A stretch of DNA of 64,000 bases. Source: Candidatus Poriferihabitaceae bacterium. Its GTDB lineage: Bacteria; Pseudomonadota; Gammaproteobacteria; Arenicellales; Poriferihabitantaceae. A program made the position numbers and the translations under genes. The notes under the pieces are model-generated. The model saw nothing but the letters and a program-made list of their open reading frames with translations, had not been told where the DNA came from and did no database searches. The DNA lies in the NCBI GenBank assembly GCA_965214205.1, contig OZ243941.1:1969419-2033418 (forward strand). Reading direction: 5' to 3'. Within the stretch, counting starts at the first letter, position 1, and every line of letters starts with the position of its first letter. Shown here piece after piece: positions 1 to 64,000 of the stretch.

Positions 1-9
1 TCTTGCGGC

Positions 10-882
10 TCATAATTGACTGATTCTGGACTCCTTCCCGGCTCTGACCCACAAGTTCAAAAACACGCGACGGGAAAATTTCTTTTCAATCTGGAATCTC
101 GCATCTGTGCCTATCTGCTTCAACTGATTGCCTCCCTTGCCGATAATGATAGATTTCTGGCTGTTCTTCCCGACTCGTATCACTGCGTCTATACAGAGAA
201 TGTCGCGCTCATTAATGTCGAATCGGGCCACTTCTATGACCACCTCATAAGGCAACTCCTCTCTCAGCTGGATAAAAATCTGCTCCCGGATCAGTTCCGC
301 AGCTATGAAACGGTCAGAACAATCAGTGACCTGGTTTTCCGGGAAGCCGCAGGGGCCATCGGGCAAGTGGCGGGCAACCAATGCCAGAAAAGCGTCCTTG
401 TCATCCAGTCTCAATGCGGACAAGGGGATAATTTCCCGGAAGTCATGAATTTGCCCGGATTCGCGCATGATCGGCAACAATCGGGATTTATCCTTCAGCC
501 GGTCGATTTTATTGATGATCAGAATAACCGGAGTATTACCGGACTTTACTGGCTCAAAAACTCTGAGCAACTCCTGACTCCAGCCGCGATAATCAATCAT
601 GAAAAGTATGAGATCGACATCCTCCACGGCGCTTATTGCGACCCGGTTGATCTGCCTGTTGAGATTTTTATGCTGGCTATCGTGCAGTCCGGGCGTATCG
701 ACAAAAGCGATTTGGTAATCCGGGGTGGTTGTGATACCGAGAATCCGGTGCCATGTGGTTTGCGGGCGGCGGGAGATAATCGAGATTTTCTGTCCGACAA
801 TGTGATTCAGCAAGGTTGATTTCCCGGCGTTGGGCGGGCCAATCAACGCGGCAAAACCGAATTTGTGGTTATCAGTCATCAC
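10..882 (-). CDS. era: GTPase Era
   Basis: 290-aa ORF. It has a G1 motif GPPNAGKST and DTPG, and sits in the conserved era-rnc-lepB-lepA neighbourhood. Confidence 0.95.
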   Translation of the reverse strand: MMTDNHKFGFAALIGPPNAGKSTLLNHIVGQKISIISRRPQTTWHRILGITTTPDYQIAFVDTPGLHDSQHKNLNRQINRVAISAVEDVDLILFMIDYRGWSQELLRVFEPVKSGNTPVILIINKIDRLKDKSRLLPIMRESGQIHDFREIIPLSALRLDDKDAFLALVARHLPDGPCGFPENQVTDCSDRFIAAELIREQIFIQLREELPYEVVIEVARFDINERDILCIDAVIRVGKNSQKSIIIGKGGNQLKQIGTDARFQIEKKFSRRVFLNLWVRAGKESRISQL

Positions 883-1579
883 AACCGGGGTTGTTCAGCA
901 CAGCCAGCGCCTGCTCGGCTGCGGCCTGTTCTGCGGCTTTGCGACTTCTGGCACGAGCAATGAACATGCGCTCGATTCCGGGTACTGTACAGGAAACCTC
1001 GAAGGTCAATTTATGCGCCTCACCGTCTTGCCCGAGAACCTGGTAGACAGGCAACGGGCTCTCATCCTTCTGCAACCTCTCTTGCAATCGGGTTTTGCTG
1101 TCCTTGAGATCATGCGGTTGAATGTCCTTCAGCAATGTTTGGTACATTCCATTAAGGAACTGATTGACCGGTTCCATGCCTCCATCCAGATAAATAGCGC
1201 CGACGACCGCCTCGAAAGCGTCCGCCAGGGCGGAAACTCGGTTGCGCCCTTTGTTTTTCAGCTCTCCGCTGGCCATGATCAAATAACGATCCAGGCTCAA
1301 TTCCCGCGCCAGGGAAGCCAATGTGGTATTGCGGACCAGCCGCGCCCTCATCGCGGTCAGGTCACCTTCATTCGACCGCGGGAAAAGCCGGTACAGTGAT
1401 TGCGATATAAAGAACCCGAGAATGCTGTCACCAAGATATTCCAGGCGCTGATTGTTCGGCAGCCCCATGTTGCTGCGGTGCGACAAGGCCAGATAAAGCA
1501 GGTCTCGATCACGGAAGCGATAGTCGAGCGCCTGTTCCACCTCGTCGATGTCAATCCCGTTGGTAGTCAAACGATCCAC
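872..1579 (-). CDS. rnc: Ribonuclease III
   Basis: It carries the signature NQRLEYLGDS and a C-terminal dsRBD-like tail. It overlaps the era start by 11 nt. Confidence 0.95.
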   Translation of the reverse strand: MDRLTTNGIDIDEVEQALDYRFRDRDLLYLALSHRSNMGLPNNQRLEYLGDSILGFFISQSLYRLFPRSNEGDLTAMRARLVRNTTLASLARELSLDRYLIMASGELKNKGRNRVSALADAFEAVVGAIYLDGGMEPVNQFLNGMYQTLLKDIQPHDLKDSKTRLQERLQKDESPLPVYQVLGQDGEAHKLTFEVSCTVPGIERMFIARARSRKAAEQAAAEQALAVLNNPGCDD

Positions 1580-1594
1580 CCGCGTCGAATGGGT

Positions 1595-2350
1595 TTATTC
1601 GATTGTGTCGCCGATGCGGCTCCACTCCACGCCGCCTCCGCTGGCGCTTTTCCAACTGAACCAGATGAAAAAGGCCTCACCGACCACATTCTCTTCCGGC
1701 ACAAAACCCCAATACCGGCTGTCATTGCTGTGGTCCCGGTTATCCCCCATCACGAAATAATGCCCGGCAGGGACATTGACCTCTTCAAGATTGCGCGTAA
1801 AACCCTGATCATCCAGTATGATGAGGTGCTCATCGCCGTCAATCGTTTCCACCAGTTGACCCGCCGATGTGCCTTTCAACTTGTCCTGTACATAAGCGTA
1901 GCGACCATCATCGCGTGTATCCACTGGCTCGCCGTTAATGGTCAGTCTCTTGTCTATATAGGAGAGCGTGTCGCCCGGTATGCCAACCACCCGCTTGATA
2001 AAATTCAATTTCGGGTTCTGAGGGTATCGAAACACGATCACGTCTCCACGATCCGGGCTGTCAATCGGAATGACTTTCATATTGACTACTGGCAGGCGGA
2101 TTCCATATTTGAACTTGTTGACCAGAATGAAATCCCCGATATGCAGGCCGGGCAGCATGGAGCCTGACGGAATCCGGAACGGCTCGATCACAAATGAGCG
2201 CAAGACGAAAACAAACAGGATAACCGGGAACAGCGCCCTGGCATATTCCACTATAATCGACTTCCTTCGCTTGCGGCTCAGTAATTTTGCAAGCAACAGA
2301 ACGCCCCCGGTAACCAACAACGCGATAAACAGTACGAGCGAAAAATCCAT
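1595..2350 (-). CDS. lepB: Signal peptidase I
   Basis: N-terminal TM segment, catalytic SGSMLP motif and GDNRDHSNDSRYWGFV box. Confidence 0.93.
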   Translation of the reverse strand: MDFSLVLFIALLVTGGVLLLAKLLSRKRRKSIIVEYARALFPVILFVFVLRSFVIEPFRIPSGSMLPGLHIGDFILVNKFKYGIRLPVVNMKVIPIDSPDRGDVIVFRYPQNPKLNFIKRVVGIPGDTLSYIDKRLTINGEPVDTRDDGRYAYVQDKLKGTSAGQLVETIDGDEHLIILDDQGFTRNLEEVNVPAGHYFVMGDNRDHSNDSRYWGFVPEENVVGEAFFIWFSWKSASGGGVEWSRIGDTIE

Positions 2351-2414
2351 ACAACCCCTTTGAGTTTAAATTTGAATTAGAACCTGGATTAAATGGGGAC
2401 GATTCTACCCCATA

Positions 2415-4241
2415 TCAGTCCCGACTGACTTTCAGTACGGAAAGAAAAGCCTCCTGTGGGATTTCAACCGAGCCGATCTGCTTCATCCGCTTCTTCCCCG
2501 CCTTTTGTTTTTCCAGCAACTTTCTCTTGCGCGTCACGTCGCCACCATAGCATTTTGCGGTGACATTCTTTCTCAGGGCCTTTACGGTTTCCCGGGCGAT
2601 GATGCGAGTACCGATCGACGCCTGGATCGCCACATCGAACATTTGCCTCGGAATCAGTCCGCGCAGGCGTTTGACCAGTTCGCGGGCGCGGTATTGGCTT
2701 TGGTCCCTGTGCACAAGAACCGCCAGCGGCCCCACTTTCTCGCTATTGATCAGGATATCCACTTTCACCATATCAGCGGGCCGACTGTCGACAAACTCAT
2801 AATCCAGCGAACCGTAACCCCGGCTCACCGATTTCAGCCGATCAAAAAAGTCCATGACGATTTCGGTCAAGGGCATCTCGAATTCGATCATCACCTGACG
2901 CCCGTGATATTGAATGTTTTTCTGTATTCCCCGTTTTTCTACACACAGCGTGATGACCGCGCCGACATAATCGTGCGGCGCCAGTATCCGGGCAATAATG
3001 AATGGTTCCCGCACTGTTTCAATAAAGGATGGATCCGGCAGATCAGCCGGATTGTCAATCAATATGGTTTCCCCGTTTTTTTTCAACACCTCATAAACCA
3101 CGGTCGGCGCGGTGGTGATCAGATCCAGTCGATACTCCCGTTCGAGACGCTCCTGGACGATCTCCATGTGCAACATACCCAGGAAACCACATCGGAAACC
3201 AAATCCGAGCGCTTGTGAGGATTCCGGCTCGAAAGACAGGGAGGCATCATTCAGGCTGAGTTTGTTCAGGGCCACCCGGAAAGCCTCGAAATCGGCGCCG
3301 TTGACCGGATACAGTCCCGCGAACACGGTTGGCTGGACCTCCTTGAAACCCGGTAAGGGGGATTTCGCCGGCCGGTTGCCCAACGTGATGGTATCGCCGA
3401 CCCTGGCTGACCGGATTTCCTTCAGGCCGGCGGTCAGATAGCCAACATTACCGACACTTAGAGATTCAACATGAACCGGTTTCGGGGTGAACACCCCGAT
3501 GTTTTCAACCTGGAACTCGCGTCCGGACGACATCATTCTGATCTTGTTTTTGCCGGTCGCCATCCGCCCCTGCATGATCCGTATCAAGACCACCACGCCG
3601 AGATAATTGTCGAACCAGGAGTCGAGAATGAGGGCGCTGAGCGGAGCATCCACAGAACCCGCGGGAGGGGGCAGCGACAACACAACCCGCTCGAGTATCT
3701 CCTCAACCCCCTGTCCGGTTTTCGCGCTGACCGACAAGGCGCCGCTGCTGTCGATGCCGATGACATCTTCAATTTCCTGAATCACCCGGTCCGGCTCCGC
3801 AGATGGCAGGTCAATTTTATTGAGCACGGGAATGACTGTCAGCCCGAGATCAACCGCGGCGTAGCAGTTTGCCACGGTTTGCGCCTCCACGCCCTGAGCG
3901 GCATCCACCACCAGCAACGCCCCTTCGCAAGCGTTCAGCGAACGGGACACTTCATAGGAAAAATCAACATGGCCCGGAGTGTCGATCAGATTCAACTGAT
4001 ACCGATGACCATCACGGGCGATATAATCCAGGGTGACACTTTGCGCCTTTATGGTAATCCCCCGCTCTCGCTCCAGATCCATAGAATCCAGCACCTGTTC
4101 CTTCATCTCACGTTTTTCCAGGCCGCCGCAAAACTGGATGAAACGGTCAGCCAGAGTCGACTTGCCGTGATCTACATGGGCGATAATCGAAAAGTTCCGA
4201 ATACGGGCGGGATCGTAATTATGGGAAATCGGTTCAGGCAT
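2415..4241 (-). CDS. lepA: Elongation factor 4 (LepA)
   Basis: [20 protein letters not shown] and DTPGHVDF GTPase motifs. The ORF is open to 4328, but the conserved N-terminus starts at the ATG at 4241 ([17 protein letters not shown]). Confidence 0.93.
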
Positions 4242-4437
4242 CACTGCGTCACATTGATTCGGGTTGACAGGGTTTCGGGAAGTCTGGTCATCAGGTCGGG
4301 CGGATTGCCCGCGGATGAAACTTGTCATTCGTCAATCGAACCGGGTATTTTACCGTAGACCTCGGATAAAATATCAAATACCGGACGATTACCGTCCCGA
4401 CTCCGATTAAACGACAAAATCCAGGAGAAACATTAAA

Positions 4438-5139
4438 GTGGAATCCCTGTCTGGCGCGACACTGGAAGCATTCTCACTGCTGTTGAGCGGTGACCGGGAG
4501 CTGTGGGAGATTATCGGGATCTCATTTCGCGTATCCGGTACCGCCATCGTGATTGCTTGTCCGTTTGCATTGTTCGTCGCCTTTGCCCTTGCCTATTTCA
4601 CCTTCCCCGGACGACGGCTGATTATATCACTGTCCAACACTTTCCTCGCATTCCCCGCCGTCGTGGTTGGTCTGGTTCTATACCTTCTGCTTTCAAGACA
4701 AGGGCCCCTCGGAGATTGGAAATTGCTGTTTACGCAAACGGCGATGGTACTGGCGCAAATCATCCTTTGTTTGCCGATACTGATTTCAATGAGTCATTCA
4801 GCCTTTCAGGCGATTGATGTCAGAGCTTGGGAAACAGCTCGAACTATGGGATGTAAACCATTGGTATCATTTATTCTCGTTTCCAATGAAGCCAAGTTTG
4901 GATTGCTGGCCGCAATGCTCGCCGGGTTCGGGCGAATCATAGCGGAAGTGGGCGCCTCCATGATGGTCGGCGGCAACATCCTGCATCATACCCGCAACAT
5001 TCCAACCGCGATCGCGCTTGAAACCACCAAAGGCAATTTTTCCCAGGGCATAGCGCTGGGCATCGTTCTGGTGGTACTGGCCTTTTTATTGAATTTGCTC
5101 CTGCATTATTTTCAGGGCCGGGGTAAACTGTCGATATGA
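4438..5139 (+). CDS. ABC transporter permease, tungstate/oxyanion TupB-like
   Basis: GTG start preceded by AGGAGA. The protein is multi-TM with an MVGGNILHHTRNIPTAIALETTKGNF segment typical of COG4662-type permeases. It overlaps the downstream ATPase gene. Confidence 0.7.
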   Translation: MESLSGATLEAFSLLLSGDRELWEIIGISFRVSGTAIVIACPFALFVAFALAYFTFPGRRLIISLSNTFLAFPAVVVGLVLYLLLSRQGPLGDWKLLFTQTAMVLAQIILCLPILISMSHSAFQAIDVRAWETARTMGCKPLVSFILVSNEAKFGLLAAMLAGFGRIIAEVGASMMVGGNILHHTRNIPTAIALETTKGNFSQGIALGIVLVVLAFLLNLLLHYFQGRGKLSI

Positions 5140-5861
5140 TTGATCATCCAATAATACACTTCACGAAAATATCGAAAGCGTTTTCCCGCGCGAAAATCCT
5201 GACTGATGTCACGGTCACGATTCACGGCGGCCGAATTTACCTGCTGTCTGGCGAAAATGGGGCGGGCAAGACCACATTGCTGAAGATACTTTCCGGATTG
5301 CTCACTCCAGATCACGGCTTGGTGGATTTCGGATTTCACAGCAAGTCAATCAGGCAAGGCAGAAAGGAATTGTTGCGCTATCTCATGTACATGCACCAGA
5401 CTCCTTATATGTTCGAGGGCAGTGTATCCAGAAATCTGTCTGTCGCCCTCAAACCTTTCCGGGCTTCAGGGCATGGGGAGCGGAATATCAACGACGCATT
5501 GCAATGGGCCATGCTGTCGAAACACAAATCGGCGCCGGCGAAATCCCTTTCCGGCGGCCAGCAGCAACGGGTCGCGCTGGCCCGCGCCTGGCTTCGACAA
5601 TCCCCGTTCCTGTTGCTGGACGAACCGGTGGCCAATATGGACCTCCCCTCCGCGCTGCGGACGCTTGAGCTTTTGCAACGTCTGAAAGAAGCCGGCACAG
5701 GTATCGTGATCAGCAGCCACAATTTCCAGTTTTTTAACGAACATGTCGATCAGCGCCTGGTTTTATCGGATGGCAGATTAACCAACGCTGAAGACCTTGA
5801 CTACAGCGGGAATGTGACCCCCATTCACCGGGATAACAGTGTCAAATCAAATTCCGGCTGA
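5136..5861 (+). CDS. ABC transporter ATP-binding protein
   Basis: Walker A GENGAGKTT, signature LSGGQQQRVALARA and Walker B LLLDEP. Confidence 0.85.
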   Translation: MIDHPIIHFTKISKAFSRAKILTDVTVTIHGGRIYLLSGENGAGKTTLLKILSGLLTPDHGLVDFGFHSKSIRQGRKELLRYLMYMHQTPYMFEGSVSRNLSVALKPFRASGHGERNINDALQWAMLSKHKSAPAKSLSGGQQQRVALARAWLRQSPFLLLDEPVANMDLPSALRTLELLQRLKEAGTGIVISSHNFQFFNEHVDQRLVLSDGRLTNAEDLDYSGNVTPIHRDNSVKSNSG

Positions 5862-6495
5862 GCGGCCGGATCATCTGACGGCGCTCATTCTGGCTGGTGG
5901 CCGGGCCAGGAGAATGCAGGGCCGGGACAAAGGCTTGCTGATGCTGGGCGATCAGACCATGATCGGACTGATCCTCACACAATTAACGCCTCAATGTGAA
6001 AACATCCTGATCAATGCCAATCGGAATCTTCCCGAATATCGGCAATACGGCTATGCCGTGGTTCCGGATCAGCATCCGGATTTCCAGGGGCCGCTGGCGG
6101 GAATGTATTCAGGCCTGAGCCATATCACGACTGACTGGATGATTACGATACCGTGCGACGGACCGATTCTGGCGGCGGACTATTGCCGGAGGATGATGGC
6201 GGCGGCGACCCAGGGAGACCGCAAAATCGCGGTAGCCCGGCTGCAGGACCGAATCCAGCCGGTATACGCGCTGCTTCACCGTTCCCTTACGGACAGCCTG
6301 GCTGCCTGCCTGCGCTCAGAGGAAAGAAAAATCGACCGCTGGTATCAACGGCATGGTTTTTGTACGGTCGATTTTTCCGACCATCCGGACATGTTCGAAA
6401 ACATCAACACCCCGGAACAATTACTCGCCGTTTCAGCCAGAATCCACGCCGGGGCCGGCGCAGACCGGGGAAAAAAGTCGCGAGATACCCTTTGA
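5839..6495 (+). CDS. mobA: Molybdenum cofactor guanylyltransferase MobA
   Basis: N-terminal LILAGGRARRMQGRDKGLL motif and C-terminal NINTPEQL. The last ~20 residues look like read-through into a gene remnant on the opposite strand. Confidence 0.85.
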   Translation: MSNQIPAERPDHLTALILAGGRARRMQGRDKGLLMLGDQTMIGLILTQLTPQCENILINANRNLPEYRQYGYAVVPDQHPDFQGPLAGMYSGLSHITTDWMITIPCDGPILAADYCRRMMAAATQGDRKIAVARLQDRIQPVYALLHRSLTDSLAACLRSEERKIDRWYQRHGFCTVDFSDHPDMFENINTPEQLLAVSARIHAGAGADRGKKSRDTL

Positions 6496-6602
6496 GTGAC
6501 CGGAGCCGGAACCGTCACGCACAGCATGTGTATGCAACTGTGCATTCTCATCAGGCGATAGCGCCGCTCCCAATCCAGTGAAAGCGTGACCTCCTCTCCC
6601 AC
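6464..6602 (-). pseudogene. Remnant of an AlaX-like (alanyl/threonyl-tRNA synthetase editing-domain) gene
   Basis: The 85-aa ORF reads VTLSLDWERRYRLMRMHSCIHMLC..PVT, matching the internal DW.RR..MR.H..H.L metal-binding region of AlaX-type proteins. N- and C-terminal parts are absent. It is wedged between the oxidoreductase stop (6616) and the mobA 3' end, which it overlaps. Confidence 0.35.
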
Positions 6603-6615
6603 CGCCGGCAGACTG

Positions 6616-7566
6616 TTACACGGACTGGGAAATTCTCGTTCTCACCATCTCCGCCACCTCGACCGCGATCAGGCCGTCTTCGCCGCTGACCAGAGGGCGT
6701 CGATCATGGTTGACACAATCAATGAAGTGAGCCAACTCGACATTCAGGGGTTGTTGGGGAGAGACCGGAATATCACGGCGCACCAGTTCCGGGAAGCTAC
6801 TGCCTTTCTTTTTCCTTCCCGTCCTGACTTCGGATAACTGCTGGGTCAGAAAATTCAATCCCAGATAGCGATCCTCGGAAAACATCCGAATCCGGCGAAA
6901 TCGCTGAGTCGATACCCGGCTGGAAGTGACATTGGCAACCGCTCCGTTTTCAAATTCCAGACGCGCGTTGGCGATATCGACATGATCGGTCACAACCGGC
7001 GTGCCGGTGGCTGAAACGGATTTCAATCCCGACTGGATCAACGACAACACAATATCAATATCGTGGATCATCAGGTCGGTAACCACATCGACATCGGTTG
7101 CGCGTTCACTGAATTCCCCCAGCCGATGGACTTCGATAAACCGGGGTTGTTGCGCCAGTTCCGCTATTTTCATGACCCCTGCGTTGAAGCGCTCCAGATG
7201 GCCGATCTGCAATATACCCCCGGACGCTTCCGCCATCCGGACAATCCGGGCGCTTTCCTCCACAGTCGGAGCGACCGGCTTTTCGAGCAGGGTATGGATG
7301 CCGGCTTCGAGGAAAGGACGCGCGACCGGCAAGTGGGCGCTGGTCGGAACTACAATGCTGACCGCGTCAATCCGCCCCAGAACCTCCGCAGCGTCAGTCA
7401 ACGCCTGACAGTCACAATCCTGCGCGACAGACCGTGCCACGGTCGCATCGGTATCCACCACCGCAATGAGGTCTACATGATCCATTCCCTGATAAATTCT
7501 GGCATGGATTCGACCCAGATACCCTACTCCGATCACCGCGACCCTGATCTTCCTGTTAGTATTCAA
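6616..7566 (-). CDS. Gfo/Idh/MocA family NAD(P)-dependent oxidoreductase
   Basis: N-terminal Rossmann motif RVAVIGVGYLGRIHA, an EKP motif (LLEKPVA) and 316-aa length. Confidence 0.85.
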   Translation of the reverse strand: MNTNRKIRVAVIGVGYLGRIHARIYQGMDHVDLIAVVDTDATVARSVAQDCDCQALTDAAEVLGRIDAVSIVVPTSAHLPVARPFLEAGIHTLLEKPVAPTVEESARIVRMAEASGGILQIGHLERFNAGVMKIAELAQQPRFIEVHRLGEFSERATDVDVVTDLMIHDIDIVLSLIQSGLKSVSATGTPVVTDHVDIANARLEFENGAVANVTSSRVSTQRFRRIRMFSEDRYLGLNFLTQQLSEVRTGRKKKGSSFPELVRRDIPVSPQQPLNVELAHFIDCVNHDRRPLVSGEDGLIAVEVAEMVRTRISQSV

Positions 7567-7567
7567 T

Positions 7568-7595
7568 TTGACAGTTCAGTTATATATGGTAGAAA
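7568..7595 (+). promoter_or_regulatory. Candidate sigma70 promoter for the SDR gene
   Basis: TTGACA (7568-7573), a 16-nt spacer, then TGgTAGAAA (-10 at 7590-7595). This lies ~35 nt upstream of the ATG at 7629. Confidence 0.35.
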
Positions 7596-7628
7596 TAGCG
7601 GGAATGCCTGATTTTACGCAGAAAACAA

Positions 7629-8456
7629 ATGAATAAAAACAATCCGGTTCTGATTACCGGCTGTTCGACCGGCATTGGCCGTTGTCTGGCTTTGGGCTTG
7701 CAGGCCCGGGGCTACCATGTCATAGCCAGTTGCCGCAACCCGGATGACCTGCCTGATCTGGCTGAATCCGGACTGGACGCGGTTATACTCGACCTGGATG
7801 ATTCCGACTCCATCGAAAGCGGCCTCGCCAGGACCCTCGAACTGACGGACGGCAAGCTGTTCGGATTAATCAATAACGGCGCTTATGGACAACCAGGCGC
7901 GGTTGAGGACCTGACCCGGACCAGTTTGCGGGACCAGTTTGAAACCAATGTTTTCGGGACCCAGGAACTCACCAACCGAGTAATCCCGGTCATGCGACGG
8001 GAGAATACCGGCAGAATCATACAGATCAGCTCGATCCTCGGCTTTGTCTGCCTGAAATACCGCGGCGCCTACAATGCCAGCAAGTATGCCCTGGAAGGAT
8101 TGACCGACACCATGCGCCTGGAACTGGCCGGATCCGGGATCGAATTGAGCTTGATTGAACCCGGTCCGATCACCAGTGAATTCAGGGTCAATTCCCTGCA
8201 AAAGTTTATCGAACACATTGATCGAAGCCGCAGCGCCTACCAGGCAGAATACCAGGAACTCGAAAAACGCCTGAAGAGCGACCAGCCGACCCGTTACACG
8301 CTGCCGCCCGAAGCGGTGTTGGAAGCCACCATCCAGGCGCTGGAAAGCCGCCGTCCCAGAATCCGCTATCGGGTAACGACACCGACGAAAGTACTGGCGG
8401 TACTGAAACGTATCCTGACCGACCGGATGCTGGACAACTACCTGCTCAAACGCTGA
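7629..8456 (+). CDS. Short-chain dehydrogenase/reductase (SDR)
   Basis: TGCSTGIG cofactor motif, NNG, and catalytic YNASK (YxxxK). Confidence 0.87.
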   Translation: MNKNNPVLITGCSTGIGRCLALGLQARGYHVIASCRNPDDLPDLAESGLDAVILDLDDSDSIESGLARTLELTDGKLFGLINNGAYGQPGAVEDLTRTSLRDQFETNVFGTQELTNRVIPVMRRENTGRIIQISSILGFVCLKYRGAYNASKYALEGLTDTMRLELAGSGIELSLIEPGPITSEFRVNSLQKFIEHIDRSRSAYQAEYQELEKRLKSDQPTRYTLPPEAVLEATIQALESRRPRIRYRVTTPTKVLAVLKRILTDRMLDNYLLKR

Positions 8457-8482
8457 TCAGCCGGATCTGTTTCCGTTCCCGG

Positions 8483-8968
8483 TTACAGCAACGCCATGAT
8501 GGTTTCGGCGTCACTCACTTCAAGCTCCGGGCCGGATGACTCGACATTCAAATGAGTGACCACCCCGTCTTCAGCAATCAGCGCATAGCGTTGCGAGCGA
8601 ATACCGAAGTTGCGTGCAGTGAGATCCAGTTCAAGACCCAGCGCTTCCGTAAACGACCCACTTCCATCCGCCAGCATCAAAATGTGGTCCTCGACGTTTT
8701 GCGACTTACCCCACGCGTCCATCACAAAGACATCATTCATAGACAAACAGGCGACCGTATCCACGCCTTTCGCCTTGATCGCGTCGTGGTGAACCACATA
8801 CCCCGGCAAGTGGGCCGCGTTGCAGGTCGGCGTAAACGCGCCAGGCAGCGCGAACAGAACCACTTTTTTCTCGGCGAATATCTCATCGGTCGTGATGTCT
8901 TTCGGCCCGTCGGCGGTCATCGTGGAAAGTGATATATTGGGAATCCGATCCCCGATTTTTATGGTCAT
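8483..8968 (-). CDS. Peroxiredoxin (Prx5-type)
   Basis: LPGAFTPTC peroxidatic-Cys motif, 161 aa. Confidence 0.9.
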   Translation of the reverse strand: MTIKIGDRIPNISLSTMTADGPKDITTDEIFAEKKVVLFALPGAFTPTCNAAHLPGYVVHHDAIKAKGVDTVACLSMNDVFVMDAWGKSQNVEDHILMLADGSGSFTEALGLELDLTARNFGIRSQRYALIAEDGVVTHLNVESSGPELEVSDAETIMALL

Positions 8969-9165
8969 GGAAAACGCCTCATCTGATTGTGAATAAATAA
9001 TCTTCGCGTGGTATGCGACTTCCGGGGATTATACACATCATCATCCATTTTTCCCTGCCCCGTACAGAAAAGTCCTTTCTGCCAATCGCGAGCCGCCTGT
9101 TGATGTTCTCGACGGCTCAAATCAGGTTTTGCTTTTGGATGTATCTGGACAAAACCTATACAATA

Positions 9166-9190
9166 TATGTGGTGCAAATTGCACTACATA
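9166..9190. promoter_or_regulatory. 25-bp near-perfect palindrome (candidate operator)
   Basis: TATGTGGTGCAA-A-TTGCACTACATA has 11 of 12 arm positions complementary. It sits ~55 nt upstream of the M24 gene ATG, in the intergenic region shared divergently with the peroxiredoxin gene. Confidence 0.4.
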
Positions 9191-9243
9191 TCAAGGACGG
9201 GACTTCTACACGCAACACGAATTTACACAACCACCAAAGCGCG

Positions 9244-10443
9244 ATGGTAGAGATGATAGATAAAGAGACACAGCAGAAAATACAAGCTCATCGCCTCCAG
9301 CAAATTCGGCTACGGCTACGGCAACATGACTGTGCCGGAGTTGTGCTTTTTGATCCGGTCAACATCCGCTATGCGACCGGGAGCCGCAATATGCAGGTCT
9401 GGACCATGCATAATTTCTGCCGATATGCGCTCATTCTGGAATCTGGCGGGGTTATTCTGTTTGATCTGCCGAGCTCCATGCACTTGGCACAGAACCTGAA
9501 TCACCTATCAGAGCGCAGACCCGCCATCTCCACCGACTATATGATTGTGGGAGAACGCTCCGATGAAATGGCGGCCAGATGGACCGCCGAGTTGAAATCA
9601 GTATTACACGAATCCGGTATACAGCGAGAGAATATCGCCATTGACCGGGCTGATTTACCGTTGTGCCTGGCCTGCCAGAAAGCGGGTATACGGTTAAAAG
9701 ACGGCAAGCCGGTCATGGAAAGAGCAAGAGCGATCAAATCCGTTGAGGAAATAAAGGCGCTCAAATGGTCGCTGAGTACCTGCGAGGACAGCGTTCGTGA
9801 TCTGAGGAACCGGCTTGAACCCGGAATGACAGAATCAGAGGCGCTGGCGCTTCTGATTAAAGGTTGCGTGGAGCGAGGTGGAGAATACCCCGAGACTCGA
9901 CTGCTCACCAGTGGCCCAAGAACCAACCCCTGGTTCCAGGAAACATCGAGCCGTGTCATCAACAACGGAGACCTGATCGCATTCGATACCGACATGATCG
10001 GCCCGTTGGGCTTTTATAATGACATCTCCAGAAGCTGGGTAGTGGGTGATAAAAAACCGACCGACAAACAGAGAAAAGCGTATGAAATCGCGCATGCGCA
10101 ACTACAGCACAATACCGCCCTGCTCACCCCCGGAATGGGATTCCTGGAATACTCGGACAAGGCGTATCAGCTACCTGATAACTGTCTGCCCAACCGCTAT
10201 GCAGATGTCGCTCACGGTTGCGGCCTAGGCGTGGAGTACCCCCTGATCTGGTATCGGGAGGACGAGCAATGGGGCGCTTATGATGGCGTATTTGAAGAGA
10301 ATATGGTGGTCTGCATCGAATGTTATGTCGGAGAGACTGGAGGGCGAGAAGGAGTCAAGCTGGAACAGCCGATCTGGATCAAGGCGGACGGCCCGAAGTT
10401 GTTGTCCGACCTGCCCCTGGAAGCGACCTGCCCTGCGGGATAA
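9244..10443 (+). CDS. M24 family metallopeptidase (creatinase/prolidase fold)
   Basis: Creatinase-like N-terminal domain plus a pita-bread C-terminal domain (FDTDMIGPLGFYNDISR, VAHGCGLGVEYP, ENMVVCIE). The ORF is open from 9013, but the conserved part starts at the ATG at 9244. Confidence 0.78.
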   Translation: MVEMIDKETQQKIQAHRLQQIRLRLRQHDCAGVVLFDPVNIRYATGSRNMQVWTMHNFCRYALILESGGVILFDLPSSMHLAQNLNHLSERRPAISTDYMIVGERSDEMAARWTAELKSVLHESGIQRENIAIDRADLPLCLACQKAGIRLKDGKPVMERARAIKSVEEIKALKWSLSTCEDSVRDLRNRLEPGMTESEALALLIKGCVERGGEYPETRLLTSGPRTNPWFQETSSRVINNGDLIAFDTDMIGPLGFYNDISRSWVVGDKKPTDKQRKAYEIAHAQLQHNTALLTPGMGFLEYSDKAYQLPDNCLPNRYADVAHGCGLGVEYPLIWYREDEQWGAYDGVFEENMVVCIECYVGETGGREGVKLEQPIWIKADGPKLLSDLPLEATCPAG

Positions 10444-10496
10444 CGCAACACGACAAGCGCCGGTCAATCAAACAGGCGCCGGGAACTCTGTAACCG

Positions 10497-11363
10497 TCAC
10501 AACAACCACCAAAGCACAACCGACAGTATGCCAACGGACATCGTGTTTGAAATCAGGACAATGGATGCCACCACTTCCGGCTGCTGGTTGTATTGTTCCG
10601 AAAACAGGAAATTCAGAACCGCGGGCGGTAACGCCGAAAAAAGGACCAGAATCCCTATCTGAAATGCGGTCAGGGGCAATATCCAGACCGCGATAGCCGC
10701 GAACAGAAGCCCCGACAACGGGCAGACCAGACCGGACACGACTCCGATCTTCCAGTGTTCCATCTGCGTCCTTCGCATACGAACGCCCAGGGAAAAAAGC
10801 ATCAGCGGAATCCCGACCTGACCGAGCATGGTGATCGGGAACTGGATAACCTCAGGAAGTCTGGTCTCCGTAAAATTGAACACGAGCGCCAGTATGGTCG
10901 CGATATTGACCGCGTTGCCAAGCAGGCTCTTCCACGACACCGCTCCTCCGAAAAGATAAACGCCAAACGTGAAATGCCCCAGATTGCTGACCAGAAACAA
11001 TATGATCGCGGCTTCCAGTCCCTGCTCGCCAAACGCCAGGACGGCCACCGGCAGCCCCAGATTCCCGCAGTTATTGAACATCATACTCGTCACGAACGCG
11101 CGGTTGGGATATTTCAGAATCCGTCCTATCGGCCAGGCGATCAGGCCCGACCCGACAATAACCAGGATGCCGCCGACAATCAGCCAGCGGTAAGTGATAA
11201 TAGCGAACTCCCCGCCCGCCACGACGTCAAATATCAACGCTGGCAAAAACACTCGTAAAACAAGCCCGTTCGCCACTCCCATATCGGGCTCGAACTTGTA
11301 AGCATACAGGAATCCGAGCAATACGATGATAACTACAGGGAACAGGATCGAGATAATTTCCAA
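10497..11363 (-). CDS. AEC (auxin efflux carrier) family transporter
   Basis: 288-aa polytopic membrane protein with about 9-10 hydrophobic segments and AEC-like layout and length. Confidence 0.7.
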   Translation of the reverse strand: MEIISILFPVVIIVLLGFLYAYKFEPDMGVANGLVLRVFLPALIFDVVAGGEFAIITYRWLIVGGILVIVGSGLIAWPIGRILKYPNRAFVTSMMFNNCGNLGLPVAVLAFGEQGLEAAIILFLVSNLGHFTFGVYLFGGAVSWKSLLGNAVNIATILALVFNFTETRLPEVIQFPITMLGQVGIPLMLFSLGVRMRRTQMEHWKIGVVSGLVCPLSGLLFAAIAVWILPLTAFQIGILVLFSALPPAVLNFLFSEQYNQQPEVVASIVLISNTMSVGILSVVLWWLL

Positions 11364-11394
11364 CAGGGTCTCCGGGCGCGGGTCTGGGTCTGAC

Positions 11395-12039
11395 TCAAGG
11401 ACAGAAACCCTGGCGATAAATCTCCAGTTGGCGGATTATATTCTGCCTTGCCCGGTTTCCCAGGCGGGCATTGAAATATTCTGTATAAAAAATGCGCCCC
11501 CGGCTCAACAGCCGGTTCAAGAATTCAACCTGCCCGCCAATAAATGCCTCGTCATCCAGATGATGGTTTTCCTCCCTGATCTTTCGCCCGTCCGCGGCGA
11601 ATCCTTCCCAGTCCTGGCCGAGACCGCTCAAATCCACATCCACCATATACAGGGAACAAGGATCGGCCGGCACATCCAGGTGGGTGGTATATAAAATGCA
11701 ACGGTTGACCGCGTGGGTGATATCCGGATTCATCCTCCCGGACGCCAGGGAGGAAAACCACTGGGCGCTTCGGGCCTCATTATCGCCGGCCGAAATTTCA
11801 TAAATGGCGTCATGAAACCAGATCGACAATTCGATAATGTCCTTGCTGGTTTGCGTAAGAGCGGTATTGATCGAATCAAATTCTGCCAGGCAATAGCGGA
11901 TGTGATCACCGTTATGGTAGACGCGATGAGATTCACCGTATCGCGCTTTCAGCGCATGGAAGACTTCACCGCAGTCAAAGTCATCTGCTACTGCACACCG
12001 TTCCCAGAGAGAGGTAAAGCGATCAAGTTTCATAATCAA
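11395..12039 (-). CDS. HD-domain-like predicted metal-dependent phosphohydrolase
   Basis: YHNGDHI ... WFHDAIY motifs (H..HD pattern), 214 aa. Confidence 0.55.
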   Translation of the reverse strand: MIMKLDRFTSLWERCAVADDFDCGEVFHALKARYGESHRVYHNGDHIRYCLAEFDSINTALTQTSKDIIELSIWFHDAIYEISAGDNEARSAQWFSSLASGRMNPDITHAVNRCILYTTHLDVPADPCSLYMVDVDLSGLGQDWEGFAADGRKIREENHHLDDEAFIGGQVEFLNRLLSRGRIFYTEYFNARLGNRARQNIIRQLEIYRQGFCP

Positions 12040-12655
12040 GGAAGTCCACTTCGCCGGTGACGAGGTCGTATTCAGCGCCTACCAGCATGAGCCTGCCCGA
12101 TTCGACGAGCCGCCCGAGCAACTCCGAGCCCTGGGTAAGAGCAGTCACCTGGGCCCGGACATTAGCCCTCCCCGCTTGGCGAATGAGCCTGTCGCGATCA
12201 GTATGCACAGCGGTGTCCAGCAGCGACTGCACGGTCGGGCGGATGCGGTTCAGAATGGCGTCCAGGTTTTCAGAACTGTTTTCGGGAGAAGGGTCCGGTT
12301 CTTTCAGCGCTGCCTCAATAGCGCCGCACCGGGCGTGTCCCAGCACCACCACCAGCTTGACGCCAAATCTGCCGACAGCGAACTCCACGCTGCCCACCTG
12401 GGACGGCGCCGCCACATTGCCCGCCACGCGAATGACGAAGAGATCGCCAAGCCCCTGATCGAACACCAACTCCACCGGCGCCCGTGAATCGGAACAACCC
12501 AGGATGACGGCGAACGGGGCCTGGCTGTCAGCAAGCTGCGCCCGCCGCCGCAAACTGATCGCGCCGCTCCGCCGCCGGCCGGAGACGAAACGCCGGTTCC
12601 CTTCCTTCAGTCGTTCGATTGCCTCCAGGGCGGTCGTATTTCCCATGCGCCCCAC
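12023..12655 (-). CDS. Beta-class carbonic anhydrase
   Basis: CSDSR, VIRVAGN and GHARCGAI zinc-ligand motifs. Confidence 0.87.
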   Translation of the reverse strand: MGRMGNTTALEAIERLKEGNRRFVSGRRRSGAISLRRRAQLADSQAPFAVILGCSDSRAPVELVFDQGLGDLFVIRVAGNVAAPSQVGSVEFAVGRFGVKLVVVLGHARCGAIEAALKEPDPSPENSSENLDAILNRIRPTVQSLLDTAVHTDRDRLIRQAGRANVRAQVTALTQGSELLGRLVESGRLMLVGAEYDLVTGEVDFLDYET

Positions 12656-12658
12656 CTC

Positions 12659-13138
12659 CTACTGGTAACTGACTCCGAGAATTTCGTAAATTCTTTTGCC
12701 GCCGGGCGCAGCGACCTCGATCTCGTCGCCGGTATTCTTGCCCAGCAATGACTTGCCGATTGGCGAGCTGATCGAAATTCTGCCCTGGCTCAGGTCGGCT
12801 TCGAGATTCCCGACCAACTGGTAGGTGACGGACTGGCCTTCATCAACATCGTAAAGATCCACATACGCGCCAAATACCACCCGACCCTCGCGCCCGATCT
12901 TGACCGGGTCGATGACCTCTGCGATGGAAAGGCTGGATTCGAGTTCGGCAATCCGGCCTTCGATAAAACCCTGTTGCTCTTTCGCGGCGTCATATTCGGC
13001 GTTTTCAGAAAGATCGCCATGAGAACGGGCTTCCGCGATAGCGGCTATGATTTTCGGCCGATCAACACTTTTTAGTTTTTTCAGTTCCTCACGCAAGGCC
13101 TCGGCCCCCTTGAGGGTCAACACTACTCTTTCACTCAT
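12659..13138 (-). CDS. greA: Transcription elongation factor GreA
   Basis: Coiled-coil N-terminus with [14 protein letters not shown], 159 aa. Confidence 0.95.
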
Positions 13139-13206
13139 ATCTGTCTGTCTCTCGATATCCAGCCCGTCGTCGCGACTTCTTTGTGATGACCGGGGTCAGC
13201 CTCCGA

Positions 13207-16200
13207 TCACAGCCCCTGGTTTTTCTGGCCGGGTTCTGCCGACGGAGACTGAACAAGCTGTTCATGCAGCGCCTGCAACTGGTTGACAGTAACCGTGCCA
13301 GCGTACCGATGAGCTTCGGCAGAGGCTCTGGCCGCCGCCAGGGTCGTGTAATAGGTCACCTTGTGCAGTAGCGCCTGTCGACGAATTGTATAGGAATCTT
13401 TGAGGCTCTGCTTGCCGGATGTGGTATTGACGATCATATCAAACTCATGATTCTTGATCATATCGACAACATGAGGTCGGCCTCCAATGACCTTGTTGAC
13501 CAGTTGGACCGGAATGCCCGCTTGCCGAATTACGCTGCCAGTCCCTTCAGTCGCCAGGATTTCAAACCCGGCGTTGTAGAAATACCGGACAATCGGCACG
13601 GCTTCGCGCTGGTCATCCTTACGCAGGCTGAACATGATCCTGCCGGATTTGGGAATGGTGTATCCCGCCGCGCTCTGGGATTTCTCGAAGGCCTCGCCAA
13701 AACTGTCACCAATGCCCATCACCTCACCGGTGCTTTTCATTTCCGGACCCAGCACCGTGTCCACTCCGGGAAATTTGATAAACGGGAATACCGCCTCCTT
13801 GACCGAGTAGAAGTTCGGCGCCCGCTCACTCACGATACCCTGTTCAGCCAGGGATTGCCCGGCCATGCAGCGCGAAGCAATCCGGGCCAGGGGTCTGGCG
13901 GTCGCCTTGGAGACGAACGGCACTGTTCTCGAGGCTCTGGGATTGACTTCAAGAACGTAAATCTGATCATCTTTAACCGCAAACTGCACATTCATCAGGC
14001 CGACCACATTCAATGCCAGCGCCAGCGCCCGGGTCTGCGCCTTCAGTTCCTCCTGCAAGGAATGAGGCAGGCTGTACGGCGGCAATGAGCAGGCGGAATC
14101 ACCCGAATGGACTCCCGCCTCTTCGATATGCTCCATGATGCCGCCAATGACGACCTGTTCGCCGTCGCTGACCGCGTCCACATCCACCTCGACCGCGTCA
14201 TTCAGGAACCGGTCCAACAAAATCGGCGAATCGAACGAGGCGCCCGTGGTGGAATGCAGGTAGGTATCGAGATCCTGCGGGTTGTAGACAATCTCCATGC
14301 CTCGCCCACCCAGCACATAAGACGGGCGCACCACCAGCGGATAACCGATTTCATCCGCCAGGCCAAGCGCTTCCCGCTGACTGGTCGCGGTCCGATTTGG
14401 CGGCTGCAGCAAGTCCAGGTCAGCCAGCAGTTTCTGAAAGAACGCCCGATCCTCCGCCTGATGAATCGAGGTCGGCGTCGTGCCGATAATCGGAGCGCCC
14501 GCTTTTTCAAGATCGCGAGCCAGCTTGAGCGGGGTTTGACCACCAAACTGGACAATAACCCCAAGCGGCTTTTCTATCCGCACAATCTCAAGCACGTCTT
14601 CCAGAGTCAGCGATTCGAAATACAACCGGTCAGACGTGTCGTAGTCGGTGGATACGGTTTCCGGGTTGCAATTCACCATGATCGTTTCGTAGCCATCCTC
14701 GCTTAACGCCATTGAGGCATGCACGCAGCAATAGTCGAACTCGATCCCCTGACCAATCCGGTTGGGTCCGCCGCCCAGCACGATGATTTTCTTCTTATCG
14801 GTCGGATTGGCTTCACACTCCTCTTCATAAGTCGAGTACAGATACGCCGTAGCGGTATCAAATTCGGCGGCGCAGGAATCGACCCGTTTGAATACCGGAT
14901 GAATCGCGTTACGGTAGCGGTAGTCCCTGACCCGCTGTTCATCGAGTTTCATCAATCTGGCAATCCGGCAATCCGAAAACCCTTTGGCCTTCCAGCCTCT
15001 CATGATGACGGGGGAAAGGCCGGTCAATTCCGATCCGGCAATCTCTCGCTCGGTTTCCACCAGCTCCTGTATCTGGGCCAGGAACCAGTAGTCGATCCTG
15101 CAGGTCTGATAGATCGTGTCGATGCTCATTCCGGACCGGAAAGCCTCGGCAAGATACCAGGGCCTCCTGACGCCTGGAATTCGCAGCTTCGAGGTCAGAT
15201 AATCACGGCTATTGCCGTTATCAGGCACAGTCTGGTCATCCAGCCCGCTGCTGCCGATCTCAAGCCCCCGCAACGCCTTCTGGAATGATTCCTGGAAGGT
15301 TCTTCCCATTGCCATGACTTCACCCACCGACTTCATTTGTGTGGTCAGGGTCGCGTCCGCCTGCGGGAATTTCTCGAAATCGAATCGGGGAATCTTGGTC
15401 ACGACATAGTCGATGCTCGGCTCGAACGAGGCCGGGGTCGCGCCATTGGTAATTTCGTTCCTCAATTCATCCAGGGTCAATCCGACCGCGAGCCGAGCCG
15501 CCACCTTGGCGATGGGGAAGCCGGTGGCCTTGGAGGCCAGCGCCGAAGACCGTGACACCCTGGGATTCATTTCAATGATGATCATCCGGCCATTGTCGGG
15601 GTTGATCGCGAACTGGACATTCGAGCCTCCCGTATCCACTCCGATCTCCCGCAACACGGCGATACTGGCGTCGCGCATGATCTGGTATTCCTTGTCGGTC
15701 AGTGTCTGCGCCGGCGCGACCGTGATGGAGTCACCGGTATGCACCCCCATCGGGTCCAGATTCTCAATCGCGCAAACAATAATGCAGTTGTCGTTCCTGT
15801 CCCGAACCACTTCCATTTCATACTCTTTCCAACCGATGATGCTTTCCTCGATCAAAAGCTCATTGGTCGGCGAAGCGTCCAGGCCCCGGTTGCAGATTTC
15901 ATCAAACTCATCCATGTTATAAGCAATCCCGCCGCCACTGCCGCCCAGGGTAAATGAAGGTCTGATAATTACCGGGAATCCGATTTCCCCGACAATCCTG
16001 TGGGCATCCTCCAGAGAATGCGCCAGGTCACCGTTTGCGGTATCCAGATTGATCGCCGTCATGGCCTGACGGAACCGCTCCCGGTCTTCCGCCTTGTCTA
16101 TCGCCTCACGGGTCGCGCCGATCATTTCAACATCGAACTGTTCCAGCACGCCATGCCGATTCAGGTCCAGGGCGCAGTTCAGCCCGGTTTGTCCGCCCAT

Positions 16201-16467
16201 GGTCGGCAGTATCGCGTCCGGCCTTTCCGCCTCGATGATTTTAGCCACGGTTTGCCATCGGATCGGTTCTATATAGGTGGCGTCGGCAAAACCCGGGTCC
16301 GTCATAATGGTGGCGGGATTCGAGTTGACCAGTATGACCCGGTAGCCCTCCCGCTTGAGCGCCCTGCACGCCTGAACCCCGGAATAATCGAATTCACAGG
16401 CCTGGCCGATAATAATCGGTCCGGCGCCGATAATAAGAATGGATTGAATGTCTTCCCTTTTAGGCAT
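13207..16467 (-). CDS. carB: Carbamoyl-phosphate synthase large subunit
   Basis: 1086 aa with duplicated ATP-grasp halves. The N-terminus reads [30 protein letters not shown]. Confidence 0.97.
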
Positions 16468-17605
16468 TGGACTTTCGCGTCTGGTCTGTTTCCATCATCC
16501 GGATGAAACGGTCGAACAAATAATCAATATCCTTCGGTCCGGGGCTGGCTTCGGGATGTCCCTGAAATGAAAATGCGGGAACATCAAGACGTTCGATCCC
16601 CTGTATCGTGTCATCGAACAGGGAGCGATGGGTGACCCGGATATGATCATCCAGTGATTCCGGTTGCACGGTAAATCCATGGTTCTGGCTGGTAATCAGG
16701 ACTTGCCCGGTATCGAGGTCCTGTACCGGATGATTGGCTCCGTGGTGGCCGAATTTCATTTTCCCGGTTTTCGCGCCGCTCGCCAGGCACAGCAGTTGAT
16801 GCCCCAGGCAGATGCCGAAGACGGGAATACCGGCTTTCAGGATTTGACTGATCGCGTTGATTGCGTAATCACAGGGTTCGGGGTCTCCCGGCCCATTGGA
16901 CAGAAACACGCCGTCGGGGTTCATGGCCAATACCTCCTCGGCCGTGGTGGTTGCCGGAACCACCGTGACCGTACATCCCCGCCCGGCCAGTAACCGCATG
17001 ATGTTATGCTTGACGCCAAAATCGAAAGCGACTACCGAGTATATGGATTGCCCCGCCGCCTGATAGCCCGATTCCAGGTCCCATACTCCGCCATTCCATT
17101 GATAAACCCGGTCTGTCGTCACGACCGACGCCAGGTCCATGCCGGCCAGGCCGGGAAACGACCGGGCGGCAGCCAGCGCGCTGGCCTCGTCCGGGGATTC
17201 CTGTGCGCTGATACAGCCGCGTTGAGCGCCCTTGTCACGCAGGATACGGGTCAATTTACGGGTGTCGATTTCGCTGATCGCCACCACGCCCCGGCGTTGC
17301 AGGTAATCAGGCAGAGACTCCCCGGAGCGCCAGTTGCTGTACCGGCCGGGCACATTTCTCACGATCAACCCGGAGCAGAATATCCTGTCGGATTCCACAT
17401 CTTCGGAGTTGACGCCTACATTACCGATATGAGGATAGGTCAGCGTGACCAGTTGTCTGGAGTATGAAGGGTCTGTCAGGATTTCCTGATACCCGGTCAT
17501 GGAAGTGTTGAAAACAACTTCCCCGGCGCTCAGGCCGTTGGCGCCGATTGATTTACCATGGAACGAACTGCCGTCTTCAAGAACCAGCAGAGCAAGTGTG
17601 TTCAA
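16460..17605 (-). CDS. carA: Carbamoyl-phosphate synthase small subunit
   Basis: Glutamine amidotransferase motif GICLGHQLL, 381 aa. It overlaps the carB start. Confidence 0.97.
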
Positions 17606-17654
17606 TAAAACCTCCAGTCAAGCCTCAAACATCCCGGACCCGAAAAACGCGCCT

Positions 17655-17685
17655 AAAAAAAGGGGAAAACCGGGCGGTTTCCCCC
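17655..17685 (-). terminator. Rho-independent terminator downstream of dapB
   Basis: The minus strand reads GGGGAAACCGCCCGGTTTTCCCC followed by TTTTTTT, about 50 nt after the dapB stop. Confidence 0.6.
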
Positions 17686-17736
17686 TGTTCCATCGGGTCA
17701 ATGAACCCCATATTCTACCTGCTGAGCGAGTTTCAA

Positions 17737-18534
17737 TCAATCAAGATTGAGCACATCCCGCATGCTGTAGAAGCCCTTTTCCTGTTGCGCCAGCCAGACT
17801 GCGGCACGCACCGCTCCACGCGCGAAAATCTTGCGGTCGGTTGCGCGATGGGTGATCTCGATACGTTCGCTGTCACCGATAAACAGGACGGTATGCTCGC
17901 CCGCGATATCGCCGCCGCGGATCGTGGAAAACCCGATGGCGCCGGATTCGCGCTCACCGGTCTGGCCGTGGCGGGCAAATGTGCCGCAACCCGGAAAGTC
18001 CCGGCCCAGCGCATCCGCCGCCGCCCCGCCAAGCAACAGCGCGGTTCCCGATGGCGCGTCTGCCTTGTGGCGGTGATGGGCTTCTACCACTTCAATATCG
18101 ACAACATCACCGAGCGCCTTACTGGCCATTTCGACCAGCGCCACACACAGGTTGATGCCGACACTGGTATTGGCGGCCAACAGCGTCGGGATTGAATCAG
18201 CCGCATCTACAACCTGTTGATTGTGCGCCGGATCAAGTCCGGTCGTACCGATCAGGATCGCCGCGTTACATGACTGGCAGATATCGAGGTGGTCCGCCAC
18301 CGCGGCCGGACTCGAAAAATCAATCATTACATCAAAATCGGGATTTTCAATCGTGTCGGTGATCCGGACCCCCGGTTCCGGCAACCCGGCCACTTCCCCG
18401 ATGCGCCGACCAACCATATCACTGCCCGCCCTCTCAAGCGCGCCAACAACGGTCAGGCCATCCACCGGGTACAGTTCACGTGCAATCGCCGACCCCATTC
18501 GACCGGCCGCCCCGGACAGGACAATTTTCAGCAT
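17737..18534 (-). CDS. dapB: 4-hydroxy-tetrahydrodipicolinate reductase
   Basis: MLKIVLSGAAGRMG Rossmann motif and EAHHRHKADAPSGTA signature. Confidence 0.95.
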   Translation of the reverse strand: MLKIVLSGAAGRMGSAIARELYPVDGLTVVGALERAGSDMVGRRIGEVAGLPEPGVRITDTIENPDFDVMIDFSSPAAVADHLDICQSCNAAILIGTTGLDPAHNQQVVDAADSIPTLLAANTSVGINLCVALVEMASKALGDVVDIEVVEAHHRHKADAPSGTALLLGGAAADALGRDFPGCGTFARHGQTGERESGAIGFSTIRGGDIAGEHTVLFIGDSERIEITHRATDRKIFARGAVRAAVWLAQQEKGFYSMRDVLNLD

Positions 18535-18574
18535 TTTACCAGTTATACCTCTATCATACTGTCTGCGTCACCCG

Positions 18575-19903
<1,329 letters not shown>

Positions 19904-20287
19904 TCAGGACGCGGCAAAAAACCGCCCGATCTGCAATCCTGCGGCGGCGGCCACGACACATGTCAATACACTGGCGATTATATTCAACAATGCCTTTAAC
20001 CAAAAGCCCGACTGGACAAGATTAACGGTCTCGAGTGAAAAAGTCGAAAATGTGGTGAAACCGCCGAGTATGCCGAAAATAATAAACGCCCGGAGAAGCT
20101 CGTTGTCCGCAAAACGCTGGTGGATCACCGCATAGCAGAACCCGACCAGCAGAGAACCCAGAATATTGACGGACAAGGTGCCAATTGGAAAACCCGACGA
20201 CAAGAACCGATGCTGGACAGTCACCGACAGCCAGAAACGAAGAACAGAACCGAGGGCGCCTCCCAGGGCGATTAACAGCCAGTTCAT
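19904..20287 (-). CDS. crcB: Fluoride channel CrcB
   Basis: 127 aa with four TM segments and a GGFTTFSTF motif. Confidence 0.9.
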   Translation of the reverse strand: MNWLLIALGGALGSVLRFWLSVTVQHRFLSSGFPIGTLSVNILGSLLVGFCYAVIHQRFADNELLRAFIIFGILGGFTTFSTFSLETVNLVQSGFWLKALLNIIASVLTCVVAAAAGLQIGRFFAAS

Positions 20288-20290
20288 CGA

Positions 20291-20941
20291 CTATTCGGTG
20301 TTGTCGATGATGTCCACCCCGTCTGGAGGAACAAAATTGAACACACTTTCCGAAATGGGTTCGTTTTCCTTCAGGTCAACAAAGCTGATCCGGGTTCTCT
20401 GGCCCAGATTGTCCAGCAATTCCATCAGTCTCAACCGATTGTCCTCGAATCCGATCCGTATTTCCCGAAATTCGCTTTCCGGATCTTTCGGGATCAGATT
20501 GACCCAGTCAAACCGTCCCTGAGCGCCAATCTCTTCAATAACATGGCTTTTTTCAATATCTCCCGACTCGGACAGCAGCAAGGCCGGAGAGGTTCCCAAT
20601 GCCTGGGTCTGGCTCTGCACTGTGACCTGCTCCAGCTCAATGTCATACACCCACACATTTTCACCGTCGCCGACGATTTCCTGGGCTTCGGGAAGCTCAT
20701 AGTTCCATCGAAACAGTCCGGGCCTGCGGACCCACACCGTACCCTGGCCGTCATTGATTTCGGTCAACGATTCATCCAGAACCACCTGGCCGAACCGGGC
20801 CTTGAACGACAGGATTTCGTCGAAAAAATAATTCAACGCATCGGCGCCGGGGCCGGCGGCGGCGCTGGTCGTCAGCAGCACGGACAAGGCAACGCTCGGC
20901 AGCAGGTTCAGTAACGGTTTTTTCATGGTTTTCCGATTCAC
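20291..20941 (-). CDS. lolA: Outer-membrane lipoprotein carrier LolA
   Basis: Signal peptide and ~200-aa LolA-like sequence. It sits at the conserved position downstream of ftsK. Confidence 0.87.
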   Translation of the reverse strand: MNRKTMKKPLLNLLPSVALSVLLTTSAAAGPGADALNYFFDEILSFKARFGQVVLDESLTEINDGQGTVWVRRPGLFRWNYELPEAQEIVGDGENVWVYDIELEQVTVQSQTQALGTSPALLLSESGDIEKSHVIEEIGAQGRFDWVNLIPKDPESEFREIRIGFEDNRLRLMELLDNLGQRTRISFVDLKENEPISESVFNFVPPDGVDIIDNTE

Positions 20942-23241
20942 TCGACTTCAGGCGGTCCGGGAGCGAGCACCTCCCGTTTGCCGTTGACCGAAGGCGATAC
21001 CACCCCGGTCCGCTCCATGGTTTCGATCATTCTGGCCGCCCGATTGTAACCCACCCGCAAGACACGCTGCACGGAAGAAATGGAGGCTTTCCCGCTTTGG
21101 GTGACAAAACGGACAGCCTCGTCATACAACGGGTCCTCCTCCCCTTCTCCGTCCGCAGCCGCGCCTGGAGAGCCATTGTCCAGGGCGCTTTCGGTGATTT
21201 CCTCATCGTAGACGGGCTGCCCCAGTTTTTTTAGATCAGCGACAATCTTCGCGACCTCTTCATCCGAGACAAAAGAGCCATGCACCCGCTGGGTAAAACC
21301 GACGCCGGGAGGAAGAAACAACATATCGCCCTGCCCCAGGAGTTGCTCGGCGCCCATCTGGTCCAACACAGTTCTGGAATCAACGCGCGATGAGACCTGA
21401 AACGCCATTCTGGCAGGCACATTCGCCTTGATCAAGCCCGTCACCACATCCACCGAAGGCCGTTGGGTCGCAAGTACCAGATGGATGCCCGCGGCCCTGG
21501 CGCGCTGCGCGATGCGTATGATTATTTCCTCGATTTTCTTACCCGCTACCATCATCAGGTCAGCCAATTCATCCACGATAACAACAATATAGGGTAATGC
21601 CGTGAGTATCTCCGGTTCGGCATTTTCATTTTCCTCCGCGTCCGGGAGGGGGTTGACCAATGGACTGCCGGCGTTGGCCGCGGTTTCCACCTTGCGGTTG
21701 AAGCCCGTGATATTGCGCACGGAAACTTCCGCCATCAACCGGAATCGGCGATCCATCTCGACAATGCACCAGCGCAGCGCGTTCGCCGCCTTGTTCATGT
21801 CGGTCACGACCGGCGTCAGCAAATGAGGAATGCCGTCATAGACAGACAGTTCAAGAAACTTCGGGTCCACCATGATCATTCGCACCTGTTCGGGAGTGGA
21901 CTTATAAATCAGGCTCAGAATCAGGGCGTTGACGCAAACAGATTTCCCCGACCCGGTGGTTCCCGCAATCAACAGATGCGGCATTGCAGAGAGATCGGAA
22001 ATCACCGGATTGCCTGCGATATCCTTGCCCAGCACCAGCGTCAACGGCGAGTCGCTGCTTTCATATTCGTTCGACGACAGGCCTTCTATCAGCCGCACGA
22101 TTTCCCTGTGCTTGTTCGGGACCTCGATGCCAACGGTCGATTTACCCGGAATGTTTTCGACCACCCGGACACTGGCAACCGACAGGGAACGCGCCAGGTC
22201 ACGGGACAAACCCACAATCTGGCTCGCCTTGACGCCAGCTGCGGGTTCTATCTCGAAACGCGTGATGACCGGTCCTGGGCAGACCGCTTCCACGGTGATA
22301 TAGACATTGAAGTCCTTCAGCTTCTGGATCAGCAATCGGGACATCGTCTCCAGAACTTCCGTGGAATAACCCCTGCCGTCCGCAACCACCGGGTCGAGCA
22401 GCGACAATTCGGGTAATGCGCCTCCGCTTTTCGGTTCCGGCGAAACGGGCGGGCTTTCCGGCTTTTCAGGCTCGTCCCGCCCGGCGTCCTGAATCAGGGG
22501 TTCTATCTTCGGCGACTGGCTCGAAGGCGGCTCTGGCCTGGACTTTTTGACCGGGGGCTTTTTCACCTTGCCGGGCTTTTTACGCTTCCTGTCAACGAGC
22601 AGGGCTTCGATTTTCCTTCTGACCCAGCCTGCGGCAACGAAAGCCAGATAGCCGGTACGGTCCATCAGGGTCAACCATGAAAAGTGCCCGACCAGCGTAA
22701 TCCCGGTGATCAGCAGGCCGAGCAGAATCACCGTGGCGCCAACGGTTCCAAAATTCAACTGCAGCGGCCGGGCTCCGTATTGACCGATAATTCCTCCTGC
22801 GTTGAAATTGATTGCCGCGTCGTGAATCGGGAAATAGATATGTTCCAGAACGCAGGCGCCGGTCATCGCGGCTACAAATCCGAAAATCGTCAGGAAATAT
22901 CTGAAATCCGTCGCCTTGTCCAAAAACCGTTCCCGATACCTGCGCCATACCGTGACACACAGAAGAATCAGGAACAGCCAGGACATTCGCCCGAACACGG
23001 TGTACAGCAGGTCGGAAATCCAGGCGCCCACCTTGCCCCCGGTATTGATGATTTCCTTTGCGCTGCCTGTATGCGTAGGCCCGGGATCAACGGGAGACCA
23101 GGTGAACAGGGAAATGAACAAATATCCAAACAGCGCGATAACAGAGATTATCCCGGCTTCCCGCAGCATGGGCCGGAGGCTTTTTGGAAAACCCGGGCCG
23201 GTTTTCAGAGCTTTCAGGATTTTCTTTCTGGTTTTGTTCAC
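20938..23241 (-). CDS. ftsK: DNA translocase FtsK
   Basis: N-terminal TM domain, Pro-rich linker, motor domain with GTTGSGKS, and a C-terminal gamma domain. Confidence 0.95.
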   Translation of the reverse strand: MNKTRKKILKALKTGPGFPKSLRPMLREAGIISVIALFGYLFISLFTWSPVDPGPTHTGSAKEIINTGGKVGAWISDLLYTVFGRMSWLFLILLCVTVWRRYRERFLDKATDFRYFLTIFGFVAAMTGACVLEHIYFPIHDAAINFNAGGIIGQYGARPLQLNFGTVGATVILLGLLITGITLVGHFSWLTLMDRTGYLAFVAAGWVRRKIEALLVDRKRKKPGKVKKPPVKKSRPEPPSSQSPKIEPLIQDAGRDEPEKPESPPVSPEPKSGGALPELSLLDPVVADGRGYSTEVLETMSRLLIQKLKDFNVYITVEAVCPGPVITRFEIEPAAGVKASQIVGLSRDLARSLSVASVRVVENIPGKSTVGIEVPNKHREIVRLIEGLSSNEYESSDSPLTLVLGKDIAGNPVISDLSAMPHLLIAGTTGSGKSVCVNALILSLIYKSTPEQVRMIMVDPKFLELSVYDGIPHLLTPVVTDMNKAANALRWCIVEMDRRFRLMAEVSVRNITGFNRKVETAANAGSPLVNPLPDAEENENAEPEILTALPYIVVIVDELADLMMVAGKKIEEIIIRIAQRARAAGIHLVLATQRPSVDVVTGLIKANVPARMAFQVSSRVDSRTVLDQMGAEQLLGQGDMLFLPPGVGFTQRVHGSFVSDEEVAKIVADLKKLGQPVYDEEITESALDNGSPGAAADGEGEEDPLYDEAVRFVTQSGKASISSVQRVLRVGYNRAARMIETMERTGVVSPSVNGKREVLAPGPPEVE

Positions 23242-23280
23242 CGGGCAATCAATCTGATTGAATCAGACCGGATTCTAGCA

Positions 23281-24231
23281 TCAAGTATGTTCTCCGGGAT
23301 GGAGTCTTTTCAGTACCGCGTTCAACTGCTCCGGTAAAGGCGCGTCGAAATTCATCAGCCTGCCCGAATCCGGGTGCGCGACAGCAAGGGCGCGGGCATG
23401 CAGAAACAAACGGCCTAGCCCCGCTTTCCTCATTGTCCGGTTGAAATCACGGTCGCCATAAGCGCGGTCACCGGCGACAGGATGGCCCGCCGCGGCGCAG
23501 TGTACCCGCGCCTGATGCATCCTTCCGGTTTCAAGCCCAAGACGCACCAGGGTTTCCCTCGCATAGCAGGCAACGGTGGAGACCACACTGGCCGCTCTCT
23601 GACCATTCCGGTCCACCCTGATTTTTTTCATGTCGTCGGTTGTCATTCTTGACAGGGGAAGGTCAATTCGCTGATCGGTTGCCTGCCAATTTCCTTTCAC
23701 CAGGGCCAGATAGGTTTTTTCCGCCGGATGTTCAGCGCTGAATTGCGATTGTATCGCCAACAGGGCCTTTCTGGATTTGGCCAGCATCAGACAACCCGAT
23801 GTTTCCCGGTCCAGTCGATGCGCGAGCTCGATAAAGGGCAGTCCGGGTCGGAGTTGACGCACCGCCTCGATCAATCCGAACGGCAAACCTGAACCACCGT
23901 GCACAGCCAGACCGGAAGGCTTGTCAATCACCATCAGATGCTCGTCCTCGAACAGAACCGGGATACTCTCCAGCAGCCTGGGAGGAATCACGACTCTGCC
24001 CTTGTCCGAACTTATCCGCAATGGCGGGACTCTGACCCGGTCACCCGCAGCCAGCTTGCGCGACACCCTGATCCGGGAGCCATTGACCCGGACTTCACCG
24101 CTGCGCACGGCCTTGTATATCCGGCTTTTCGGCACCCCCTTCAAATGCCTGATCAGGAAATTATCCACCCTCTGACCCTGCTCACCGGGACCGATTATTC
24201 TGACATCATTCGGTATTGGGGGAGCGACCAT
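23281..24231 (-). CDS. rluC: 23S rRNA pseudouridine synthase, RluC-like
   Basis: S4 domain (GQRVDNFLIRHLKGVPKSRIYKAVRSGEVRVNG) and catalytic HRLDRETSG. Confidence 0.85.
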   Translation of the reverse strand: MVAPPIPNDVRIIGPGEQGQRVDNFLIRHLKGVPKSRIYKAVRSGEVRVNGSRIRVSRKLAAGDRVRVPPLRISSDKGRVVIPPRLLESIPVLFEDEHLMVIDKPSGLAVHGGSGLPFGLIEAVRQLRPGLPFIELAHRLDRETSGCLMLAKSRKALLAIQSQFSAEHPAEKTYLALVKGNWQATDQRIDLPLSRMTTDDMKKIRVDRNGQRAASVVSTVACYARETLVRLGLETGRMHQARVHCAAAGHPVAGDRAYGDRDFNRTMRKAGLGRLFLHARALAVAHPDSGRLMNFDAPLPEQLNAVLKRLHPGEHT

Positions 24232-24240
24232 GCCAAAGCG

Positions 24241-25428
24241 TTATTTGATCTGATTTTTAAAATGGCCGACGAAATGGCGTGTCTGTTGCGCGATCAGTCC
24301 GATGCCGACCAGAGTTAGCGCGAGGTTGATGAAACCGCCGACCCACGGGATGTTGACAACAAACAGGATGACCACAAGCCCCGATAGCAGGGTCAACGGA
24401 TAATTGTCCATGCGTTTGAACGGTCCGGGCAACAATCGGCCGATAAATGAAGCCAGTAGGATCTTGGCAAAGTAAGCCACCAGCAATAACAGGAAAAAGC
24501 CGATTACGGTAAAAGGCAGGCCGACCAGGGTCACGGCGCTGACCAGCATGAAAACCGGCAGCGCCACCGCTGTCAGCAGACCGATACCGAGCGCCTTGAA
24601 CCCTTCAGCCGCATTACTGATGTCGAGCCTGCGAAGACAGGGCACGCACCATAACAGAACCAGCCCTGCAACGAAGGCGCTGGCCAGACGAAACAACTGC
24701 AACAGGTAGTAGCCGCCCTCTGCGTAGTAGCTGCTTTGTGAGCGCTCGCCGCGCGATTCGTGGTCAGTCTTGCTGGAATGAACATTGACCTCGCCACCAA
24801 CCGTTGCAGCCGCGGATTGCCGCAAGGCGTTATCGCGGTCGGTTCGCACTGAGAGATCGCCGCCAATCCGGGCATCGTTCAACAAGTGGACACGACGGGC
24901 AAACACATCCAGGTCCCGACCGACCATTCCGCTGACTTCCAGCTTCTCGGCGAACGCCAGGGCATCGTGCCCGATTTGACCGGCAATCCCCGCCCGTCTT
25001 GCGGCGATCATGGCATTTCCGGCGATTTGTGTCGCGGGATCGATACGGAGGCTTTCACCGGCGCCCCAAAGATCGCCGGAAACGGTCGCGCTGATGAGGT
25101 CCATGGACGCTCCGGAACCCAGTATCATTCCTCCAACCTGCCCCTGGACCGTAACCTCTTCCGCGAAAGCAATGAGATTGCCGCCGATACTGCCGCGAAC
25201 AACAACCCGACGCGCGAACGCGAACAGATCCCTCGTGATCACGCCTTCAATCACCACGGTCTCCCCGGCGGCGATCAGCGTGTCATCAATGGTCTGCTCT
25301 TTCGGGATCGTCACCTCTCGTTCTAAAATGCGGCGCTCAAGCGCGCTTGCATCCGGCGCGAACAACGCCGCCGCGAGTGTCAGTATGACCAGAGCGGCGG
25401 CCAGGCAGGTTGTTTTCTGATCATTCAT
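24241..25428 (-). CDS. Membrane-anchored protein with bactofilin-like beta-helical repeats
   Basis: Signal/TM N-terminus, then ~200 aa of degenerate V.G.I.GDL-type repeats, then a Ser/Tyr-rich linker and ~4 C-terminal TM helices. Confidence 0.5.
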   Translation of the reverse strand: MNDQKTTCLAAALVILTLAAALFAPDASALERRILEREVTIPKEQTIDDTLIAAGETVVIEGVITRDLFAFARRVVVRGSIGGNLIAFAEEVTVQGQVGGMILGSGASMDLISATVSGDLWGAGESLRIDPATQIAGNAMIAARRAGIAGQIGHDALAFAEKLEVSGMVGRDLDVFARRVHLLNDARIGGDLSVRTDRDNALRQSAAATVGGEVNVHSSKTDHESRGERSQSSYYAEGGYYLLQLFRLASAFVAGLVLLWCVPCLRRLDISNAAEGFKALGIGLLTAVALPVFMLVSAVTLVGLPFTVIGFFLLLLVAYFAKILLASFIGRLLPGPFKRMDNYPLTLLSGLVVILFVVNIPWVGGFINLALTLVGIGLIAQQTRHFVGHFKNQIK

Positions 25429-25516
25429 GATCGTGTCTGTTGGTTGTCGAGATTATCCGGGACAGTGTATATGGTGGTGACCAGTAGTACAATACGCCCG
25501 TATCCTTAAATTCATA

Positions 25517-26902
25517 TTGAAAATGTCACCAGATACTCCTGTAGAAAACAAGGCCAGGGGCAAGCTCCCGGCTGATCTTCGAAACTGGCTCAACAGCAAT
25601 TACATAGAAGAGATTGAAGCGGTCGTTCCGGATATGACCGGCGCGGCGAAAGGGAAAATCCTGCCTGCCGGAAAATACCAGGAAGATGTCGGACTGCGAT
25701 TGCCGGAGAGCATTTTCGGACAAACCGTGAATGGTGATTACCCCGATGAATGGGATGTGCTGGATGAGTCAGATGGCGATATGTTTCTGAAACCGGACCC
25801 ATCCACGGTGCGGCCGGTTCCGTTTGCCGGCGACCCCACCGCGGTGATCATTCACGACTGTTATCATTTTGATGGAAAACCGGTGGAGGTTTCTCCAAGA
25901 CAGGTATTGAGAAGGGTTTTAAATTTCTATCAGGAGCATGACTGGACGCCAGTGGTCGCTCCCGAAGTGGAATTTTACCTGGTCAAGCGGAATACGGACG
26001 CGGATTACCCTTTGGAGCCGCCGGTCGGGCGGTCCGGTCGTCCGGAAGCCGGGAGACAGTCCTTCAGCATTGACGCAGTCAATGAGTTCGACCCGTTGTT
26101 CGAGGACCTGTATGACTATTGTGAAACCCAGGACATCGGAATCGAGACCCTGATCCATGAGTCAGGAGTCACCCAGATGGAAATCAACCTTCTGCACGGT
26201 GACGCGCTTGAACTGGCTGATCAGGTTTTTCTTTTCAAGCGGGGGATGCGAGAAGTGGCCTTGCGCCATGAAATGTATGCCACCTTCATGGCCGCGCCAA
26301 TGGAAAATCAGCCAGGCAGCGCCATGCACCTGCATCAGAGCCTGGTTGACGGCGCAGGCTCGAATATTTTCACGGGCCGGGATGGACGGGAAAGCGAACT
26401 GTTCAGATGGTATATCGGCGGACTGCAGCAATATCTTCCAGCCGCTATGGCCCTCATCGCGCCCAACGTCAATTCCTACCGCCGACTGGCGCCTGACAAA
26501 TTCGGCACCCCGATCAATATCGAATGGGGCTACGACAACCGCACCGCGGGATTGCGTGTCCCGGTTTCAAATCCCCAGGCGCGCCGGGTGGAGAACCGGA
26601 TCGCGGGCGCGGATGTCAACCCGTATCTGGCCATTGCGGCGTCCCTGGCCTGCGGCTACCTTGGAATGAAGCGCCGGATTGATCCGAAACAGCCGGTTTC
26701 GGGGGATGCCGGAGAGGTAACAACCACCCTGCCCCATACCTTGAGAGAGGCGGTCGATGAATTGCTCAAATGCGAAGAGTTGCATGAAATGCTCGGCGGG
26801 AAATTTGTCCGATTGTACAGCAGTGTCAAGCATCACGAGTACAATATCTTCCTGAACGTCATCAGCGCCTGGGAAAGAGAGCACCTGTTGCTCAGCGTTT
26901 AG
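25517..26902 (+). CDS. Glutamine synthetase family protein (gamma-glutamyl-polyamine synthetase-like)
   Basis: 461 aa with a GS catalytic domain (HESGVTQMEINL, GSAMHLHQSL, NRTAGLRVP..RVENRIAGADVNPYL). Confidence 0.85.
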   Translation: MKMSPDTPVENKARGKLPADLRNWLNSNYIEEIEAVVPDMTGAAKGKILPAGKYQEDVGLRLPESIFGQTVNGDYPDEWDVLDESDGDMFLKPDPSTVRPVPFAGDPTAVIIHDCYHFDGKPVEVSPRQVLRRVLNFYQEHDWTPVVAPEVEFYLVKRNTDADYPLEPPVGRSGRPEAGRQSFSIDAVNEFDPLFEDLYDYCETQDIGIETLIHESGVTQMEINLLHGDALELADQVFLFKRGMREVALRHEMYATFMAAPMENQPGSAMHLHQSLVDGAGSNIFTGRDGRESELFRWYIGGLQQYLPAAMALIAPNVNSYRRLAPDKFGTPINIEWGYDNRTAGLRVPVSNPQARRVENRIAGADVNPYLAIAASLACGYLGMKRRIDPKQPVSGDAGEVTTTLPHTLREAVDELLKCEELHEMLGGKFVRLYSSVKHHEYNIFLNVISAWEREHLLLSV

Positions 26903-26969
26903 AACGGTTCAGCGTTCAGGGCCGGTTCAGGACAGCGGATGGCCTGATCGGAAAACAGGCGCAGCCGGG

Positions 26970-27872
26970 TTATCCGCTTTTCTCCGGTCTGGCGTCAAAT
27001 ATCAGATTAGCGGCGTTCAGCGCCGTAAAGTGCCGGCTTTTCGCCCTGGCGATCAGGGTTACGCCCAGATCGACCGCAAGGTCATAACCCATATTGGTGG
27101 TGCCGTTACGGGAAACCAGTACCGGAATACCCATCAGGGCGGCCTTCATCACAATCTCAGAAGTCAGTCGGCCTGTGGTATAGAATATCTTGTCGTTACC
27201 GGGTATTCCCTTCAGCCACATTTCCCCGGAAATCGCATCCATCGCGTTATGACGGCCGACATCTTCAATAAAGATCAGCACCTCGCCATCCTTGCACAGT
27301 CCGCAGCCATGCACCGAGCCCGCTGCCCGATACGCCTTGTTGAACCCGGCAACCTGTTTCAATACCCGGTAAATATCGGACTGCCTGATCTCGACATCCG
27401 GCAACCTGTGTCGATACAGTTTGTCCAGAGTACAGCTCAGTATCGTACCCTGTCCGCAACCACTGGTGACCGTTCTTCGGGACGTATCGAGTCCACGTAT
27501 ACCGTGCCCGTCCATGGTAGTGACGGTTGCCAGCTCACGTTCCCAGTCAACCTCTATGGACTGGATATCCAGCGGGCTTTCAAACAGGGTCTGATTGCGC
27601 AAATATCCCAACGTCAACAGTTCCGGGTGGGTTCCGAGTGTCATCAGGGTGACCAGCTCCCGACCGTCCACTTTTATGGTAAGAGGCAACTCGCCGACAA
27701 TATTGATTTCCCGGTCTTCACCATACTGATTGCGGGAGGGCGCCTGATAAATACCTTCCAGTCCCGCATTGCTCAATACCGGAAGAGAACGCTCCATAGC
27801 CGCCACTCCCAATTCAATCGTCGGGCTATCGTCCTGGATTAATGGAATACCTGAATAATTCATCCGGTGCAA
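26970..27872 (-). CDS. fdhD: Formate dehydrogenase accessory sulfurtransferase FdhD
   Basis: VTSGCGQG.. and EDVGRHNAMD motifs. The start may be the internal ATG at 27797. Confidence 0.87.
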   Translation of the reverse strand: MHRMNYSGIPLIQDDSPTIELGVAAMERSLPVLSNAGLEGIYQAPSRNQYGEDREINIVGELPLTIKVDGRELVTLMTLGTHPELLTLGYLRNQTLFESPLDIQSIEVDWERELATVTTMDGHGIRGLDTSRRTVTSGCGQGTILSCTLDKLYRHRLPDVEIRQSDIYRVLKQVAGFNKAYRAAGSVHGCGLCKDGEVLIFIEDVGRHNAMDAISGEMWLKGIPGNDKIFYTTGRLTSEIVMKAALMGIPVLVSRNGTTNMGYDLAVDLGVTLIARAKSRHFTALNAANLIFDARPEKSG

Positions 27873-28013
27873 TCTTCGCTACTATTCGCCACTCATCAAT
27901 CGGCATTGCAATCTACCATAAAATGAAGCGGAACTAACGTTAACAGTGTGATAATGTCCGCAAGTATGTCACAATAATAAATGTCAAAATAATCATCCAA
28001 TAGAGGAAAATCA

Positions 28014-29009
28014 ATGTATTTGAAATTTACGCATAAAATTGCCACCGGATTCACGGGTATCGCAGCGGCTGCCATGCTGACCATGGCTGGGCCTTCTCAC
28101 GCTGCCGATTGCGGTGAAGTATCCATTACCGAGATGAACTGGGCTTCATCACAGATCATCACGGAAGTCTCCAAGTTTCTGATGGAGCAGGGATACGGCT
28201 GCACCATTGAGAAGGTGCCGTCGGCAACCACCACGTCGGTCGCATCCCTGGCCGAGAACGGAGAACCGGACATTGTTACCGAATTGTGGTTGAACTCGAC
28301 TGGCGATGTCTATGCGAAGCTGGAAGCGGATGGCAAGGTATCCCGTCTGGCTGATGTCATTGCGCCGGGTGGCCTGGAAGGCTGGTGGGTTCCTGAGTAT
28401 CTTGCGAAAGCCAATCCAGCCCTGGCTACCATCGAAGGAGTCATGGCGAACCCTGATCTGGTTGGCGGACGTTTCAATAACTGTCCCGACGGCTGGGGTT
28501 GTCGCATTGTCAACGACAACCTGATCAAGGCGCTCGATATAAAAGGCGCCGGAATCGAGGTTTTTGACCATGGTTCGGGCGAGACGCTGGCCACCTCAAT
28601 TGCCGCCGCCTATGAAAACGAAGAACCGTGGTTCGGTTATTACTGGGGACCGACCTCTGTGCTGGGTCAATACAAGATGACCAAGGTATCCCTCGGTGAT
28701 ATTGATACTGAAATTCATACAGGCAATCAGAACAAGGACAATCCGTCACCCGGAGTTTCCGACTTTCCGCCTGCTCCGGTATTGACTGTCGCCACGGCCG
28801 ACCTGGCCGCGCAGAAACCGGAGATCGCCGAACTCATGGGCAATGTGAGCTTTGATGTAGCCCTGATGAGTTCCCTGCTCGCCTGGCAGGAACAAAACGG
28901 AGCTTCAGCCGAAGAAACGGCGGTGTATTTCCTCTCTACACAGTCCGATGTTTGGGCGCAGTGGGTAAATGACGCGGCCCGTGAGAAACTGTCCGCCCTG
29001 ATCCAGTAA
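28014..29009 (+). CDS. Glycine betaine/proline betaine ABC transporter substrate-binding protein
   Basis: Signal peptide ending in AHA, ProX/OpuAC-like aromatic-rich sequence, and position upstream of the ProW/ProV homologues. Confidence 0.82.
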   Translation: MYLKFTHKIATGFTGIAAAAMLTMAGPSHAADCGEVSITEMNWASSQIITEVSKFLMEQGYGCTIEKVPSATTTSVASLAENGEPDIVTELWLNSTGDVYAKLEADGKVSRLADVIAPGGLEGWWVPEYLAKANPALATIEGVMANPDLVGGRFNNCPDGWGCRIVNDNLIKALDIKGAGIEVFDHGSGETLATSIAAAYENEEPWFGYYWGPTSVLGQYKMTKVSLGDIDTEIHTGNQNKDNPSPGVSDFPPAPVLTVATADLAAQKPEIAELMGNVSFDVALMSSLLAWQEQNGASAEETAVYFLSTQSDVWAQWVNDAAREKLSALIQ

Positions 29010-29122
29010 GCGAGCGGTTATCGTGGCGCGGCCTTTTTTACTGGTCGCGCCAACCGTTATCACGCAACAGGATGTCCGGGGGCTTCTGCTTGGCTCCCGG
29101 GTATTCGGCAAGGTGAACCAGA

Positions 29123-30157
29123 TTGGCAACGTATGAATTTGTTTTCGATGGTCTCGGACTGCGAGACTGGTGCGACTCCGGCGGCGCTGGAGACGCTCCG
29201 ATGTCGATGGCCGACCTGCTCGCACAAAGCGGAGGAGGCGCGAAAGACACCTCGCTATGGGAGCTCCCCTTCCCGTCTCTGGATGCGCTGAATGACTCCT
29301 GCGCGAGAATCATTCAGTCCAGAGATCTGACGAAGGGGGTCGAGCAGGGGTTTCTGGCGATCAAGGATGCCTTGCGCTTTGTGCTGGACCCGATGACTCA
29401 ACCGCTCAGCTGGATACTCGAATTCGCGCTTGCGACCTTCGAGTGGACACCCTGGTGGATCATGCTTCCGGTCCTCATCCTGATCGTCTATCTGGCGTCG
29501 AAATCTGTCCGTATTGCTGTCTTTGTAGCGGCTTGTCTGGCTTTTCTGGCCGGGATTGACCACTACGAATTCGCCATGCAGACGCTGGCGATTATCTTCG
29601 TCTGCGCTTTTTTATGCGTTCTTTTAGGCGTGCCGATCGGTATTGCCATGTCGCGCAGCAATACGCTGCAACGCATGACCATACCCATACTGGATATGTT
29701 GCAGACTCTGCCGCCATTCGTCTATCTGATTCCGCTTATCTTCCTGTTTTCGGTGACAGAGCCGAAACTCTACGGCATTGCCATTATCCTGTACGCCATT
29801 GTTCCGGTGATTCGTCTGACTGATCTCGGTATCCGGCTGGTTGACCAGGACGTGATTGAGGCGGCCAATGCCTTTGGCATGACAGATCGCCAAAAACTTT
29901 TTGGCGTGCAGATTCCGTTGGCGCTCCCGAACATTATGGCCGGAGTCAACCAGACCATTATGATGAGCCTTGCCATGGTCGTCATCGCCTCGCTGGTTTC
30001 AGCGCCGGGACTGGGTGTTCTGGTGCTTCGCGGCATCCGCAATCTCGAGTTGGGAGTCGGCCTGATATCCGGTCTTGGCATCGTTCTCCTGGCTATTATT
30101 CTTGACCGCGTCACAAAAGCCGCCCTTGACCGCGTCAACGAATCGCAAAAGCATTGA
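29123..30157 (+). CDS. Glycine betaine/proline ABC transporter permease (ProW-like)
   Basis: Long cytoplasmic N-terminus followed by a polytopic domain with an EAANAFGMTDRQKLFGVQIPLALP (EAA loop) motif. Confidence 0.88.
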   Translation: MATYEFVFDGLGLRDWCDSGGAGDAPMSMADLLAQSGGGAKDTSLWELPFPSLDALNDSCARIIQSRDLTKGVEQGFLAIKDALRFVLDPMTQPLSWILEFALATFEWTPWWIMLPVLILIVYLASKSVRIAVFVAACLAFLAGIDHYEFAMQTLAIIFVCAFLCVLLGVPIGIAMSRSNTLQRMTIPILDMLQTLPPFVYLIPLIFLFSVTEPKLYGIAIILYAIVPVIRLTDLGIRLVDQDVIEAANAFGMTDRQKLFGVQIPLALPNIMAGVNQTIMMSLAMVVIASLVSAPGLGVLVLRGIRNLELGVGLISGLGIVLLAIILDRVTKAALDRVNESQKH

Positions 30158-31233
30158 GCGCGGGAGACTGCATGGACGAACCTGTCAAAATATCAATCCG
30201 TAACCTGTACAAGGTATTCGGCCCCGAGCCACAAGCTGCTCTTGAGCGCGTCATGGCGGGAATGGACAAGACTGAACTGCTGGAAAAGCATCATCACGTA
30301 CTGGGGCTGCGAGACATCAATGTAGATATGCGTGATGGTGAGGTTACCGTCATCATGGGGCTTTCCGGCTCCGGCAAGTCAACACTGATTCGCCACTTTA
30401 ATCGCCTGATCGAACCTACGGCCGGACAGGTTGAGGTGGATGGTGAAAATGTGCTGGGTTATGGTGAAGAAGACCTGCGTAACCTTCGACGTTCCATGAT
30501 GTCGATGGTCTTTCAGCGATTTGCTCTGTTACCCCACCGCACGGTAATCGAGAACGCCGCTACCTCGCTAAAGGTGCGCGGTATTGGCAAGAGCGAGTAT
30601 CTGGCCGAAGCGCAAAAGTGGCTGGATCGCGTGGGTCTGGCCGGATACGACAATCGTTACCCGCACCAGCTTTCCGGCGGCATGCAGCAGCGCGTCGGTA
30701 TCGCCCGCGCGTTGACCTCCAATTCTCCCATCATGCTGATGGATGAAGCATTCTCGGCGCTGGATCCTCTGATTCGCACCGACATGCAGGACCTGCTGCT
30801 GGAGTTACAGACTGAGCTTCACAAGACCATCGTCTTCATCACCCATGATCTGGATGAAGCGCTCAAGATCGCTGATCACCTCGTGATTCTCAAGGATGGT
30901 TTCATCGTGCAGCAGGGCGAGCCGCAACACATCCTGCTAAATCCGAACGATCCTTACATTGAAGACTTCGTAAGCGACATCAACCGCGCTCGCGTACTGC
31001 GTGTCCGCTCAATCATGATTCCACTCGAAGGCGATGCTGTGCCACCCGACGCTCATGGCGAAGTGGGCTACAACGATACACTGGAAAGCGTCATCGCCCG
31101 CTCCGGTGGCGACACGTCACACGCATATATCGTGATGGGAGACGACGGCCCGGTCGGCACTCTGGACATGACCCGCCTGATCAAGGCGCTGGTGCCACGC
31201 GTAGCCTCCGAGGCCGGAGCCAGAAAATACTGA
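30154..31233 (+). CDS. Glycine betaine/proline ABC transporter ATPase (ProV-like)
   Basis: GLSGSGKST, LSGGMQQRVGIARAL, LMDEAFSALD, plus a C-terminal CBS-like regulatory region. Confidence 0.92.
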   Translation: MSAGDCMDEPVKISIRNLYKVFGPEPQAALERVMAGMDKTELLEKHHHVLGLRDINVDMRDGEVTVIMGLSGSGKSTLIRHFNRLIEPTAGQVEVDGENVLGYGEEDLRNLRRSMMSMVFQRFALLPHRTVIENAATSLKVRGIGKSEYLAEAQKWLDRVGLAGYDNRYPHQLSGGMQQRVGIARALTSNSPIMLMDEAFSALDPLIRTDMQDLLLELQTELHKTIVFITHDLDEALKIADHLVILKDGFIVQQGEPQHILLNPNDPYIEDFVSDINRARVLRVRSIMIPLEGDAVPPDAHGEVGYNDTLESVIARSGGDTSHAYIVMGDDGPVGTLDMTRLIKALVPRVASEAGARKY

Positions 31234-31290
31234 ACCCCCGGCCAGGATTTAGCCACTGCATTCCCGTTCTCCGGAACGATTACCAACCCG

Positions 31291-31415
31291 TGATCGTAGG
31301 GGCGGGTCTTGTGCCCGCCCGCGAATGGTGGATACCTGTTCCGACATTGTGGGACGGCACAATCATTCCCCCCTTGAGGGGGAATCACATCGCGCGAAGC
31401 GGGTGTGATGGGGGG
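31291..31415. repeat. REP-like hairpin cluster, left island border
   Basis: GGGCGGG-TCTTGTG-CCCGCCC hairpin. ATTCCCCC-CTTGA-GGGGGAAT hairpin (31365-31385). ATCACA..TGTGAT hairpin (31384-31409). Confidence 0.7.
31300..31332 (+). repeat. 33-bp direct repeat, left copy
   Basis: GGGCGGGTCTTGTGCCCGCCCGCGAATGGTGGA is identical to 42423-42455. No other copy was seen in the window. Confidence 0.9.
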
Positions 31416-31496
31416 AACAACCGTCATCGCTGTACCTGTCCACAAATGTCGAAACGCGCTGGCTCAAGAGTGCGACACCCTCAAACCAAACAGTAC

Positions 31497-31988
31497 TCAG
31501 AATGGATCGTTATCACCCGCGCCAGATAACTCAGTGAAATAGGAAAGCTCCATTCGCTCCTCGAAGAATTGCTTTGCCGTCTGGTTTTCATACTCAATCC
31601 GCTCGGCTGGAATGTTTAAGAGCGAAGCTATTCGGTCTTTTTTCTGAGAAATACGATCAGAAACCAAGTCTGCTTTGTCCTCGAAAACAGGCGCGACAAC
31701 TAATACCTTTAGGTATTCGCTCCGCGTTACGGCTTGTCCAATAAGGCCATTTACATAGTCGTCGCTAAAACTGTATCCAATTACCACAATAAATCTCAGT
31801 GCTTCGTTCAACGAATATTTCCGAAGCTCATGAACATAGAACAGGTACGGATCAATTGAACTCAATTTTTCTGCTGTACCAAAAATCAACTCTGGGTTCG
31901 GTTGGGGATTATCGCAGAGCTTCAAGATATTGCCGTTCGCTTCCTCTCGTTCCCAGTCGATTGATCCGTGGAGTTTATAGAGATACAT
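31497..31988 (-). CDS. SIR2_2-like protein, C-terminal half of the domain only (possible truncated NADase effector)
   Basis: YKLHGSIDW and VVIGYSFSDDYVNGLI motifs characterise SIR2_2-type defence sirtuins. No Gly-rich NAD loop is present. The ATG lies 2 nt after the stop of the upstream ORF, in another frame. Confidence 0.65.
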   Translation of the reverse strand: MYLYKLHGSIDWEREEANGNILKLCDNPQPNPELIFGTAEKLSSIDPYLFYVHELRKYSLNEALRFIVVIGYSFSDDYVNGLIGQAVTRSEYLKVLVVAPVFEDKADLVSDRISQKKDRIASLLNIPAERIEYENQTAKQFFEERMELSYFTELSGAGDNDPF

Positions 31989-31990
31989 AC

Positions 31991-33088
31991 CTACATCAGT
32001 GTTCTCGTTAGCATCGAACTTGGTTGCCTCCCATTCACGACCACTATTAAATCCAAGCTCAATACCAAAAGAAGAACCGCTACGAGCATTATCTTGTCGT
32101 TTGTATACGACGCTTTCAACTCTTGAATCTTCGATTCAACAGCCTCTATTGCGTTCGCGTCGAAGGCTTCTACAAGGTGATGATCAATTATGTCCTTGTG
32201 AATCGGCACTGAAAACATATTCTGAAGACCCGAGAACTGTCCGGGAAAAAGTTTACCCAGCACTCCAAGATATACATCTCTCGCCAATGATCTCGTTCTT
32301 TCTGTGAAAAGGAATAGATATCTAACGTCATCTTCCATCGGGCGATACGGGCCATTCGCCTTGATACCCATGAACTGAGATTTGGCTTTACTTCCCTTGC
32401 CAACCAGATAGGTTTTTACATCGAGATGTTTCGCAGGAAGGCTTTCGAATTCTGTTTCAATCTCAAGAGGTGAAGAGGACATCAACGGTGCAAGTACATC
32501 ACATGAGAATGATTCGATTACTGATTTCTTGTCTTTGTAGAAATAAATATTCGGCTTGCCTGAATTGTCCAACGACAAGCTGCGAATTTGCGTTTGTCTA
32601 TTGAACGGCTCTCCTTCGTTGAGAGAGTACTTGTGCTCCAAAAGGAATCCGAACAGCTCTTTCTCTTTCAAGTAATAGGGCTTGACGACGATCTCCGTTG
32701 CGCCATCTTCGTACCTTTCTGTGACGAACCGAACTTCTTTCAGGGGTATCGCTTTTTTTGGTGTGTAATATTCTATCTCCGCTTCAGTCGACCCCACAAT
32801 ATGGTCAAGCAAATCCGAGTAAATCAGATGGACGGTTAAAACAGAATTCTTGCTGAACCGATAGCTGTACGACTCATAGTTTTCTTTCTCGGATTTTGAA
32901 ACATCAAATAGTCGCCACTCGTCACCGCCCTCATGCGCAGGAAGATTTACACGAAAATCGCCGTCCGCTTTGGGTAGGGAACTATCTTCAACAAGCTTCC
33001 GGTAGATCGTCACACTGCGATCTTGCCTTTTAAGCGGAACGAAATTGAGATTGATATCAGACATGCTCATTTCCTCTGCCAGCCGCAA
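31991..33088 (-). CDS. Uncharacterised 365-aa protein; the C-terminal third resembles the start of a prokaryotic Argonaute MID domain
   Basis: It overlaps the hsdS stop, suggesting translational coupling. NGPYRP..RYLFLFTE..FSGLQNMF..AVESKIQELKASYTNDKIMLVAV parallels, from memory only, the GPF..ILVV..SGF..GIVVL layout at the start of pAgo MID domains. It ends in a hydrophobic tail instead of the rest of MID/PIWI. Confidence 0.45.
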   Translation of the reverse strand: MRLAEEMSMSDINLNFVPLKRQDRSVTIYRKLVEDSSLPKADGDFRVNLPAHEGGDEWRLFDVSKSEKENYESYSYRFSKNSVLTVHLIYSDLLDHIVGSTEAEIEYYTPKKAIPLKEVRFVTERYEDGATEIVVKPYYLKEKELFGFLLEHKYSLNEGEPFNRQTQIRSLSLDNSGKPNIYFYKDKKSVIESFSCDVLAPLMSSSPLEIETEFESLPAKHLDVKTYLVGKGSKAKSQFMGIKANGPYRPMEDDVRYLFLFTERTRSLARDVYLGVLGKLFPGQFSGLQNMFSVPIHKDIIDHHLVEAFDANAIEAVESKIQELKASYTNDKIMLVAVLLLVLSLDLIVVVNGRQPSSMLTRTLM

Positions 33089-34403
33089 TTGGTATGGAAT
33101 TACTAAAAGTCTCCCAAGATAAAGTTCCTATTAGTGTTGATGTCCTGCGACTATTCTCAACAATTTCCGTTGAAAGTGCTTTACAAATATCCAACTGGCT
33201 CTCTAGCTTGCTTACAATCTCATCTTGGTCAATTCGTGGAGGCAAAGGAATCAGTGCGTTTGCCACAATCCCTTGATTGATTTTTGGCATGCTCTTCTGC
33301 GCTCCGGTTGCATTAGAGCGGAAGTACTTACGAGAGAATGGGCTTGTAAGAACGTAATGCAGGTACTTGAGAGACAGTTGCTTTGCAAATCTCAACTTCA
33401 TCATTAGATCGGGGTAAATAAATTCGTAATCTTCACCCGTGTATATGGCGGACACCCCCACGTGCTCTAACGAGTTACTTCTTTGTATAAGGATGTCACC
33501 CCTTTCCAACCACAAGTGAGAGTCTTCAGGAATATCCTCATCTATATACTTGATCTGAGAACAATCAAAACTTCCACTCGTAGTCGCTCCTAACTTCAGT
33601 GTTTTCGTTTGCGTTTCAAAGTCTACTGTCTTCGGCGAGTATCCGTTTCTAGGATTTTCATACAGTAACTCACCTAATCGGCACCATTTCCAACTCTTCG
33701 GCAATTCAAACGGTTTTTCTTCATCACTGATAGCTAGTAGAGGCTTTTGCTTTTTCATTTTCTTAACTTTTATCAAGTCGGCTTTTTCAGCAGCGATGTC
33801 TTCCAGCAGTTTGCTGACAGGCTCTACTTTTTGGCTGGTAGCGCGCCAGTCTGTTGTGAGTTTGCCTTCGATGGCCTCCTGCAATATTTGTTGGCGAAGT
33901 TCTTTTAGCAATCCCCGCTGATGAACTAGCTCGCAGTCAAGTAAATCCTTAATTCTTAGAGTGCTCTTGAGCTTTCCAATCCAGAATTCTTGTTGATCGA
34001 TATCGAGATATGGAATTTTATACTTCTTGAAATTCTTCTGATTTATAGACTCTTTCGAAGTACCTGACTTCGTTGCTGAAACCAAGACTGGCCTCAGGGA
34101 GTTGAATACAAAGTGATAGAAACTAAGATTCAGGGGGTACTTGTTGTCGTCCTTTGGCGTAAGGATAAAACACAGATCACTACTCGTGAATTTTCCATCC
34201 ACATAATGCGTGCGCCCGAGTGATCCCGAAGCGGATCCGGCAAAAACAAGCGCTTCACATTCATGGGAATACTCAGTATGAGTCTTCCATTCTTCTGCCG
34301 CTGTAATGAAATCGAACTCACCAGCCAAGCACTTAGTACTTTGCAGGCTTCCTTTTTCAAGATCAAAAAGCGTACCGATGGGCAACATCATGTTTGACAT
34401 CAA
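33057..34403 (-). CDS. hsdS: Type I restriction-modification specificity subunit HsdS
   Basis: 448 aa with two target-recognition halves separated by a coiled-coil spacer (LLKELRQQILQEAIEGKLT). ATGA overlap with hsdM. Confidence 0.9.
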   Translation of the reverse strand: MMSNMMLPIGTLFDLEKGSLQSTKCLAGEFDFITAAEEWKTHTEYSHECEALVFAGSASGSLGRTHYVDGKFTSSDLCFILTPKDDNKYPLNLSFYHFVFNSLRPVLVSATKSGTSKESINQKNFKKYKIPYLDIDQQEFWIGKLKSTLRIKDLLDCELVHQRGLLKELRQQILQEAIEGKLTTDWRATSQKVEPVSKLLEDIAAEKADLIKVKKMKKQKPLLAISDEEKPFELPKSWKWCRLGELLYENPRNGYSPKTVDFETQTKTLKLGATTSGSFDCSQIKYIDEDIPEDSHLWLERGDILIQRSNSLEHVGVSAIYTGEDYEFIYPDLMMKLRFAKQLSLKYLHYVLTSPFSRKYFRSNATGAQKSMPKINQGIVANALIPLPPRIDQDEIVSKLESQLDICKALSTEIVENSRRTSTLIGTLSWETFSNSIPIAAGRGNEHV

Positions 34404-35822
34404 CCCAACTCCTTTCGCAATTTCCCAAGCAATTCATCGCCTTTCAAAAATGACTGGTGCAGCATATCGAGCAATTCTGCGCTGCTGTGCTGTTGCTCTT
34501 CTTCAGGCTGGTGAGGATTCTTAAGATCGAGGTTGTAACCACTGGCTTTGATCGTTTCAAAGTCTACCTGCCATGCTGCTTCGCTCTCTTCTCTGTTAAC
34601 CCACCAATGTTTCAATCCATCGAACTCTACACCCTGAATAGGTTTTGTCTTTGAGTATGCCTTGTATCCTTCAGGCAGCTTGTGCTGGTAATACCAAATC
34701 GTCTTTGTCTGCTCACCCTTGCTGAAAAAAAGCAAGTTAGTCGCTACCGCCGCATAGGGCTGAAATACCGAGTTGGGTAAGCGCACAATCGTGTGTAAGT
34801 TGCAATCTTCAAGTAGTTTTTCGAATACATTGTTTTACACCATCACCCGTAAGCGACCCATCCGGCAAAACAATGGCTGCACGAGCACCCTTTTTGAGTA
34901 GATGAATCATCAAGATCAGAAATAGGTCTGCCGATTCCTTCGTCCGATAAGTCAGCGGGAAGTTATTTTCGTTGTTGTTGGAAACAACTCCGCCGAACGG
35001 TGGGTTTGCCAAAATAACATCTACACGATCTTTCCGTGTGTATTCGGTTAAGGGTCGCTCCAGTGAATCACCATAGCGGATCGAGGGAGTGGTTATGTCA
35101 TGTAATATGAGGTTGGTATTTGCGAGCAAGTATGGAAGTGGTTTGTATTCCCAGCCTCTAACATTCTTGCCGATAGCCTTACGCTCGGCGACGTTCTTTG
35201 CCGTCTGCTTAAGGTGCTCGATAGTTGCGGTCAAAAAACCGCCCGTACCACACGATGGATCAAGTATTGTTTCCCCATGTTGCGGATCGACTAATTCAGT
35301 CATCAACTCTGTCAAAGCACGCGGCGTATAAAATTCCCCTAACGTCCCCGCGCTTTGCAGTTCACTCAGGAATGTTTCATATATCTGCCCAAAAACGTGC
35401 TTGTCTTTACTATTATTGAAGTCGACCTCATTGAGCTTGTTGATAACCTGCCGAAGATGGATGCCAGACTTCATGTAGTTATAGTTATTGTCGAAGACTT
35501 CATGCACCAAGAAAGCGCGTTTATTTCCGGTTGAGAGGTCGATATTCGATAGGGTTGGGAATAGCTTACGATCTACAAAATGCAGCAGTTCGTCCCCTGT
35601 CATTCCCTCATCATCACCTGCCCACTCATCCCAATGAAGCCCCTGAGGTATTGGCGAGGTGTAATCGTCATCCAGCAATTCCAGCTCTTTGTCCTTATCA
35701 CTGAAAATCTTGAGGAATAGCATCCAGCCCAACTGGAGAATGCGCAGCTCGTCACTTCCAGTCCCCGTATCCTGCCACATGATTTTTCGCACTGATTTGA
35801 CTATTCCTGGAATATTGCTCAT
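34400..35822 (-). pseudogene. hsdM: Type I R-M N6-adenine DNA methyltransferase HsdM, interrupted by a +1 frameshift
   Basis: Motif I DPSCGTGGF and motif IV NPPFG lie in the 337-aa ORF. The conserved continuation ..KLLEDCNLHTIVRLPNSVF.. is in the adjacent 128-aa ORF. The frames meet at an A5 run (T5 at 34817-34821 on the + strand). Confidence 0.85.
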
Positions 35823-35825
35823 GCG

Positions 35826-37949
35826 TCAGGCTCCCCAATGCTCTTTTTCGTAGGCGCTTTGATCTTCACGGCTCAATGGCTGCGATGAACAGCCTGTTCG
35901 GACGAAGAAGCCTTCTTCGCCTTCGAAGGTTACGAATACCGGCTTACCGCTCTTGGCAACACGAATGCGGCATATTTGAACATCGTCATAAACAGGAAAA
36001 GTCACCTTTATGTGTGTGCTGTAGCCTCCGCCGATGTATTTCTTGATGATTTCAACAAGATGCAGCTCAAACCCATCAATGTTCTTCTTGCTAAGCGTCT
36101 CAATGTCATCCGTGAGACCGAGAGCATTCTGTTCATCGTCAATACCGATAAACAAATCTCCGCCTTCACTGTTAAGGAATGCAGCAATCGTTTTTGCTAT
36201 AACGTATTCGAGCTTTTTGTTTACGGATTCCGTCCGCAAGTCATAACGAAGCGTGGATTTGAATTCGACCCTGTCACTTTCACCAGCCGTTACTAATTCC
36301 TGAACCTCTTCGTTGGCAGGCTCCTTGTGGCTGAGCTCGATACGCACTTTCAATTCGTCGAAGATAAGCTTAGCGCGCGCCTTCAGGAACGTGTCGTAGT
36401 CATCACTCTCAATACCAAAGCCATTGATATCAATGAAATGAGAATTTAACGCCTTATTGATAGCGGAGTTTTCATCACTGAAATCACCGATATAGCTGGA
36501 AGGTGGTCTCGCCCGAATAGCGCGTTTGTTCAGGCGGTCACCGACAAAAGTGATGTTGACGAGGCTATTGCTGTTTGCAACTTCTTTGTTTTCAAGATAC
36601 TTCTTTGGAAAGAAGTGGTGGTAGTTTTTGCTGCTGGCGATTTTTAACCACGAATTGTCAAGAATGACCCTCCCGTTATCCTGGAAATCCTTTGGCTCCT
36701 GATATGCCAAAAGGCAAAGAACTGCTTTGCAGTAGCTGTTTCCCGCACTGAAATTGGTCTCAATGAGCGCTTTAGGTGAATCAAGGTCAACCTTAATGTC
36801 ACTATAGTCGGGACGCTGGTTCTTTAATATCAGGTCAATTCGTTTGATATCCTGCGCTAACCGAGACTCCGTTGAGCTTGAATAGCGATACGATAGCGAC
36901 ATCCTCCAGAAATATTCTTCCAAATACTTCCGTTGGTCGGACTCCGGCTTTTCCTTGTTCAGGAAAAAGAAGTAAGCAAAAGGCACCAAAAGCGAGTCAT
37001 ACGGAAGAAGCTGCGAGACGGGAATTCGATATGTCGTGCGAAAATAGTCAATACTGTCTTTGAGGGCGGAGATAGCATCTTCCCATTTGTCAATAATCGC
37101 CTGCTTGTCGAGTGCCAAAATTGTCTTGCGCTTACATTCTTTGGTTCGACTCAGCACCAGAGAAAGCAAACTCAGAATTACCGTGCTGTATACGCCCTCA
37201 TACTTAATCGCCTCCAGCTCCTTTATGAAGGCTTCCCATTTTGCCTGCATGTCGAACTTCTGCTCTTCGTCATAAGTCTTCGCAGACATAATCTCAAAGA
37301 GCGTTAGCGTCTGGCCGCCCGTATTGATGCGCGTAAATACTTCAATTGCAGAATCAATGTCCTCTTTAAGTAGGACAACAGTCGAAAACGTATAGGTCTT
37401 AAAAGCGGTGGAATATGCGTCTATCAACTCCAATTCGTCTCCACTGAATTCTTCGGAAAGTTCTCTTGCCTTGCTGTAACTGAAGTTCAAGACATCAGAC
37501 AAAGAGATATACTTCTCTCCGCTCGGTTTGGCTGTAATGACTTGATCGTCATTTTCACCAAGGTTCTTGTCGAGGTTCACGACAATACCGCTATAGTCCG
37601 TTATTTTCTTTTCGCCTGTCTTTTGAATCTGTGCACCGCGGTAAGCGGCAAATAGTGACGTTATTCGCTGCTGGCCATCGAGGACATATTGAACCTTTGT
37701 TCCTTCCGGCGTTTCCGGTATCTCAAGATTTCCAACATTCTTGATATCATTAATACGCTCATCGGTCTGCCAAAGAATGAATGTGCCAATCGGATAGCCC
37801 TTCAAAATACTATCTAACAGCTTGGCCGTCTTATCGATACTCCAAACGAACTCGCGCTGAAACTTCGGAATTTTGATTATTCCTTTCTGTATCTCATTAA
37901 TGAGATCAGAGTATTTCTTCGAGTCCGGCTTGGGCTGTTCAAAATTCAT
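35826..37949 (-). CDS. GmrSD-like DUF262 / His-Me-finger (DUF1524-like) protein fused to a C-terminal AlbA_2 (Schlafen-like) domain
   Basis: N-terminus: IPKFQREFVW ... DGQQRITS. Middle: NYHHFFPKKYL..NSLVNITFVGDRLNKR. C-terminus: ESDRVEFKSTL...AAFLNSEGGDLFIGIDD...FFVRTG. It is nested between hsdR and hsdM with 14-nt and 3-nt gaps. Confidence 0.82.
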   Translation of the reverse strand: MNFEQPKPDSKKYSDLINEIQKGIIKIPKFQREFVWSIDKTAKLLDSILKGYPIGTFILWQTDERINDIKNVGNLEIPETPEGTKVQYVLDGQQRITSLFAAYRGAQIQKTGEKKITDYSGIVVNLDKNLGENDDQVITAKPSGEKYISLSDVLNFSYSKARELSEEFSGDELELIDAYSTAFKTYTFSTVVLLKEDIDSAIEVFTRINTGGQTLTLFEIMSAKTYDEEQKFDMQAKWEAFIKELEAIKYEGVYSTVILSLLSLVLSRTKECKRKTILALDKQAIIDKWEDAISALKDSIDYFRTTYRIPVSQLLPYDSLLVPFAYFFFLNKEKPESDQRKYLEEYFWRMSLSYRYSSSTESRLAQDIKRIDLILKNQRPDYSDIKVDLDSPKALIETNFSAGNSYCKAVLCLLAYQEPKDFQDNGRVILDNSWLKIASSKNYHHFFPKKYLENKEVANSNSLVNITFVGDRLNKRAIRARPPSSYIGDFSDENSAINKALNSHFIDINGFGIESDDYDTFLKARAKLIFDELKVRIELSHKEPANEEVQELVTAGESDRVEFKSTLRYDLRTESVNKKLEYVIAKTIAAFLNSEGGDLFIGIDDEQNALGLTDDIETLSKKNIDGFELHLVEIIKKYIGGGYSTHIKVTFPVYDDVQICRIRVAKSGKPVFVTFEGEEGFFVRTGCSSQPLSREDQSAYEKEHWGA

Positions 37950-37963
37950 TCAATGTTTCCTGT

Positions 37964-40351
37964 TCATGCAGCGTTGTAGATTGCCTGCTCAAGATTGGTT
38001 ACGGCCATCCTGTATTGATTCTTGCCGCCGAATAAACTGACAATTTCTATCGGGGTGCCAATTTCATCAAATGGATTCACCGTCAGTATCTTGATGTCTT
38101 CGATATTCTCGATACCTTCATCAGCGTACTTATCCAATAACGCTTCAAGCACTTGTCTGGCCTGCTCACCGTACTTTGTGAAATAGTCACGCTTCTTCAC
38201 GTTGTTCGCTCTCTCGGCTCTCGTGAGCGGTGGCTGGTCAAAAGCAGTATGACAGATCAAATCAAAGATATCCATTTCCTTACTGATTGTCTCTTTTAGA
38301 TTTTCAAAGACGAGCCCCTGCTCGGTTAGCTCGTCGATGATGGCTTGCTTTCTCTCTGCTGAATGCCACTTATTCAGGAAGTCGTCCAAAGACGCAAAAT
38401 GTTCTCTGACTTTTTGTCTGGTGTAATCTCTCAGGCTTCCAGTGATTAGTTTGCCATTACCATTCAGGTACTGAACGCGCTCGTTGAGAATGGCGACATT
38501 GATGCCATTTACGTAGTATTTAGGTCTCGGCTCGCCGATGCTCTCTCCGCCCGCGGTTATCTCCGGCTCCTGTGGTATTGGATCGAAAATTACGGCATCA
38601 CCATCTTCATCAACCACGTCTTCAGCTTCTTCGATCTCTTCTTCGTATGTGTCGAACTCATCAGATTCTTCGAGTTCTTTGATCCGTACGGGATCACCAT
38701 CAAAATCAGTATCAGCGAATAGATCGGTAACATTGCGGAAGTCCATAATCGTGAAAAATTTCTTGCCATATTCTTCATTTATGCGGGTTCCACGACCGAT
38801 AATTTGTTTGAATTCGGTCATTGAACCGATGTTGCTATCCAGGACGATCAACTTGCAAGTCTGTGCATCGACTCCGGTGGTCATCAGCTTGGAGGTCGTT
38901 GCGATAACAGGATAGTCTTCTTCCGGGTTGATGAAGTTATCCAACTCACGCTTGCCTTCTTGATTATCCCCAGTAATCTGCATGACATACTTGCTATTGC
39001 TAGCCATGAGGTCGCTGTTTGCATTCGCGATTGCGGAGCGCATTCTTTGTGCATGGTCAATATCAGCACAGAAAATAATCGTTTTGTCGGAGCGGTTGGT
39101 CTTCTTCAAGAACTCCGTCACCTTGTCAGCGACCGTTTGTGTACGCTCATCTATGACGAGATTTTTGTCGAAGTCTTTTCGGTTGTAGATACGATCCTCG
39201 ACCACAAGCCCCTGCTTGTCTGTCTTCCCTAACTCTGGCCTCCAGCCCTCCAGATCAACATTCAATCCGACCCGAAGCACTTTGTAGGGAGCAAGGAAAC
39301 CGTCTTGTATTCCCTGCTTGAGGGAGTACGTATATAGCGGCTCGCCAAAATACCCGGTACTGGAAACCGTTTCTGTTTCTCTGGGTGTGGCAGTAAGGCC
39401 AATATGCGTCGCACTATTGAAGTAGTTCAAGATTTCGCGCCAAGCGCTGTCTTCCACCGCGCTGCCCCGGTGGCACTCGTCAATAATAATCATGTCAAAA
39501 AATTCTGGACTGAATTCCCGATAGGCATCTTTGTCTTCGTTGTAGTCCGTGAGACCTTGATAAAGCGCCAGATAAATCTCGTAGGACTTGTCTATTTGTT
39601 TATGCTTTACGACCGTCATTTTGTTCTTGAAATGACGGAAGTCACCGCGCCTGGTTTGGTCAATGAGAGCATTTCTATCAGCAAGGAACAGAATTCGCTT
39701 TTTTGTTCCGCTCTTCCACAGACGATGGATAACCTGGAATGCCGTGTAGGTCTTTCCAGTACCCGTCGCCATGGTCAGTAAAATTCGAGACTGACCTTTG
39801 GCAATTGCTTCAACGGTTCTGTTGACAGCAATTTGCTGGTAGTAACGCGGGGTTCTCCCCGAACCATCGAAAAAGTAGTCTTGGGCACTAATTCTTTCTT
39901 GTTCTTCTGTTTGAATGCCTTTGTATTTTTTATAGCGTTGCCAGAGTTCCTGTGGTGATGGGAAGTTGTCGAGCGCTAACTCCCTTTCGATGTTTCCGTC
40001 ACTACATGTTCGGTCATGCTCGTAGAAAGCATCGCCATTGCTGCTGTAAACAGTTGGGATGTCAAGAATTCTAGCGTAATTCAGCCCTTGTTGAATTCCA
40101 GCATTGATGGAGTGTTTGTTGTCTTTGGCTTCAATGATTGCAATAGGAATATTGGGCTTATAATAGAGAATGTAGTCCGCTCGTTTCCTCTTGCCTCTGG
40201 TAGTCAAATTGCCCTTTACGTAGATTCTTCCATCCGTAAATGACACTTCTTCGCGGATTTGCGTCTGCATATCCCAGCCCGCTTTCTCCAGAGCCGGACT
40301 AATGAATTTCGAGCAAATATCGCGTTCTGATAAGCTTTTCTTTGAGGTCAT
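37964..40351 (-). CDS. hsdR: Type I restriction endonuclease subunit HsdR
   Basis: N-terminal PD-(D/E)xK-like region (IIEAKD), helicase motif I MATGTGKT and motif II DECHRG, 795 aa. Confidence 0.93.
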   Translation of the reverse strand: MTSKKSLSERDICSKFISPALEKAGWDMQTQIREEVSFTDGRIYVKGNLTTRGKRKRADYILYYKPNIPIAIIEAKDNKHSINAGIQQGLNYARILDIPTVYSSNGDAFYEHDRTCSDGNIERELALDNFPSPQELWQRYKKYKGIQTEEQERISAQDYFFDGSGRTPRYYQQIAVNRTVEAIAKGQSRILLTMATGTGKTYTAFQVIHRLWKSGTKKRILFLADRNALIDQTRRGDFRHFKNKMTVVKHKQIDKSYEIYLALYQGLTDYNEDKDAYREFSPEFFDMIIIDECHRGSAVEDSAWREILNYFNSATHIGLTATPRETETVSSTGYFGEPLYTYSLKQGIQDGFLAPYKVLRVGLNVDLEGWRPELGKTDKQGLVVEDRIYNRKDFDKNLVIDERTQTVADKVTEFLKKTNRSDKTIIFCADIDHAQRMRSAIANANSDLMASNSKYVMQITGDNQEGKRELDNFINPEEDYPVIATTSKLMTTGVDAQTCKLIVLDSNIGSMTEFKQIIGRGTRINEEYGKKFFTIMDFRNVTDLFADTDFDGDPVRIKELEESDEFDTYEEEIEEAEDVVDEDGDAVIFDPIPQEPEITAGGESIGEPRPKYYVNGINVAILNERVQYLNGNGKLITGSLRDYTRQKVREHFASLDDFLNKWHSAERKQAIIDELTEQGLVFENLKETISKEMDIFDLICHTAFDQPPLTRAERANNVKKRDYFTKYGEQARQVLEALLDKYADEGIENIEDIKILTVNPFDEIGTPIEIVSLFGGKNQYRMAVTNLEQAIYNAA

Positions 40352-40406
40352 CCGCTAGCTCGCTTTATTTCTGTTTACGCAACACATCCCGTCACTTTAC
40401 TATCAT

Positions 40407-40432
40407 TCGTTTAAGGAATCGTTTAAGGAATC
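40407..40432. repeat. Tandem 12-bp repeat (2 perfect units plus 2 nt)
   Basis: TCGTTTAAGGAA TCGTTTAAGGAA TC, in the AT-rich divergent region between hsdR and the AbiEi gene. Confidence 0.9.
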
Positions 40433-40494
40433 TCTGATTAATTTACTCTCTATTGTATAATGATTTTTAATTCTTTAATGGCGGGAGATTTCTT

Positions 40495-40599
40495 ATGATT
40501 CGCCGGAGTACATTTTCCGCGATTAGGTTTGGTAAATACAGTAAGAAAACGCGCAAGGGCAACCCACGGCACTTTGGCATGAAGGTCCTATTGGCGTAG
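40495..40599 (+). CDS. Candidate 34-aa basic small ORF (below the ORF-track cutoff)
   Basis: ATG at 40495 preceded by GGGAGA with a 6-nt spacer. TGTATAAT at 40454-40461 lies ~35 nt upstream. Translation: MIRRSTFSAIRFGKYSKKTRKGNPRHFGMKVLLA. Confidence 0.22.
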   Translation: MIRRSTFSAIRFGKYSKKTRKGNPRHFGMKVLLA

Positions 40600-40655
40600 A
40601 CAAACCTGTAATATTCAGATTTTCCTTAAATTTATTTTGATTTTGTGTTAGTTTC

Positions 40656-41501
40656 ATGGTTATGAACCAACCAAGAACACCAAGATTAAAACCACTGCTT
40701 GAGGCGTTCCCCCCAGGATTAATCGTAGATACGACATGGCTGAAGGCTCGGGGTATCGACTCAAAATCCATCCATGATTACGTCGCGCGCGGATGGATCA
40801 AGCGTGTGACCCGAGGCGTATACCGCCGTCCACCACCAAACGGTGCACGGGCTGACGACTTGTCCTGGCAGGTGGTCCTTATCTCACTGCAACAACTCAT
40901 GGGCCACGATGTGCATCTGGGAGGGGAAAGTGCGCTGGAATTCGAGGGCCATGTTCACTATTTGGAACTGGGAGTGATGGGACCTGTTCATCTTTACGGA
41001 AACACACCTTCGTGGATTAAGCGCCTGCCAACTACGAGACGGATAGCGCTGCACCGCCCCGTTCTTTTCAGTGGGGATCTGACAGGGATTGAAGAGACCG
41101 ATGGTCGGGATGGGGAGGACGAGTGGGTCGCGCATGTCTGGCGCTGGCCCATGAGGCTATCGTGCCCCGAACGTGCTATCCTGGAAGCGATTGGTGAACT
41201 GCCGAACAAAGCAAGTTTTGAGCACGTTGACCGGATATTTGAGGGCCTGACAGGTTTGCGTCCCAGACTACTCATGGAGCTCTTGGCGGCCTGTCGCAGC
41301 ATCAAGGTTCGGCGGCTGTTTTTCGTATTCGCGGAAAGACACGGACACGGCTGGCTAAAACACGTGGAACCCAGACGGGTTGACCTCGGAAACGGACCGC
41401 GGTCTCTGGTTCGGGACGGCAGGTTCCACCCAACCTACCGTATCTCCGTTCCCGAATTCCTCATCCCCGTGAGACAGATGGACGCGACTGGCGGTGCTTG
41501 A
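40656..41501 (+). CDS. AbiEi-like type IV toxin-antitoxin antitoxin / transcriptional regulator
   Basis: N-terminal wHTH-like segment (TTWLKARGIDSKSIHDYVARGWIKRVTRGVYR). 8-nt overlap with the downstream nucleotidyltransferase gene. Confidence 0.72.
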   Translation: MVMNQPRTPRLKPLLEAFPPGLIVDTTWLKARGIDSKSIHDYVARGWIKRVTRGVYRRPPPNGARADDLSWQVVLISLQQLMGHDVHLGGESALEFEGHVHYLELGVMGPVHLYGNTPSWIKRLPTTRRIALHRPVLFSGDLTGIEETDGRDGEDEWVAHVWRWPMRLSCPERAILEAIGELPNKASFEHVDRIFEGLTGLRPRLLMELLAACRSIKVRRLFFVFAERHGHGWLKHVEPRRVDLGNGPRSLVRDGRFHPTYRISVPEFLIPVRQMDATGGA

Positions 41502-42405
41502 TCGATACGTCGCGCAGGTACGTCTGTTGGTGGACATGCTACCCGAGGTTGCAGCGGAATCCGATTTCGCGCTCAAGGGCGGCACTGCCATCAATCTGTT
41601 CTACCGTAACCTGCCAAGACTATCGGTCGACATTGACCTGACCTGGCTCCCGGTCGCCGATCGCACAGCTTCACTCAGGGAGATTGATAGCGCTCTTAAC
41701 CGCATCGTTACCTCAACCAACCGGAACAAACCTCGGATTACGGTAATTCGCCCGATGGGTGGTGGAAATAATGACACTAAAATATTGGTGAGGCGCGACC
41801 GCGTGCAAATTAAGATCGAGACTTCACCAGTGGCAAGGGGCACCGTGTTCCCGCCAAAGCAGATGGAGGCATCCGAGTCTGTCATGGAGCAGTTTGGATT
41901 CGTGGAATCACACGTGCTCGCTTTCGAGGATCTGTATGCCGGTAAACTCGTTGCCGCTCTTGACCGCCAGCATCCGCGCGACCTGTTTGATGTCAAGCTA
42001 CTTTATGAAAATGAGGGGCTTACCGATAAACTTTTCCGCACATTCCTGGTATATGTTTCTGGTTCTCGAAGACCAATGCACGAGCTACTAGCGCCTGTTT
42101 TGCCATGCTGGGGCGACCGGTATGAAACCGAGTTTACAGGCATGACCCGGAATCCGGTTTCATCAGAAGCGCTCCTTGAGACGGGACGGTATCTGCATAG
42201 TGACATCCGAGCACGGTTGGCAGGCAGGGTTGCAGACTTTTTGCTCTCACTCCACGACGCCCAGCCAGACTTCGGATTAATTGGGTTGCCTGAGGCCGTG
42301 GAATTACCATCGGTACGCTGGAAGCTACTAAACCTTGAGAACCTGAAGACAACCAACCCTGTCAAACATGCAATGCAGCGCAACGCTCTCGAGCAACTGC
42401 TGTGA
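41494..42405 (+). CDS. AbiEii/AbiGii family nucleotidyltransferase toxin (DUF1814)
   Basis: LKGGTAINLFYRNLPRLSVDIDLTW nucleotidyltransferase motif, 303 aa. Confidence 0.85.
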   Translation: MLDRYVAQVRLLVDMLPEVAAESDFALKGGTAINLFYRNLPRLSVDIDLTWLPVADRTASLREIDSALNRIVTSTNRNKPRITVIRPMGGGNNDTKILVRRDRVQIKIETSPVARGTVFPPKQMEASESVMEQFGFVESHVLAFEDLYAGKLVAALDRQHPRDLFDVKLLYENEGLTDKLFRTFLVYVSGSRRPMHELLAPVLPCWGDRYETEFTGMTRNPVSSEALLETGRYLHSDIRARLAGRVADFLLSLHDAQPDFGLIGLPEAVELPSVRWKLLNLENLKTTNPVKHAMQRNALEQLL

Positions 42406-42422
42406 TAAATAATCTAAATTGC

Positions 42423-42455
42423 GGGCGGGTCTTGTGCCCGCCCGCGAATGGTGGA
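42423..42455 (+). repeat. 33-bp direct repeat, right copy
   Basis: Identical to 31300-31332. Confidence 0.9.
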
Positions 42456-42497
42456 ATGATTTCCGGCCGTTATCGTTGGAGACGGGTATCAACGGTA

Positions 42498-42578
42498 GCG
42501 GGCACCCACAGAGGAGCGCCCCTACGATGCCTCCAGGCGCGGCATCCATATTGTTGTGGGTTCCCGCAAATGCGGGAA
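42498..42578. repeat. REP-like elements, right island border
   Basis: Degenerate inverted copy of the left REP (GCGGGCACCCACAGAGGAGCGCCCCTACGAT, 42498-42528), plus a TTCCCGC-AAAT-GCGGGAA hairpin (42561-42578). Confidence 0.6.
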
Positions 42579-42600
42579 TGACGGATGGTTGGGACGAGAA

Positions 42601-42630
42601 AATCACTCCCCCCGCAAGGGGGGAGTGATT
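42601..42630 (-). terminator. Hairpin terminator downstream of metY
   Basis: 13-bp perfect stem AATCACTCCCCCC / GGGGGGAGTGATT with a GCAA loop. On the minus strand it is followed by TTCTCG, ~30 nt after the metY stop. Confidence 0.55.
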
Positions 42631-42661
42631 GGAAGGAGAGTGATTGGTGGGAGGGTTGCCC

Positions 42662-43936
42662 CTACCCTGCGGATGCGGCTAATGCCTGATCAATGTCTTC
42701 GATTATATCCGCCACATTTTCGATGCCGATAGACAATCGGACCAGGTCCGGGGTAACTCCCGATGAAGCCAGTTCCTCGTCTGAAAGTTGACGGTGGGTG
42801 GTTGACGCCGGATGACAGGCGAGGGATTTGGCATCGCCGATGTTAACCAGCCGCAGCACCATCTGAAGCGCGTCGATAAACCGAGCGCCGGCCTCAACAC
42901 CGCCCTTGATGCCGAAACTCATTACGCCGGAACCTTTTCCGCCCATGTATTTATCCAGCAGGGATTTGTGTGGACTGTCATCCAGGCCGCAGTAACGAAC
43001 CCACTCAACACGTTCATGGCCTTTCAGATGTTTGGCTACAGTGAGCGTGTTGTCACAGATTCTGTCCATTCTCAAGGTCAGGGTTTCGAGGCCCTGCATG
43101 GCCAGGAATGAATTGAGCGGAGCCAGGGCAGCCCCGATGTTTCTCAACGGAACCACTCTGGCCCGCAGGATATAGGGCGGCAACCCGGTTTCCGTGTATA
43201 CCACGCCATGATAGGAAACATCCGGCTCGTTCAAGCGTCTGAAGCGTTCCTTGTTCGCGACCCAATCGAATTGGTTGGAATCGACAATCATACCGGCGAC
43301 AATGGTGCCATGTCCGCCGATATATTTGGTCAGGGAATGGACAACGATGTCACAACCCCACTCGAATGGCCGACACAGGTAAGGCGTTGCTACGGTATTG
43401 TCGACGATGACTGGAATACCATGTGCATGGGCAATGTCCGAGACCTTTTGCAGATCAATTACATTGCCTGCCGGGTTTCCGATTGATTCGCAGAACACCG
43501 CCTTGGTTTTGTCGTCAAACAGACTGGCGAGCGAGTCGAGATTTTCCGGGTCTGCAAAGCGGGGTTCGATGCCCAGCTGCGGGAAAGTATGCGCGAACAG
43601 ATTGTAGGTGCCGCCATACAGGGTGGACATACTGACAAAATTGTCTCCGGCCTCGGCAATGGTCAGCAGCGAATAGGTCGTCGCCGCCTGTCCTGAGGCG
43701 AGCGCCAATCCGGCAACGCCTCCTTCCATATCGGCCACTCTCTGTTCCAGTACATCGTTGGTCGGATTCATGATCCGGGTGTAAATATTGCCCAGTTCCG
43801 CGAGGTTGAATAAATTCGCCCCGTGCTGGGTACTGTCGAATGCATAAGCCGTGGTTTGATAAATGGGCACTGCAACAGAGTGAGTGGTCGGGTCATGTTT
43901 AAAGCCCGTATGCAAGGCCTTCGTTTCTATTCTCAT
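42662..43936 (-). CDS. metY: O-acetylhomoserine sulfhydrylase (PLP-dependent)
   Basis: MRIETKALHTGF start; HSLTKYIGGHG PLP-lysine motif. The ORF is open to 44113, but the conserved N-terminus begins at the ATG at 43936. Confidence 0.92.
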   Translation of the reverse strand: MRIETKALHTGFKHDPTTHSVAVPIYQTTAYAFDSTQHGANLFNLAELGNIYTRIMNPTNDVLEQRVADMEGGVAGLALASGQAATTYSLLTIAEAGDNFVSMSTLYGGTYNLFAHTFPQLGIEPRFADPENLDSLASLFDDKTKAVFCESIGNPAGNVIDLQKVSDIAHAHGIPVIVDNTVATPYLCRPFEWGCDIVVHSLTKYIGGHGTIVAGMIVDSNQFDWVANKERFRRLNEPDVSYHGVVYTETGLPPYILRARVVPLRNIGAALAPLNSFLAMQGLETLTLRMDRICDNTLTVAKHLKGHERVEWVRYCGLDDSPHKSLLDKYMGGKGSGVMSFGIKGGVEAGARFIDALQMVLRLVNIGDAKSLACHPASTTHRQLSDEELASSGVTPDLVRLSIGIENVADIIEDIDQALAASAG

Positions 43937-44120
43937 TTTGGGTTCCTGATTAACTAATTGATGGAAATCACCGCTGACAGTCAGATCGCAACTGGACAGT
44001 CGATACCGGATTGGTACAATACATTGTATACCAGCAAAACAGGATTGGATATACTCCGGCGCGGTGGTGTTCGCCATTGCCAACCAATCCTGTTCACTAA
44101 CCTGACCGGTCATTAGCGAT

Positions 44121-45086
44121 ATGCCTGAAAAATCCCCCCCGATAGAACCCGTTAGCGGGACAGTGATACCGCGCTACGCGGGGCCATCCACATTTTGCCG
44201 GTTGCCGGAATTGCGTGACGTACCGTATTGTGACGTCGCCATACTCGGCATTCCCTTCGATTCCGGGACCAGCTATCGGCCCGGCGCTCGATTCGGCCCG
44301 CAGGCCATTCGCCAGGCCTCCAGGAACCTGCGTACCAATTTCCATCCGGCTTATGGGGTCGAGCCGTTCAAATCGATCCAGGTTGCGGACGCGGGCGATG
44401 TGGGGTGCAATCCATACAATATAGAAGAGGCCATTCAGCAGATCGAAACAGCAGCCACTAACCTGTTTGCCGAGGCTGATTCGATTGTCAGTCTGGGCGG
44501 CGACCACACGATCGCGGTCCCACTGCTGCGGGCCGTCAATAAACAGACCGGGCCGGTGGCGCTGGTCCACTTCGACGCCCATCTCGATACCTGGGATACC
44601 TATTTCGGCGCCCCGTATACCCATGGAACGCCCTTTCGCAGAGCCTCGGAAGAAGGACTGTTCAACGATGACGCCTCGATGCACGTTGGTATCCGCGGGC
44701 CTTTGTACAGCAAGGATGATTTGAAGAATGATGAAGAGCTTGGGTTCAGAGTCATCCACTGCGATGAACTTGAGAGCCAGGGTATCGACCATATCGTCAA
44801 ACGCATTCGGGACCGGGTCGGCGATCACCCGCTATACCTGTCAATCGACATTGATGTGCTGGATCCCGCTCACGCGCCGGGGACCGGCACTCCGGAAGTC
44901 GCGGGGTTATCCAGCCGGGAGCTGCTCAACATCATTCGCGGACTCCAGGGGTTGAATCTGGTCGCGGCGGATATCGTTGAAGTGGCGCCCGCCTATGACC
45001 ATGCGGAAATCACCGCGCTGGCCGCCGCTACGATTGCGTTTGAAATGGTAAACCTGATCGTGTCTCACCGACAATCAGGCCAATAG
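44121..45086 (+). CDS. speB: Agmatinase / ureohydrolase family protein
   Basis: GGDHTIA, HFDAHLDTWD and SIDIDVLDPAHAPGTGTPE manganese-binding motifs. Confidence 0.85.
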   Translation: MPEKSPPIEPVSGTVIPRYAGPSTFCRLPELRDVPYCDVAILGIPFDSGTSYRPGARFGPQAIRQASRNLRTNFHPAYGVEPFKSIQVADAGDVGCNPYNIEEAIQQIETAATNLFAEADSIVSLGGDHTIAVPLLRAVNKQTGPVALVHFDAHLDTWDTYFGAPYTHGTPFRRASEEGLFNDDASMHVGIRGPLYSKDDLKNDEELGFRVIHCDELESQGIDHIVKRIRDRVGDHPLYLSIDIDVLDPAHAPGTGTPEVAGLSSRELLNIIRGLQGLNLVAADIVEVAPAYDHAEITALAAATIAFEMVNLIVSHRQSGQ

Positions 45087-45111
45087 CCCGTCTCATCAAA
45101 ACCGCTTTGCC

Positions 45112-45612
45112 ATGACCGAAATCATCCGCGCCGCAACCATCGGGGACGCCGGATCAATCAATCATATCGCCAACTGGTACATCGAAAACACCATCGCCAA
45201 CTTCGAGACCGAGCCCTGGCCCATCCAGAAACGGACTGAATGGGTCGCCCGGTTCTGCCAAGCCGACTCACCGTATCATCTGCTGGTCAGCATACAGGAT
45301 GAACGGGTCGTCGGTTTTGCCTGCAATACACGATACAAGCCCAAGACAGGCTATGACAGCTCAACCGAAACCACAGTGTATATCGCGCCCCGGATGACTC
45401 TGGGAGGCCGTGGCGAAGCGCTTTACCGGGCCTTGCTGGGTCGGGTCGGGCAACAGCGTTTTCATCGCGCTTACGCGGTGATCGCCCTCCCCAACGAGCC
45501 TTCCATCAGGCTTCATGAGAAACTCGGCTTCCAACTGGCCGGAACGCTGGACGAGGTCGGGAAAAAGTTCGGCAAGTTCCACGACACCGGGATTTATCAG
45601 AAGAAGTTCTGA
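45112..45612 (+). CDS. GNAT family N-acetyltransferase (phosphinothricin acetyltransferase-like)
   Basis: 166 aa with a GNAT core (GGRGEALYRALL..). Confidence 0.82.
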   Translation: MTEIIRAATIGDAGSINHIANWYIENTIANFETEPWPIQKRTEWVARFCQADSPYHLLVSIQDERVVGFACNTRYKPKTGYDSSTETTVYIAPRMTLGGRGEALYRALLGRVGQQRFHRAYAVIALPNEPSIRLHEKLGFQLAGTLDEVGKKFGKFHDTGIYQKKF

Positions 45613-45733
45613 AAATCCGTTTCCAGCCAGCAGCGCCTCCGGCGGAATCTTCGATGATATCCAGGCCCGGCACAAGGCAACCACATGGTCAATTAAAGTA
45701 TAATCCGACCTCACCTATTCCACGGCGCCGTTA

Positions 45734-46459
45734 ATGACACGACCAGACAATCGCAGACCGGACGAGATCAGGCCCGTCACCATCACTCGCCATTTCACCA
45801 AGCATGCGGAAGGCTCTGTACTGATCTGCTTCGGCGATACCAAAGTGTTGTGCAACGCTTCGGTGGAGAACCGTGTCCCCCACTTCATCAGGAACTCCGG
45901 GCGTGGCTGGGTGACGGCGGAATACAGTATGTTGCCACGCGCCACCAATGAACGCACAGCGCGTGAAGCCGCTCGCGGGAAACAGTCCGGGCGCACACTG
46001 GAAATCCAGAGGCTGATCGGACGCTCATTACGCGCCGCCATCGACACCAGAAAACTCGGAGAGAGAACCATTACCATTGACTGTGACGTATTGCAGGCGG
46101 ACGGCGGCACTCGCACGGCCTCGATAACAGGCGCCTGGGTTGCGCTGATGGACGCGGTCAATGGTCTGCTTGACGCGAACAAGCTCCCGGAAAATCCGGT
46201 TTACCGCGCTGTCGCCTCGGTTTCAGTCGGCATAGTGGATGACCAGGTGGTTACTGATCTGGACTATCAGGAAGACAGCAACGCTGGCACCGATATGAAT
46301 GTCGTGATGGATGACCAGGGCGGCTTCGTCGAAATCCAGGGTACTGCGGAAGGCGCTCCTTTCAGCCGGGAAATGCTGGACCAGATGCTGGATTACGCGA
46401 CCCAGGGATGCGATTCGCTGATTGAAAAACAAAGGGAGAGCCTGGGCAGGAAATCCTAA
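45734..46459 (+). CDS. rph: Ribonuclease PH
   Basis: [29 protein letters not shown]; 241 aa. Confidence 0.96.
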
Positions 46460-46504
46460 AATGCGGAGCCGGCGAGAGCGGCGATTCGACACAACCAACC
46501 GTCT

Positions 46505-46627
46505 TTCCCGTGAAAACGGGAATCCACAACCATTCGGAATCTGCAATTACCGATGCGTAGAGCTTGCCCTTGATCCCCGATCAAGCCGGGGGCAAGCTTT
46601 GCGGAGTGTGTCTCTCCTTGAGGGGGA
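46505..46627. repeat. REP-like hairpin cluster between rph and rdgB
   Basis: TTCCCG-TGAAAA-CGGGAA (46505-46522). A nested hairpin AGCTTGCCC[CTTGATC-CCC-GATCAAG]..GGGCAAGCT (46561-46598). CCTTGAGGGGGAATGA (46616-46627) shares its core with 31372-31386. Confidence 0.6.
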
Positions 46628-47218
46628 ATGATCATGAAAATTGTGCTGGCCAGCAGTAATCCGGGAAAGCTCCGGGAAATACGGAAATTGCTGGAATGCG
46701 CGGATCATGAAATTGTCAGCCAGACTGAATTTGGCATTCATGATGCAATCGAAGACGGAGATTCTTTCGAGGCGAACGCATTGATCAAGGCACGGCATGC
46801 CAGCAAGCACAGTGCCCTACCGGCGCTCGCGGATGATTCCGGGTTGTGTGTTGACCTACTCGATGGAGCGCCCGGCATTTATTCCGCTCGCTATGCCGGA
46901 GATGGCGCTACAGACCAACAAAATATCGACAAACTGCTGGTGCAGTTGAGAGGAGCGCCGGTAATTGATCGCACTGCACAATTCCACTGCACTATGGCCA
47001 TGGTGATGAGCGCCGATGACCCGAACCCGATTGTCTGCCAGGGCATCTGGCCGGGGCGGATAACGGAATCGCCTTGTGGACAGAATGGGTTCGGATATGA
47101 TCCGGTTTTTTATGTACCGGAAATGAATTGCACTTCCGCTGAGATGGACGCGGATACCAAGAACAGAATCAGCCACCGCGGTCAGGCATTGCAAAAACTG
47201 ATGGCGCGTTTGGTGTAA
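46628..47218 (+). CDS. rdgB: dITP/XTP pyrophosphatase RdgB
   Basis: KIVLASSNPGKLREI ... ADDSGLCVDLLDGAPGIYSARYAG ... FGYDPVF. Confidence 0.93.
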   Translation: MIMKIVLASSNPGKLREIRKLLECADHEIVSQTEFGIHDAIEDGDSFEANALIKARHASKHSALPALADDSGLCVDLLDGAPGIYSARYAGDGATDQQNIDKLLVQLRGAPVIDRTAQFHCTMAMVMSADDPNPIVCQGIWPGRITESPCGQNGFGYDPVFYVPEMNCTSAEMDADTKNRISHRGQALQKLMARLV

Positions 47219-47259
47219 TATTCCTGTCATCGTTTATAGTTTACTATTGGAACCCACGG

Positions 47260-48927
47260 ATGCATCTGCGAAAATTATCTGGTTTTGAAGGAAGGTCGGG
47301 ACCCGTTCTGCTGGTCGTGGCGGATGGTGTTGGCTTGGCCGAGGCAGGCCCGGCAAATGCCTTGTCATTAGCCCGTACTCCGGTAATAGATGAATTGCTG
47401 GCTTCCCCGATGAGTACCCGGCTACATGCCCATGGCACTCATGTCGGCTTACCCTCGGACAGCGATATGGGAAACAGTGAGGTGGGACATAATACGCTGG
47501 GTGGTGGCAGAATATTCGATCAGGGCGCAAAGCTGGTCAACTCGGCATTCGAAAGCGGCCGGATTTTCAGGAGCGAAGCCTGGCAACAGGTTGAACAGCG
47601 GGGTGCAAAAGGCAGTGTACACTTTCTCGGCCTGTTGTCAGATGGCAATGTGCATTCCCATCTGGATCACCTGTTTTGTCTGATCGACCGCTGCCGGCAA
47701 TGCGGAATTATTGCAGTGCGGATACATATTCTGCTCGACGGCCGGGATGTAGAACCCCGGTCAGCGCCACTCTATGTCGGGAAATTGCAGGACAAACTCG
47801 ACTCCATCAACAGCGCCGGGGATTTTGATTATCGGATTGCCAGCGGCGGAGGCCGGATGAGTATTACCATGGATCGGTACGAGGCGGACTGGGACATGGT
47901 GGAACGGGGGTACAAGACCCATGTAATCGGTGAAGTTACCGGGTTTGGTCGCTCGGTGACCGATGTCCTGGCCGAGATCAGCCGACAATACCAGGCGGAC
48001 AGTACATTATCGGATCAGTATCTTGCCCCGTTCGTGGTCATTGATGATCACGGCCCGGTCGGGAAAATTGAGGATGGTGACAGCATTGTACTATTCAACT
48101 TCCGTGGAGACCGTGCCATCGAGATTTGCCGAGCGCTGGAAGATGAAACATTTACCGGCTTTGAACGTGGCTCGTTACCGGACATTTATTTTTGTGGGAT
48201 GCTACAGTATGACGGAGACCTGAAGATACCGAGAAACTATCTGGTCAATCCGCCAACCATTGACCGAACCATGATTGAGTACCTGTGCGCTGAGAATGTC
48301 AGCACATTCGCGGTCAGTGAAACCCAGAAGTTCGGGCATGTCACTTATTTCTGGAATGGTAATAAATCCGGGTACATAGACCAATCTCTTGAGAAATACG
48401 TTGAAGTTCCGTCCGACCACTGCGACTTTCAGGAGAAGCCTGAGATGAAAGCCGGGGAAATCACCCGCGCCACCATCGACCTTCTGGAGAATGGCCAGTT
48501 CAGGTTCGGAAGAATCAATTTCGCCAATGGCGACATGGTGGGTCATACCGGCAATATTTCCGCCACCGTCCAGGCTCTTGAATGTGTAGACCAGTGTCTC
48601 GGACAACTGCTTGAATGTATAAAACAACACAATGGCGCGCTGATTTTTACCGCAGATCATGGCAATGCCGATGAAATGTTTGTCGAAGTCAACGGGCAGC
48701 GTATACCCCGAACCTCCCACTCACTCAACCCGGTTCCATTTGTCATTTTCGATAGCGTCGACAACGGTTGTTATGAACTGGATCCAAAAGTGGAAGGCGG
48801 TCTGGCGAATGTGGCGGCGACCGTGTTCAATCTGCTGGGATACCACGCTCCTGAGGACTACTCCCCTTCCCTGATCCGGTTTCCCGGGGAATCCCGGACC
48901 AGCCGGAAACTTGAAGATTCAGGATAG
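47260..48927 (+). CDS. gpmI: 2,3-bisphosphoglycerate-independent phosphoglycerate mutase
   Basis: 555 aa with DGVGL, MGNSEVGHNTLG and ADHGNA motifs. Confidence 0.92.
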   Translation: MHLRKLSGFEGRSGPVLLVVADGVGLAEAGPANALSLARTPVIDELLASPMSTRLHAHGTHVGLPSDSDMGNSEVGHNTLGGGRIFDQGAKLVNSAFESGRIFRSEAWQQVEQRGAKGSVHFLGLLSDGNVHSHLDHLFCLIDRCRQCGIIAVRIHILLDGRDVEPRSAPLYVGKLQDKLDSINSAGDFDYRIASGGGRMSITMDRYEADWDMVERGYKTHVIGEVTGFGRSVTDVLAEISRQYQADSTLSDQYLAPFVVIDDHGPVGKIEDGDSIVLFNFRGDRAIEICRALEDETFTGFERGSLPDIYFCGMLQYDGDLKIPRNYLVNPPTIDRTMIEYLCAENVSTFAVSETQKFGHVTYFWNGNKSGYIDQSLEKYVEVPSDHCDFQEKPEMKAGEITRATIDLLENGQFRFGRINFANGDMVGHTGNISATVQALECVDQCLGQLLECIKQHNGALIFTADHGNADEMFVEVNGQRIPRTSHSLNPVPFVIFDSVDNGCYELDPKVEGGLANVAATVFNLLGYHAPEDYSPSLIRFPGESRTSRKLEDSG

Positions 48928-49362
48928 CAGGGACCGGATTCTGGCGCTGACGGCGCTCATATCCGCCCGTCCCTGAACTTTCGATTTAACCAGTCCCATC
49001 ACCTTACCCATATCCCGGATACTGGCGGCGCCGGACTCTTGCAGGGCCTGTTTAATGATCTCTTCAACGGCCTGTGCTGACAGTGGTTCGGGCAGGTATT
49101 GCCGAAGAATGGAAATACACTCGTTTTCCTTGTCCACCAGGTCCGGGCGGTTGCCGTCCGCGAATTGGCGGGCGGCGTCGGCGGATTGTTTGACCATTTT
49201 CCGGACCACCTGTAAAACTCCCTGGTCATCCAGTTCCACACGGTCATCGACTTCCTTTCTCTGGATGGCCGCCCGCAGCATGCGGATTGTTTCGAGTCTC
49301 GCGCTCTCTTTCGCGCGCATCGCCGACTTCATGTCAGAGAGAATGCTCTCTTTGAGGCTCAT
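48919..49362 (-). CDS. GatB/YqeY domain protein
   Basis: 147 aa; MSLKESILSDMKSAMRAKE.. is typical of YqeY. It lies adjacent to rpsU. Confidence 0.85.
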   Translation of the reverse strand: MSLKESILSDMKSAMRAKESARLETIRMLRAAIQRKEVDDRVELDDQGVLQVVRKMVKQSADAARQFADGNRPDLVDKENECISILRQYLPEPLSAQAVEEIIKQALQESGAASIRDMGKVMGLVKSKVQGRADMSAVSARIRSLLS

Positions 49363-49387
49363 ACTGTCAACCGGTCAAAAATCAGGC

Positions 49388-49603
49388 CTAATACAGTCGC
49401 CTGTGCCGCGCTCTTTGTCGAGAGACCCGCTTCATTTCCCGCCGCACCGCCGCGTCATTATCCCGCTTGCGGATCGTAGTGGGTTTTTCATAACACTGGC
49501 GTCGCCGGGATTCGGTGAATATTCCCGCGCGTTCGCAGGCGCGGCGAAAGCGTCTCAAAATAACATCAAACGGTTCGTTCTGGCGAACTTGAACAAATGG
49601 CAT
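49388..49603 (-). CDS. rpsU: 30S ribosomal protein S21
   Basis: 71 aa; [27 protein letters not shown]. Confidence 0.95.
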
Positions 49604-49688
49604 GTATAATTCCTGGTTGATTTGAAGGGCAAATATTATACTTGTTTTTCTTTACAATATCATCTGTAACATCCAATCCAGTCATTTT

Positions 49689-50828
49689 GTGAGCCAATCC
49701 ATTCAATCCCCCGCCGCGGGAATCATCCTGTTCATCGTTGCCTTGTCGGTCACGTCCTGTACAGTCATCAAGCCCAGGCCAGCGGGAATCGGGGAGGAAA
49801 TCCAATGGGCCGGGATTGAAGGCTGGGAAGATGACCAGCACGCTGAAATCTGGCCAGCGCTTGAAAACAACTGCATGGCCGTGGCGGCCAAACCGGCCTG
49901 GCGGGAAATCTGCGCGGCCATGGAGCGGCTTCAACCCGACGAAATCAATGATGACAGCGTCCGGACGTTTTTTGAAACCTGGTTTGTCCCCCATCGTCTG
50001 TACGGCGAAAAAGGCAGTACCGAGGGATTGATCACGGGTTATTACGAGCCTTTGCTGTTCGGCAGCAAAACTCCTGATGACCGGTTCCGGCATGCGATCT
50101 ACCGGGAACCGGATTCACTGCTGACCGTGGATCTGGGTAGTCTGTATCCCTCCCTGAAAAACAAAAGGGTGAGAGGGCTGAAAGTCGGGAAGAAAGTCGT
50201 GCCCTTCTACTCACGCGGGCAGATCGAGTCCAACCGCGATTTGCTGGCTGGCCATGAGCTGCTCTGGCTGGACGACCGCGACGCGGTGTTTTTTCTGCAT
50301 ATACAGGGGTCGGGCAGAGTGGAACTTGAAGACGGCAAACGAGTCGGGGTCGGTTACAGTAACCAGAATGGTCATCCGTATGTCTCCATTGGCCGTGTTC
50401 TACTGGATAAGGGAGAACTGGAGCGGGATGAAATTTCACTGTTCACCATTCGCCAGTGGCTTGATGACAACCCGGACCAGGCCGAGGACCTGCTCAACGA
50501 AAACCCGAGCTATGTTTTCTTTGTCCTGCGGGAAGAAGTCGAAAACGGTCCCATCGGCTCACTGAATGTGCCGTTGACTCCGGAACGAAGTATCGCGATT
50601 GACCCGAAAGTGGTGGCTCTGGGTACGCCGGTCTGGTTGAAAACCCGTTATCCGGGAGAACCTGACCGTGCGTTCCAGCAACTCCTGATCGCTCAGGACA
50701 CCGGCGGCGCCATTCGCGGCCCGTTACGCGCGGACGTGTTCTGGGGGCATGGAGAAGCCGCGGAACGCGCGGCGGGAATCATGAAGGAGAGGGGCAGCAT
50801 GGTTATCCTGATGCCAAAATCCGAATAG
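49689..50828 (+). CDS. mltA: Membrane-bound lytic murein transglycosylase A
   Basis: Lipoprotein-like N-terminus (LSVTSC), MltA-specific and 3D domains (AQDTGGAIRGPLRADVFWG). Confidence 0.88.
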   Translation: MSQSIQSPAAGIILFIVALSVTSCTVIKPRPAGIGEEIQWAGIEGWEDDQHAEIWPALENNCMAVAAKPAWREICAAMERLQPDEINDDSVRTFFETWFVPHRLYGEKGSTEGLITGYYEPLLFGSKTPDDRFRHAIYREPDSLLTVDLGSLYPSLKNKRVRGLKVGKKVVPFYSRGQIESNRDLLAGHELLWLDDRDAVFFLHIQGSGRVELEDGKRVGVGYSNQNGHPYVSIGRVLLDKGELERDEISLFTIRQWLDDNPDQAEDLLNENPSYVFFVLREEVENGPIGSLNVPLTPERSIAIDPKVVALGTPVWLKTRYPGEPDRAFQQLLIAQDTGGAIRGPLRADVFWGHGEAAERAAGIMKERGSMVILMPKSE

Positions 50829-50833
50829 CCATT

Positions 50834-50856
50834 CAGGCTGGGGCTTTCCCAGCCTG
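50834..50856. terminator. Hairpin between convergent mltA and rnd (possible bidirectional terminator)
   Basis: CAGGCTGGG-GCTTT-CCCAGCCTG, a 9-bp stem. There is no clear U-tract on either strand. Confidence 0.3.
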
Positions 50857-50862
50857 TCCGGC

Positions 50863-52011
50863 CTATCCAGTCTTCTGTTCGGCCTGCCCGGTCTGTCCGG
50901 CCTTCTGTATGGAATCAGCCAGGCCTGCCTGTATTTCACGTCCGATCAGGTCATAACGCCATCCCTTCAACAACAGAATATCGGTATCTCCGGTCACCAG
51001 CGCCTCGATGTCACCGCGGTTCGCCAACAGCGTCGGGCTCATGTTCTCAGTCTGCGCCGCCTTGCGGAGTTTTCCCATGATTTCCTTTACCTGGCGACGC
51101 TGTTCGCGCTCCAGCGGAATGTACCTCTTCCAGACCGGGTGGCCGCAATCCTGACTGGAATCGTTTTTCAGCGCCCGCAAAATCTCGTTGCCGAATCGCG
51201 CAACCGTCTTTTTACTGACGGAATCAATCCGCGCCAGCGCATTGCGGTCGCGCGGTCCCCTGGAACAGATATCCAGCAAGACTTGAGTCGGTAGAATCCA
51301 TTCACGGGGAAGGTTCCTGGCTTGGGCCTGGTTTTCTCTCCATATTGCCAGCGCTTTGGCGCTGTGTTGCAGCTTGCGGGGTAATTTTGCGCCCTGCCGC
51401 AGTCTTTTCCATCCATCTTCAGGGGATATGGAAAAATCCCGGTTGCCAAGTACCCGAAGACATTCAGACCGGTGCCATTGCAGTTTACCGGACGCGGCCA
51501 ACCGGTCCTGCAGAAACTCCTGGATCGGGCGCAGGTAGCGGACATCATCCATCGCATATTGCAATTGGTCCTCCGACAACGGCCGCCTCGACCAGTCGGT
51601 TCGGGTATGAGACTTTGCGAGAGTGACCTGACAGATTGATTCAACCAGGGAAGCATAACTTGCCTGCTCGTCGAGGCCACAAAACGAGGCGGCAATCTGG
51701 GTGTCGAAAACATGAACCAGAGGCTGCTTCAGTCTTTGATCGAGCGCTTCCATATCCTGCCTGCCCGAATGCAGGATCTTGACGATATCCGGATTGCCGA
51801 ACAGCCGCTGCAGAGGCGACAGGTCATCAATCGTGAGCGCGTCCACGCAGAATTCATCCGCTTCGGTTCGACACTGAATCAGACACAGCGTCGGATAATA
51901 GGTCCTGTCCCGAAGAAATTCGGTGTCGATTCCGACCCACCGGCAAGCAAGCGCCCGCTCCACTCTGGCATTCAGTTCACTGAATGTATCAACTGGTTCA
52001 ATTTTCAGCAT
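50863..52011 (-). CDS. rnd: Ribonuclease D
   Basis: DEDD exonuclease motifs (GIDTEF, YAMDDVRYL) plus an HRDC region, 382 aa. Confidence 0.9.
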   Translation of the reverse strand: MLKIEPVDTFSELNARVERALACRWVGIDTEFLRDRTYYPTLCLIQCRTEADEFCVDALTIDDLSPLQRLFGNPDIVKILHSGRQDMEALDQRLKQPLVHVFDTQIAASFCGLDEQASYASLVESICQVTLAKSHTRTDWSRRPLSEDQLQYAMDDVRYLRPIQEFLQDRLAASGKLQWHRSECLRVLGNRDFSISPEDGWKRLRQGAKLPRKLQHSAKALAIWRENQAQARNLPREWILPTQVLLDICSRGPRDRNALARIDSVSKKTVARFGNEILRALKNDSSQDCGHPVWKRYIPLEREQRRQVKEIMGKLRKAAQTENMSPTLLANRGDIEALVTGDTDILLLKGWRYDLIGREIQAGLADSIQKAGQTGQAEQKTG

Positions 52012-52055
52012 AAGAGTAATGGTATGATCGGTTCAGGTGGTTATTCCTTGCAGCC

Positions 52056-52559
52056 ATGATCCAGATAATCCAGACACTGATACATATTTGCCTGTTCCGG
52101 GCCCAACCCCAGGATTTGCCGGCCTCCGGTCGAATCCTGGGTTTCGCCATGATCGCGGCATTTATTTTGTCAGTGATCCGGATTATCCCGATCAGTACGG
52201 GCGCCACTCCGATCCTGATCGGTCTGACACAGATCGCGCTGCTCGCTATCGGTCTGAAAATATTGCTGCTACTGTTTTCCAGGCGCGAACGGTGGCTGCA
52301 ATCGGCCACCGGGGTATTCGGTTGTTCGGCGGTCCTGATGCTGGCTGCAACTCCGATACTGATGATAACAGAATCAACCGGTTTCGGGGCTGCCCATCTG
52401 ATTCTGGTGGTAATGAATATATGGAGTTTCGCGGTTATCGTATCCATCTTGCGTCAGACTCTGGAAGTTCGCTTGTGGCTGGCCTTTCTGGTCACATTCG
52501 TGATGGAAGTCATAACCGCCATCATCATGCAGCAAATGTTTGGAGGACAGGTTATTTGA
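52056..52559 (+). CDS. Small integral membrane protein (~5 TM), unknown function
   Basis: Clean hydrophobic periodicity. Its stop overlaps the proposed TTG start of mpl. The alternative frame over the same DNA is a low-complexity extension of the mpl ORF. Confidence 0.5.
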   Translation: MIQIIQTLIHICLFRAQPQDLPASGRILGFAMIAAFILSVIRIIPISTGATPILIGLTQIALLAIGLKILLLLFSRRERWLQSATGVFGCSAVLMLAATPILMITESTGFGAAHLILVVMNIWSFAVIVSILRQTLEVRLWLAFLVTFVMEVITAIIMQQMFGGQVI

Positions 52560-53926
52560 AACTGTTCATCGCAGGGATATGCGGAACTTTCATGGCTGGA
52601 TTGGCCCAACTGGCCCGCTCGGATGGTCATGAGGTGCTGGGCTGTGACGAGCGGATCTACCCCCCTATGTCCACGTTGCTCGAAACCAGCGGAATCCGGA
52701 TATTCGAGGGCTACGACCCGGCTCACCTGGACCGGCGGTATGACCGGATCATTATCGGTAACGCCCTGTCCCGCGGCAATCCGCTGGTCGAAGCGGTTCT
52801 GAACCGGAACGAGCGCTACCAGTCAGGACCGCAATGGCTGCATGACCATGTACTCCCGGGGAAGGACGTGATCGCGGTGGCCGGCACCCACGGAAAATCC
52901 ACAACATCGTCCATGGTTGCCTGGATACTGCATTCAACAGACCGGTCACCGGGTTTTCTGATCGGCGGCAAACCGGGCAATTTCCCCTGCTCCGCGATGG
53001 CTGGCGATAGCGACTGGTTTGTGATCGAGGCAGACGAATACGATACGGCGTTTTTCGACAAGCGGTCGAAATTCGTGCATTACCGTCCGACTATCGCGGT
53101 TTTGAACAATCTCGAATTTGATCACGGTGATATTTTCGAGAACCTCGACCAAATCAAAAAACAGTTTCATCATCTGGTCAGAATCGTGCCATCGCACGGT
53201 TTTATTGTCGTAAACGGCGATGACCGGCATTTGAGCGAGGTATTGCGGATGGGATGCTGGAGCAATCTGGCGCAGTTCTCGATCCGGGACGCGGACAGTC
53301 AATGGTTCGCCAGGCCGCTGAAACCGGATTGTTCCAGTTTCGAGATTTTTCATCACGGCGCAGTCTGTGGCGAGATCACCTGGAATCTGATCGGTTCTTA
53401 CAATATGCAAAACGCGCTGGCCGCGGTCGCCGCCTGTGAGTTGACAGGGGTCGAGGCGGCTGCATCCTCAGGCGCGCTGGAAAATTTTGTCGCCGCAGAC
53501 CGGCGTCTTCAGCTTCTGTTCAATTATAACCGGATATACTTGTACGAAGATTTCGCCCATCATCCGACAGCGATAGAGCGGACACTCGAGGCGATACGCG
53601 CAAGACATCCGGAACACCATATCATTACTGTTCTGGAACTTCGCTCAAACACGATGAAAAGCGGACAGCACGAAGACAAACTGGGACGCTCCCTGAACGG
53701 TTCGGATGAAACATGGCTGTATCGGACATCGGAACTGAAATGGCGCCCGGAGTCGCTGGAAACGCGAACGGACCTGAAAAGTTTCAATACAAAAGACGAG
53801 TTACTCGCGGCAATGGATTTGTGCCAAAACCGCAAACTCGTTATCATCTGCATGAGTAATGGCAGTTTCGACGGGGTTCCGGATTCAATCCGGGAACATT
53901 TGGTTAACACACTGAGTCAGACTTGA
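52556..53926 (+). CDS. mpl: UDP-N-acetylmuramate:L-alanyl-gamma-D-glutamyl-meso-DAP ligase
   Basis: KLFIAGICGTFMAGLAQLA N-terminus (Mpl-type), GTHGKST P-loop. The proposed start is TTG at 52556; the ORF is open from 52037. Confidence 0.88.
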   Translation: MKLFIAGICGTFMAGLAQLARSDGHEVLGCDERIYPPMSTLLETSGIRIFEGYDPAHLDRRYDRIIIGNALSRGNPLVEAVLNRNERYQSGPQWLHDHVLPGKDVIAVAGTHGKSTTSSMVAWILHSTDRSPGFLIGGKPGNFPCSAMAGDSDWFVIEADEYDTAFFDKRSKFVHYRPTIAVLNNLEFDHGDIFENLDQIKKQFHHLVRIVPSHGFIVVNGDDRHLSEVLRMGCWSNLAQFSIRDADSQWFARPLKPDCSSFEIFHHGAVCGEITWNLIGSYNMQNALAAVAACELTGVEAAASSGALENFVAADRRLQLLFNYNRIYLYEDFAHHPTAIERTLEAIRARHPEHHIITVLELRSNTMKSGQHEDKLGRSLNGSDETWLYRTSELKWRPESLETRTDLKSFNTKDELLAAMDLCQNRKLVIICMSNGSFDGVPDSIREHLVNTLSQT

Positions 53927-53950
53927 CCAGACGAGGATAAAATATCGGAC

Positions 53951-54628
53951 ATGAGCAAAAATAACTTCAAAAACCGAAATATTTTCGTAATGATCATCGC
54001 TGGTTTTCTCAGCTGGTCATTGCCCCCGGCCATCGCCCAGGAAGAACCGTTTGTCGCGGGGGAGCATTACCAGTTGCTGGATGAAGTCCAACCAGTCCAG
54101 ACCGGAGACCGGATAGAAGTGGCCGAGTTATTCTGGTACCACTGCCCGCATTGTTTTCGACTGGAGCCTTTCCTCGTTGAGTGGCAGAAAAACATTCCCG
54201 ATGGAGCGGAATATGTGCCGATACCCGCAATACTGAATGATCAATGGGAATTCGACGCGAGGGTTTACTATACATTCGAGGCGCTGGGACTGCTCGAAGA
54301 CCTGCACGGCAAGTATTTTTCCGCGATTCACGAGCAGCGACTCAATATCCGCACTGCTGAACAACTGGCGACCTGGGCCTCGGAAAACGGGGTTGACGGC
54401 TCGAAAATCCCGGAAACCTTCACTTCATTCGCTGTACAGAACAAACTGAATTTCTCCCATGTCATGTCCCGCAAATACGGAATCACCGGCGTACCCGCGA
54501 TTATTGTGGATGGACGTTACAGAACATCCGTTTCCCTGGCGGGAAGCCATCCGAAACTGATCAAGGTCATCAATTTCCTGATCGGGGAAGCGGCGCAACA
54601 AAGAAGCGGTCAGTCAGCCTCAGGATAA
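53951..54628 (+). CDS. dsbA: Thiol:disulfide interchange protein DsbA
   Basis: Signal peptide and CPHC active site (FWYHCPHCFRLEP). Confidence 0.88.
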   Translation: MSKNNFKNRNIFVMIIAGFLSWSLPPAIAQEEPFVAGEHYQLLDEVQPVQTGDRIEVAELFWYHCPHCFRLEPFLVEWQKNIPDGAEYVPIPAILNDQWEFDARVYYTFEALGLLEDLHGKYFSAIHEQRLNIRTAEQLATWASENGVDGSKIPETFTSFAVQNKLNFSHVMSRKYGITGVPAIIVDGRYRTSVSLAGSHPKLIKVINFLIGEAAQQRSGQSASG

Positions 54629-54679
54629 CAGACCTGCGACGGAGCGGTTCCGGCCGGGCCGGAGCCGGGCCGGATTGCG

Positions 54680-56203
54680 TCAGTGTTCGCCGCCGGCCTT
54701 GAAATTGAAAACCGCTCCCTGCCGGATGCCGGATGGCCACCGGGAAGTAATCGTTTTTAACCGGGTATAAAAACGGACTCCTTCCGGTCCATGTATCGAA
54801 TGATCACCGAAAAGCGAGCGTTTCCAGCCGCCAAAACTGTGGAACGCCATCGGTACGGGGATCGGCACATTCACCCCGACCATGCCAATCTGTATACGGT
54901 CGCTGAAATCCCGGGCGGTATCGCCGTCACGGGTAAAAATCGCGACGCCATTGCCATATTCATGCTCATTGACCATCTGTACCGCTTCTTCATAGCTTTG
55001 CGCCCGGACAATGCTCAGTACCGGACCAAAAATCTCGTCGGTATAGACGCTCATTCCGGTCTTGACATGATCGAAGACGGTAGCTCCGACGAAACAGCCA
55101 TTCTCCGAACCGTCGACGACTTCATCCCGGCCGTCCCGAACAAGGGTCGCGCCCTCTTCCAATCCCTTGTCGATATAGCCCTCGATTCTCGACTTTGCCG
55201 CCGGATTGATAACCGGGCCCATTTCTGTGGACGGCTCGGTGTAAGGACCGACCTTCAAGGCATCCAGCCTCGGGACCAGTTTCCTGATCAATTCGTCTGC
55301 CGGCTCGTCCCCGATTGAAACGACCACGGATACTGCCATGCACCGCTCCCCGGCGGAACCGTAGGCCGCGCCTACCACTGCGTCCGTCACCTGATCCATG
55401 TCCGCGTCGGGCATCACTACCATGTGGTTTTTAGCGCCGCACAGGGCCTGTACCCGTTTGTTATGGGAGGTCCCGGTCTGGTAGATATATTCCCCGACCG
55501 CGGTGGAACCGACGAAACTGACCGCCTGGACACGATCATCGGTGAGCAATGTATCAACTGCTTCCTTGTCACCGTTGATCACATTGAGTACCCCATCCGG
55601 CAATCCGGCTTCCCGCATCAGTTCCGCAAGACGAAGCGGACACGAGGGATCACGTTCCGAAGGTTTCAGGACAAAGGTATTGCCGCAGGCAATCGCCAGT
55701 GGAAACATCCACATTGGCACCATCGCGGGGAAATTGAACGGAGTGATACCGGCGCATACTCCGAGTGGTTGACGCATACTCCACGAATCCACCCCGTTGG
55801 CGACACCCGATGAATACTCCCCTTTCAACAACTGGGAGATCCCGCAGGAAAATTCAACGACTTCCAGCCCCCGGGTGATTGACCCTTTGGCGTCATCCAG
55901 GGTTTTTCCATGTTCACAGGAAACCAGTTCCGCCAGTTCATCCATGTGCGACCGGATCAGGTCACGGAAAGCGAACAGGATCCGGGCACGCTGCCCCGCC
56001 GAAGTCGCCGACCATTCCGGAAACGCCTGCCGGGCCACGGTTATCGCGTTTTTCACCTCGGCGGCGCTGGCCAACGGCGCCCGTTTGGTCACCACTCCCA
56101 AAGCCGGATTGTAGACATCCCCGAAGCGTCCGCTGTCACCTTCGACTCTTTTCCCGCCGACATAGTGATGCAGATTCTGGATTTTGATGGATTCGTGTTT
56201 CAT
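54680..56203 (-). CDS. mmsA: Methylmalonate-semialdehyde dehydrogenase (CoA-acylating)
   Basis: 507-aa aldehyde dehydrogenase fold with catalytic GERCMA and MmsA-like termini. Confidence 0.88.
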   Translation of the reverse strand: MKHESIKIQNLHHYVGGKRVEGDSGRFGDVYNPALGVVTKRAPLASAAEVKNAITVARQAFPEWSATSAGQRARILFAFRDLIRSHMDELAELVSCEHGKTLDDAKGSITRGLEVVEFSCGISQLLKGEYSSGVANGVDSWSMRQPLGVCAGITPFNFPAMVPMWMFPLAIACGNTFVLKPSERDPSCPLRLAELMREAGLPDGVLNVINGDKEAVDTLLTDDRVQAVSFVGSTAVGEYIYQTGTSHNKRVQALCGAKNHMVVMPDADMDQVTDAVVGAAYGSAGERCMAVSVVVSIGDEPADELIRKLVPRLDALKVGPYTEPSTEMGPVINPAAKSRIEGYIDKGLEEGATLVRDGRDEVVDGSENGCFVGATVFDHVKTGMSVYTDEIFGPVLSIVRAQSYEEAVQMVNEHEYGNGVAIFTRDGDTARDFSDRIQIGMVGVNVPIPVPMAFHSFGGWKRSLFGDHSIHGPEGVRFYTRLKTITSRWPSGIRQGAVFNFKAGGEH

Positions 56204-56282
56204 ATCAAGCCCCGTAAAGAATAGTCAGTTCTGCATTGAATTTATGCGAATACACAGGAAAACACAATCAGTTTCGGGATTC

Positions 56283-57470
56283 TCAAAAAACCAGCCGCTT
56301 GAGCCAGTCCAGAATTTGAGAAAACAGAGGCCCCTCCTGATATGTTTCGGTTACATGCAGGGAGGACTCCCGCACAGGCTCGCCATTAAACCGTACCTGG
56401 ATCCGACCTACTTCAGTTCCGCGTTCAATCGGGGCTTCCAGACTATCCGGAAGCTCCAGCGTAACCGATATTTGATCAGCCGTCCCGCTCGGAGCCTGTA
56501 CGACAAGATTTTGCATAACCCCGACACTCGCCTGACTTTGCTGGCCCATCCACAAAGGCAGTATACTGACTGGCTCTCCGGGGCTGTAGACAACCATACC
56601 GTCATAGGAATTGTATCCATACTGCAGCAGTGACTGGACCTGGTCGGCCCGAGCGCCCCTGCTTTTGGCGCCTGTCACGGTGGCGATCAAACGTACATTC
56701 TCCCGCAGCGCGGTACCGATCAAACAGTATCCCGCCTTTTTGGTGTACCCGGTCTTGAGTCCGTCCACCGTGGGATCGCGGTCCAACAGGATATTTCTGT
56801 TTTGCTGGGTAATATCGTTATAGGTAAAGTCCTGTTGGGAATAGTAGTGATAGTGGTCCGGGAAACTACGGATCAGGTTCATTGCCAGTACTGTAATGTC
56901 CCTGGCCGTAGTATAGTGGTCGTCGTCCGGCAATCCGCTGCTATTGGTGAAACGGGTATTGGTCATGCCCAGTTCCGCGGCCTTCATATTCATTCTTACA
57001 GCAAATGCCTCCTCACTTCCGGCAATATGTTCAGCCAGCGCCACGGCCGCGTCATTTCCGGACTGAATAACCAGCCCCTGAATCAACTCACGAACACTGA
57101 CGTGAGTATCCACCTGAATGAACATTCTGGAACCTTCTGTTTTCCAGGCTTTCTTGCTGACGTACACCATATCCTCATAACTGATCTTTTCGGCATTGAG
57201 AGACTCAAAAACCAGAAAGCTGGTCATCAGCTTGGTCAGGCTGGCTGGCTCTATCCTCAAATCCGCGCTCTGACTCCCCAGTATCCAGCCAGTTTCAAAA
57301 TCCGCCAGAACCCAGCTTTTAGCGGCGATTGGCGGAACCGGATCCGGAGATTTCACGGATTCCGGGATGTCGGTCAGGGCGCTATGGGCCGGCAGGCACA
57401 GCAGCCAGAACGGCAACACAAGCAGCGCCAGCGAGCGCGTAACCAAAAACCTGAAATCGATAGCGCTCAT
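56283..57470 (-). CDS. dacC: D-alanyl-D-alanine carboxypeptidase (PBP5/6 class)
   Basis: Signal peptide, SLTK (SxxK), SGN, KTG motifs. The start is taken at the ATG at 57470; the ORF is open to 57653. Confidence 0.9.
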   Translation of the reverse strand: MSAIDFRFLVTRSLALLVLPFWLLCLPAHSALTDIPESVKSPDPVPPIAAKSWVLADFETGWILGSQSADLRIEPASLTKLMTSFLVFESLNAEKISYEDMVYVSKKAWKTEGSRMFIQVDTHVSVRELIQGLVIQSGNDAAVALAEHIAGSEEAFAVRMNMKAAELGMTNTRFTNSSGLPDDDHYTTARDITVLAMNLIRSFPDHYHYYSQQDFTYNDITQQNRNILLDRDPTVDGLKTGYTKKAGYCLIGTALRENVRLIATVTGAKSRGARADQVQSLLQYGYNSYDGMVVYSPGEPVSILPLWMGQQSQASVGVMQNLVVQAPSGTADQISVTLELPDSLEAPIERGTEVGRIQVRFNGEPVRESSLHVTETYQEGPLFSQILDWLKRLVF

Positions 57471-57483
57471 ATTTGGTAATCTT

Positions 57484-58023
57484 TCAAGGAGTAATGGCCT
57501 TGACACGAACCCTTCCCGTGCCCTTTCTCGCGATCCCCAGTTTATGCGCGGCCGCATACGAAAGATCAATAATCCGGCCGTGCAGGAAAGGTCCCCTGTC
57601 GTTGACCTTGACAACAATCCATTTTTTCGTATCGAGATTGGTGACCCGGACATAAGTCGGCAACGGCAGAGTCGGATGCGCCGCCGTCATTTTAAACATA
57701 TCATAAATCTCACCGCTGGAGGTCCGGCGTCCGTGAAATTTTGCCCCGTACCACGAAGCGACCCCCTTCTGCTTGAATCCCCTGGCTGATTTCATCGGGA
57801 TATAGCGTTTGCCGAAGACCTTGTAAGGATTGTTGCCATAGCGGCTGCGGGGTTCACGCCTCGGCGCCGCATTCGGAATCTTGTCGAAATCCACGCTCTT
57901 TGCAGGCGGTCGGTCACCGCCATAATAACCGCCGGACGAACCGGGCCGTTTGATGACGCCGCACGCGGACAGCGCCAACCCGACCACGACCACGACAACC
58001 AGGTTTTTCAGGCTGGTGGTCAT
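57484..58023 (-). CDS. rlpA: Septal ring lytic transglycosylase RlpA (DPBB domain)
   Basis: Lipobox LSAC, GVASWYG..FHGRRTSSGEIYD..AAH.TLPL...VRVTNL. Confidence 0.88.
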   Translation of the reverse strand: MTTSLKNLVVVVVVGLALSACGVIKRPGSSGGYYGGDRPPAKSVDFDKIPNAAPRREPRSRYGNNPYKVFGKRYIPMKSARGFKQKGVASWYGAKFHGRRTSSGEIYDMFKMTAAHPTLPLPTYVRVTNLDTKKWIVVKVNDRGPFLHGRIIDLSYAAAHKLGIARKGTGRVRVKAITP

Positions 58024-59039
58024 TGGCGTCGTCTCCTGGCTATCTCTTCTGACAATTCCGCTACCGCCAACGCATAATTAATGCTGTGATTGTAACGGGT
58101 GATCGCGTAAAAATTGCGGTAGCCGACGACATACCGTTTTCCGTTTTCATCATCCAGGTGGAACAACGCGCTTTTTACGCTGCCGCCCGAAGCATCGAAC
58201 CTGACCCCCGCGTCAACCAGGGCAGAGGTCTTGTGAACCAATTTAGCTCTTTTGCCAACCAGGGAAGCGGCCGATTCGGATAACGGCGGGATCACATCGG
58301 CATAGATCCTTTCGCCGCGCGTCCAGTTGTGCCCTTGCAGATATCTGGCGACACTGCCAATCGCGTCATCCAGTTCATTGACCAGGTCACGCCGTCCATT
58401 GCCATTGAAATCAACTGCCCAGGCTTCATAACTGGTCGGCATGAACTGCGGGATCCCAATGGCGCCTGCAAAGGAGCCCTGTACCGTCGCCGGGTCTATT
58501 TTCTCCTTCCGGGTCGTGTTCAGAAAAGTTCTCAACTCACGGGTGAAAAAGTGGCTCCGCCGTGGATAAGCCGCCGACAGCGTAACCAGGCTTGCAAGTA
58601 CGCTTCTATCACCCATACGGGTACCGTAATGGGTTTCAATTCCGATCAGCGCCGCAATCACCGCCGGCGGCACCCCGTATTCCTGAAACGCCCTGTCCAG
58701 TACCGCTTCATTCTGGTCCTGGAACCGGACCCCGTCTTCGATCCGCTTCTGGTTTATCAGCAACTTCCTGTATTTGAACCATGGCAGGGCCTCATATTGT
58801 CGGTCCATCAACGACAGGACTTTTTCATCTATTGACACATTGCCGAGAATTTCAACCAGTTCCTCCCCGGGATAACCATCTTCACTGGACATGACTTCGA
58901 CCAGTTCCTGAAGCGCCGGGTACTGATCAACATCCAGCGCCCGGGCCTCCATCCATATTCCGGGCGCAAGCGCAAGCGCAAGCGCCGCCGGATATTTGCG
59001 GATCATTTTCCCGAAAACAGGTGACAGCGGATTCTTCAT
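58020..59039 (-). CDS. mltB: Lytic murein transglycosylase B
   Basis: The conserved part starts at MKNPLS.. (ATG at 59039, ATGA overlap with the rodA stop). GIETHYG and GAIGIPQFMPTS motifs. Confidence 0.88.
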   Translation of the reverse strand: MKNPLSPVFGKMIRKYPAALALALAPGIWMEARALDVDQYPALQELVEVMSSEDGYPGEELVEILGNVSIDEKVLSLMDRQYEALPWFKYRKLLINQKRIEDGVRFQDQNEAVLDRAFQEYGVPPAVIAALIGIETHYGTRMGDRSVLASLVTLSAAYPRRSHFFTRELRTFLNTTRKEKIDPATVQGSFAGAIGIPQFMPTSYEAWAVDFNGNGRRDLVNELDDAIGSVARYLQGHNWTRGERIYADVIPPLSESAASLVGKRAKLVHKTSALVDAGVRFDASGGSVKSALFHLDDENGKRYVVGYRNFYAITRYNHSINYALAVAELSEEIARRRRQ

Positions 59040-60121
59040 CAGTAGCGTAATGATTCCTTGTTTCGTGAAATACTCATAAGGATACCAAACCCGATCATCA
59101 AAGTGACCATCGAAGTTCCACCATAGCTTATCAGGGGCAATGGCACACCGACAATCGGCAGAATGCCGGAGACCATTCCGATATTGACAAATACATAGAA
59201 AAAGAAGGTCGCGGACAGCCCCCCGGCCAATAATCTGGAATAGGTGTCCTTCGCGTGGTATGCGATCAAAAGTCCTCGAAAAATCACAAAACAATACAAA
59301 AACATCAGCACGATCACGCCGACCAGTCCGAATTCTTCGGCGAAAACCGAGAAAACAAAATCCGTATTGCGCTCCGGGATGAACTCAAGCTGCGATTGGG
59401 TGCCGGACAGCCATCCCTTCCCCCAGAAACCTCCGGAGCCGATTGCGATGATGGACTGAATCGTATGATAACCCGCGCCAAGCGGGTCGGCCCAGGGGTC
59501 CGATAGGGTCAATATCCGGTTACGCTGATAATCAAGCAATACCCAGTACCACATCATCGGGGCAGCCAGGCCGCTTAGCGCTGTCACGAACACGATCAGT
59601 CTGACACTGACGCCAGCCAGAAAGATGACCGTGATTCCAGTCAGCGCTATCAACAGGCCGGTACCCAGATCAGGCTGTTGAATGATCAGGATGGTCGGAG
59701 CCGCGATAATCAGAACTGAAATGACCAAAGGCGCCACTCCGAGCGAAAGCGACATGCGGGTGAGCAGCCACGCAACCATCATCGGCACGCCGATTTTCAT
59801 GATCTCCGCCGGCTGGAACCGGAATACGCCCAGATCAATCCAGCGCTGCGCCCCCTTTCCTGTAAATCCCACTGCAAGCACCACAACCAGCAGCGCCAGG
59901 CCGCACAGATAAATATGCGGAGACCAGCGCGCCAGTACCTTTGGTGGACACCTGGAAACCGCATACATCAATACCAGGGCAACCCCGGCGCGGATACTGT
60001 GTTTTATGATCAGGTTCATATTTTCTCCAACTGCGCTGAACAGCACAATCAGACCGACCCCGCACAACAACAGAACCCCGGTCAGCAACGGATAATCAAA
60101 GTGAGGGTTTTTGGGATTCAT
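59039..60121 (-). CDS. mrdB: Peptidoglycan glycosyltransferase RodA
   Basis: 360-aa SEDS family protein with 10 TM helices; PLPLISYGGTSM motif. Confidence 0.95.
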   Translation of the reverse strand: MNPKNPHFDYPLLTGVLLLCGVGLIVLFSAVGENMNLIIKHSIRAGVALVLMYAVSRCPPKVLARWSPHIYLCGLALLVVVLAVGFTGKGAQRWIDLGVFRFQPAEIMKIGVPMMVAWLLTRMSLSLGVAPLVISVLIIAAPTILIIQQPDLGTGLLIALTGITVIFLAGVSVRLIVFVTALSGLAAPMMWYWVLLDYQRNRILTLSDPWADPLGAGYHTIQSIIAIGSGGFWGKGWLSGTQSQLEFIPERNTDFVFSVFAEEFGLVGVIVLMFLYCFVIFRGLLIAYHAKDTYSRLLAGGLSATFFFYVFVNIGMVSGILPIVGVPLPLISYGGTSMVTLMIGFGILMSISRNKESLRY

Positions 60122-62019
60122 GACCGTATCTCCGCGATGTCCACGACACCGGACAATTCTTCGGCGGGCGCTTCGGGGAAAAGTTTCAATCGTTCGAGCA
60201 GGTAATAATCAATCAGTTTCCTGGCAATCGGAGCGGCTGTCCGACTGCCGCTGCCGGCATGCTCGACGATCACCGAAATCGCGATCTTCGGATTTTCAAC
60301 CGGGGCAAACCCGATAAACAATGAGTGATCCCTGAATTTCTTTTCAACGGTTTCTTCATCGTATTCTTCATTCTGGGCGATGCTTTTGACCTGGGCCGTG
60401 CCGGTCTTGCCGGCCATCCGATAGCGGATATTCTGCCCGATTCTCCTGGCCGTGCCCTTTTCCCCATGCACCACATCCTCCATGCTGTCGATGACCCGCT
60501 CATAAAAATCACGGTTACGCAATTCAACTATTTCGGGCTTTACGGATTCGGGGGATTGTTTGATCTGACTGGAAGGATCTTCGACAGCGGACAGGAACCT
60601 GGGAGGGATTATTTTCCCGTTATTGGCGAGAGTCGCGGTCGCGGCCGCCAATTGCAGCGGTGTGACCAGCATATAACCCTGGCCAATCCCTGTGATGATG
60701 GTCTCGCCCGGATACCATGACTGATCAAAACGCCGTTTTTTCCATTGCTTTGAGGGAATCAGGCCCGAAGGCTCTCCAAGCAAATCAATTCCGGTCACCT
60801 TGCCAAACCCGAATCGGATCATTCCCTCGTGTATCTTGTCTATTCCTAATCTTTTCGCGAGCCGGTAATAGTAGACATCACAGGATTGTACGATACTGTC
60901 ATGTCCATCCAGCTTGCCATGACCGGATTTCTTCCAGCATCGATAACGGTGAGTATGATTGGGCAAACTGTACCAACCGGGACAATAGCTGGTTGTGTCA
61001 TGACCGACCCCGTTCTCCATACCGATCAACGAGATGAAACCCTTTATGGTGGAGCCGGGCGCATAACGGCCCGATAATGCCCGGTTCAGCAGAGGCTGGC
61101 GGTCGGATGTCTTGAGAAGGTCGTATTCGGTTTCGCTGATGCCATTGACAAATGGATTCGGGTCATAGCCGGGGGCGCTGACGAAAGCCAGAACCTCTCC
61201 CGTGTCCGGTTCGATAGCAACCACGGAACCCTCGTACCCTTGCAGCGCTTCCACTCCTTTTTCCTGCAACTTGATGTCCATACTCAGATAAAGCGATTTC
61301 CCGGTATCGGACGTGGTTTCTTCCAGCTTGCGAATGATTCGGCCGTGCGCGTTGGTTTCCACCTGAACCACGCCGAGTTTACCCAGCAACTCGGATTCAT
61401 AACGCGCTTCTATGCCACTCTTTCCAATATATTCCATTCCCCGGTAAGCCTGGGTATCGACTCGCTTCAGATCACTTTCACTGATTCTTCCGACATAGCC
61501 AATCACATGAGAGGTCAGTTCCCCTTTCGGATAATGCCTTTGCAGCCGCGCCCTTAATTCCACCCCGTCATAGCGATGCTGATTGACGGCAATCACTGCG
61601 ACCTCCTGTTCACTCAGATTCGCTTTCAGGGTCTGCCTGACAAAAGAAGGGCGCTCTTCCAACAGCAACCGAAATCGCTTCAAATGAGTATCTGTCAGCT
61701 CGACCAACTGACCCAGTTCATGCAGCAACGCGTCCATATCCTCGATCTGGTCGGGCAGTATTTCCAGATTATAGGCCTGCAGATTATCCGCCAAAATCTC
61801 CCCGTTGCGGTCATAAATGAGACCTCTTATCGGAGTCAGGGGGAAGATGTCTATGCGATTATTCTGGGCCAGCGTGGAGAATCTCTGGTATTGATAGACC
61901 TGCAGCCAGACCAACCGGGCCGCGAGAACCAGAAACAGAAACAGGATAATCGTGAACAGTATCCCGAGCCGGTTGCGAACAACACTGCCTTCAGTCAGGG
62001 GATTCTGTTTCGACATCAT
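60118..62019 (-). CDS. mrdA: Penicillin-binding protein 2 (elongasome transpeptidase)
   Basis: TM anchor, STIK (SxxK), SCD(V) and KTGTA motifs. The start is taken at MMSKQ (62019); the ORF is open to 62208. Confidence 0.94.
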   Translation of the reverse strand: MMSKQNPLTEGSVVRNRLGILFTIILFLFLVLAARLVWLQVYQYQRFSTLAQNNRIDIFPLTPIRGLIYDRNGEILADNLQAYNLEILPDQIEDMDALLHELGQLVELTDTHLKRFRLLLEERPSFVRQTLKANLSEQEVAVIAVNQHRYDGVELRARLQRHYPKGELTSHVIGYVGRISESDLKRVDTQAYRGMEYIGKSGIEARYESELLGKLGVVQVETNAHGRIIRKLEETTSDTGKSLYLSMDIKLQEKGVEALQGYEGSVVAIEPDTGEVLAFVSAPGYDPNPFVNGISETEYDLLKTSDRQPLLNRALSGRYAPGSTIKGFISLIGMENGVGHDTTSYCPGWYSLPNHTHRYRCWKKSGHGKLDGHDSIVQSCDVYYYRLAKRLGIDKIHEGMIRFGFGKVTGIDLLGEPSGLIPSKQWKKRRFDQSWYPGETIITGIGQGYMLVTPLQLAAATATLANNGKIIPPRFLSAVEDPSSQIKQSPESVKPEIVELRNRDFYERVIDSMEDVVHGEKGTARRIGQNIRYRMAGKTGTAQVKSIAQNEEYDEETVEKKFRDHSLFIGFAPVENPKIAISVIVEHAGSGSRTAAPIARKLIDYYLLERLKLFPEAPAEELSGVVDIAEIRS

Positions 62020-62513
62020 GCTCCTGATCTCACCTGTTGTCTCAGGAAACGCAGGATCACGTATATGAAAGGCCAGAGCAGCGCCGACATCAGCGCCGAT
62101 TGCCAGTAAATCAGTCTGACTTCGGTACTGACTGTGAGATTGGCTATCAGCACGGTGATGCCAATGTCTATCGAGGCGATGAAGAAAACAACGACACATT
62201 GTTTCCACATATCATATCCCTGTATCCTGCGGCTCGCGGTCATAACGAAAAAAGCGACGAATGCTTTGGCGAGAGCATGCTGCCCGAGCAGGGAATAATT
62301 CAGTATATCGACCATCAATCCGCTAATCCAGCCGCAACTGACACCGACCCTGTCCGGAATTTCAAGACACCAGTAAAACAGGATCAGCAGCACCCAATCC
62401 GGCTTTGCATATTTCATCCACTCGAAATAAGTGATCAGGCTCAACGTCAGACCGACCGCCAGTGTGATCAGGACAAGTCCGTACGGAGAATCCCTGAATT
62501 GATACCTACTCAT
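62016..62513 (-). CDS. mreD: Rod shape-determining protein MreD
   Basis: 165-aa polytopic protein located between mreC and mrdA. Confidence 0.87.
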   Translation of the reverse strand: MSRYQFRDSPYGLVLITLAVGLTLSLITYFEWMKYAKPDWVLLILFYWCLEIPDRVGVSCGWISGLMVDILNYSLLGQHALAKAFVAFFVMTASRRIQGYDMWKQCVVVFFIASIDIGITVLIANLTVSTEVRLIYWQSALMSALLWPFIYVILRFLRQQVRSGA

Positions 62514-63387
62514 TGCCCTGGCTTGAATCAGGCTCCGGATCAGGCGGTCTGGAATAACCGTCGCGCTCGGTGTGATCGGGATTCCACAACAGCAGCACCT
62601 CCCTGACCAATCCGATTTTCGCGATGGTTGACGCTGAAATCTTCATGAATGGTTCACTGGTGTCCTCAACGATTTCGATCACTTCAGCGACCTTGTACCC
62701 AATCGGGAAACGGCCGCCCATACCAGAAGTGACCAGTATGTCGCCGCGACGGATATCCGAGCGGCTGATCAGACTGGGCACTTCGACACGGTCTGCCTGT
62801 CCGGTGCCCTGAACGATGGTTCGCAACTGATTCCTCTGAATCTGGACGGGCAGGCCGTGACTCGGATCAGTGATCAGGGTAACCACACTTCTCTTCAGGC
62901 CGACGGTCGAGACCTGTCCGAGGACCCCCTCGGGCGCGAGGACAGGCTGGCCGGGATAAACTCCTGATTCCGCACCCCGGTTCAGTACGATACTCTGGTT
63001 GTAGGGTTCCCGGCTTACCTTGATTATTTCCGCCAGCAAAACCTGTTCGGTGGAGCTTTCAGATGAACCCAGCAGTTTTGTGAGACGCTGGTTTTCCAAT
63101 TCCAGCGCCTCATACCGCTGTAATCGGGTCTCCAGAACGGCCTGCTTGCGTTTCAGCTCGCGCAATTCCTGCTGCAATGTATCATCCGAGTAATATTTCT
63201 CTACCAGAGCGGCCACATTATACGGAAGCCGGACAACGGATTCGAATGTGATGTTGATCACCGAAGCGACGCCCCGGACCGGGTCGAGCAGGCTGCTTCG
63301 ATGATCCATGACCATCAATCCGGTGGACAGCAGGAAAAAAAAGATGAACCGATTGGTTGGAAAGCTTCGATGGTAGCTTAACATCAC
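62506..63387 (-). CDS. mreC: Rod shape-determining protein MreC
   Basis: TM anchor, coiled coil (LRELKRKQAVLETRLQRYEALELENQRL) and beta-barrel domains. Confidence 0.92.
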   Translation of the reverse strand: MMLSYHRSFPTNRFIFFFLLSTGLMVMDHRSSLLDPVRGVASVINITFESVVRLPYNVAALVEKYYSDDTLQQELRELKRKQAVLETRLQRYEALELENQRLTKLLGSSESSTEQVLLAEIIKVSREPYNQSIVLNRGAESGVYPGQPVLAPEGVLGQVSTVGLKRSVVTLITDPSHGLPVQIQRNQLRTIVQGTGQADRVEVPSLISRSDIRRGDILVTSGMGGRFPIGYKVAEVIEIVEDTSEPFMKISASTIAKIGLVREVLLLWNPDHTERDGYSRPPDPEPDSSQGNE

Positions 63388-63481
63388 AAACCTGAATTAC
63401 CGACACATAACCAACAATTCAACCAATGTCCGGTCAATGAGTAAATCGTCCCGATGATGCTGTTATCAACACCCGGTCTGG

Positions 63482-64000
63482 TCAGCCATCACTCGCGAAT
63501 ATGTCACCGATCACATCCATTTCCTCCAATGCGCGGCCACAGCCGCGAACCACGCAACTCAAGGGTTCCTCAGCCAGGATCACCGGCAGCCCGATATCCT
63601 GCATCAACCTCGTGTCCATGTCCCGCAGCAAAGCGCCGCCGCCCGCGATCACCATGCCTTTCTCACTGATGTCAGCGCTCAGTTCCGGCGGCGCTTTTTC
63701 CAGCGCCTGCCTGATGGCCTGAACGATCTGCTGAATCGAGTTATTGATCGCTTCGTAGATCTCCTCACTGGTAATCAGCAGGCCGCGGGCCAGGCCCTCG
63801 GTAATATCCCGACCCTTGATTTCCATTTCCTTGTGCTCGGATTCCGACCATGCGGCTCCTATGGTGTGCTTGATGCGTTCGGCGGTGGATTCACCGATCA
63901 GAACTCCGTGGCGCTGTCGCATGTGATTGATAATCGCTTCATCAAGCGAGTCACCGGCAATCCGCAGGGAGCTTGAATAAACCATCCCTCCCAGCGACAG
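63482..64000 (-). CDS. mreB: Rod shape-determining protein MreB (C-terminal part; continues past the window end)
   Basis: Actin-like C-terminus (GMVIAGGGALLRDMDTRLMQDIGLPVILAEEPLSCVVRG). The frame remains open to position 64000. Confidence 0.95.
   Translation of the reverse strand: MSLGGMVYSSSLRIAGDSLDEAIINHMRQRHGVLIGESTAERIKHTIGAAWSESEHKEMEIKGRDITEGLARGLLITSEEIYEAINNSIQQIVQAIRQALEKAPPELSADISEKGMVIAGGGALLRDMDTRLMQDIGLPVILAEEPLSCVVRGCGRALEEMDVIGDIFASDG

Follow-up and report, generated by a model that had tools for sequence, protein, structure and literature searches.

Horizontal-transfer hotspots that lack mobile elements owe their diversity to double homologous recombination in the core genes on either side (Oliveira et al. 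2017, PMC5635113), and core defence hotspots have also been described (PMC10250203). Among the systems relevant to this locus is BPAS, in which a long-B pAgo is paired with a Sir2_2 effector and NAD+ is depleted upon sensing of an invader (Song et al. 2023, PMC10620215). A further point of comparison is provided by repetitive extragenic elements: GTAG-tagged REPs, their dimers (REPINs) and their clusters are documented (PMC3733652), and both units and dimers are presumed to be mobilised by RAYT / TnpA_REP proteins (PMC3733652, PMC3337134, PMC3479197).

Here, we analyze an 11.4-kb island located between proV and metY in a 64-kb stretch of DNA (henceforth termed the window). As in mobile-element-free hotspots, the island lies between conserved core genes without an integrase or transposase, its occupancy varies among relatives, and a tract of high sequence identity reaches from it into both flanking genes. 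Unlike in such hotspots, a single island lineage occupies the site, in four states of completeness. Since no unrelated alternative cargo was found, a true hotspot is not established here. We consider it likely that the locus holds a foreign, composite and partly dead island that was exchanged via recombination in its flanks, and that the 33-bp direct repeats at its ends are REP copies rather than att sites. Gene content, the two lesions, the empty and eroded sites, the identity tract, and the dispersal and stem covariation of the REP family are direct observations; the mechanism of exchange, the sequence of decay steps and the reason why the two repeats are identical are inferred.

A two-module defence island

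Every gene between the two repeats is of a defence type, and the genes on either side are housekeeping genes, as the initial annotation had proposed (Table 1). Pfam matches identify FdhD, OpuAC, a permease and ProV on the left, and MetY, arginase, GNAT, RNase PH and Ham1 on the right. The absence of obvious mobility functions at the borders was confirmed: no integrase or transposase domain was detected in the island ORFs and flanking ORFs scanned (about 27.0-47.2 kb), no tyrosine or serine recombinase gene lies at an island end, every island ORF being assigned to a defence family, and the 64-kb window contains neither tRNA nor tmRNA genes. No Rfam family reached its threshold.

Table 1. Features of the island, its junctions and its surroundings (window coordinates).
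Feature	Position	Strand	Remarks
High-identity tract	27000-43700		94-100% identity to a second lineage (L011, L144, L145), binned blastn
proV (ABC ATPase)	30154-31233	+	last gene of opuAC-permease-proV operon; Pfam; synteny in 18 related loci
Left junction, REP array	31234-31496		
REP-A with GTAG tag	31291-31332		includes the 33-mer
33-mer, left copy	31300-31332	+	
REP-B double hairpin	31360-31415		left junction
Cassette 3' tail and hairpin	~31440-31496		left junction; weakly conserved
SIR2_2 fragment	31497-31988	-	residues 200-362 of a 362-aa pAgo-associated SIR2; 93% identity to L012
pAgo fragment	31991-33088	-	residues 1-330 of a 635-aa pAgo; 89% identity to L012; likely start 33064
hsdS	33057-34403	-	448 aa, two target-recognition domains, looks intact
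hsdM	34400-35822	-	split into 337-aa and 128-aa ORFs (34809-35822 and 34400-34786, respectively)
DUF262 (GmrSD_N) + AlbA_2 fusion	35826-37949	-	707 aa, intact; between hsdR and hsdM
hsdR	37964-40351	-	795 aa, intact
AT-rich divergent spacer	40352-40655		35.5% G+C over 40411-40655
AbiEi antitoxin/regulator	40656-41501	+	281 aa
AbiEii nucleotidyltransferase toxin	41494-42405	+	303 aa
Right junction, REP array	42406-42661		
33-mer, right copy	42423-42455	+	5'-truncated REP-A without GTAG
Degenerate REP prefix CCGTTATCGT	42467-42476		right junction
Inverted REP-A'	42489-42530		right junction
Hairpin C	42559-42584		right junction
REP-B variant	42601-42630		right junction
metY (O-acetylhomoserine sulfhydrylase)	42662-43936	-	right core flank
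Third REP array	46486-46600		same families (hairpin C type); outside the island

The island is composed of two modules, a low-G+C cassette and an AbiE toxin-antitoxin pair. The cassette (31497-40410) has 44.9% G+C as opposed to 55.2% and 54.2% in the flanks, and its tetranucleotide distance to the flanks is 0.416, compared with 0.092 +/- 0.012 for equal-size control chunks. The G+C profile agrees with the hand counts on which the annotated composition change was based, except that low G+C is confined to 31.5-40.4 kb instead of extending across the island. Because this block ends near 40.4-40.6 kb, AbiE (54.8% G+C, host-like) is not of foreign composition. The junctions have 58-59% G+C.

The first module is a Type I restriction-modification (R-M) system with an embedded DUF262/GmrSD-type gene (PADLOC PDC-M55C / HEC-05), followed by an Argonaute/Sir2 pair that, by its resemblance to described systems, appears long-B-like. 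The order hsdR, DUF262 fusion, hsdM, hsdS matches that of the known system and is also kept in two other sequences, L011 and L012. In the fusion gene, a PADLOC PDC-M55C candidate in which PDC-M55C and HEC-05 cover residues 5-538, the annotated GmrSD-AlbA_2 architecture holds for the DUF262 N-terminal domain (GmrSD_N, E=6.5e-33). A DUF1524 nuclease domain was, however, not detected at E<=0.01, and the C-terminus is instead AlbA_2 (Schlafen-like), both of which set the gene apart from the known system. Another difference is that hsdM, annotated as one gene, is present but split by a frameshift arising from a 2-nt loss in an A-run (A5 at 34817-34821 on the + strand; A7 in L011; in frame in L012). 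Both hsdR and hsdS are full length. As the hsdM frameshift falls within a homopolymer, it may reflect an error of sequencing.

The second lesion is a single deletion of 1,447 nt relative to L012 (junction 32071-32072), which joins one half of pAgo with one half of SIR2. It removed the PIWI half of pAgo (the PIWI domain spans residues 342-613 of the intact L012 homologue) and the NAD-binding half of SIR2 (N-terminal 199 residues). As in BPAS, the pAgo gene of the intact relative, encoding 635 aa, is followed by a separate Sir2_2-domain gene, and the PADLOC models pAgo_II and Aga_SIR2 match; both genes of the window are shortened. Since one deletion truncated both, no function is expected.

The second module is an intact AbiEi/AbiEii toxin-antitoxin pair. 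As in AbiE type IV toxin-antitoxin and abortive infection systems, AbiEi (AbiEi_3_N and AbiEi_3) overlaps the nucleotidyltransferase AbiEii, here by 8 nt, with Pfam and PADLOC E-values of 1e-21 to 1e-113. Nothing notable distinguishes the pair in the window from this type; relatives lost the toxin gene and retained the antitoxin gene.

Origin of the cassette and probable exchange between lineages

An intact version of the cassette is found in L012, an unrelated 4.3-Mb genome, where hsdR, the fusion gene, hsdM (474 aa), hsdS, pAgo (635 aa, Piwi) and SIR2 (362 aa) are accompanied by HTH_17, ArdA, a relaxase, MobC and a DUF6538/Phage_int_SAM_5 protein that is likely an integrase. The blastn homology to the window, 85-92% identity across the cassette, is limited to 31495-40410 and fades near 40404-40411, in the last ~25 nt of the L012 HTH_17 gene. 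A 12-nt tandem duplication (TCGTTTAAGGAA x2, 40407-40430) lies within the AT-rich spacer. Homologues of the fusion gene with at least 78% identity carry source names that include Leptolyngbya, Anaerolineaceae, Nitrosomonas and Halomonas. The cassette circulates widely and, in L012, still resides intact in an integrative mobilisable element; the cargo alone is left here.

At 14 sister-clade loci (78-82% nucleotide identity), 96-139 nt lie between proV and metY, holding a single terminator hairpin but no REP; this gap is masked by Ns at one locus, and at the 13 where it is readable a common ~96-nt sequence forms the basis of a conserved spacer. Occupied sites are found in L011, which carries only hsdR, the fusion gene, hsdM', hsdS' and a truncated AbiEi, and in L144 and L145, where only AbiEi is present. 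AbiEii is deleted in all three. The 18 related loci are either empty or hold eroded versions of the same island; four occupancy states were observed, and none contains unrelated cargo. Comparing the proV-metY interval across relatives, as the initial annotation had suggested, thus yielded the anticipated empty sites without alternative cargo, and its notion of a hotspot with variable cargo finds no support.

The annotated horizontal acquisition is supported by the empty sites, the foreign composition of the cassette and its counterpart in an unrelated mobilisable element. A vertically inherited, ancestral region that was deleted in relatives without the island would account for two lineages carrying it at the same site and for the fact that all differences among occupied sites are losses. 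We regard such an origin as highly implausible in view of the cassette's 10-point lower G+C and strong tetranucleotide deviation, the 85-92% identical cassette in a mobile-element context in an unrelated genome, the at least 78% identical fusion-gene homologues under disparate source names, and the uniformly empty sister-clade loci (14/14) with their shared spacer. In addition, the two lineages resemble each other much more closely across the island and its near flanks than across the genes around them.

This similarity takes the form of a tract that extends beyond the island by about 4 kb on the left and 1 kb on the right, with both ends inside flanking genes, near 27.0 kb and 43.7 kb. On either side of it, short conserved patches excepted, identity to L011 and L144 falls to 72-88%, a background drawn from only about 8-10 kb of alignment. 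We infer that the tract represents an import or export by homologous recombination that carried the island, a pattern known from hotspots free of mobile elements (PMC5635113). The location of the detectable exchange ends, inside flanking genes, argues against the suggestion that the REPs served as crossover points. Most probably, double homologous recombination in the core genes beside it carried the island from one of these related lineages to the other, with no need for a mobility gene of its own, and erosion has since proceeded independently in each.

A foreign fragment mis-joined at repeats in a metagenome-assembled contig could in principle mimic an island. The source was apparently assembled from a metagenome, and in relatives (L008, L146) short-read contigs stop at the REP array immediately beyond metY. 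The same proV-island and island-metY joins nevertheless recur in assemblies made independently from other samples (L011, L144, L145), and a 100% identical fusion protein is encoded on a 2.32-Mb contig, which makes an artefact extremely improbable.

The 33-bp direct repeat and its REP family

The 33-mer GGGCGGGTCTTGTGCCCGCCCGCGAATGGTGGA is present as two exact copies in the same orientation, and no third match with up to three mismatches occurs in the 64-kb window, consistent with its annotated uniqueness; 0 of 100 shuffles contained any match. Both copies do lie in clusters of GC-rich hairpins, as five of the 11 perfect hairpins in the window fall within the two junctions. The left copy has the layout atcGTAG-GGGCGGG-tcttgtg-CCCGCCC, with GTAG directly 5' of the palindrome and a 7-bp GC stem. 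We interpret the right copy as a truncated unit because the palindrome is present but TTGC replaces GTAG. All three REP-A copies of the window sit at the island borders, with no further copy in the 53 kb of the window outside the island.

The REP-type nature proposed for the repeats is borne out by this tag and by the dispersal of the family. A widespread family of GTAG-REPs has a core that hardly varies, and this core makes up 23 of the 33 nt; the 10-nt tail has the form usual for family members in this lineage. A 28-nt REP core, CGTAGGGGNGGGTCTTGTNCCCNCCCGC, is found in at least 120 metagenome stretches, and its two central stem positions pair in 123/126 cases (CG 69, AT 54, non-pairs 3). 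The exact 23-nt core of the 33-mer has 41 metagenome occurrences with unrelated tails, and CCCCTACG lies within 150 nt in 20 of 129 metagenome REP matches. Copies with the same type of tail (GCGAATGNT..GGA, then ACGGGTATCAAC and an inverted partner) are present at unrelated loci in L011, L144 and L013, and further REPIN dimers occur in L011 (2303/2387), L013 (1295/1375) and at the left junction of L011/L144. The orthologous left-site REP-A of L011/L144 differs from the window copy by a compensatory C:G to A:T change. As in documented GTAG REPs and REPINs, a 5' GTAG adjoins a GC-rich palindrome of ~21 nt in extragenic DNA, units form head-to-head inverted dimers with short spacers, whole and partial units cluster, stems covary, and, at the level of the family, many copies are spread across genomes; the right-hand window copy departs from the class by lacking its tag. 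A cognate RAYT (Y1 HUH transposase) was not found among the ORFs scanned (about 27.0-47.2 kb).

Most likely, then, the 33-mers at the island ends mark no integration site, each being a copy of a small palindromic repeat that is common; the invariant core and lineage-typical tail lend no support to the proposal of att-like sites or recombination scars. The initial annotation had reasoned that a high-copy, scattered REP combined with the same gene content in all relatives would indicate an ancient, non-variable region. At the family level the repeat is essentially such a dispersed REP, whereas gene content differs among relatives.

Several features of the repeats would also fit entry of the island, or of a larger ancestor, as a circle by a single crossover in one chromosomal REPIN, either site-specific with a lost or trans-acting recombinase or RecA-mediated and Campbell-type, leaving 33 bp duplicated as attL/attR-like scars. 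The match between the two copies breaks off sharply at either end. In the window, the right copy pairs with the inverted REP-A' as a REPIN dimer with a short spacer. The left copy keeps the family 5' context ccgtNatcGTAG and is missing its inverted partner, while the right copy is missing GTAG and is followed by the spacer and inverted REP-A'. The two copies accordingly resemble complementary halves of one REPIN that, joined at one 33-mer, give a normal REPIN, and the 12 nt of ATCGTAGGGGCG at 31293-31304 recur as a perfect inverse at 42517-42528. Over the same span, REP-A copies from separate loci in the related species differ by 2-5 nt, so 33/33 identity across 11 kb is tighter than expected for a random family pair. 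Finally, the element that houses the intact L012 cassette encodes both a relaxase and an integrase-like protein. Two complementary REPIN halves would likewise result from a single duplicative insertion.

We nonetheless judge circle entry unlikely. Most of the repeat is invariant family core with a family-typical tail, and the left island border of L011/L144 is a complete REPIN, not the sequence expected of an element arm. The REP arrays of the two lineages are strongly different even though the rest of the tract is 97-99% identical; with breakpoints this frequent, arguments from parsimony are weak. No integrase or excisionase was found among the ORFs scanned (about 27.0-47.2 kb) and no tRNA in the window, and the sole traceable transfer used flanking genes. 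An empty site with a single 33-mer was not observed at any locus, a comparison without power given that the empty sites found all belong to a ~80%-identical clade without any REP there. As for the perfect identity, the L011/L144 left-site copy is closer to another copy in its own genome than to its window ortholog, which indicates homogenisation within a genome. The two 33-mers are probably identical because REP copies are kept similar in this way.

REP units and the biology of the island

That REP units are active partners in island remodelling and not bystanders seems improbable, albeit suggested by the location of the REP-A 3' boundary (...GAATGGTGGA) within 1 nt of at least three breakpoints that arose independently: the point where the left window copy ceases to match, the spacer loss in the left REPIN of L011/L144, and an endpoint of the AbiEii deletion in L011/L144. 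If RAYT-type cleavage or REP-hairpin-primed template switching acts at REP boundaries, defence cargo free of mobility genes could enter or leave at REPINs, and the 33-bp duplication would be the footprint of an insertion or deletion event. Under the preferred reading of exchange through flanking genes, the 33-bp repeat would be two copies of one GTAG-tagged REP unit that normally forms an inverted dimer, such units having settled, or survived, in the two intergenic gaps of convergent 3'-3' type to which the island gave rise, and the island would represent ordinary biology.

The direct repeat and its sequence family

The perfect 33-mer reported in the initial annotation is present at both junctions of the island, on the + strand in each case, and nowhere else in the window: no further match was found at up to 3 mismatches, and none in shuffled sequences. 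When the two junctions are aligned with each other, the identity begins and ends with these 33 nt, and the sequences to either side are unrelated. The GC-rich hairpin clusters described there are equally evident, 5 of the 11 perfect GC-rich hairpins of the 64 kb falling in the two junctions, and the absence of tRNA and tmRNA genes from the borders extends to the entire 64-kb window. An Rfam scan of the window returned no family at threshold; a sub-threshold match of CRISPR-DR53 to REP-B, one of the other junction hairpins, was taken as chance. The 33-mer hairpin was rejected as a terminator, a T-run being absent on both strands, and a dif or Xer-type site (IMEX) was dropped because the 33-mer has no apparent resemblance to dif.

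The left copy reads ccgtgatcGTAG-GGGCGGG-TCTTGTG-CCCGCCC-GCGAATGGTGGA, a 5' GTAG tag adjoining a GC-rich palindrome, which is the layout of GTAG-type REPs (PMC3733652, PMC3479197). An inverted, diverged copy of this family, termed REP-A, lies at the right junction and ends in CGCCCCTACGAT, the perfect complement of 31293-31304. The window has a third REP array, in the gap that separates the genes for RNase PH and Ham1; L011 (2381-2470), a locus of a second lineage carrying an eroded island, has this array too, and it resembles a cluster at the unrelated locus L013, from which the family was recognised. In the L013 cluster a pair of REP-A copies, without a difference between them over ~40 nt, is accompanied by an inverted partner, two units of a further hairpin (hairpin C) and one REP-B double hairpin. 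Additional REP-A dimers are found at unrelated sites in L011 and L144, the latter also of the second lineage.

The exact 33-mer had no match in JGI metagenomes, and the strict pattern GGGCGGGN7CCCGCCCGCGAATGG gave 3 unrelated matches in 185,579 species-representative genomes, the source genome not among them. This count had suggested that the repeat is not a dispersed REP, a conclusion that we rejected: the strict pattern allows a single stem variant with a fixed tail and so missed the family, whereas the relaxed core CGTAGGGGNGGGTCTTGTNCCCNCCCGC occurs in at least 120 JGI metagenome stretches. Contigs of the listed core matches span 34-72% G+C, derive from many unrelated samples and usually hold one copy each, and the central stem pair is paired in 123 of the 126 core matches listed. 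Among the JGI matches listed, the initial 23 nt of the 33-mer are present at least 41 times and are followed by unrelated tails. A 28-nt core, CGTAGGGG[C/A]GGGTCTTGT[G/A]CCC[G/T]CCCGC, is conserved nearly base for base in these metagenome stretches (L024-L143), an unusually broad spread for one REP sequence type. In the lineage studied here the unit includes a tail, GCGAATGNT(C)GGA, followed by ACGGGTATCAAC and then the inverted partner. Together, the family core matches and the lineage-typical tail argue that the 33-mer corresponds to a single REP unit, its body together with its tail. At the family level the repeats would therefore count as a dispersed REP type, with copies in the metagenome stretches and at unrelated sites in L011, L144 and L013.

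Composition, origin and decay of the island

Gene calls in the island were based on Pfam and PADLOC profiles, and the flanks are housekeeping genes, as originally described. An exact search for the window's MetY found no record, since the database holds a 471-aa call (P0250) whose start codon differs from that of the call in the window.

Features of the island and its junctions (window positions)
Feature	Position	Strand	Remarks
33-mer, left copy	31300-31332	+	
SIR2-type ORF	31497-31988	-	only positions 163-313 of 313-position pAgo-associated SIR2 model
pAgo-type ORF	31991-33088	-	matches only positions 1-318 of 617-position pAgo model
hsdS	33057-34403	-	
hsdM, split	34809-35822 and 34400-34786	-	
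GmrSD_N + AlbA_2 fusion	35826-37949	-	707 aa; PADLOC PDC-M55C
hsdR	37964-40351	-	795 aa
12-nt tandem duplication	40407-40430		TCGTTTAAGGAA x2
AbiEi	40656-41501	+	
AbiEii	41494-42405	+	
33-mer, right copy	42423-42455	+	
REP-A, inverted copy	42489-42530		diverged
Third REP array	46486-46600		

The original hand counts of G+C match the computed profile. The compositional shift is real but narrower than the interval first drawn: G+C is 44.9% at 31497-40410 and 35.5% at 40411-40655, whereas AbiEi/AbiEii (54.8%) are close to the flank values (55.2% and 54.2%), and the junctions reach 58-59%.

An intact version of the low-GC cassette is found on a 4.3-Mb contig (L012) in the order hsdR, fusion, hsdM (474 aa), hsdS (643 aa), pAgo (635 aa, Piwi domain at 342-613) and SIR2_2 (362 aa), where it is surrounded by genes for HTH_17, ArdA, relaxase and MobC proteins and for a DUF6538 protein with a weak match to an integrase SAM-like domain. 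The match between window and L012 (85-92% identity) is limited to the low-GC block (31495-40410). Beyond hsdR, homology is lost gradually over the final ~25 nt of what in L012 is the HTH_17 gene; at the other end, the SIR2 stop is followed by a hairpin of weak conservation. We infer that the cassette was cargo of an integrative mobilisable element and that the backbone of this element has since been lost. The 12-nt tandem duplication, which lies exactly where the L012 homology ends, is also carried by L011; it could represent an operator repeat or the scar of a junction. Searched against a plasmid collection, the cassette had no nucleotide match, and the fusion protein had matches at no more than 55% identity.

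The DUF1524 nuclease domain was not detected in the fusion by domain search. Its best 120 matches share 78-100% amino acid identity; in the protein search, a 100% match lies on a 2.32-Mb contig, with many more homologues at 78-97%. The fusion is present in distantly related phyla, the named sources listed comprising Gammaproteobacteria, Leptolyngbya, Anaerolineaceae, Nitrosomonas, Halomonas and Limnobacter. In L013 (10001-12124) it stands beside MT-A70, BglII-like, IS1595 and N6_N4_Mtase genes, outside any Type I operon; it thus travels independently of the cassette, and this locus is uninformative on the island itself.

Relative to L012, 1,447 nt are missing from the window and replaced by 2 nt at 32071-32072. 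The pAgo remnant comprises residues 1-330 (89% identity to L012, no PIWI) and the SIR2 remnant residues 200-362 (93%). The arrangement, a pAgo with a separate Sir2_2 protein after it, resembles that of BPAS. As the Sir2 partner in BPAS is toxic by itself and restrained by pAgo (PMC10620215), one deletion hitting both genes would be of a tolerable kind. In hsdM, 2 nt are lost from an A-run (A5 in the window, the + strand T-run at 34817-34821; A7 in L011; in frame in L012), a frameshift that could reflect true inactivation, phase variation or long-read homopolymer error. In L011, hsdM contains a run of ~15 G (13060-13074) at a place where the sequence of the window and of L012 is unremarkable; either this is an artefact of assembly, or hsdM of L011 is split by this lesion.

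Empty sites and exchange between lineages

Comparison of the proV-metY interval among relatives, as initially suggested, revealed empty sites in a sister clade. The closest MetY homologues are 90-93% identical. Gene order to the left and right of the site is unchanged on their contigs (L004-L007) and in ten further loci of a single population (L014-L023); in shared genes these loci are about 78-82% identical to the window. In the 13 readable loci (the gap in L015 is masked by Ns), proV and metY are separated by 96-139 nt with one terminator hairpin and no REP; homology to the window ends at the proV stop codon and restarts ~6 nt inside the metY 3' end. In L005 and L006 a ~42-nt tandem duplication (11369-11411) repeats the last proV bases and the spacer start, extending the spacer from 96 to 139 nt, a small-scale instability of the empty site even without REPs. 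The neighbourhood is variable in other ways too: L004, alone among the sister-clade genomes, has two tandem copies of a DDE_Tnp_1_4 transposase gene (195-3029) inserted ~7 kb from metY; L014, L018 and L019, of one sister population, carry an MFS transporter gene between opuAC and fdhD (e.g., L014 14600-15808); and in L019 both opuAC and the permease gene are missing. The remoter MetY relatives L009 and L010 have lost proV synteny and are uninformative.

In the second lineage, the proV-metY interval of L011 (a 2.70-Mb circular contig) holds hsdS', hsdM', the fusion, hsdR and a truncated AbiEi, without pAgo/SIR2 or AbiEii. L144 and L145, ~97% identical to L011, retain AbiEi alone between REP arrays; the AbiEii deletion junction is common to all three, and the cassette remnant is missing from L144/L145 at an ATACAG microhomology. 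The simplest order of erosion would run from window-like through L011-like to L144-like, a progressive loss in which the AbiEii toxin gene went before the AbiEi antitoxin gene. A hotspot with alternative cargo, as first proposed, found no support, since none of 18 loci carries unrelated cargo at proV-metY. Two short-read contigs of close relatives stop within the REP array beyond metY, L008 (2470 nt) 8 nt and L146 (2583 nt) 78 nt after the stop codon; this repeat, or strain variation, interrupts assemblies there.

Binned identity between the window and L011/L144 is 72-88% at 21.6-26.9 kb and 43.8-45.8 kb, and rises to 94-100% from ~27.0 kb to ~43.7 kb. This tract reaches from the opuAC operon across proV and the whole island into metY, of which it covers the 3' half. 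The sister clade is ~81% identical to the window over proV-opuAC, which argues that the tract is not merely a slow-evolving operon. Its outline appears to be the signature of recombination that carried the island in one or the other direction, with crossovers in flanking core genes, a mechanism also proposed for hotspots without mobile elements (PMC5635113).

Identical copies at two junctions

Both junctions are convergent 3'-3' gaps (proV/SIR2 remnant and AbiEii/metY), the kind of setting in which REPs would sit without harming promoters. Within a tract otherwise 97-99% identical, the left-site ortholog in L011/L144 differs from the window copy by a compensatory change of C:G to A:T, a loop indel and a tail change, and is closer to a copy in its own genome (L144 7318) than to the window copy. 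The pattern indicates that REP copies are homogenised inside a genome, a process by which the window's two copies would likewise become identical. An att-like, duplicative or Campbell-type origin of the repeat would instead predict a circle junction AbiEii-33mer-TACCTGTTCC and precise excision to ATCGTAG-33mer-ATGATTTCC. It draws on the lack of GTAG at the right copy and of an inverted partner at the left, on the normal REPIN (inverted REP dimer) rebuilt when both are joined at one 33-mer, and on the identity of the two copies as against 2-5 nt differences between loci in the related species; we consider this origin unlikely. Two REP units homogenised within the genome, our preferred reading, do not fully explain one feature: several independent breakpoints coincide with the 3' edge of a REP unit. 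Rearrangement within the tract is strongest in the REP arrays, so that breakpoints at REP edges are common; the coincidence is the basis for a less likely reading of REPs as active remodelling partners.

The initial observation thus stands, and its horizontal, REP-bracketed interpretation is supported in part. The locus leaves current understanding unchanged and adds a further case to phenomena already known: a composite defence island, in decay and derived from the cargo of a mobile element, its exchange through recombination of flanking genes, and REP arrays at its two borders. For genome scans it carries a caution, as a perfect direct repeat around an island can be two REP-family members in convergent gaps that the island itself made. 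It also offers, from uncultured bacteria, a clean worked example of how a defence island without mobility genes persists and spreads: cargo would have been separated from a mobilisable element, passed from one lineage to another through recombination in adjoining core genes, and then eroded gene by gene.

Follow-up and report, generated by a model that had tools for sequence, protein, structure and literature searches.

A long-B Argonaute and bAgaS gene pair at the tail of a type I restriction-modification cassette, very probably a BPAS pseudogene left by a single deletion

The window analysed here, a stretch of 64,000 nucleotides, contains an Argonaute-like ORF of 365 aa abutting a 163-aa ORF with SIR2 motifs, and we consider it very probable that this locus is a pseudogenised BPAS, in which the front half of a long-B pAgo gene and the back half of a bAgaS gene were joined by one deletion. 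BPAS is known as an anti-plasmid system, and the reference GbBPAS (GbAgo, HAG96803, and GbbAgaS, HAG96802) depletes NAD+ upon plasmid sensing (Song et al., 2023, Nat Commun, PMC10620215). In the intact system a catalytically dead long-B pAgo restrains the SIR2 protein; when invader DNA is recognised by means of 5'-phosphorylated RNA guides, the SIR2 NADase is released, NAD+ is depleted and the infection is aborted (PMC10620215). To judge from sequence homology, the pair in the window falls into this already described family and represents no new architecture.

The arrangement of the two ORFs (Table 1) was reproduced as the earlier note had described it, including the frame of the 163-aa ORF, which is open for 49 more codons upstream, to position 32135, without a single start codon. 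The KLHGS and VIGYSFSD motifs read by the note are both seen in the translation of the 163-aa ORF. With regard to the start of the 365-aa ORF, two of the three proposed ATGs are right (33070 and 33064), while 33088 is a TTG. Position 33064 (MSDI..LNF) is the start conserved among homologues and creates an 8-nt overlap with the end of hsdS, whose TGA lies at 33059..33057, where the note had placed the hsdS stop.

Table 1. Coordinates within the window of the remnant, the cassette and the bracketing repeats
Feature	Position	Strand	Basis
hsdR, intact, 795 aa, first cassette gene	37964..40351	minus	Pfam ResIII, EcoEI_R_C, HSDR_N; 94% aa identity to L001 hsdR
GmrSD_N + SLFN_AlbA_2 gene, intact, 707 aa, between hsdR and hsdM	35826..37949	minus	Pfam and PADLOC
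hsdM, split	34400..35822	minus	two ORFs matching N6_Mtase profile positions 2-200 and 212-310
hsdS, 448 aa, last 8 nt overlapping the pAgo' start	33057..34403	minus	Pfam Methylase_S, E 2.6e-15
365-aa ORF	33088..31991	minus	TAG at 31993..31991
pAgo' remnant, codons 1-331 of a long-B Argonaute gene (N-terminal lobe and first three MID strands)	32071..33064	minus	pAgo_II profile, identity to Piwi proteins, blastn
Deletion junction	32070..32071	.	base-by-base comparison with both sides of intact loci
Out-of-frame tail of the pAgo' ORF, 27 codons, LLVLSLDLIVVVNGRQPSSMLTRTLM and stop	31991..32070	minus	SIR2 coding DNA in the wrong frame
'SIR2 remnant, codons 173-362 of a bAgaS-type SIR2_2 gene	31497..32070	minus	Aga_SIR2 profile, identity to L001 SIR2 and GbbAgaS
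163-aa ORF, starting at an internal Met of SIR2	31988..31497	minus	other frame, 2 nt past the TAG of the 365-aa ORF
33-bp direct repeat, right copy, REP-like stem-loop	31300..31332	plus	blastn of the window against itself, 33/33 identity with 42423-42455
33-bp direct repeat, left copy, just beyond AbiEii	42423..42455	plus	same self-blastn

Profile searches assigned the two ORFs to complementary halves of two protein families. Residues 9-338 of the 365-aa ORF matched positions 1-318 of the 617 in the PADLOC profile pAgo_II (E 4.3e-72), and the 163-aa ORF matched PADLOC Aga_SIR2 with an E value of 3e-46, which improved to ~1e-52 for the 212-aa open frame, covering positions 166-343 of 343. By these scores, the similarities of both ORFs lie far above chance level. 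Direct comparisons gave the same assignment: at the aa level the pAgo' remnant is 88-90% identical to P0002 and P0003, two Piwi proteins of 635 aa, over their residues 1-325/330, and the 'SIR2 remnant is 91% identical to residues 165-362 of the SIR2 protein of locus L001, while at the DNA level window positions 33079..32071 correspond to positions 8227..9232 of locus L002 with 91% identity (blastn). Similarity extends to the reference system, as BLASTP gave 38% identity to GbAgo (E 2e-71) and, for the SIR2 remnant, 40% identity to residues 167-348 of GbbAgaS (E 6e-44); identities to GbbAgaS lie between 40 and 43%. A Pfam search of the 365-aa ORF returned zero matches, and Pfam SIR2_2 scored 22.5 bits on the 163-aa ORF, below the cut-off of 24.5 bits. 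The Argonaute half is invisible to Pfam alone, and it took the defence-specific PADLOC profiles to resolve both ORFs.

The intact homologues in related genomes that the earlier note had proposed to look for do exist, with a SIR2_2 gene downstream of each pAgo. These relatives reach 90% identity over the stretch kept in the window and code for an Argonaute of 635 aa with a Piwi domain and, after a gap of 13 bp, a 362-aa SIR2_2 protein; across the intact relatives the start of the latter lies 13-30 bp past the pAgo gene, and pAgo precedes SIR2 in 12/12 loci from different GTDB species. The six-gene cassette of the window (hsdR / GmrSD-SLFN / hsdM / hsdS / pAgo / SIR2) recurs in L001 and L002, there with pAgo and SIR2 intact. 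When aligned with these two loci, the window shows a single gap, being short of 1,445 bp between retained flanks that are 91-92% identical. Measured from the start of pAgo to the stop of SIR2, L001 spans 3010 bp and the window 1568 bp, a difference that agrees with this figure once an extra codon in the window is counted. Since 1,445 is 3n+2, the two stumps were joined out of frame, and indeed the DNA of the tail of the pAgo' ORF matches codons 173-199 of the L001 and L002 SIR2 genes when aligned in the other frame. The junction 32071|32070 is blunt, and neither base comparison with the intact loci nor a repeat search found microhomology or repeats there. The lost segment comprises the second half of pAgo, the 13-bp spacer and the first 172 SIR2 codons. 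Of the three readings offered by the earlier note, the one in which a deletion runs from the middle of a pAgo gene into that of its SIR2 partner is thus upheld, by the profile halves and by the single gap.

The gap could in principle be an assembly artefact or a minority haplotype in an organism that really has an intact BPAS, and some observations would fit such an origin. The assembly appears to be of metagenome type, and a single contig carries the truncated protein. Moreover, the lesion in the neighbouring hsdM, a frameshift that the earlier note had recognised correctly, is a homopolymer length change: in the alignment with L001, L002 and L019, an A-run at ~34822 is 2 nt shorter (A7 to A5), so that a base-calling error is possible there. 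However, the junction offers no repeat or microhomology by which an assembler could collapse 1,445 bp, and both flanks are colinear with intact loci. In addition, the remnant is wholly absent from L019, an independent, syntenic sister genome with a 95.5% identical cassette. A larger loss at the same place in L019 indicates that decay of the locus is real in this lineage, and we regard an artefact as very unlikely.

The consequences of a true deletion can be read from the residues it removed. In the pAgo gene these include the MID 5'-phosphate pocket and the whole of PIWI. Y344, K348 and Q359, the last of which aligns to Q137 of AfPiwi, are invariant across 50 homologues and lie 14-29 residues past the breakpoint, and the window ORF thus lacks the guide-binding pocket (Y-K-Q-K). 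An AF2 model of an intact homologue (pLDDT 86.6) had RsAgo as its best structural match (E 8e-27, TMq 0.66-0.68), which, together with the pAgo_II profile and the 635-aa Piwi homologues, bears out the earlier call of an Argonaute. The breakpoint maps in this model to where the third MID strand (E322-330) ends, directly before the helix with Y344 and K348; the proposal that residues ~235-335 form the start of MID, with the Y..K pocket due next, was accurate. The long-pAgo arrangement of N-lobe, MID and PIWI is present in the intact relatives, whereas the window has lost half of MID and the entire PIWI. As to PIWI itself, whose DEDX tetrad is lost in BPAS, the intact relative P0003 has S408 and an LHLPYK stretch (Pro in the printed alignment) in the columns of CbAgo D541 and D611, which we take to be the catalytic Asp positions. 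On the SIR2 side, residues 1-172 were lost, including the Gly-rich NAD loop (GAGAS) and the catalytic Asn of FTLNYD. The 'SIR2 remnant, only codons 173-362 of a stand-alone SIR2_2 effector, keeps the His of KLHGS as well as GYSFSDD. The deleted Asn, N159 in L001 SIR2, aligns to N155 of GbbAgaS, and an N155A mutation abolishes NAD+ depletion by GbbAgaS (PMC10620215).

The two other readings in the earlier note, a hidden fusion and a genuine new two-gene module, fare less well. The idea that a sequencing frameshift of 1-2 nt conceals a ~530-aa protein with a pAgo N/MID start and a SIR2 C-terminus draws on the abutting reading frames and on the SIR2 frame being open upstream across the junction. 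Nevertheless, the difference from relatives with 91-92% identity is 1,445 bp and not 1 nt, the frame-corrected protein would still be devoid of the MID pocket, of PIWI and of the NAD-binding and catalytic half of SIR2, and an Argonaute protein search found 0 of 72 homologues with a size of ~520-530 aa or this domain order; such a fusion is exceedingly improbable. A genuine module of new type is at odds with the intact relatives, which all have full-length genes, and with L019, which has discarded the remnant.

Comparison with described systems places the intact relatives (635 + 362 aa) as divergent members of the BPAS family, and long-B pAgo-SIR2 had indeed been among the candidate families first named. 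They share its gene order, pAgo followed by a separate SIR2_2 protein of ~350 aa, match PADLOC pAgo_II and Aga_SIR2 'Class II' over their full length, and show conservation of the MID Y-K-Q pocket and of the catalytic Asn and His of SIR2, along with an apparently inactive PIWI. The window copy, by contrast, is a deletion remnant without PIWI, MID pocket or the catalytic half of SIR2, and by its predicted content could not work as a BPAS. RsAgo from Rhodobacter sphaeroides (PDB 5awh, 6d8p), also a long-B pAgo, is catalytically inactive, as the modelled intact homologue appears to be, but sequence identity is only ~12%, its chains have ~715-760 residues against 635 aa, and detectable sequence similarity begins at residue ~301 of the intact homologue, in a region mostly deleted in the window. 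SPARSA likewise pairs an inactive Argonaute with a SIR2 NADase and acts by abortive infection. Its pAgo is short (MID-PIWI only) and its SIR2 is fused to APAZ, however, whereas the intact relatives have an N-terminal lobe of ~200 aa before MID and a partner consisting of SIR2_2 alone; membership in SPARSA was rejected on these grounds. The short-type PADLOC profile Aga_SIR2-PNTD matched 36 residues of the intact relatives (E 2e-6). Finally, the Sir2_2 domain of bAgaS resembles that of Thoeris ThsA, with which it shares NAD-site residues (GbbAgaS N155 corresponds to ThsA N112; PMC10620215). Unlike in Thoeris, both a SLOG domain and a ThsB partner are absent here, and the regulator is an Argonaute rather than a cyclic nucleotide signal.

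Very probably, illegitimate recombination caused the single 1,445-bp deletion, by which sensor and effector genes were truncated together. Because bAgaS is toxic unless its pAgo restrains it, losing both in one step would be a tolerated route. The pAgo' ORF keeps its native start overlapping hsdS and is therefore probably still transcribed and translated. The product of the 357/365-aa ORF would be at most an N-lobe fragment with a nonsense tail of 27 residues, and that of the 163-aa ORF a non-catalytic back half of SIR2; as neither should be able to bind guides or hydrolyse NAD+, the module is presumably inert. Both stumps are free of further stops and frameshifts. Relative to intact relatives, dN/dS is 0.20 for the pAgo N part of the remnant and 0.16 for intact genes, with corresponding values of 0.086 and 0.044 for the SIR2 C part. 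These barely raised ratios and the clean frames would fit a recent deletion, and they are compatible with a retained function of the N-lobe too. That the truncated N-lobe (N/L1/L2 and part of MID) persists as a stand-alone regulator or decoy, in a new two-gene module, could be argued from its native start, its 331 uninterrupted codons and the similarity of its dN/dS of 0.20 to that of intact relatives. Similarly, P0046 in locus L016, encoded directly downstream of an hsdS gene, loses homology near residue 319-322. However, intact genes, too, show rapid evolution of the N half of pAgo (0.16, compared with 0.047 in the C half), and dN/dS is for this reason uninformative on relaxed selection. L016 for its part ends 31 bp past the stop and, once homology is lost, has only 157 bp of unrelated GC-rich sequence left before the contig end; L016 may therefore be chimeric, and it makes an ambiguous second case of truncation at this site. 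The ORF tail is out-of-frame SIR2 sequence, and the truncated form is unique to the window contig, the window's own protein being the sole case among 5.8 billion clusters; an exact look-up of the protein in the contig index gave no record. Together with the loss in L019, this uniqueness gives no sign of retention, as far as the compared sequences reach, and a functional N-lobe protein appears highly improbable.

The pseudogene lies at the tail of a low-GC cassette of type I R-M and GmrSD-SLFN genes that is horizontally acquired and itself decaying. In the type I R-M operon hsdR and hsdS are open and hsdM is split. The 707-aa gene matches Pfam GmrSD_N (E 6.5e-33) and SLFN_AlbA_2 (E 1.7e-15) as well as PADLOC PDC-M55C (E 1.6e-64), and its product is 94% identical to the one in L001. 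The central and 3' target-recognition part of hsdS cannot be aligned to L001 or L002, blastn homology stopping at 33958 and resuming at 33079. A pair of perfect 33-bp direct repeats brackets the island; mobility genes, including integrases, were not found between the flanking housekeeping genes, and the 64-kb window contains no tRNA genes. A promoter and terminator scan of 31200-33400 yielded fewer sites than shuffled sequence.

Across loci, BPAS is repeatedly located within R-M operons of differing types or immediately behind them. It follows a type I hsdS or hsdM in the window, L001/L002, L016, L011 and L009, a type IIG fusion gene in L008 and L017/L018, and a pair of ResIII and methyltransferase genes in L010. 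This docking hints at co-transcription or functional coupling beyond mere defence-island clustering; a literature search on coupling of BPAS and R-M found nothing specific. Independent internal deletions were also present in other BPAS loci, and the catalytic core of SIR2 is lost in L017/L018 as in the window. Decay of BPAS often takes out the SIR2 core, perhaps preferentially with or before the Argonaute, an order that would be expected if free bAgaS is lethal. That R-M and BPAS are coupled and that BPAS decays by an effector-first rule, or else that the N-lobe fragment is kept as a regulator, seems to us unlikely.

The pseudogene reading would correct the view of an ORF pair resembling an unrecognised Argonaute-SIR2 architecture, which becomes a single-deletion pseudogene of the described BPAS, and in annotation the pair should count neither as two hypothetical proteins nor as an active defence system. 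It would provide a clean and datable case of the loss of a toxic abortive-infection module, with sensor and effector disabled in one step, and L019, where the remnant is gone, would represent the next stage of decay. If true, effector-first loss would constitute a decay rule for toxin-like abortive-infection systems, and the intact six-gene cassette of L001/L002 (type I R-M, GmrSD-SLFN, BPAS) may serve as a convenient natural construct for work on cooperation between R-M and BPAS.

The earlier note had described two abutting reading frames at the tail of a type I restriction-modification (R-M) operon, and the sequence bears out their frames, their two-nucleotide spacing and the open stretch before the second: the frame of the 163-aa ORF continues for another 49 codons upstream, to 32135, with no start codon there (a 212-aa open frame), and its translation contains both SIR2 motifs, KLHGS and VIGYSFSD. 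Of the three ATGs proposed as starts of the 365-aa ORF, those at 33070 and 33064 are ATG, while 33088 is a TTG. The homologues begin MSDI.LNF, so we take 33064 as the real start, giving an overlap of 8 nt with hsdS (stop at 33059..33057).

With Pfam, the 365-aa ORF had no match, and the 163-aa ORF had one to SIR2_2 that stayed below threshold. Decisive for identifying both were the PADLOC profiles: residues 9-338 of the 365-aa ORF match positions 1-318 of 617 of pAgo_II (E 4.3e-72), and the 212-aa open frame aligns to the Argonaute-associated SIR2 profile from position 166 through to its last, 343 (E 1.3e-52), in support of the suspected Argonaute and SIR2 likenesses. Since this coverage is complementary, the locus comprises the front half of one gene (pAgo') and the latter half of its neighbour ('SIR2). 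No other pAgo or SIR2 pieces were detected by tblastn anywhere in the 64-kb window.

Features of the locus (window coordinates unless a locus is named; L001, intact cassette; L019, syntenic sister genome; L015, related locus)
Feature	Position	Strand	Remarks
365-aa ORF (pAgo')	33088..31991	minus	ORF calling, start taken at TTG
163-aa ORF ('SIR2)	31988..31497	minus	different frame, two nucleotides after the 365-aa ORF
blastn block	40410..33958		L001 2001..8453, 85%
blastn block	33079..32073		L001 9986..10989, 91%
blastn block	32070..31495		L001 12437..13012, 92%
hsdM, split	34400-35822		lesion at about 34822; 2-nt A-run contraction, A7 (in frame) in L019, A5 in window
GmrSD_N + SLFN_AlbA_2, intact, 707 aa	35826-37949	minus	between hsdR and hsdM
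AbiEi/AbiEii type IV toxin-antitoxin pair	40656-42405	+	host-like GC, adjoins cassette
33-bp perfect direct repeat	31300-31332 and 42423-42455		REP-like stem-loop, GGGCGGGTCTTGTGCCCGCCCGCGAATGGTGGA
pAgo fragment (residues 148-223)	L015:4454-4681

Searching 5.8 billion protein clusters turned up 72 homologues of pAgo'. Nearly all are ~635 aa long and carry a Pfam Piwi domain, and identity over the first ~330 residues reaches 90%; the window's own protein was the only truncated entry at high identity. The same cassette is intact at two loci, L001 (identical to L003, a Candidatus Azotimanducaceae MAG chromosome) and L002, in the order hsdR (795 aa), GmrSD_N+SLFN_AlbA_2 (707), hsdM (474), hsdS (643/651), pAgo (635, Piwi) and SIR2_2 (362). 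In a scan of one genome per GTDB species, a pAgo gene is followed 13-30 bp on by a SIR2 gene at twelve related loci, all from MAGs except the isolate Thiopseudomonas acetoxidans, and mostly Gammaproteobacteria, with one delta-proteobacterial and one Clostridia MAG; a thirteenth, L015, is only a fragment. The intact relatives match PADLOC pAgo_II (E 1.5e-193) and Aga_SIR2 'Class II' (E 1.6e-123) end to end.

Base-by-base comparison places a blunt junction between 32071 and 32070, and no microhomology was seen there on inspection. Relative to L001 and L002, the window lacks 1,445 bp (3n+2), in agreement with the distance from pAgo start to SIR2 stop (1568 bp, with one extra codon, versus 3010 bp in L001). 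The window keeps the first 331 pAgo codons (in its own numbering) and codons 173-362 of SIR2; gone are pAgo residues ~331-635, the spacer of 13 bp and the first 172 residues of SIR2. The hydrophobic tail noticed in place of the MID pocket and PIWI is real, its 27 residues being SIR2 sequence in the wrong frame. A single deletion cost pAgo its guide-binding pocket and PIWI and SIR2 its NAD-binding and catalytic half, leaving the stumps out of frame. That the join was created in assembly is very unlikely, and we give almost no credence to a frameshift hiding one ~530-aa pAgo-SIR2 fusion. Given the 1,445-bp gap and the complementary profile halves, the first of the three readings offered earlier, a deletion joining the middles of a pAgo and a SIR2 gene, is right, and the locus is the deletion remnant of a known system.

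Systems of a long-B pAgo and a Sir2_2 protein have been named BPAS (Song et al., Nat Commun 2023; PMC10620215). In GbBPAS, the effector bAgaS alone kills cells, GbAgo suppresses this killing and co-purifies with bAgaS, a CloDF13-origin plasmid triggers NAD+ depletion, and the N155A mutation of bAgaS abolishes that depletion (PMC10620215). Compared with the sequences in the supplement of that study (PMC10620215), pAgo' shows 38% identity to GbAgo (E 2e-71) and 'SIR2 40% to GbbAgaS (E 6e-44); for the intact L001 SIR2 against GbbAgaS the figure is 43% over its full length. Membership of SPARSA was ruled out, because SPARSA carries APAZ in the partner, whereas this pAgo family has an N-terminal lobe and a SIR2 partner without APAZ.

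Y344, K348 and Q359 are invariant in an alignment of 50 sequences, and Q359 of the intact homologue aligns with AfPiwi Q137, which we take to be part of the 5'-phosphate pocket. In an AlphaFold model of the intact homologue (pLDDT 86.6, pTM 0.84; closest folds RsAgo structures, E 8e-27, TMq 0.66-0.68), MID strands 245-252, 292-296 and 322-330 are followed by helix 343-353. The modelled breakpoint would thus fall where the third MID strand ends, directly before the pocket helix, much as had been guessed from the ORF ending at the MID start. The PIWI columns of CbAgo D541 and D611 (presumed numbering) are occupied by S408 and an LHLPYK stretch in the intact relatives, which suggests a catalytically inactive pAgo family. 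In the SIR2 partner, the Asn of FTLNYD (N159) aligns with GbbAgaS N155 and is among the deleted residues; 'SIR2 still has the KLHGS His.

The cassette (about 31.45-40.5 kb) has a GC content of 43-47% versus 54-57% in the flanks, and is flanked by a proV-like ABC ATPase gene on one side and, on the other, by the AbiEi/AbiEii pair, with housekeeping genes beyond. A tRNA search of the window and inspection of the island's gene content found neither tRNA nor integrase. The 33-bp repeat brackets the whole 11-kb island (AbiEi/AbiEii, type I R-M/GmrSD-SLFN cassette and BPAS remnant); in L019, another, 79-bp REP-like element (window 42477-42555) is doubled instead, one at each end, AbiEii is missing, and the product called for AbiEi has 163 aa versus 281 aa in the window. 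The hsdM A-run contraction may reflect genuine slippage, phase variation or a homopolymer sequencing error. L019 has separate lesions of its own (13-nt poly-G and 19-nt insertions); a related hsdM (same 90% cluster) is broken by an IS element (rve/HTH_Tnp_1) in the Logan contigs L020 and L022, and the contig of L021 (Ca. Thiodiazotropha lotti MAG) stops at a truncated one. The GmrSD-SLFN protein, which shares 94% aa identity with its counterparts in L001, L002 and L019 and matches PADLOC candidate PDC-M55C (E 1.6e-64), may be the product of the one defence gene in the cassette that still functions. At synonymous sites, divergence from L001 is unequal (about 0.86-0.94 in hsdR and GmrSD; about 0.27-0.32 in pAgo and SIR2), so the cassette (31495-40410) is mosaic; the hsdS target-recognition region (33958..33080), unalignable to L001, suggests module exchange. 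In L020, an AAA_15/AAA_21 ATPase gene follows hsdS in place of BPAS, then orf59-ArdA genes as in L001, which points to the cassette tail as a swappable slot.

BPAS adjoins R-M genes on the same strand repeatedly: after hsdS in the window, L001, L002, L016 and L011 (there embedded in the operon, as hsdM lies downstream of SIR2), after hsdM in L009, after a type IIG Eco57I-MTase/BsuBI-PstI fusion in L008 and L017/L018, and after a ResIII and N6_N4 methylase pair in L010; in L007 a XamI/Eco57I pair is found upstream, but on the opposite strand. A literature search found no paper on BPAS docking downstream of or inside R-M operons. Other copies have, judging from their lesions, decayed independently: L017 (3060-5000)/L018 has a 235-bp out-of-frame internal deletion in pAgo and a ~850-bp internal deletion in the SIR2 core, L015 keeps its fragment, and L008 has a pAgo frameshift at codon 542 (L008:11626) beside an intact SIR2. 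L016, losing homology at residue ~319-322 near a contig end (5006-5163), is ambiguous. Adjacency and decay are side observations on about 15 loci rather than a statistical survey.

Neither stump has further stops, and dN/dS against intact relatives is barely raised (pAgo N part 0.20 vs 0.16; SIR2 C part 0.086 vs 0.044), so the deletion is probably recent. These ratios are also compatible with a function kept by the N-lobe, but the sister L019, whose flanking genes are the same and whose cassette shows 95.5% identity over 41505..33877, wholly lacks 33877..31333 (hsdS 3' half, pAgo' and 'SIR2), which speaks against retention. Such a function is very unlikely. We infer that the remnant module is inert. 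Since free bAgaS is toxic (PMC10620215), a single deletion crippling sensor and effector together would be a tolerated route to loss.

Follow-up and report, generated by a model that had tools for sequence, protein, structure and literature searches.

The involvement of Schlafen tRNases in bacterial immunity has only recently been demonstrated (Perez Taboada et al., Nat Microbiol 2026, PMC13056530). In the portions of that report on which we draw, prokaryotic Schlafen (pSlfn) domains are Mn-dependent tRNases that need an Ex4(E/D)xK motif and serve as effectors, the domains fused to them being sensors. DUF262-Schlafen fusions form the class pSlfn7, which makes up 1.8% of 5,930 pSlfns and protected more broadly than the other classes examined there; its member EcoSlfn7 (E. 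coli UC4224) acted on a wide spectrum of phages, with the strongest effect on T7, whose plating fell about 540-fold when the gene was cloned alone under its native promoter (PMC13056530).

The GmrSD family is defined, in the quoted part of Machnicka et al. (2015), by an N-terminal DUF262 domain with QR, DGQQR and FxxxN motifs and a C-terminal DUF1524 His-Me finger, in which the catalytic His ends β1, an Asn lies in the loop and an Asn or His in the helix. In BrxU (HEC-05; PDB 7p9k), a type IV restriction enzyme embedded in BREX, and in HEC-06, mutation of the DGQQR or (D/E)H motif abolished defence (bioRxiv 10.1101/2024.01.29.577857). DUF262-family genes also lie in hsd operons, in the same orientation, as in TgvAB and RloF (bioRxiv 10.1101/2024.04.04.588119), and ParB(DUF262)+HNH+HEPN fusions such as VNG7073 have been described (Anantharaman et al. 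2013, PMC3710099).

The window, a stretch of 64,000 nt, contains a 707-aa ORF that adds a member to what is already known, namely the DUF262-Schlafen class and GmrSD-like genes in type I R-M operons. The point of note is that its product, judged by its motifs, appears to carry two active nucleases. At positions 35826-37949 the plus strand is riddled with stops, whereas the minus strand is one unbroken frame, so that the single uninterrupted ORF claimed in the preliminary description is borne out by translation. The locus comprises the following features:

31300-42455, no strand: low-GC defence island (perfect 33-nt direct repeat at both ends; GC profile)
33057-34403, minus: hsdS, specificity subunit, 448 aa (Methylase_S; PADLOC Specificity_I)
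34400-35822, minus: hsdM, split by a frameshift into 34809-35822 (337 aa) and 34400-34786 (128 aa) (N6_Mtase)
35826-37949, minus: the 707-aa ORF (P0001), BrxU-like GmrSD core with a C-terminal Schlafen/AlbA_2 domain (ORF, translation, Pfam, PADLOC, AF2, Foldseek)
37964-40351, minus: hsdR, type I restriction subunit of the EcoAI/FtnUII family, 795 aa, intact (NCBIfam NF046051, 1188 bits; Pfam ResIII and EcoEI_R_C)

Within the ORF, all motifs quoted in the preliminary description were located, and the domains and motifs run as follows:

37278-37910, minus: DUF262/GmrSD_N (ParB-like NTPase), aa 14-224 (PF03235, E 6.5e-33; sequence match to BrxU 7p9k)
aa 30-36: motif FQREFVW
37665-37679, minus: motif DGQQR, aa 91-95
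36660-37277, minus: alpha-helical linker, aa ~225-430 (AF2 helices; collinear with BrxU residues 225-362)
36330-36659, minus: DUF1524-like His-Me finger nuclease domain, aa ~431-540, with H444-H445-F-F-P, N465 and N474 (family profile, fold, conservation)
36606-36620, minus: H444-H445-F-F-P, the start of motif HHFFPKKY (aa 444-451)
aa 464-476: motif VNITF...RLNKR
35874-36281, minus: Schlafen/AlbA_2 domain, aa 557-692 (PF04326, SLFN_AlbA_2, E 1.7e-15)
36258-36281, minus: motif ESDRVEFK, aa 557-564
36135-36146, minus: GIDD, aa 602-605, the end of motif GGDLFIGIDD (aa 596-605)
aa 681-686: motif FFVRTG

The N-terminal domain carries the QR (Q31-R32), DGQQR and FxxxN (F205xxxN209) motifs of the GmrSD family, and KLLDS (aa 43-47) aligns with RLFDS, the nucleotide-binding/dimerisation motif of the BrxU subfamily. 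Q31, R32, S47, DGQQR and N209 were each present in 191/191 aligned relatives, and D46 in 187/191. BrxU was the best match both by sequence profile and by fold: the ORF matched PADLOC PDC-M55C (E 1.6e-64) and HEC-05 (E 2.6e-33), the family profile matched BrxU with E 6e-36 over the DUF262 and His-Me stretches, and the AlphaFold (AF2) model, which had been suggested as a check in the preliminary description and proved confident (mean pLDDT 89.6), had BrxU as top PDB match of its core, with a full-length Foldseek alignment of 615 columns (E 9e-14). Other PDB matches of the core were SspE and DndI; an NCBIfam search with the ORF gave nothing useful. The two proteins are collinear through DUF262, helical linker and His-Me finger and have QR, the RLFDS-like KLLDS, DGQQR, FxxxN and (D/H)H..P...N...N in common, although identity is about 17% in the structural alignment and the ~165-aa C-terminal Schlafen domain is extra. 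Both genes sit within another defence operon, that of BrxU in BREX and the present one in a type I R-M operon. Taken on sequence and predicted fold, DUF262, linker and His-Me finger together appear to form a BrxU-like GmrSD core.

The middle of this core required closer comparison, and here the proposed DUF262/His-Me/AlbA_2 architecture holds overall, with DUF262 and AlbA_2 strong in Pfam and DUF1524 below the Pfam cut-off. Pfam GmrSD_C/DUF1524 gave no match with the whole protein or its middle 323 aa, and PF07510 on aa ~405-545 alone scored 18.8 bits (E 0.0016; cut-off 23). The family profile, however, pairs HHfFPk with the HIYPK of BrxU's DHIYP and both Asn with those of BrxU, and the AF2 model places a strand at 443-445, a strand at 466-468 and a helix at 471-478. 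The acidic residue before the catalytic His (DH in BrxU, EH in HEC-06) is replaced by His, and because of this HH the DNase activity of the protein is not assured.

One explanation that we consider rather unlikely is that the Schlafen RNase alone acts, the DUF262/linker/His-Me core sensing nucleic acid or NTP and the His-Me finger binding without cleaving. It would agree with the assignment of fused domains as phage sensors in the portions of the pSlfn report cited here (PMC13056530), with HH where DH or EH is canonical, and with the subthreshold PF07510 score. Yet H444 (191/191), N465 (191/191), N474 (190/191) and H445 (189/191) are invariant or nearly so, and these sequences include relatives of ~540 aa without a C-terminal effector, which must therefore act through the His-Me site; moreover, 20/80 family members match PF07510 at E≤0.01 (best 7.9e-6). 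In this very large and highly conserved family, what is called the DUF262 partner would be an entire GmrSD enzyme of the BrxU kind that has kept a His-Me nuclease site, and the pSlfn7 class is therefore probably a dual effector, DNase plus RNase, and not just a sensor paired with an effector.

At the C terminus, the protein has both attributes of a pSlfn on sequence criteria, a Schlafen/AlbA_2 domain and the Ex4(E/D)xK motif, here a complete Ex4ExK (E557, E562, K564) followed by an Asp, D604. The domain matched SLFN11 and SLFN12 by sequence, and DIP2311, the SAMD9 tRNase domain and SLFN13/11/14 by Foldseek. In the alignment, D604 falls on the leading D of GVDD in pig SLFN11, the equivalent of D252 in human SLFN11. 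Like SLFN11/13/14 and the SAMD9 tRNase domain, it combines the AlbA_2 fold with Ex4ExK and Asp, but it is a single AlbA_2 unit joined to a GmrSD core, whereas the mammalian Schlafens have a two-lobed core and helicase and other partners. AlbA_2 domains are also capable of acting purely as nucleic-acid binders. Because Ex4ExK and Asp are complete and kept in about 165/170 domain-bearing relatives (about 97%), we regard an RNase effector as more likely than a recognition module.

This bears on the model put forward in the preliminary description, a GmrSD-type modification-dependent type IV enzyme with the His-Me finger as sole effector and AlbA_2 as a non-catalytic recogniser of modified or foreign nucleic acid, which we now consider unlikely. 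In its favour, the whole core resembles BrxU, which cuts modified DNA, the AlbA_2 domain of SAMD9 binds DNA (7ksp, a Foldseek match), and TgvAB, a GmrSD-like system of type I R-M loci, targets hypermodified phages. Against it stand the intact and conserved Ex4ExK and D604, as well as the HEPN_Swt1 domain (a Swt1-like RNase domain) that occupies the C-terminal position after related cores (P0252, P0223, P0253); on domain architecture, the same core accepts either RNase domain, Schlafen or HEPN. The ParB(DUF262)+HNH+HEPN fusions likewise place an RNase-superfamily domain after the same core type, a Swt1-like HEPN where the present protein has Schlafen. The DNA of T7, the phage on which EcoSlfn7 acts most strongly, is unmodified. 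The recogniser role also conflicts with the assignment of pSlfn domains as tRNase effectors and of fused parts as sensors in the sections of PMC13056530 used here.

We therefore lean, with moderate confidence, towards reading the ORF as a DUF262-Schlafen (pSlfn7-type) anti-phage protein composed of a DUF262 NTPase/sensor, a linker, a His-Me DNase and a Schlafen RNase. The defence role proposed earlier gains support from homology, and the fusion, whose status had been left open, belongs to a catalogued class of which one member, EcoSlfn7, is anti-phage in the material cited (PMC13056530). The likeness to EcoSlfn7 is one of Pfam-level architecture, DUF262 and an Ex4ExK Schlafen domain in one polypeptide, and of setting, both being single genes in defence islands; the parts of that report considered here mention no His-Me/DUF1524 domain or Slfn7 mechanism. 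Complete E. coli genomes gave no blastn match to the gene, a tblastn search of plasmids with the Schlafen domain gave no Escherichia match, and a literature search pairing DUF262 with AlbA_2 returned nothing, nor was a mention of PDC-M55 found in the papers searched.

By analogy with BrxU, whose RLFDS corresponds to the conserved KLLDS, the protein may oligomerise through the DUF262/linker region, and, as in BrxU and SspE, NTP binding and hydrolysis at DGQQR would couple detection of invader nucleic acid to effector activation. The His-Me finger, with its intact and near-invariant catalytic motif, would then cut DNA, and the Schlafen domain, whose motif is likewise intact and near-invariant, would cut tRNA or other RNA and stop translation. 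That one ParB-like NTPase switch controls two nucleases each active independently of the other, a His-Me DNase that restricts invading DNA and a Schlafen tRNase that halts translation, is a more tentative proposal. If it were true, direct restriction and abortive infection would be combined in one protein, and a conservation unusual for a defence gene (dN/dS about 0.03) would reflect an invariant nucleic-acid feature that is sensed, not a fast-evolving phage protein.

Down to 26% identity, the 191 relatives, among them a full-length haloarchaeal homologue, keep all the catalytic motifs of the three enzymatic modules. Members with 63-94% amino-acid identity occur in over 12 phyla, CPR bacteria and a Nitrosopumilus MAG among them. 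Compared with the close relative L001, dN/dS was 0.03-0.05 in each of four segments, with dS about 1. These comparisons show a widespread family that has moved by horizontal transfer and evolves under strong purifying selection. A protein search with aa 545-707 only returned the same family and nothing else, and the clusters to which the distant Slfn-bearing relatives belong carried no informative names. Because IMG/VR viral contigs held no close relatives and phage records only distant or partial matches, no phage vehicle was identified.

The preliminary description had nested the ORF within the R-M transcript, and the order hsdR, ORF, hsdM in the same orientation agrees with this; the spacers given there are exact, with 14 nt from the hsdR stop to the ORF ATG and 3 nt from the ORF TGA to the hsdM ATG, all on the minus strand. 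Nesting in the same orientation is what characterises type I R-M-embedded defence genes (Payne et al. 2024). TgvAB, by contrast, is a two-protein system without a Schlafen domain, and RloF lies between hsdR and hsdS instead of between hsdR and hsdM. A promoter/terminator scan from hsdR to hsdM found nothing notable, and given the short spacers with no terminator between, the gene would be co-transcribed with hsdR, hsdM and hsdS.

The hsdR-ORF-hsdM arrangement recurs in at least 7 other genomes and in one cut contig with hsdM immediately downstream. In most genomes, however, the gene lies outside an hsd operon, beside other defence genes, IS elements or housekeeping genes. On the favoured reading the gene is a self-contained module that moves horizontally and does not depend on the R-M operon in which it sits here. 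N6_Mtase profile positions 2-200 and 212-310 map to the separate hsdM ORFs, and hsdM is 2 nt shorter than in four intact relatives, beside an A-run near 34817-34821; since hsdM dN/dS against L001 is 0.02-0.07, this frameshift must have arisen recently or else be an artefact. The idea that the protein backs up a broken R-M system finds no support on either count.

The gene is genuine and its product probably an anti-phage protein, in which a BrxU/GmrSD-type core, predicted to cut DNA, is joined to a domain of the Schlafen type, predicted to cut RNA; in practical terms this genome gains an ordinary annotation, that of a defence gene. That it is a passenger decaying together with a dying island, functionless in the present genome, is highly improbable, for although hsdM next door is frameshifted and a pAgo-SIR2 pair has lost 1.45 kb compared with L001, the ORF is intact and 93-94% identical to its relatives (dN/dS 0.03 against L001 and 0.14 against L020), and the intact frame and low dN/dS led us to reject a pseudogene-like passenger reading of the ORF. 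The gene is instead a mobile defence gene within a partly decayed defence island. Besides the hsd operon and the gene nested in it, the island contains AbiEi/AbiEii and the pAgo-SIR2 remnant; it is bounded by two copies (31300-31332 and 42423-42455) of the perfect 33-nt direct repeat, and its GC content is 44-47% at about 32000 to 41000, compared with ~55% in the flanks.

We lean towards reading P0001, the gene nested between hsdR and hsdM, as a BrxU-like His-Me DNase, gated by NTP, with a Schlafen RNase fused to it. Translation of the minus strand at 35826-37949 gave a 707-aa ORF with no internal stop, and the plus strand of the same interval gave many stops; the ORF of the preliminary description is real and uninterrupted, with minus as its coding strand. 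All of the motifs quoted there were found (aa 30-36, 91-95, 444-451, 464-476, 557-564, 596-605 and 681-686), as were the intergenic distances, namely 14 nt from the hsdR stop codon to the P0001 ATG, within which lies an AGGAAA purine run, and 3 nt (CGC) from the P0001 TGA to the hsdM ATG. Because a scan of the intergenic gaps around P0001 within the hsd operon revealed no convincing promoter or terminator, it is reasonable to infer that P0001 is co-transcribed with the following hsd genes:

5′ of P0001: hsdR, 795 aa, EcoAI/FtnUII family (NF046051, 1188 bits)
3′ of P0001: hsdM, split into ORFs of 337 aa and 128 aa that match N6_Mtase positions 2-200 and 212-310, respectively
after hsdM: hsdS

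A DUF262/GmrSD_N domain was unambiguously detected in P0001 by Pfam (aa 14-224, E 6.5e-33), and the best PADLOC models were PDC-M55C (aa 5-534, E 1.6e-64) and HEC-05 (aa 14-538, E 2.6e-33), the latter being BrxU (Payne et al., bioRxiv 10.1101/2024.01.29.577857). The DUF1524 domain previously assigned to the same protein was not supported by Pfam alone, since PF07510 did not match full-length P0001 and scored 18.8 bits against a cut-off of 23 on an isolated piece, so that several lines of evidence were required. PF07510 was matched by 20 of the 80 members of the family alignment at E≤0.01 (best 7.9e-6). The profile of this alignment matched BrxU (7p9k; E 6e-36) in two collinear stretches, in the second of which HHfFPk stands opposite the HIYPK of the BrxU motif named DHIYP (bioRxiv 10.1101/2024.01.29.577857), with two downstream Asn residues also aligned. 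An AlphaFold2 model built from the alignment, of good confidence (mean pLDDT 89.6, pTM 0.71), contained the elements expected of a His-Me finger (strands 443-445 and 466-468, helix 471-478), and in Foldseek searches with it the top match was BrxU (615 aligned columns, E 9e-14), ahead of SspE and DndI. Among relatives down to ~26% identity, H444 is invariant and H445 (189/191), N465 (191/191) and N474 (190/191) are conserved. On these combined grounds we accept that P0001 has a DUF1524-like His-Me finger, with the caveat that the residue ahead of the catalytic His is itself a His (HH), whereas it is acidic in BrxU (DH) and HEC-06 (EH) (bioRxiv 10.1101/2024.01.29.577857).

The C-terminal SLFN_AlbA_2 domain (aa 557-692, E 1.7e-15, Pfam) is unambiguous; at the sequence level it aligns to the SLFN11 and SLFN12 catalytic lobe, and its predicted fold matched DIP2311, the SAMD9 tRNase domain and SLFN13/11/14/12/5 in Foldseek searches. 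The catalytic signature is described as Ex4ExK in SLFN11 and Ex4(E/D)xK in prokaryotic Schlafens, and its mutation in RorSlfn5 is reported to have abolished both tRNA cleavage and defence (Perez Taboada et al., PMC13056530). P0001 carries Ex4ExK as E557-S-D-R-V-E562-F-K564. Its D604 lies opposite the first D of GVDD in pig SLFN11, which corresponds to the catalytic D252 of human SLFN11. The Ex4ExK residues and D604 are kept in ~165 of ~170 domain-bearing relatives, and also in a haloarchaeal full-length homologue of 26% identity.

The nearest 50%-identity clusters consist mostly of ~540-aa proteins ending exactly at the Schlafen domain start. In four relatives (P0252, P0223, P0253 and P0142), the DUF262/His-Me core is followed not by a Schlafen domain but by HEPN_Swt1 with DUF5655 and/or DUF4268, or by DUF4268 with DUF4357; the Swt1-like HEPN calls in relatives have marginal Pfam scores (E 1.3e-5 to 1e-3). 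Fusions of ParB(DUF262), HNH and HEPN were noted already in 2013 (Anantharaman et al., PMC3710099). The C-terminal modules of this core family appear to be interchangeable and, because two unrelated RNase folds occur behind the same core, the position after the core would hold an effector. Considering this swap and the intact, conserved Ex4ExK and D604, we judge the AlbA_2 domain more likely to be an RNase effector than the nucleic-acid recognition module of the preliminary description, whose three-part architecture and defence role stand. In the main rival readings, only one of the two nucleases acts, as a single effector. In the reading that we prefer, the predicted BrxU-like core would act as an NTP-gated His-Me DNase and the Schlafen domain as an RNase; this probable dual-nuclease design, together with conservation unusually strong for a defence gene, is what makes P0001 of interest.

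It is established that GmrSD-like genes can reside within type I R-M, Hma and BREX loci (RloF, TgvAB, BrxU, HEC-05/06; bioRxiv 10.1101/2024.01.29.577857; bioRxiv 10.1101/2024.04.04.588119). Of 5,930 prokaryotic Schlafens in the published catalogue, 1.8% are reported to be DUF262-Slfn fusions, and one of these, EcoSlfn7, alone and under its native promoter, is reported to have reduced plating of a broad phage set, T7 by ~540-fold, with no mechanism given (PMC13056530). P0001 is likened to EcoSlfn7 by fusion architecture.

The family is a very large one. Scoring of 8,000 candidates yielded 5,212 clusters at E≤1e-3, of which the top 120 are all ~707 aa long with 78-97% identity. Among species-representative genomes, relatives of 63-94% amino acid identity occur in Gammaproteobacteria, Thermodesulfobacteriota, Nitrospinota, Dadabacteria, Verrucomicrobiota, Bacteroidota, Calditrichota, Zixibacteria, CPR groups and a Nitrosopumilus MAG, and the gene tree conflicts with taxonomy in the largest clade. 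In the window's genus the gene is present in 3 of 8 genomes, one copy being truncated, and just one of 17 other genomes of the same taxonomic family has a partial, core-type match. Viral contigs yielded no close relatives. Identical family proteins in a Peregrinibacteria MAG (L047) and a Rikenellaceae MAG (L037) could be due to erroneous binning or to transfer in the very recent past. Since ~70% DNA identity accompanies ~80% protein identity, and dN/dS against the L001 locus is 0.03 at dS ~0.9 in all four segments, the comparisons show strong purifying selection, not recent spread alone. A second, distant DUF262-family frame, 23-33% identical to P0001 and with one in-frame TAG, lies outside the window in the same genome (G000:C1:846120-847886; L071/L072).

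The hsdR-X-hsdM nesting, X being the P0001 homologue, recurs in at least seven other species genomes with adequate flanks; in an eighth case, on a cut contig (L032), hsdM lies directly 3′ of the gene. The nested genes form two groups in the tree, interleaved with non-nested genes. In three verrucomicrobial loci the gene lies 3′ of a type I system; at other loci its neighbours differ from case to case, among them MmeI/type ISP enzymes, NERD, AbiH, AbiE, ABC-type ATPases, IS elements and often housekeeping genes. Where the gene stands outside an hsd operon, its locus matches the window in DNA only between the ATG and the stop codon. The same-genus copy at L020 (93% nucleotide identity; L020 6975-7000 and 9125-9144) has a CbbQ/NorQ-like gene on one side and an MT-A70 methylase/BglII-like type II R-M pair on the other. 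It has no hsd genes, but the 14-nt spacer is retained together with the last ~25 nt of hsdR, which suggests that a cassette of almost exactly gene size was moved out of a type I operon. Because neighbours vary, homology is bounded by the start and stop codons and L020 keeps this remnant, the gene appears to be an autonomous module that enters and leaves R-M neighbourhoods.

Alignment of region 34780-34830 placed the hsdM break beside an A-run near 34817-34821, where 2 nt present in four intact relatives are missing from the window; in L001 both halves share one frame. Since hsdM dN/dS against L001 is still 0.02-0.07, the frameshift is either recent or an assembly error. The operon lies inside a low-GC island (44-47% over ~32000-41000 versus ~55% in the flanks), and a perfect 33-nt direct repeat, GGGCGGGTCTTGTGCCCGCCCGCGAATGGTGGA, at 31300-31332 and 42423-42455 brackets the whole defence island, which also contains AbiEi/AbiEii and the following remnant:

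31497-33088, minus strand: pAgo-SIR2 remnant, a 365-aa pAgo-like ORF (N-terminal half only) abutting a 163-aa SIR2_2-like ORF

Relative to L001, ~1.45 kb (L001 13531-14977) is deleted from this pair, so that the start of the Argonaute gene runs into the end of the following one; the pAgo-SIR2 system of the window is dead. Within the island, the hsd block is low in GC and the AbiE pair is GC-normal.
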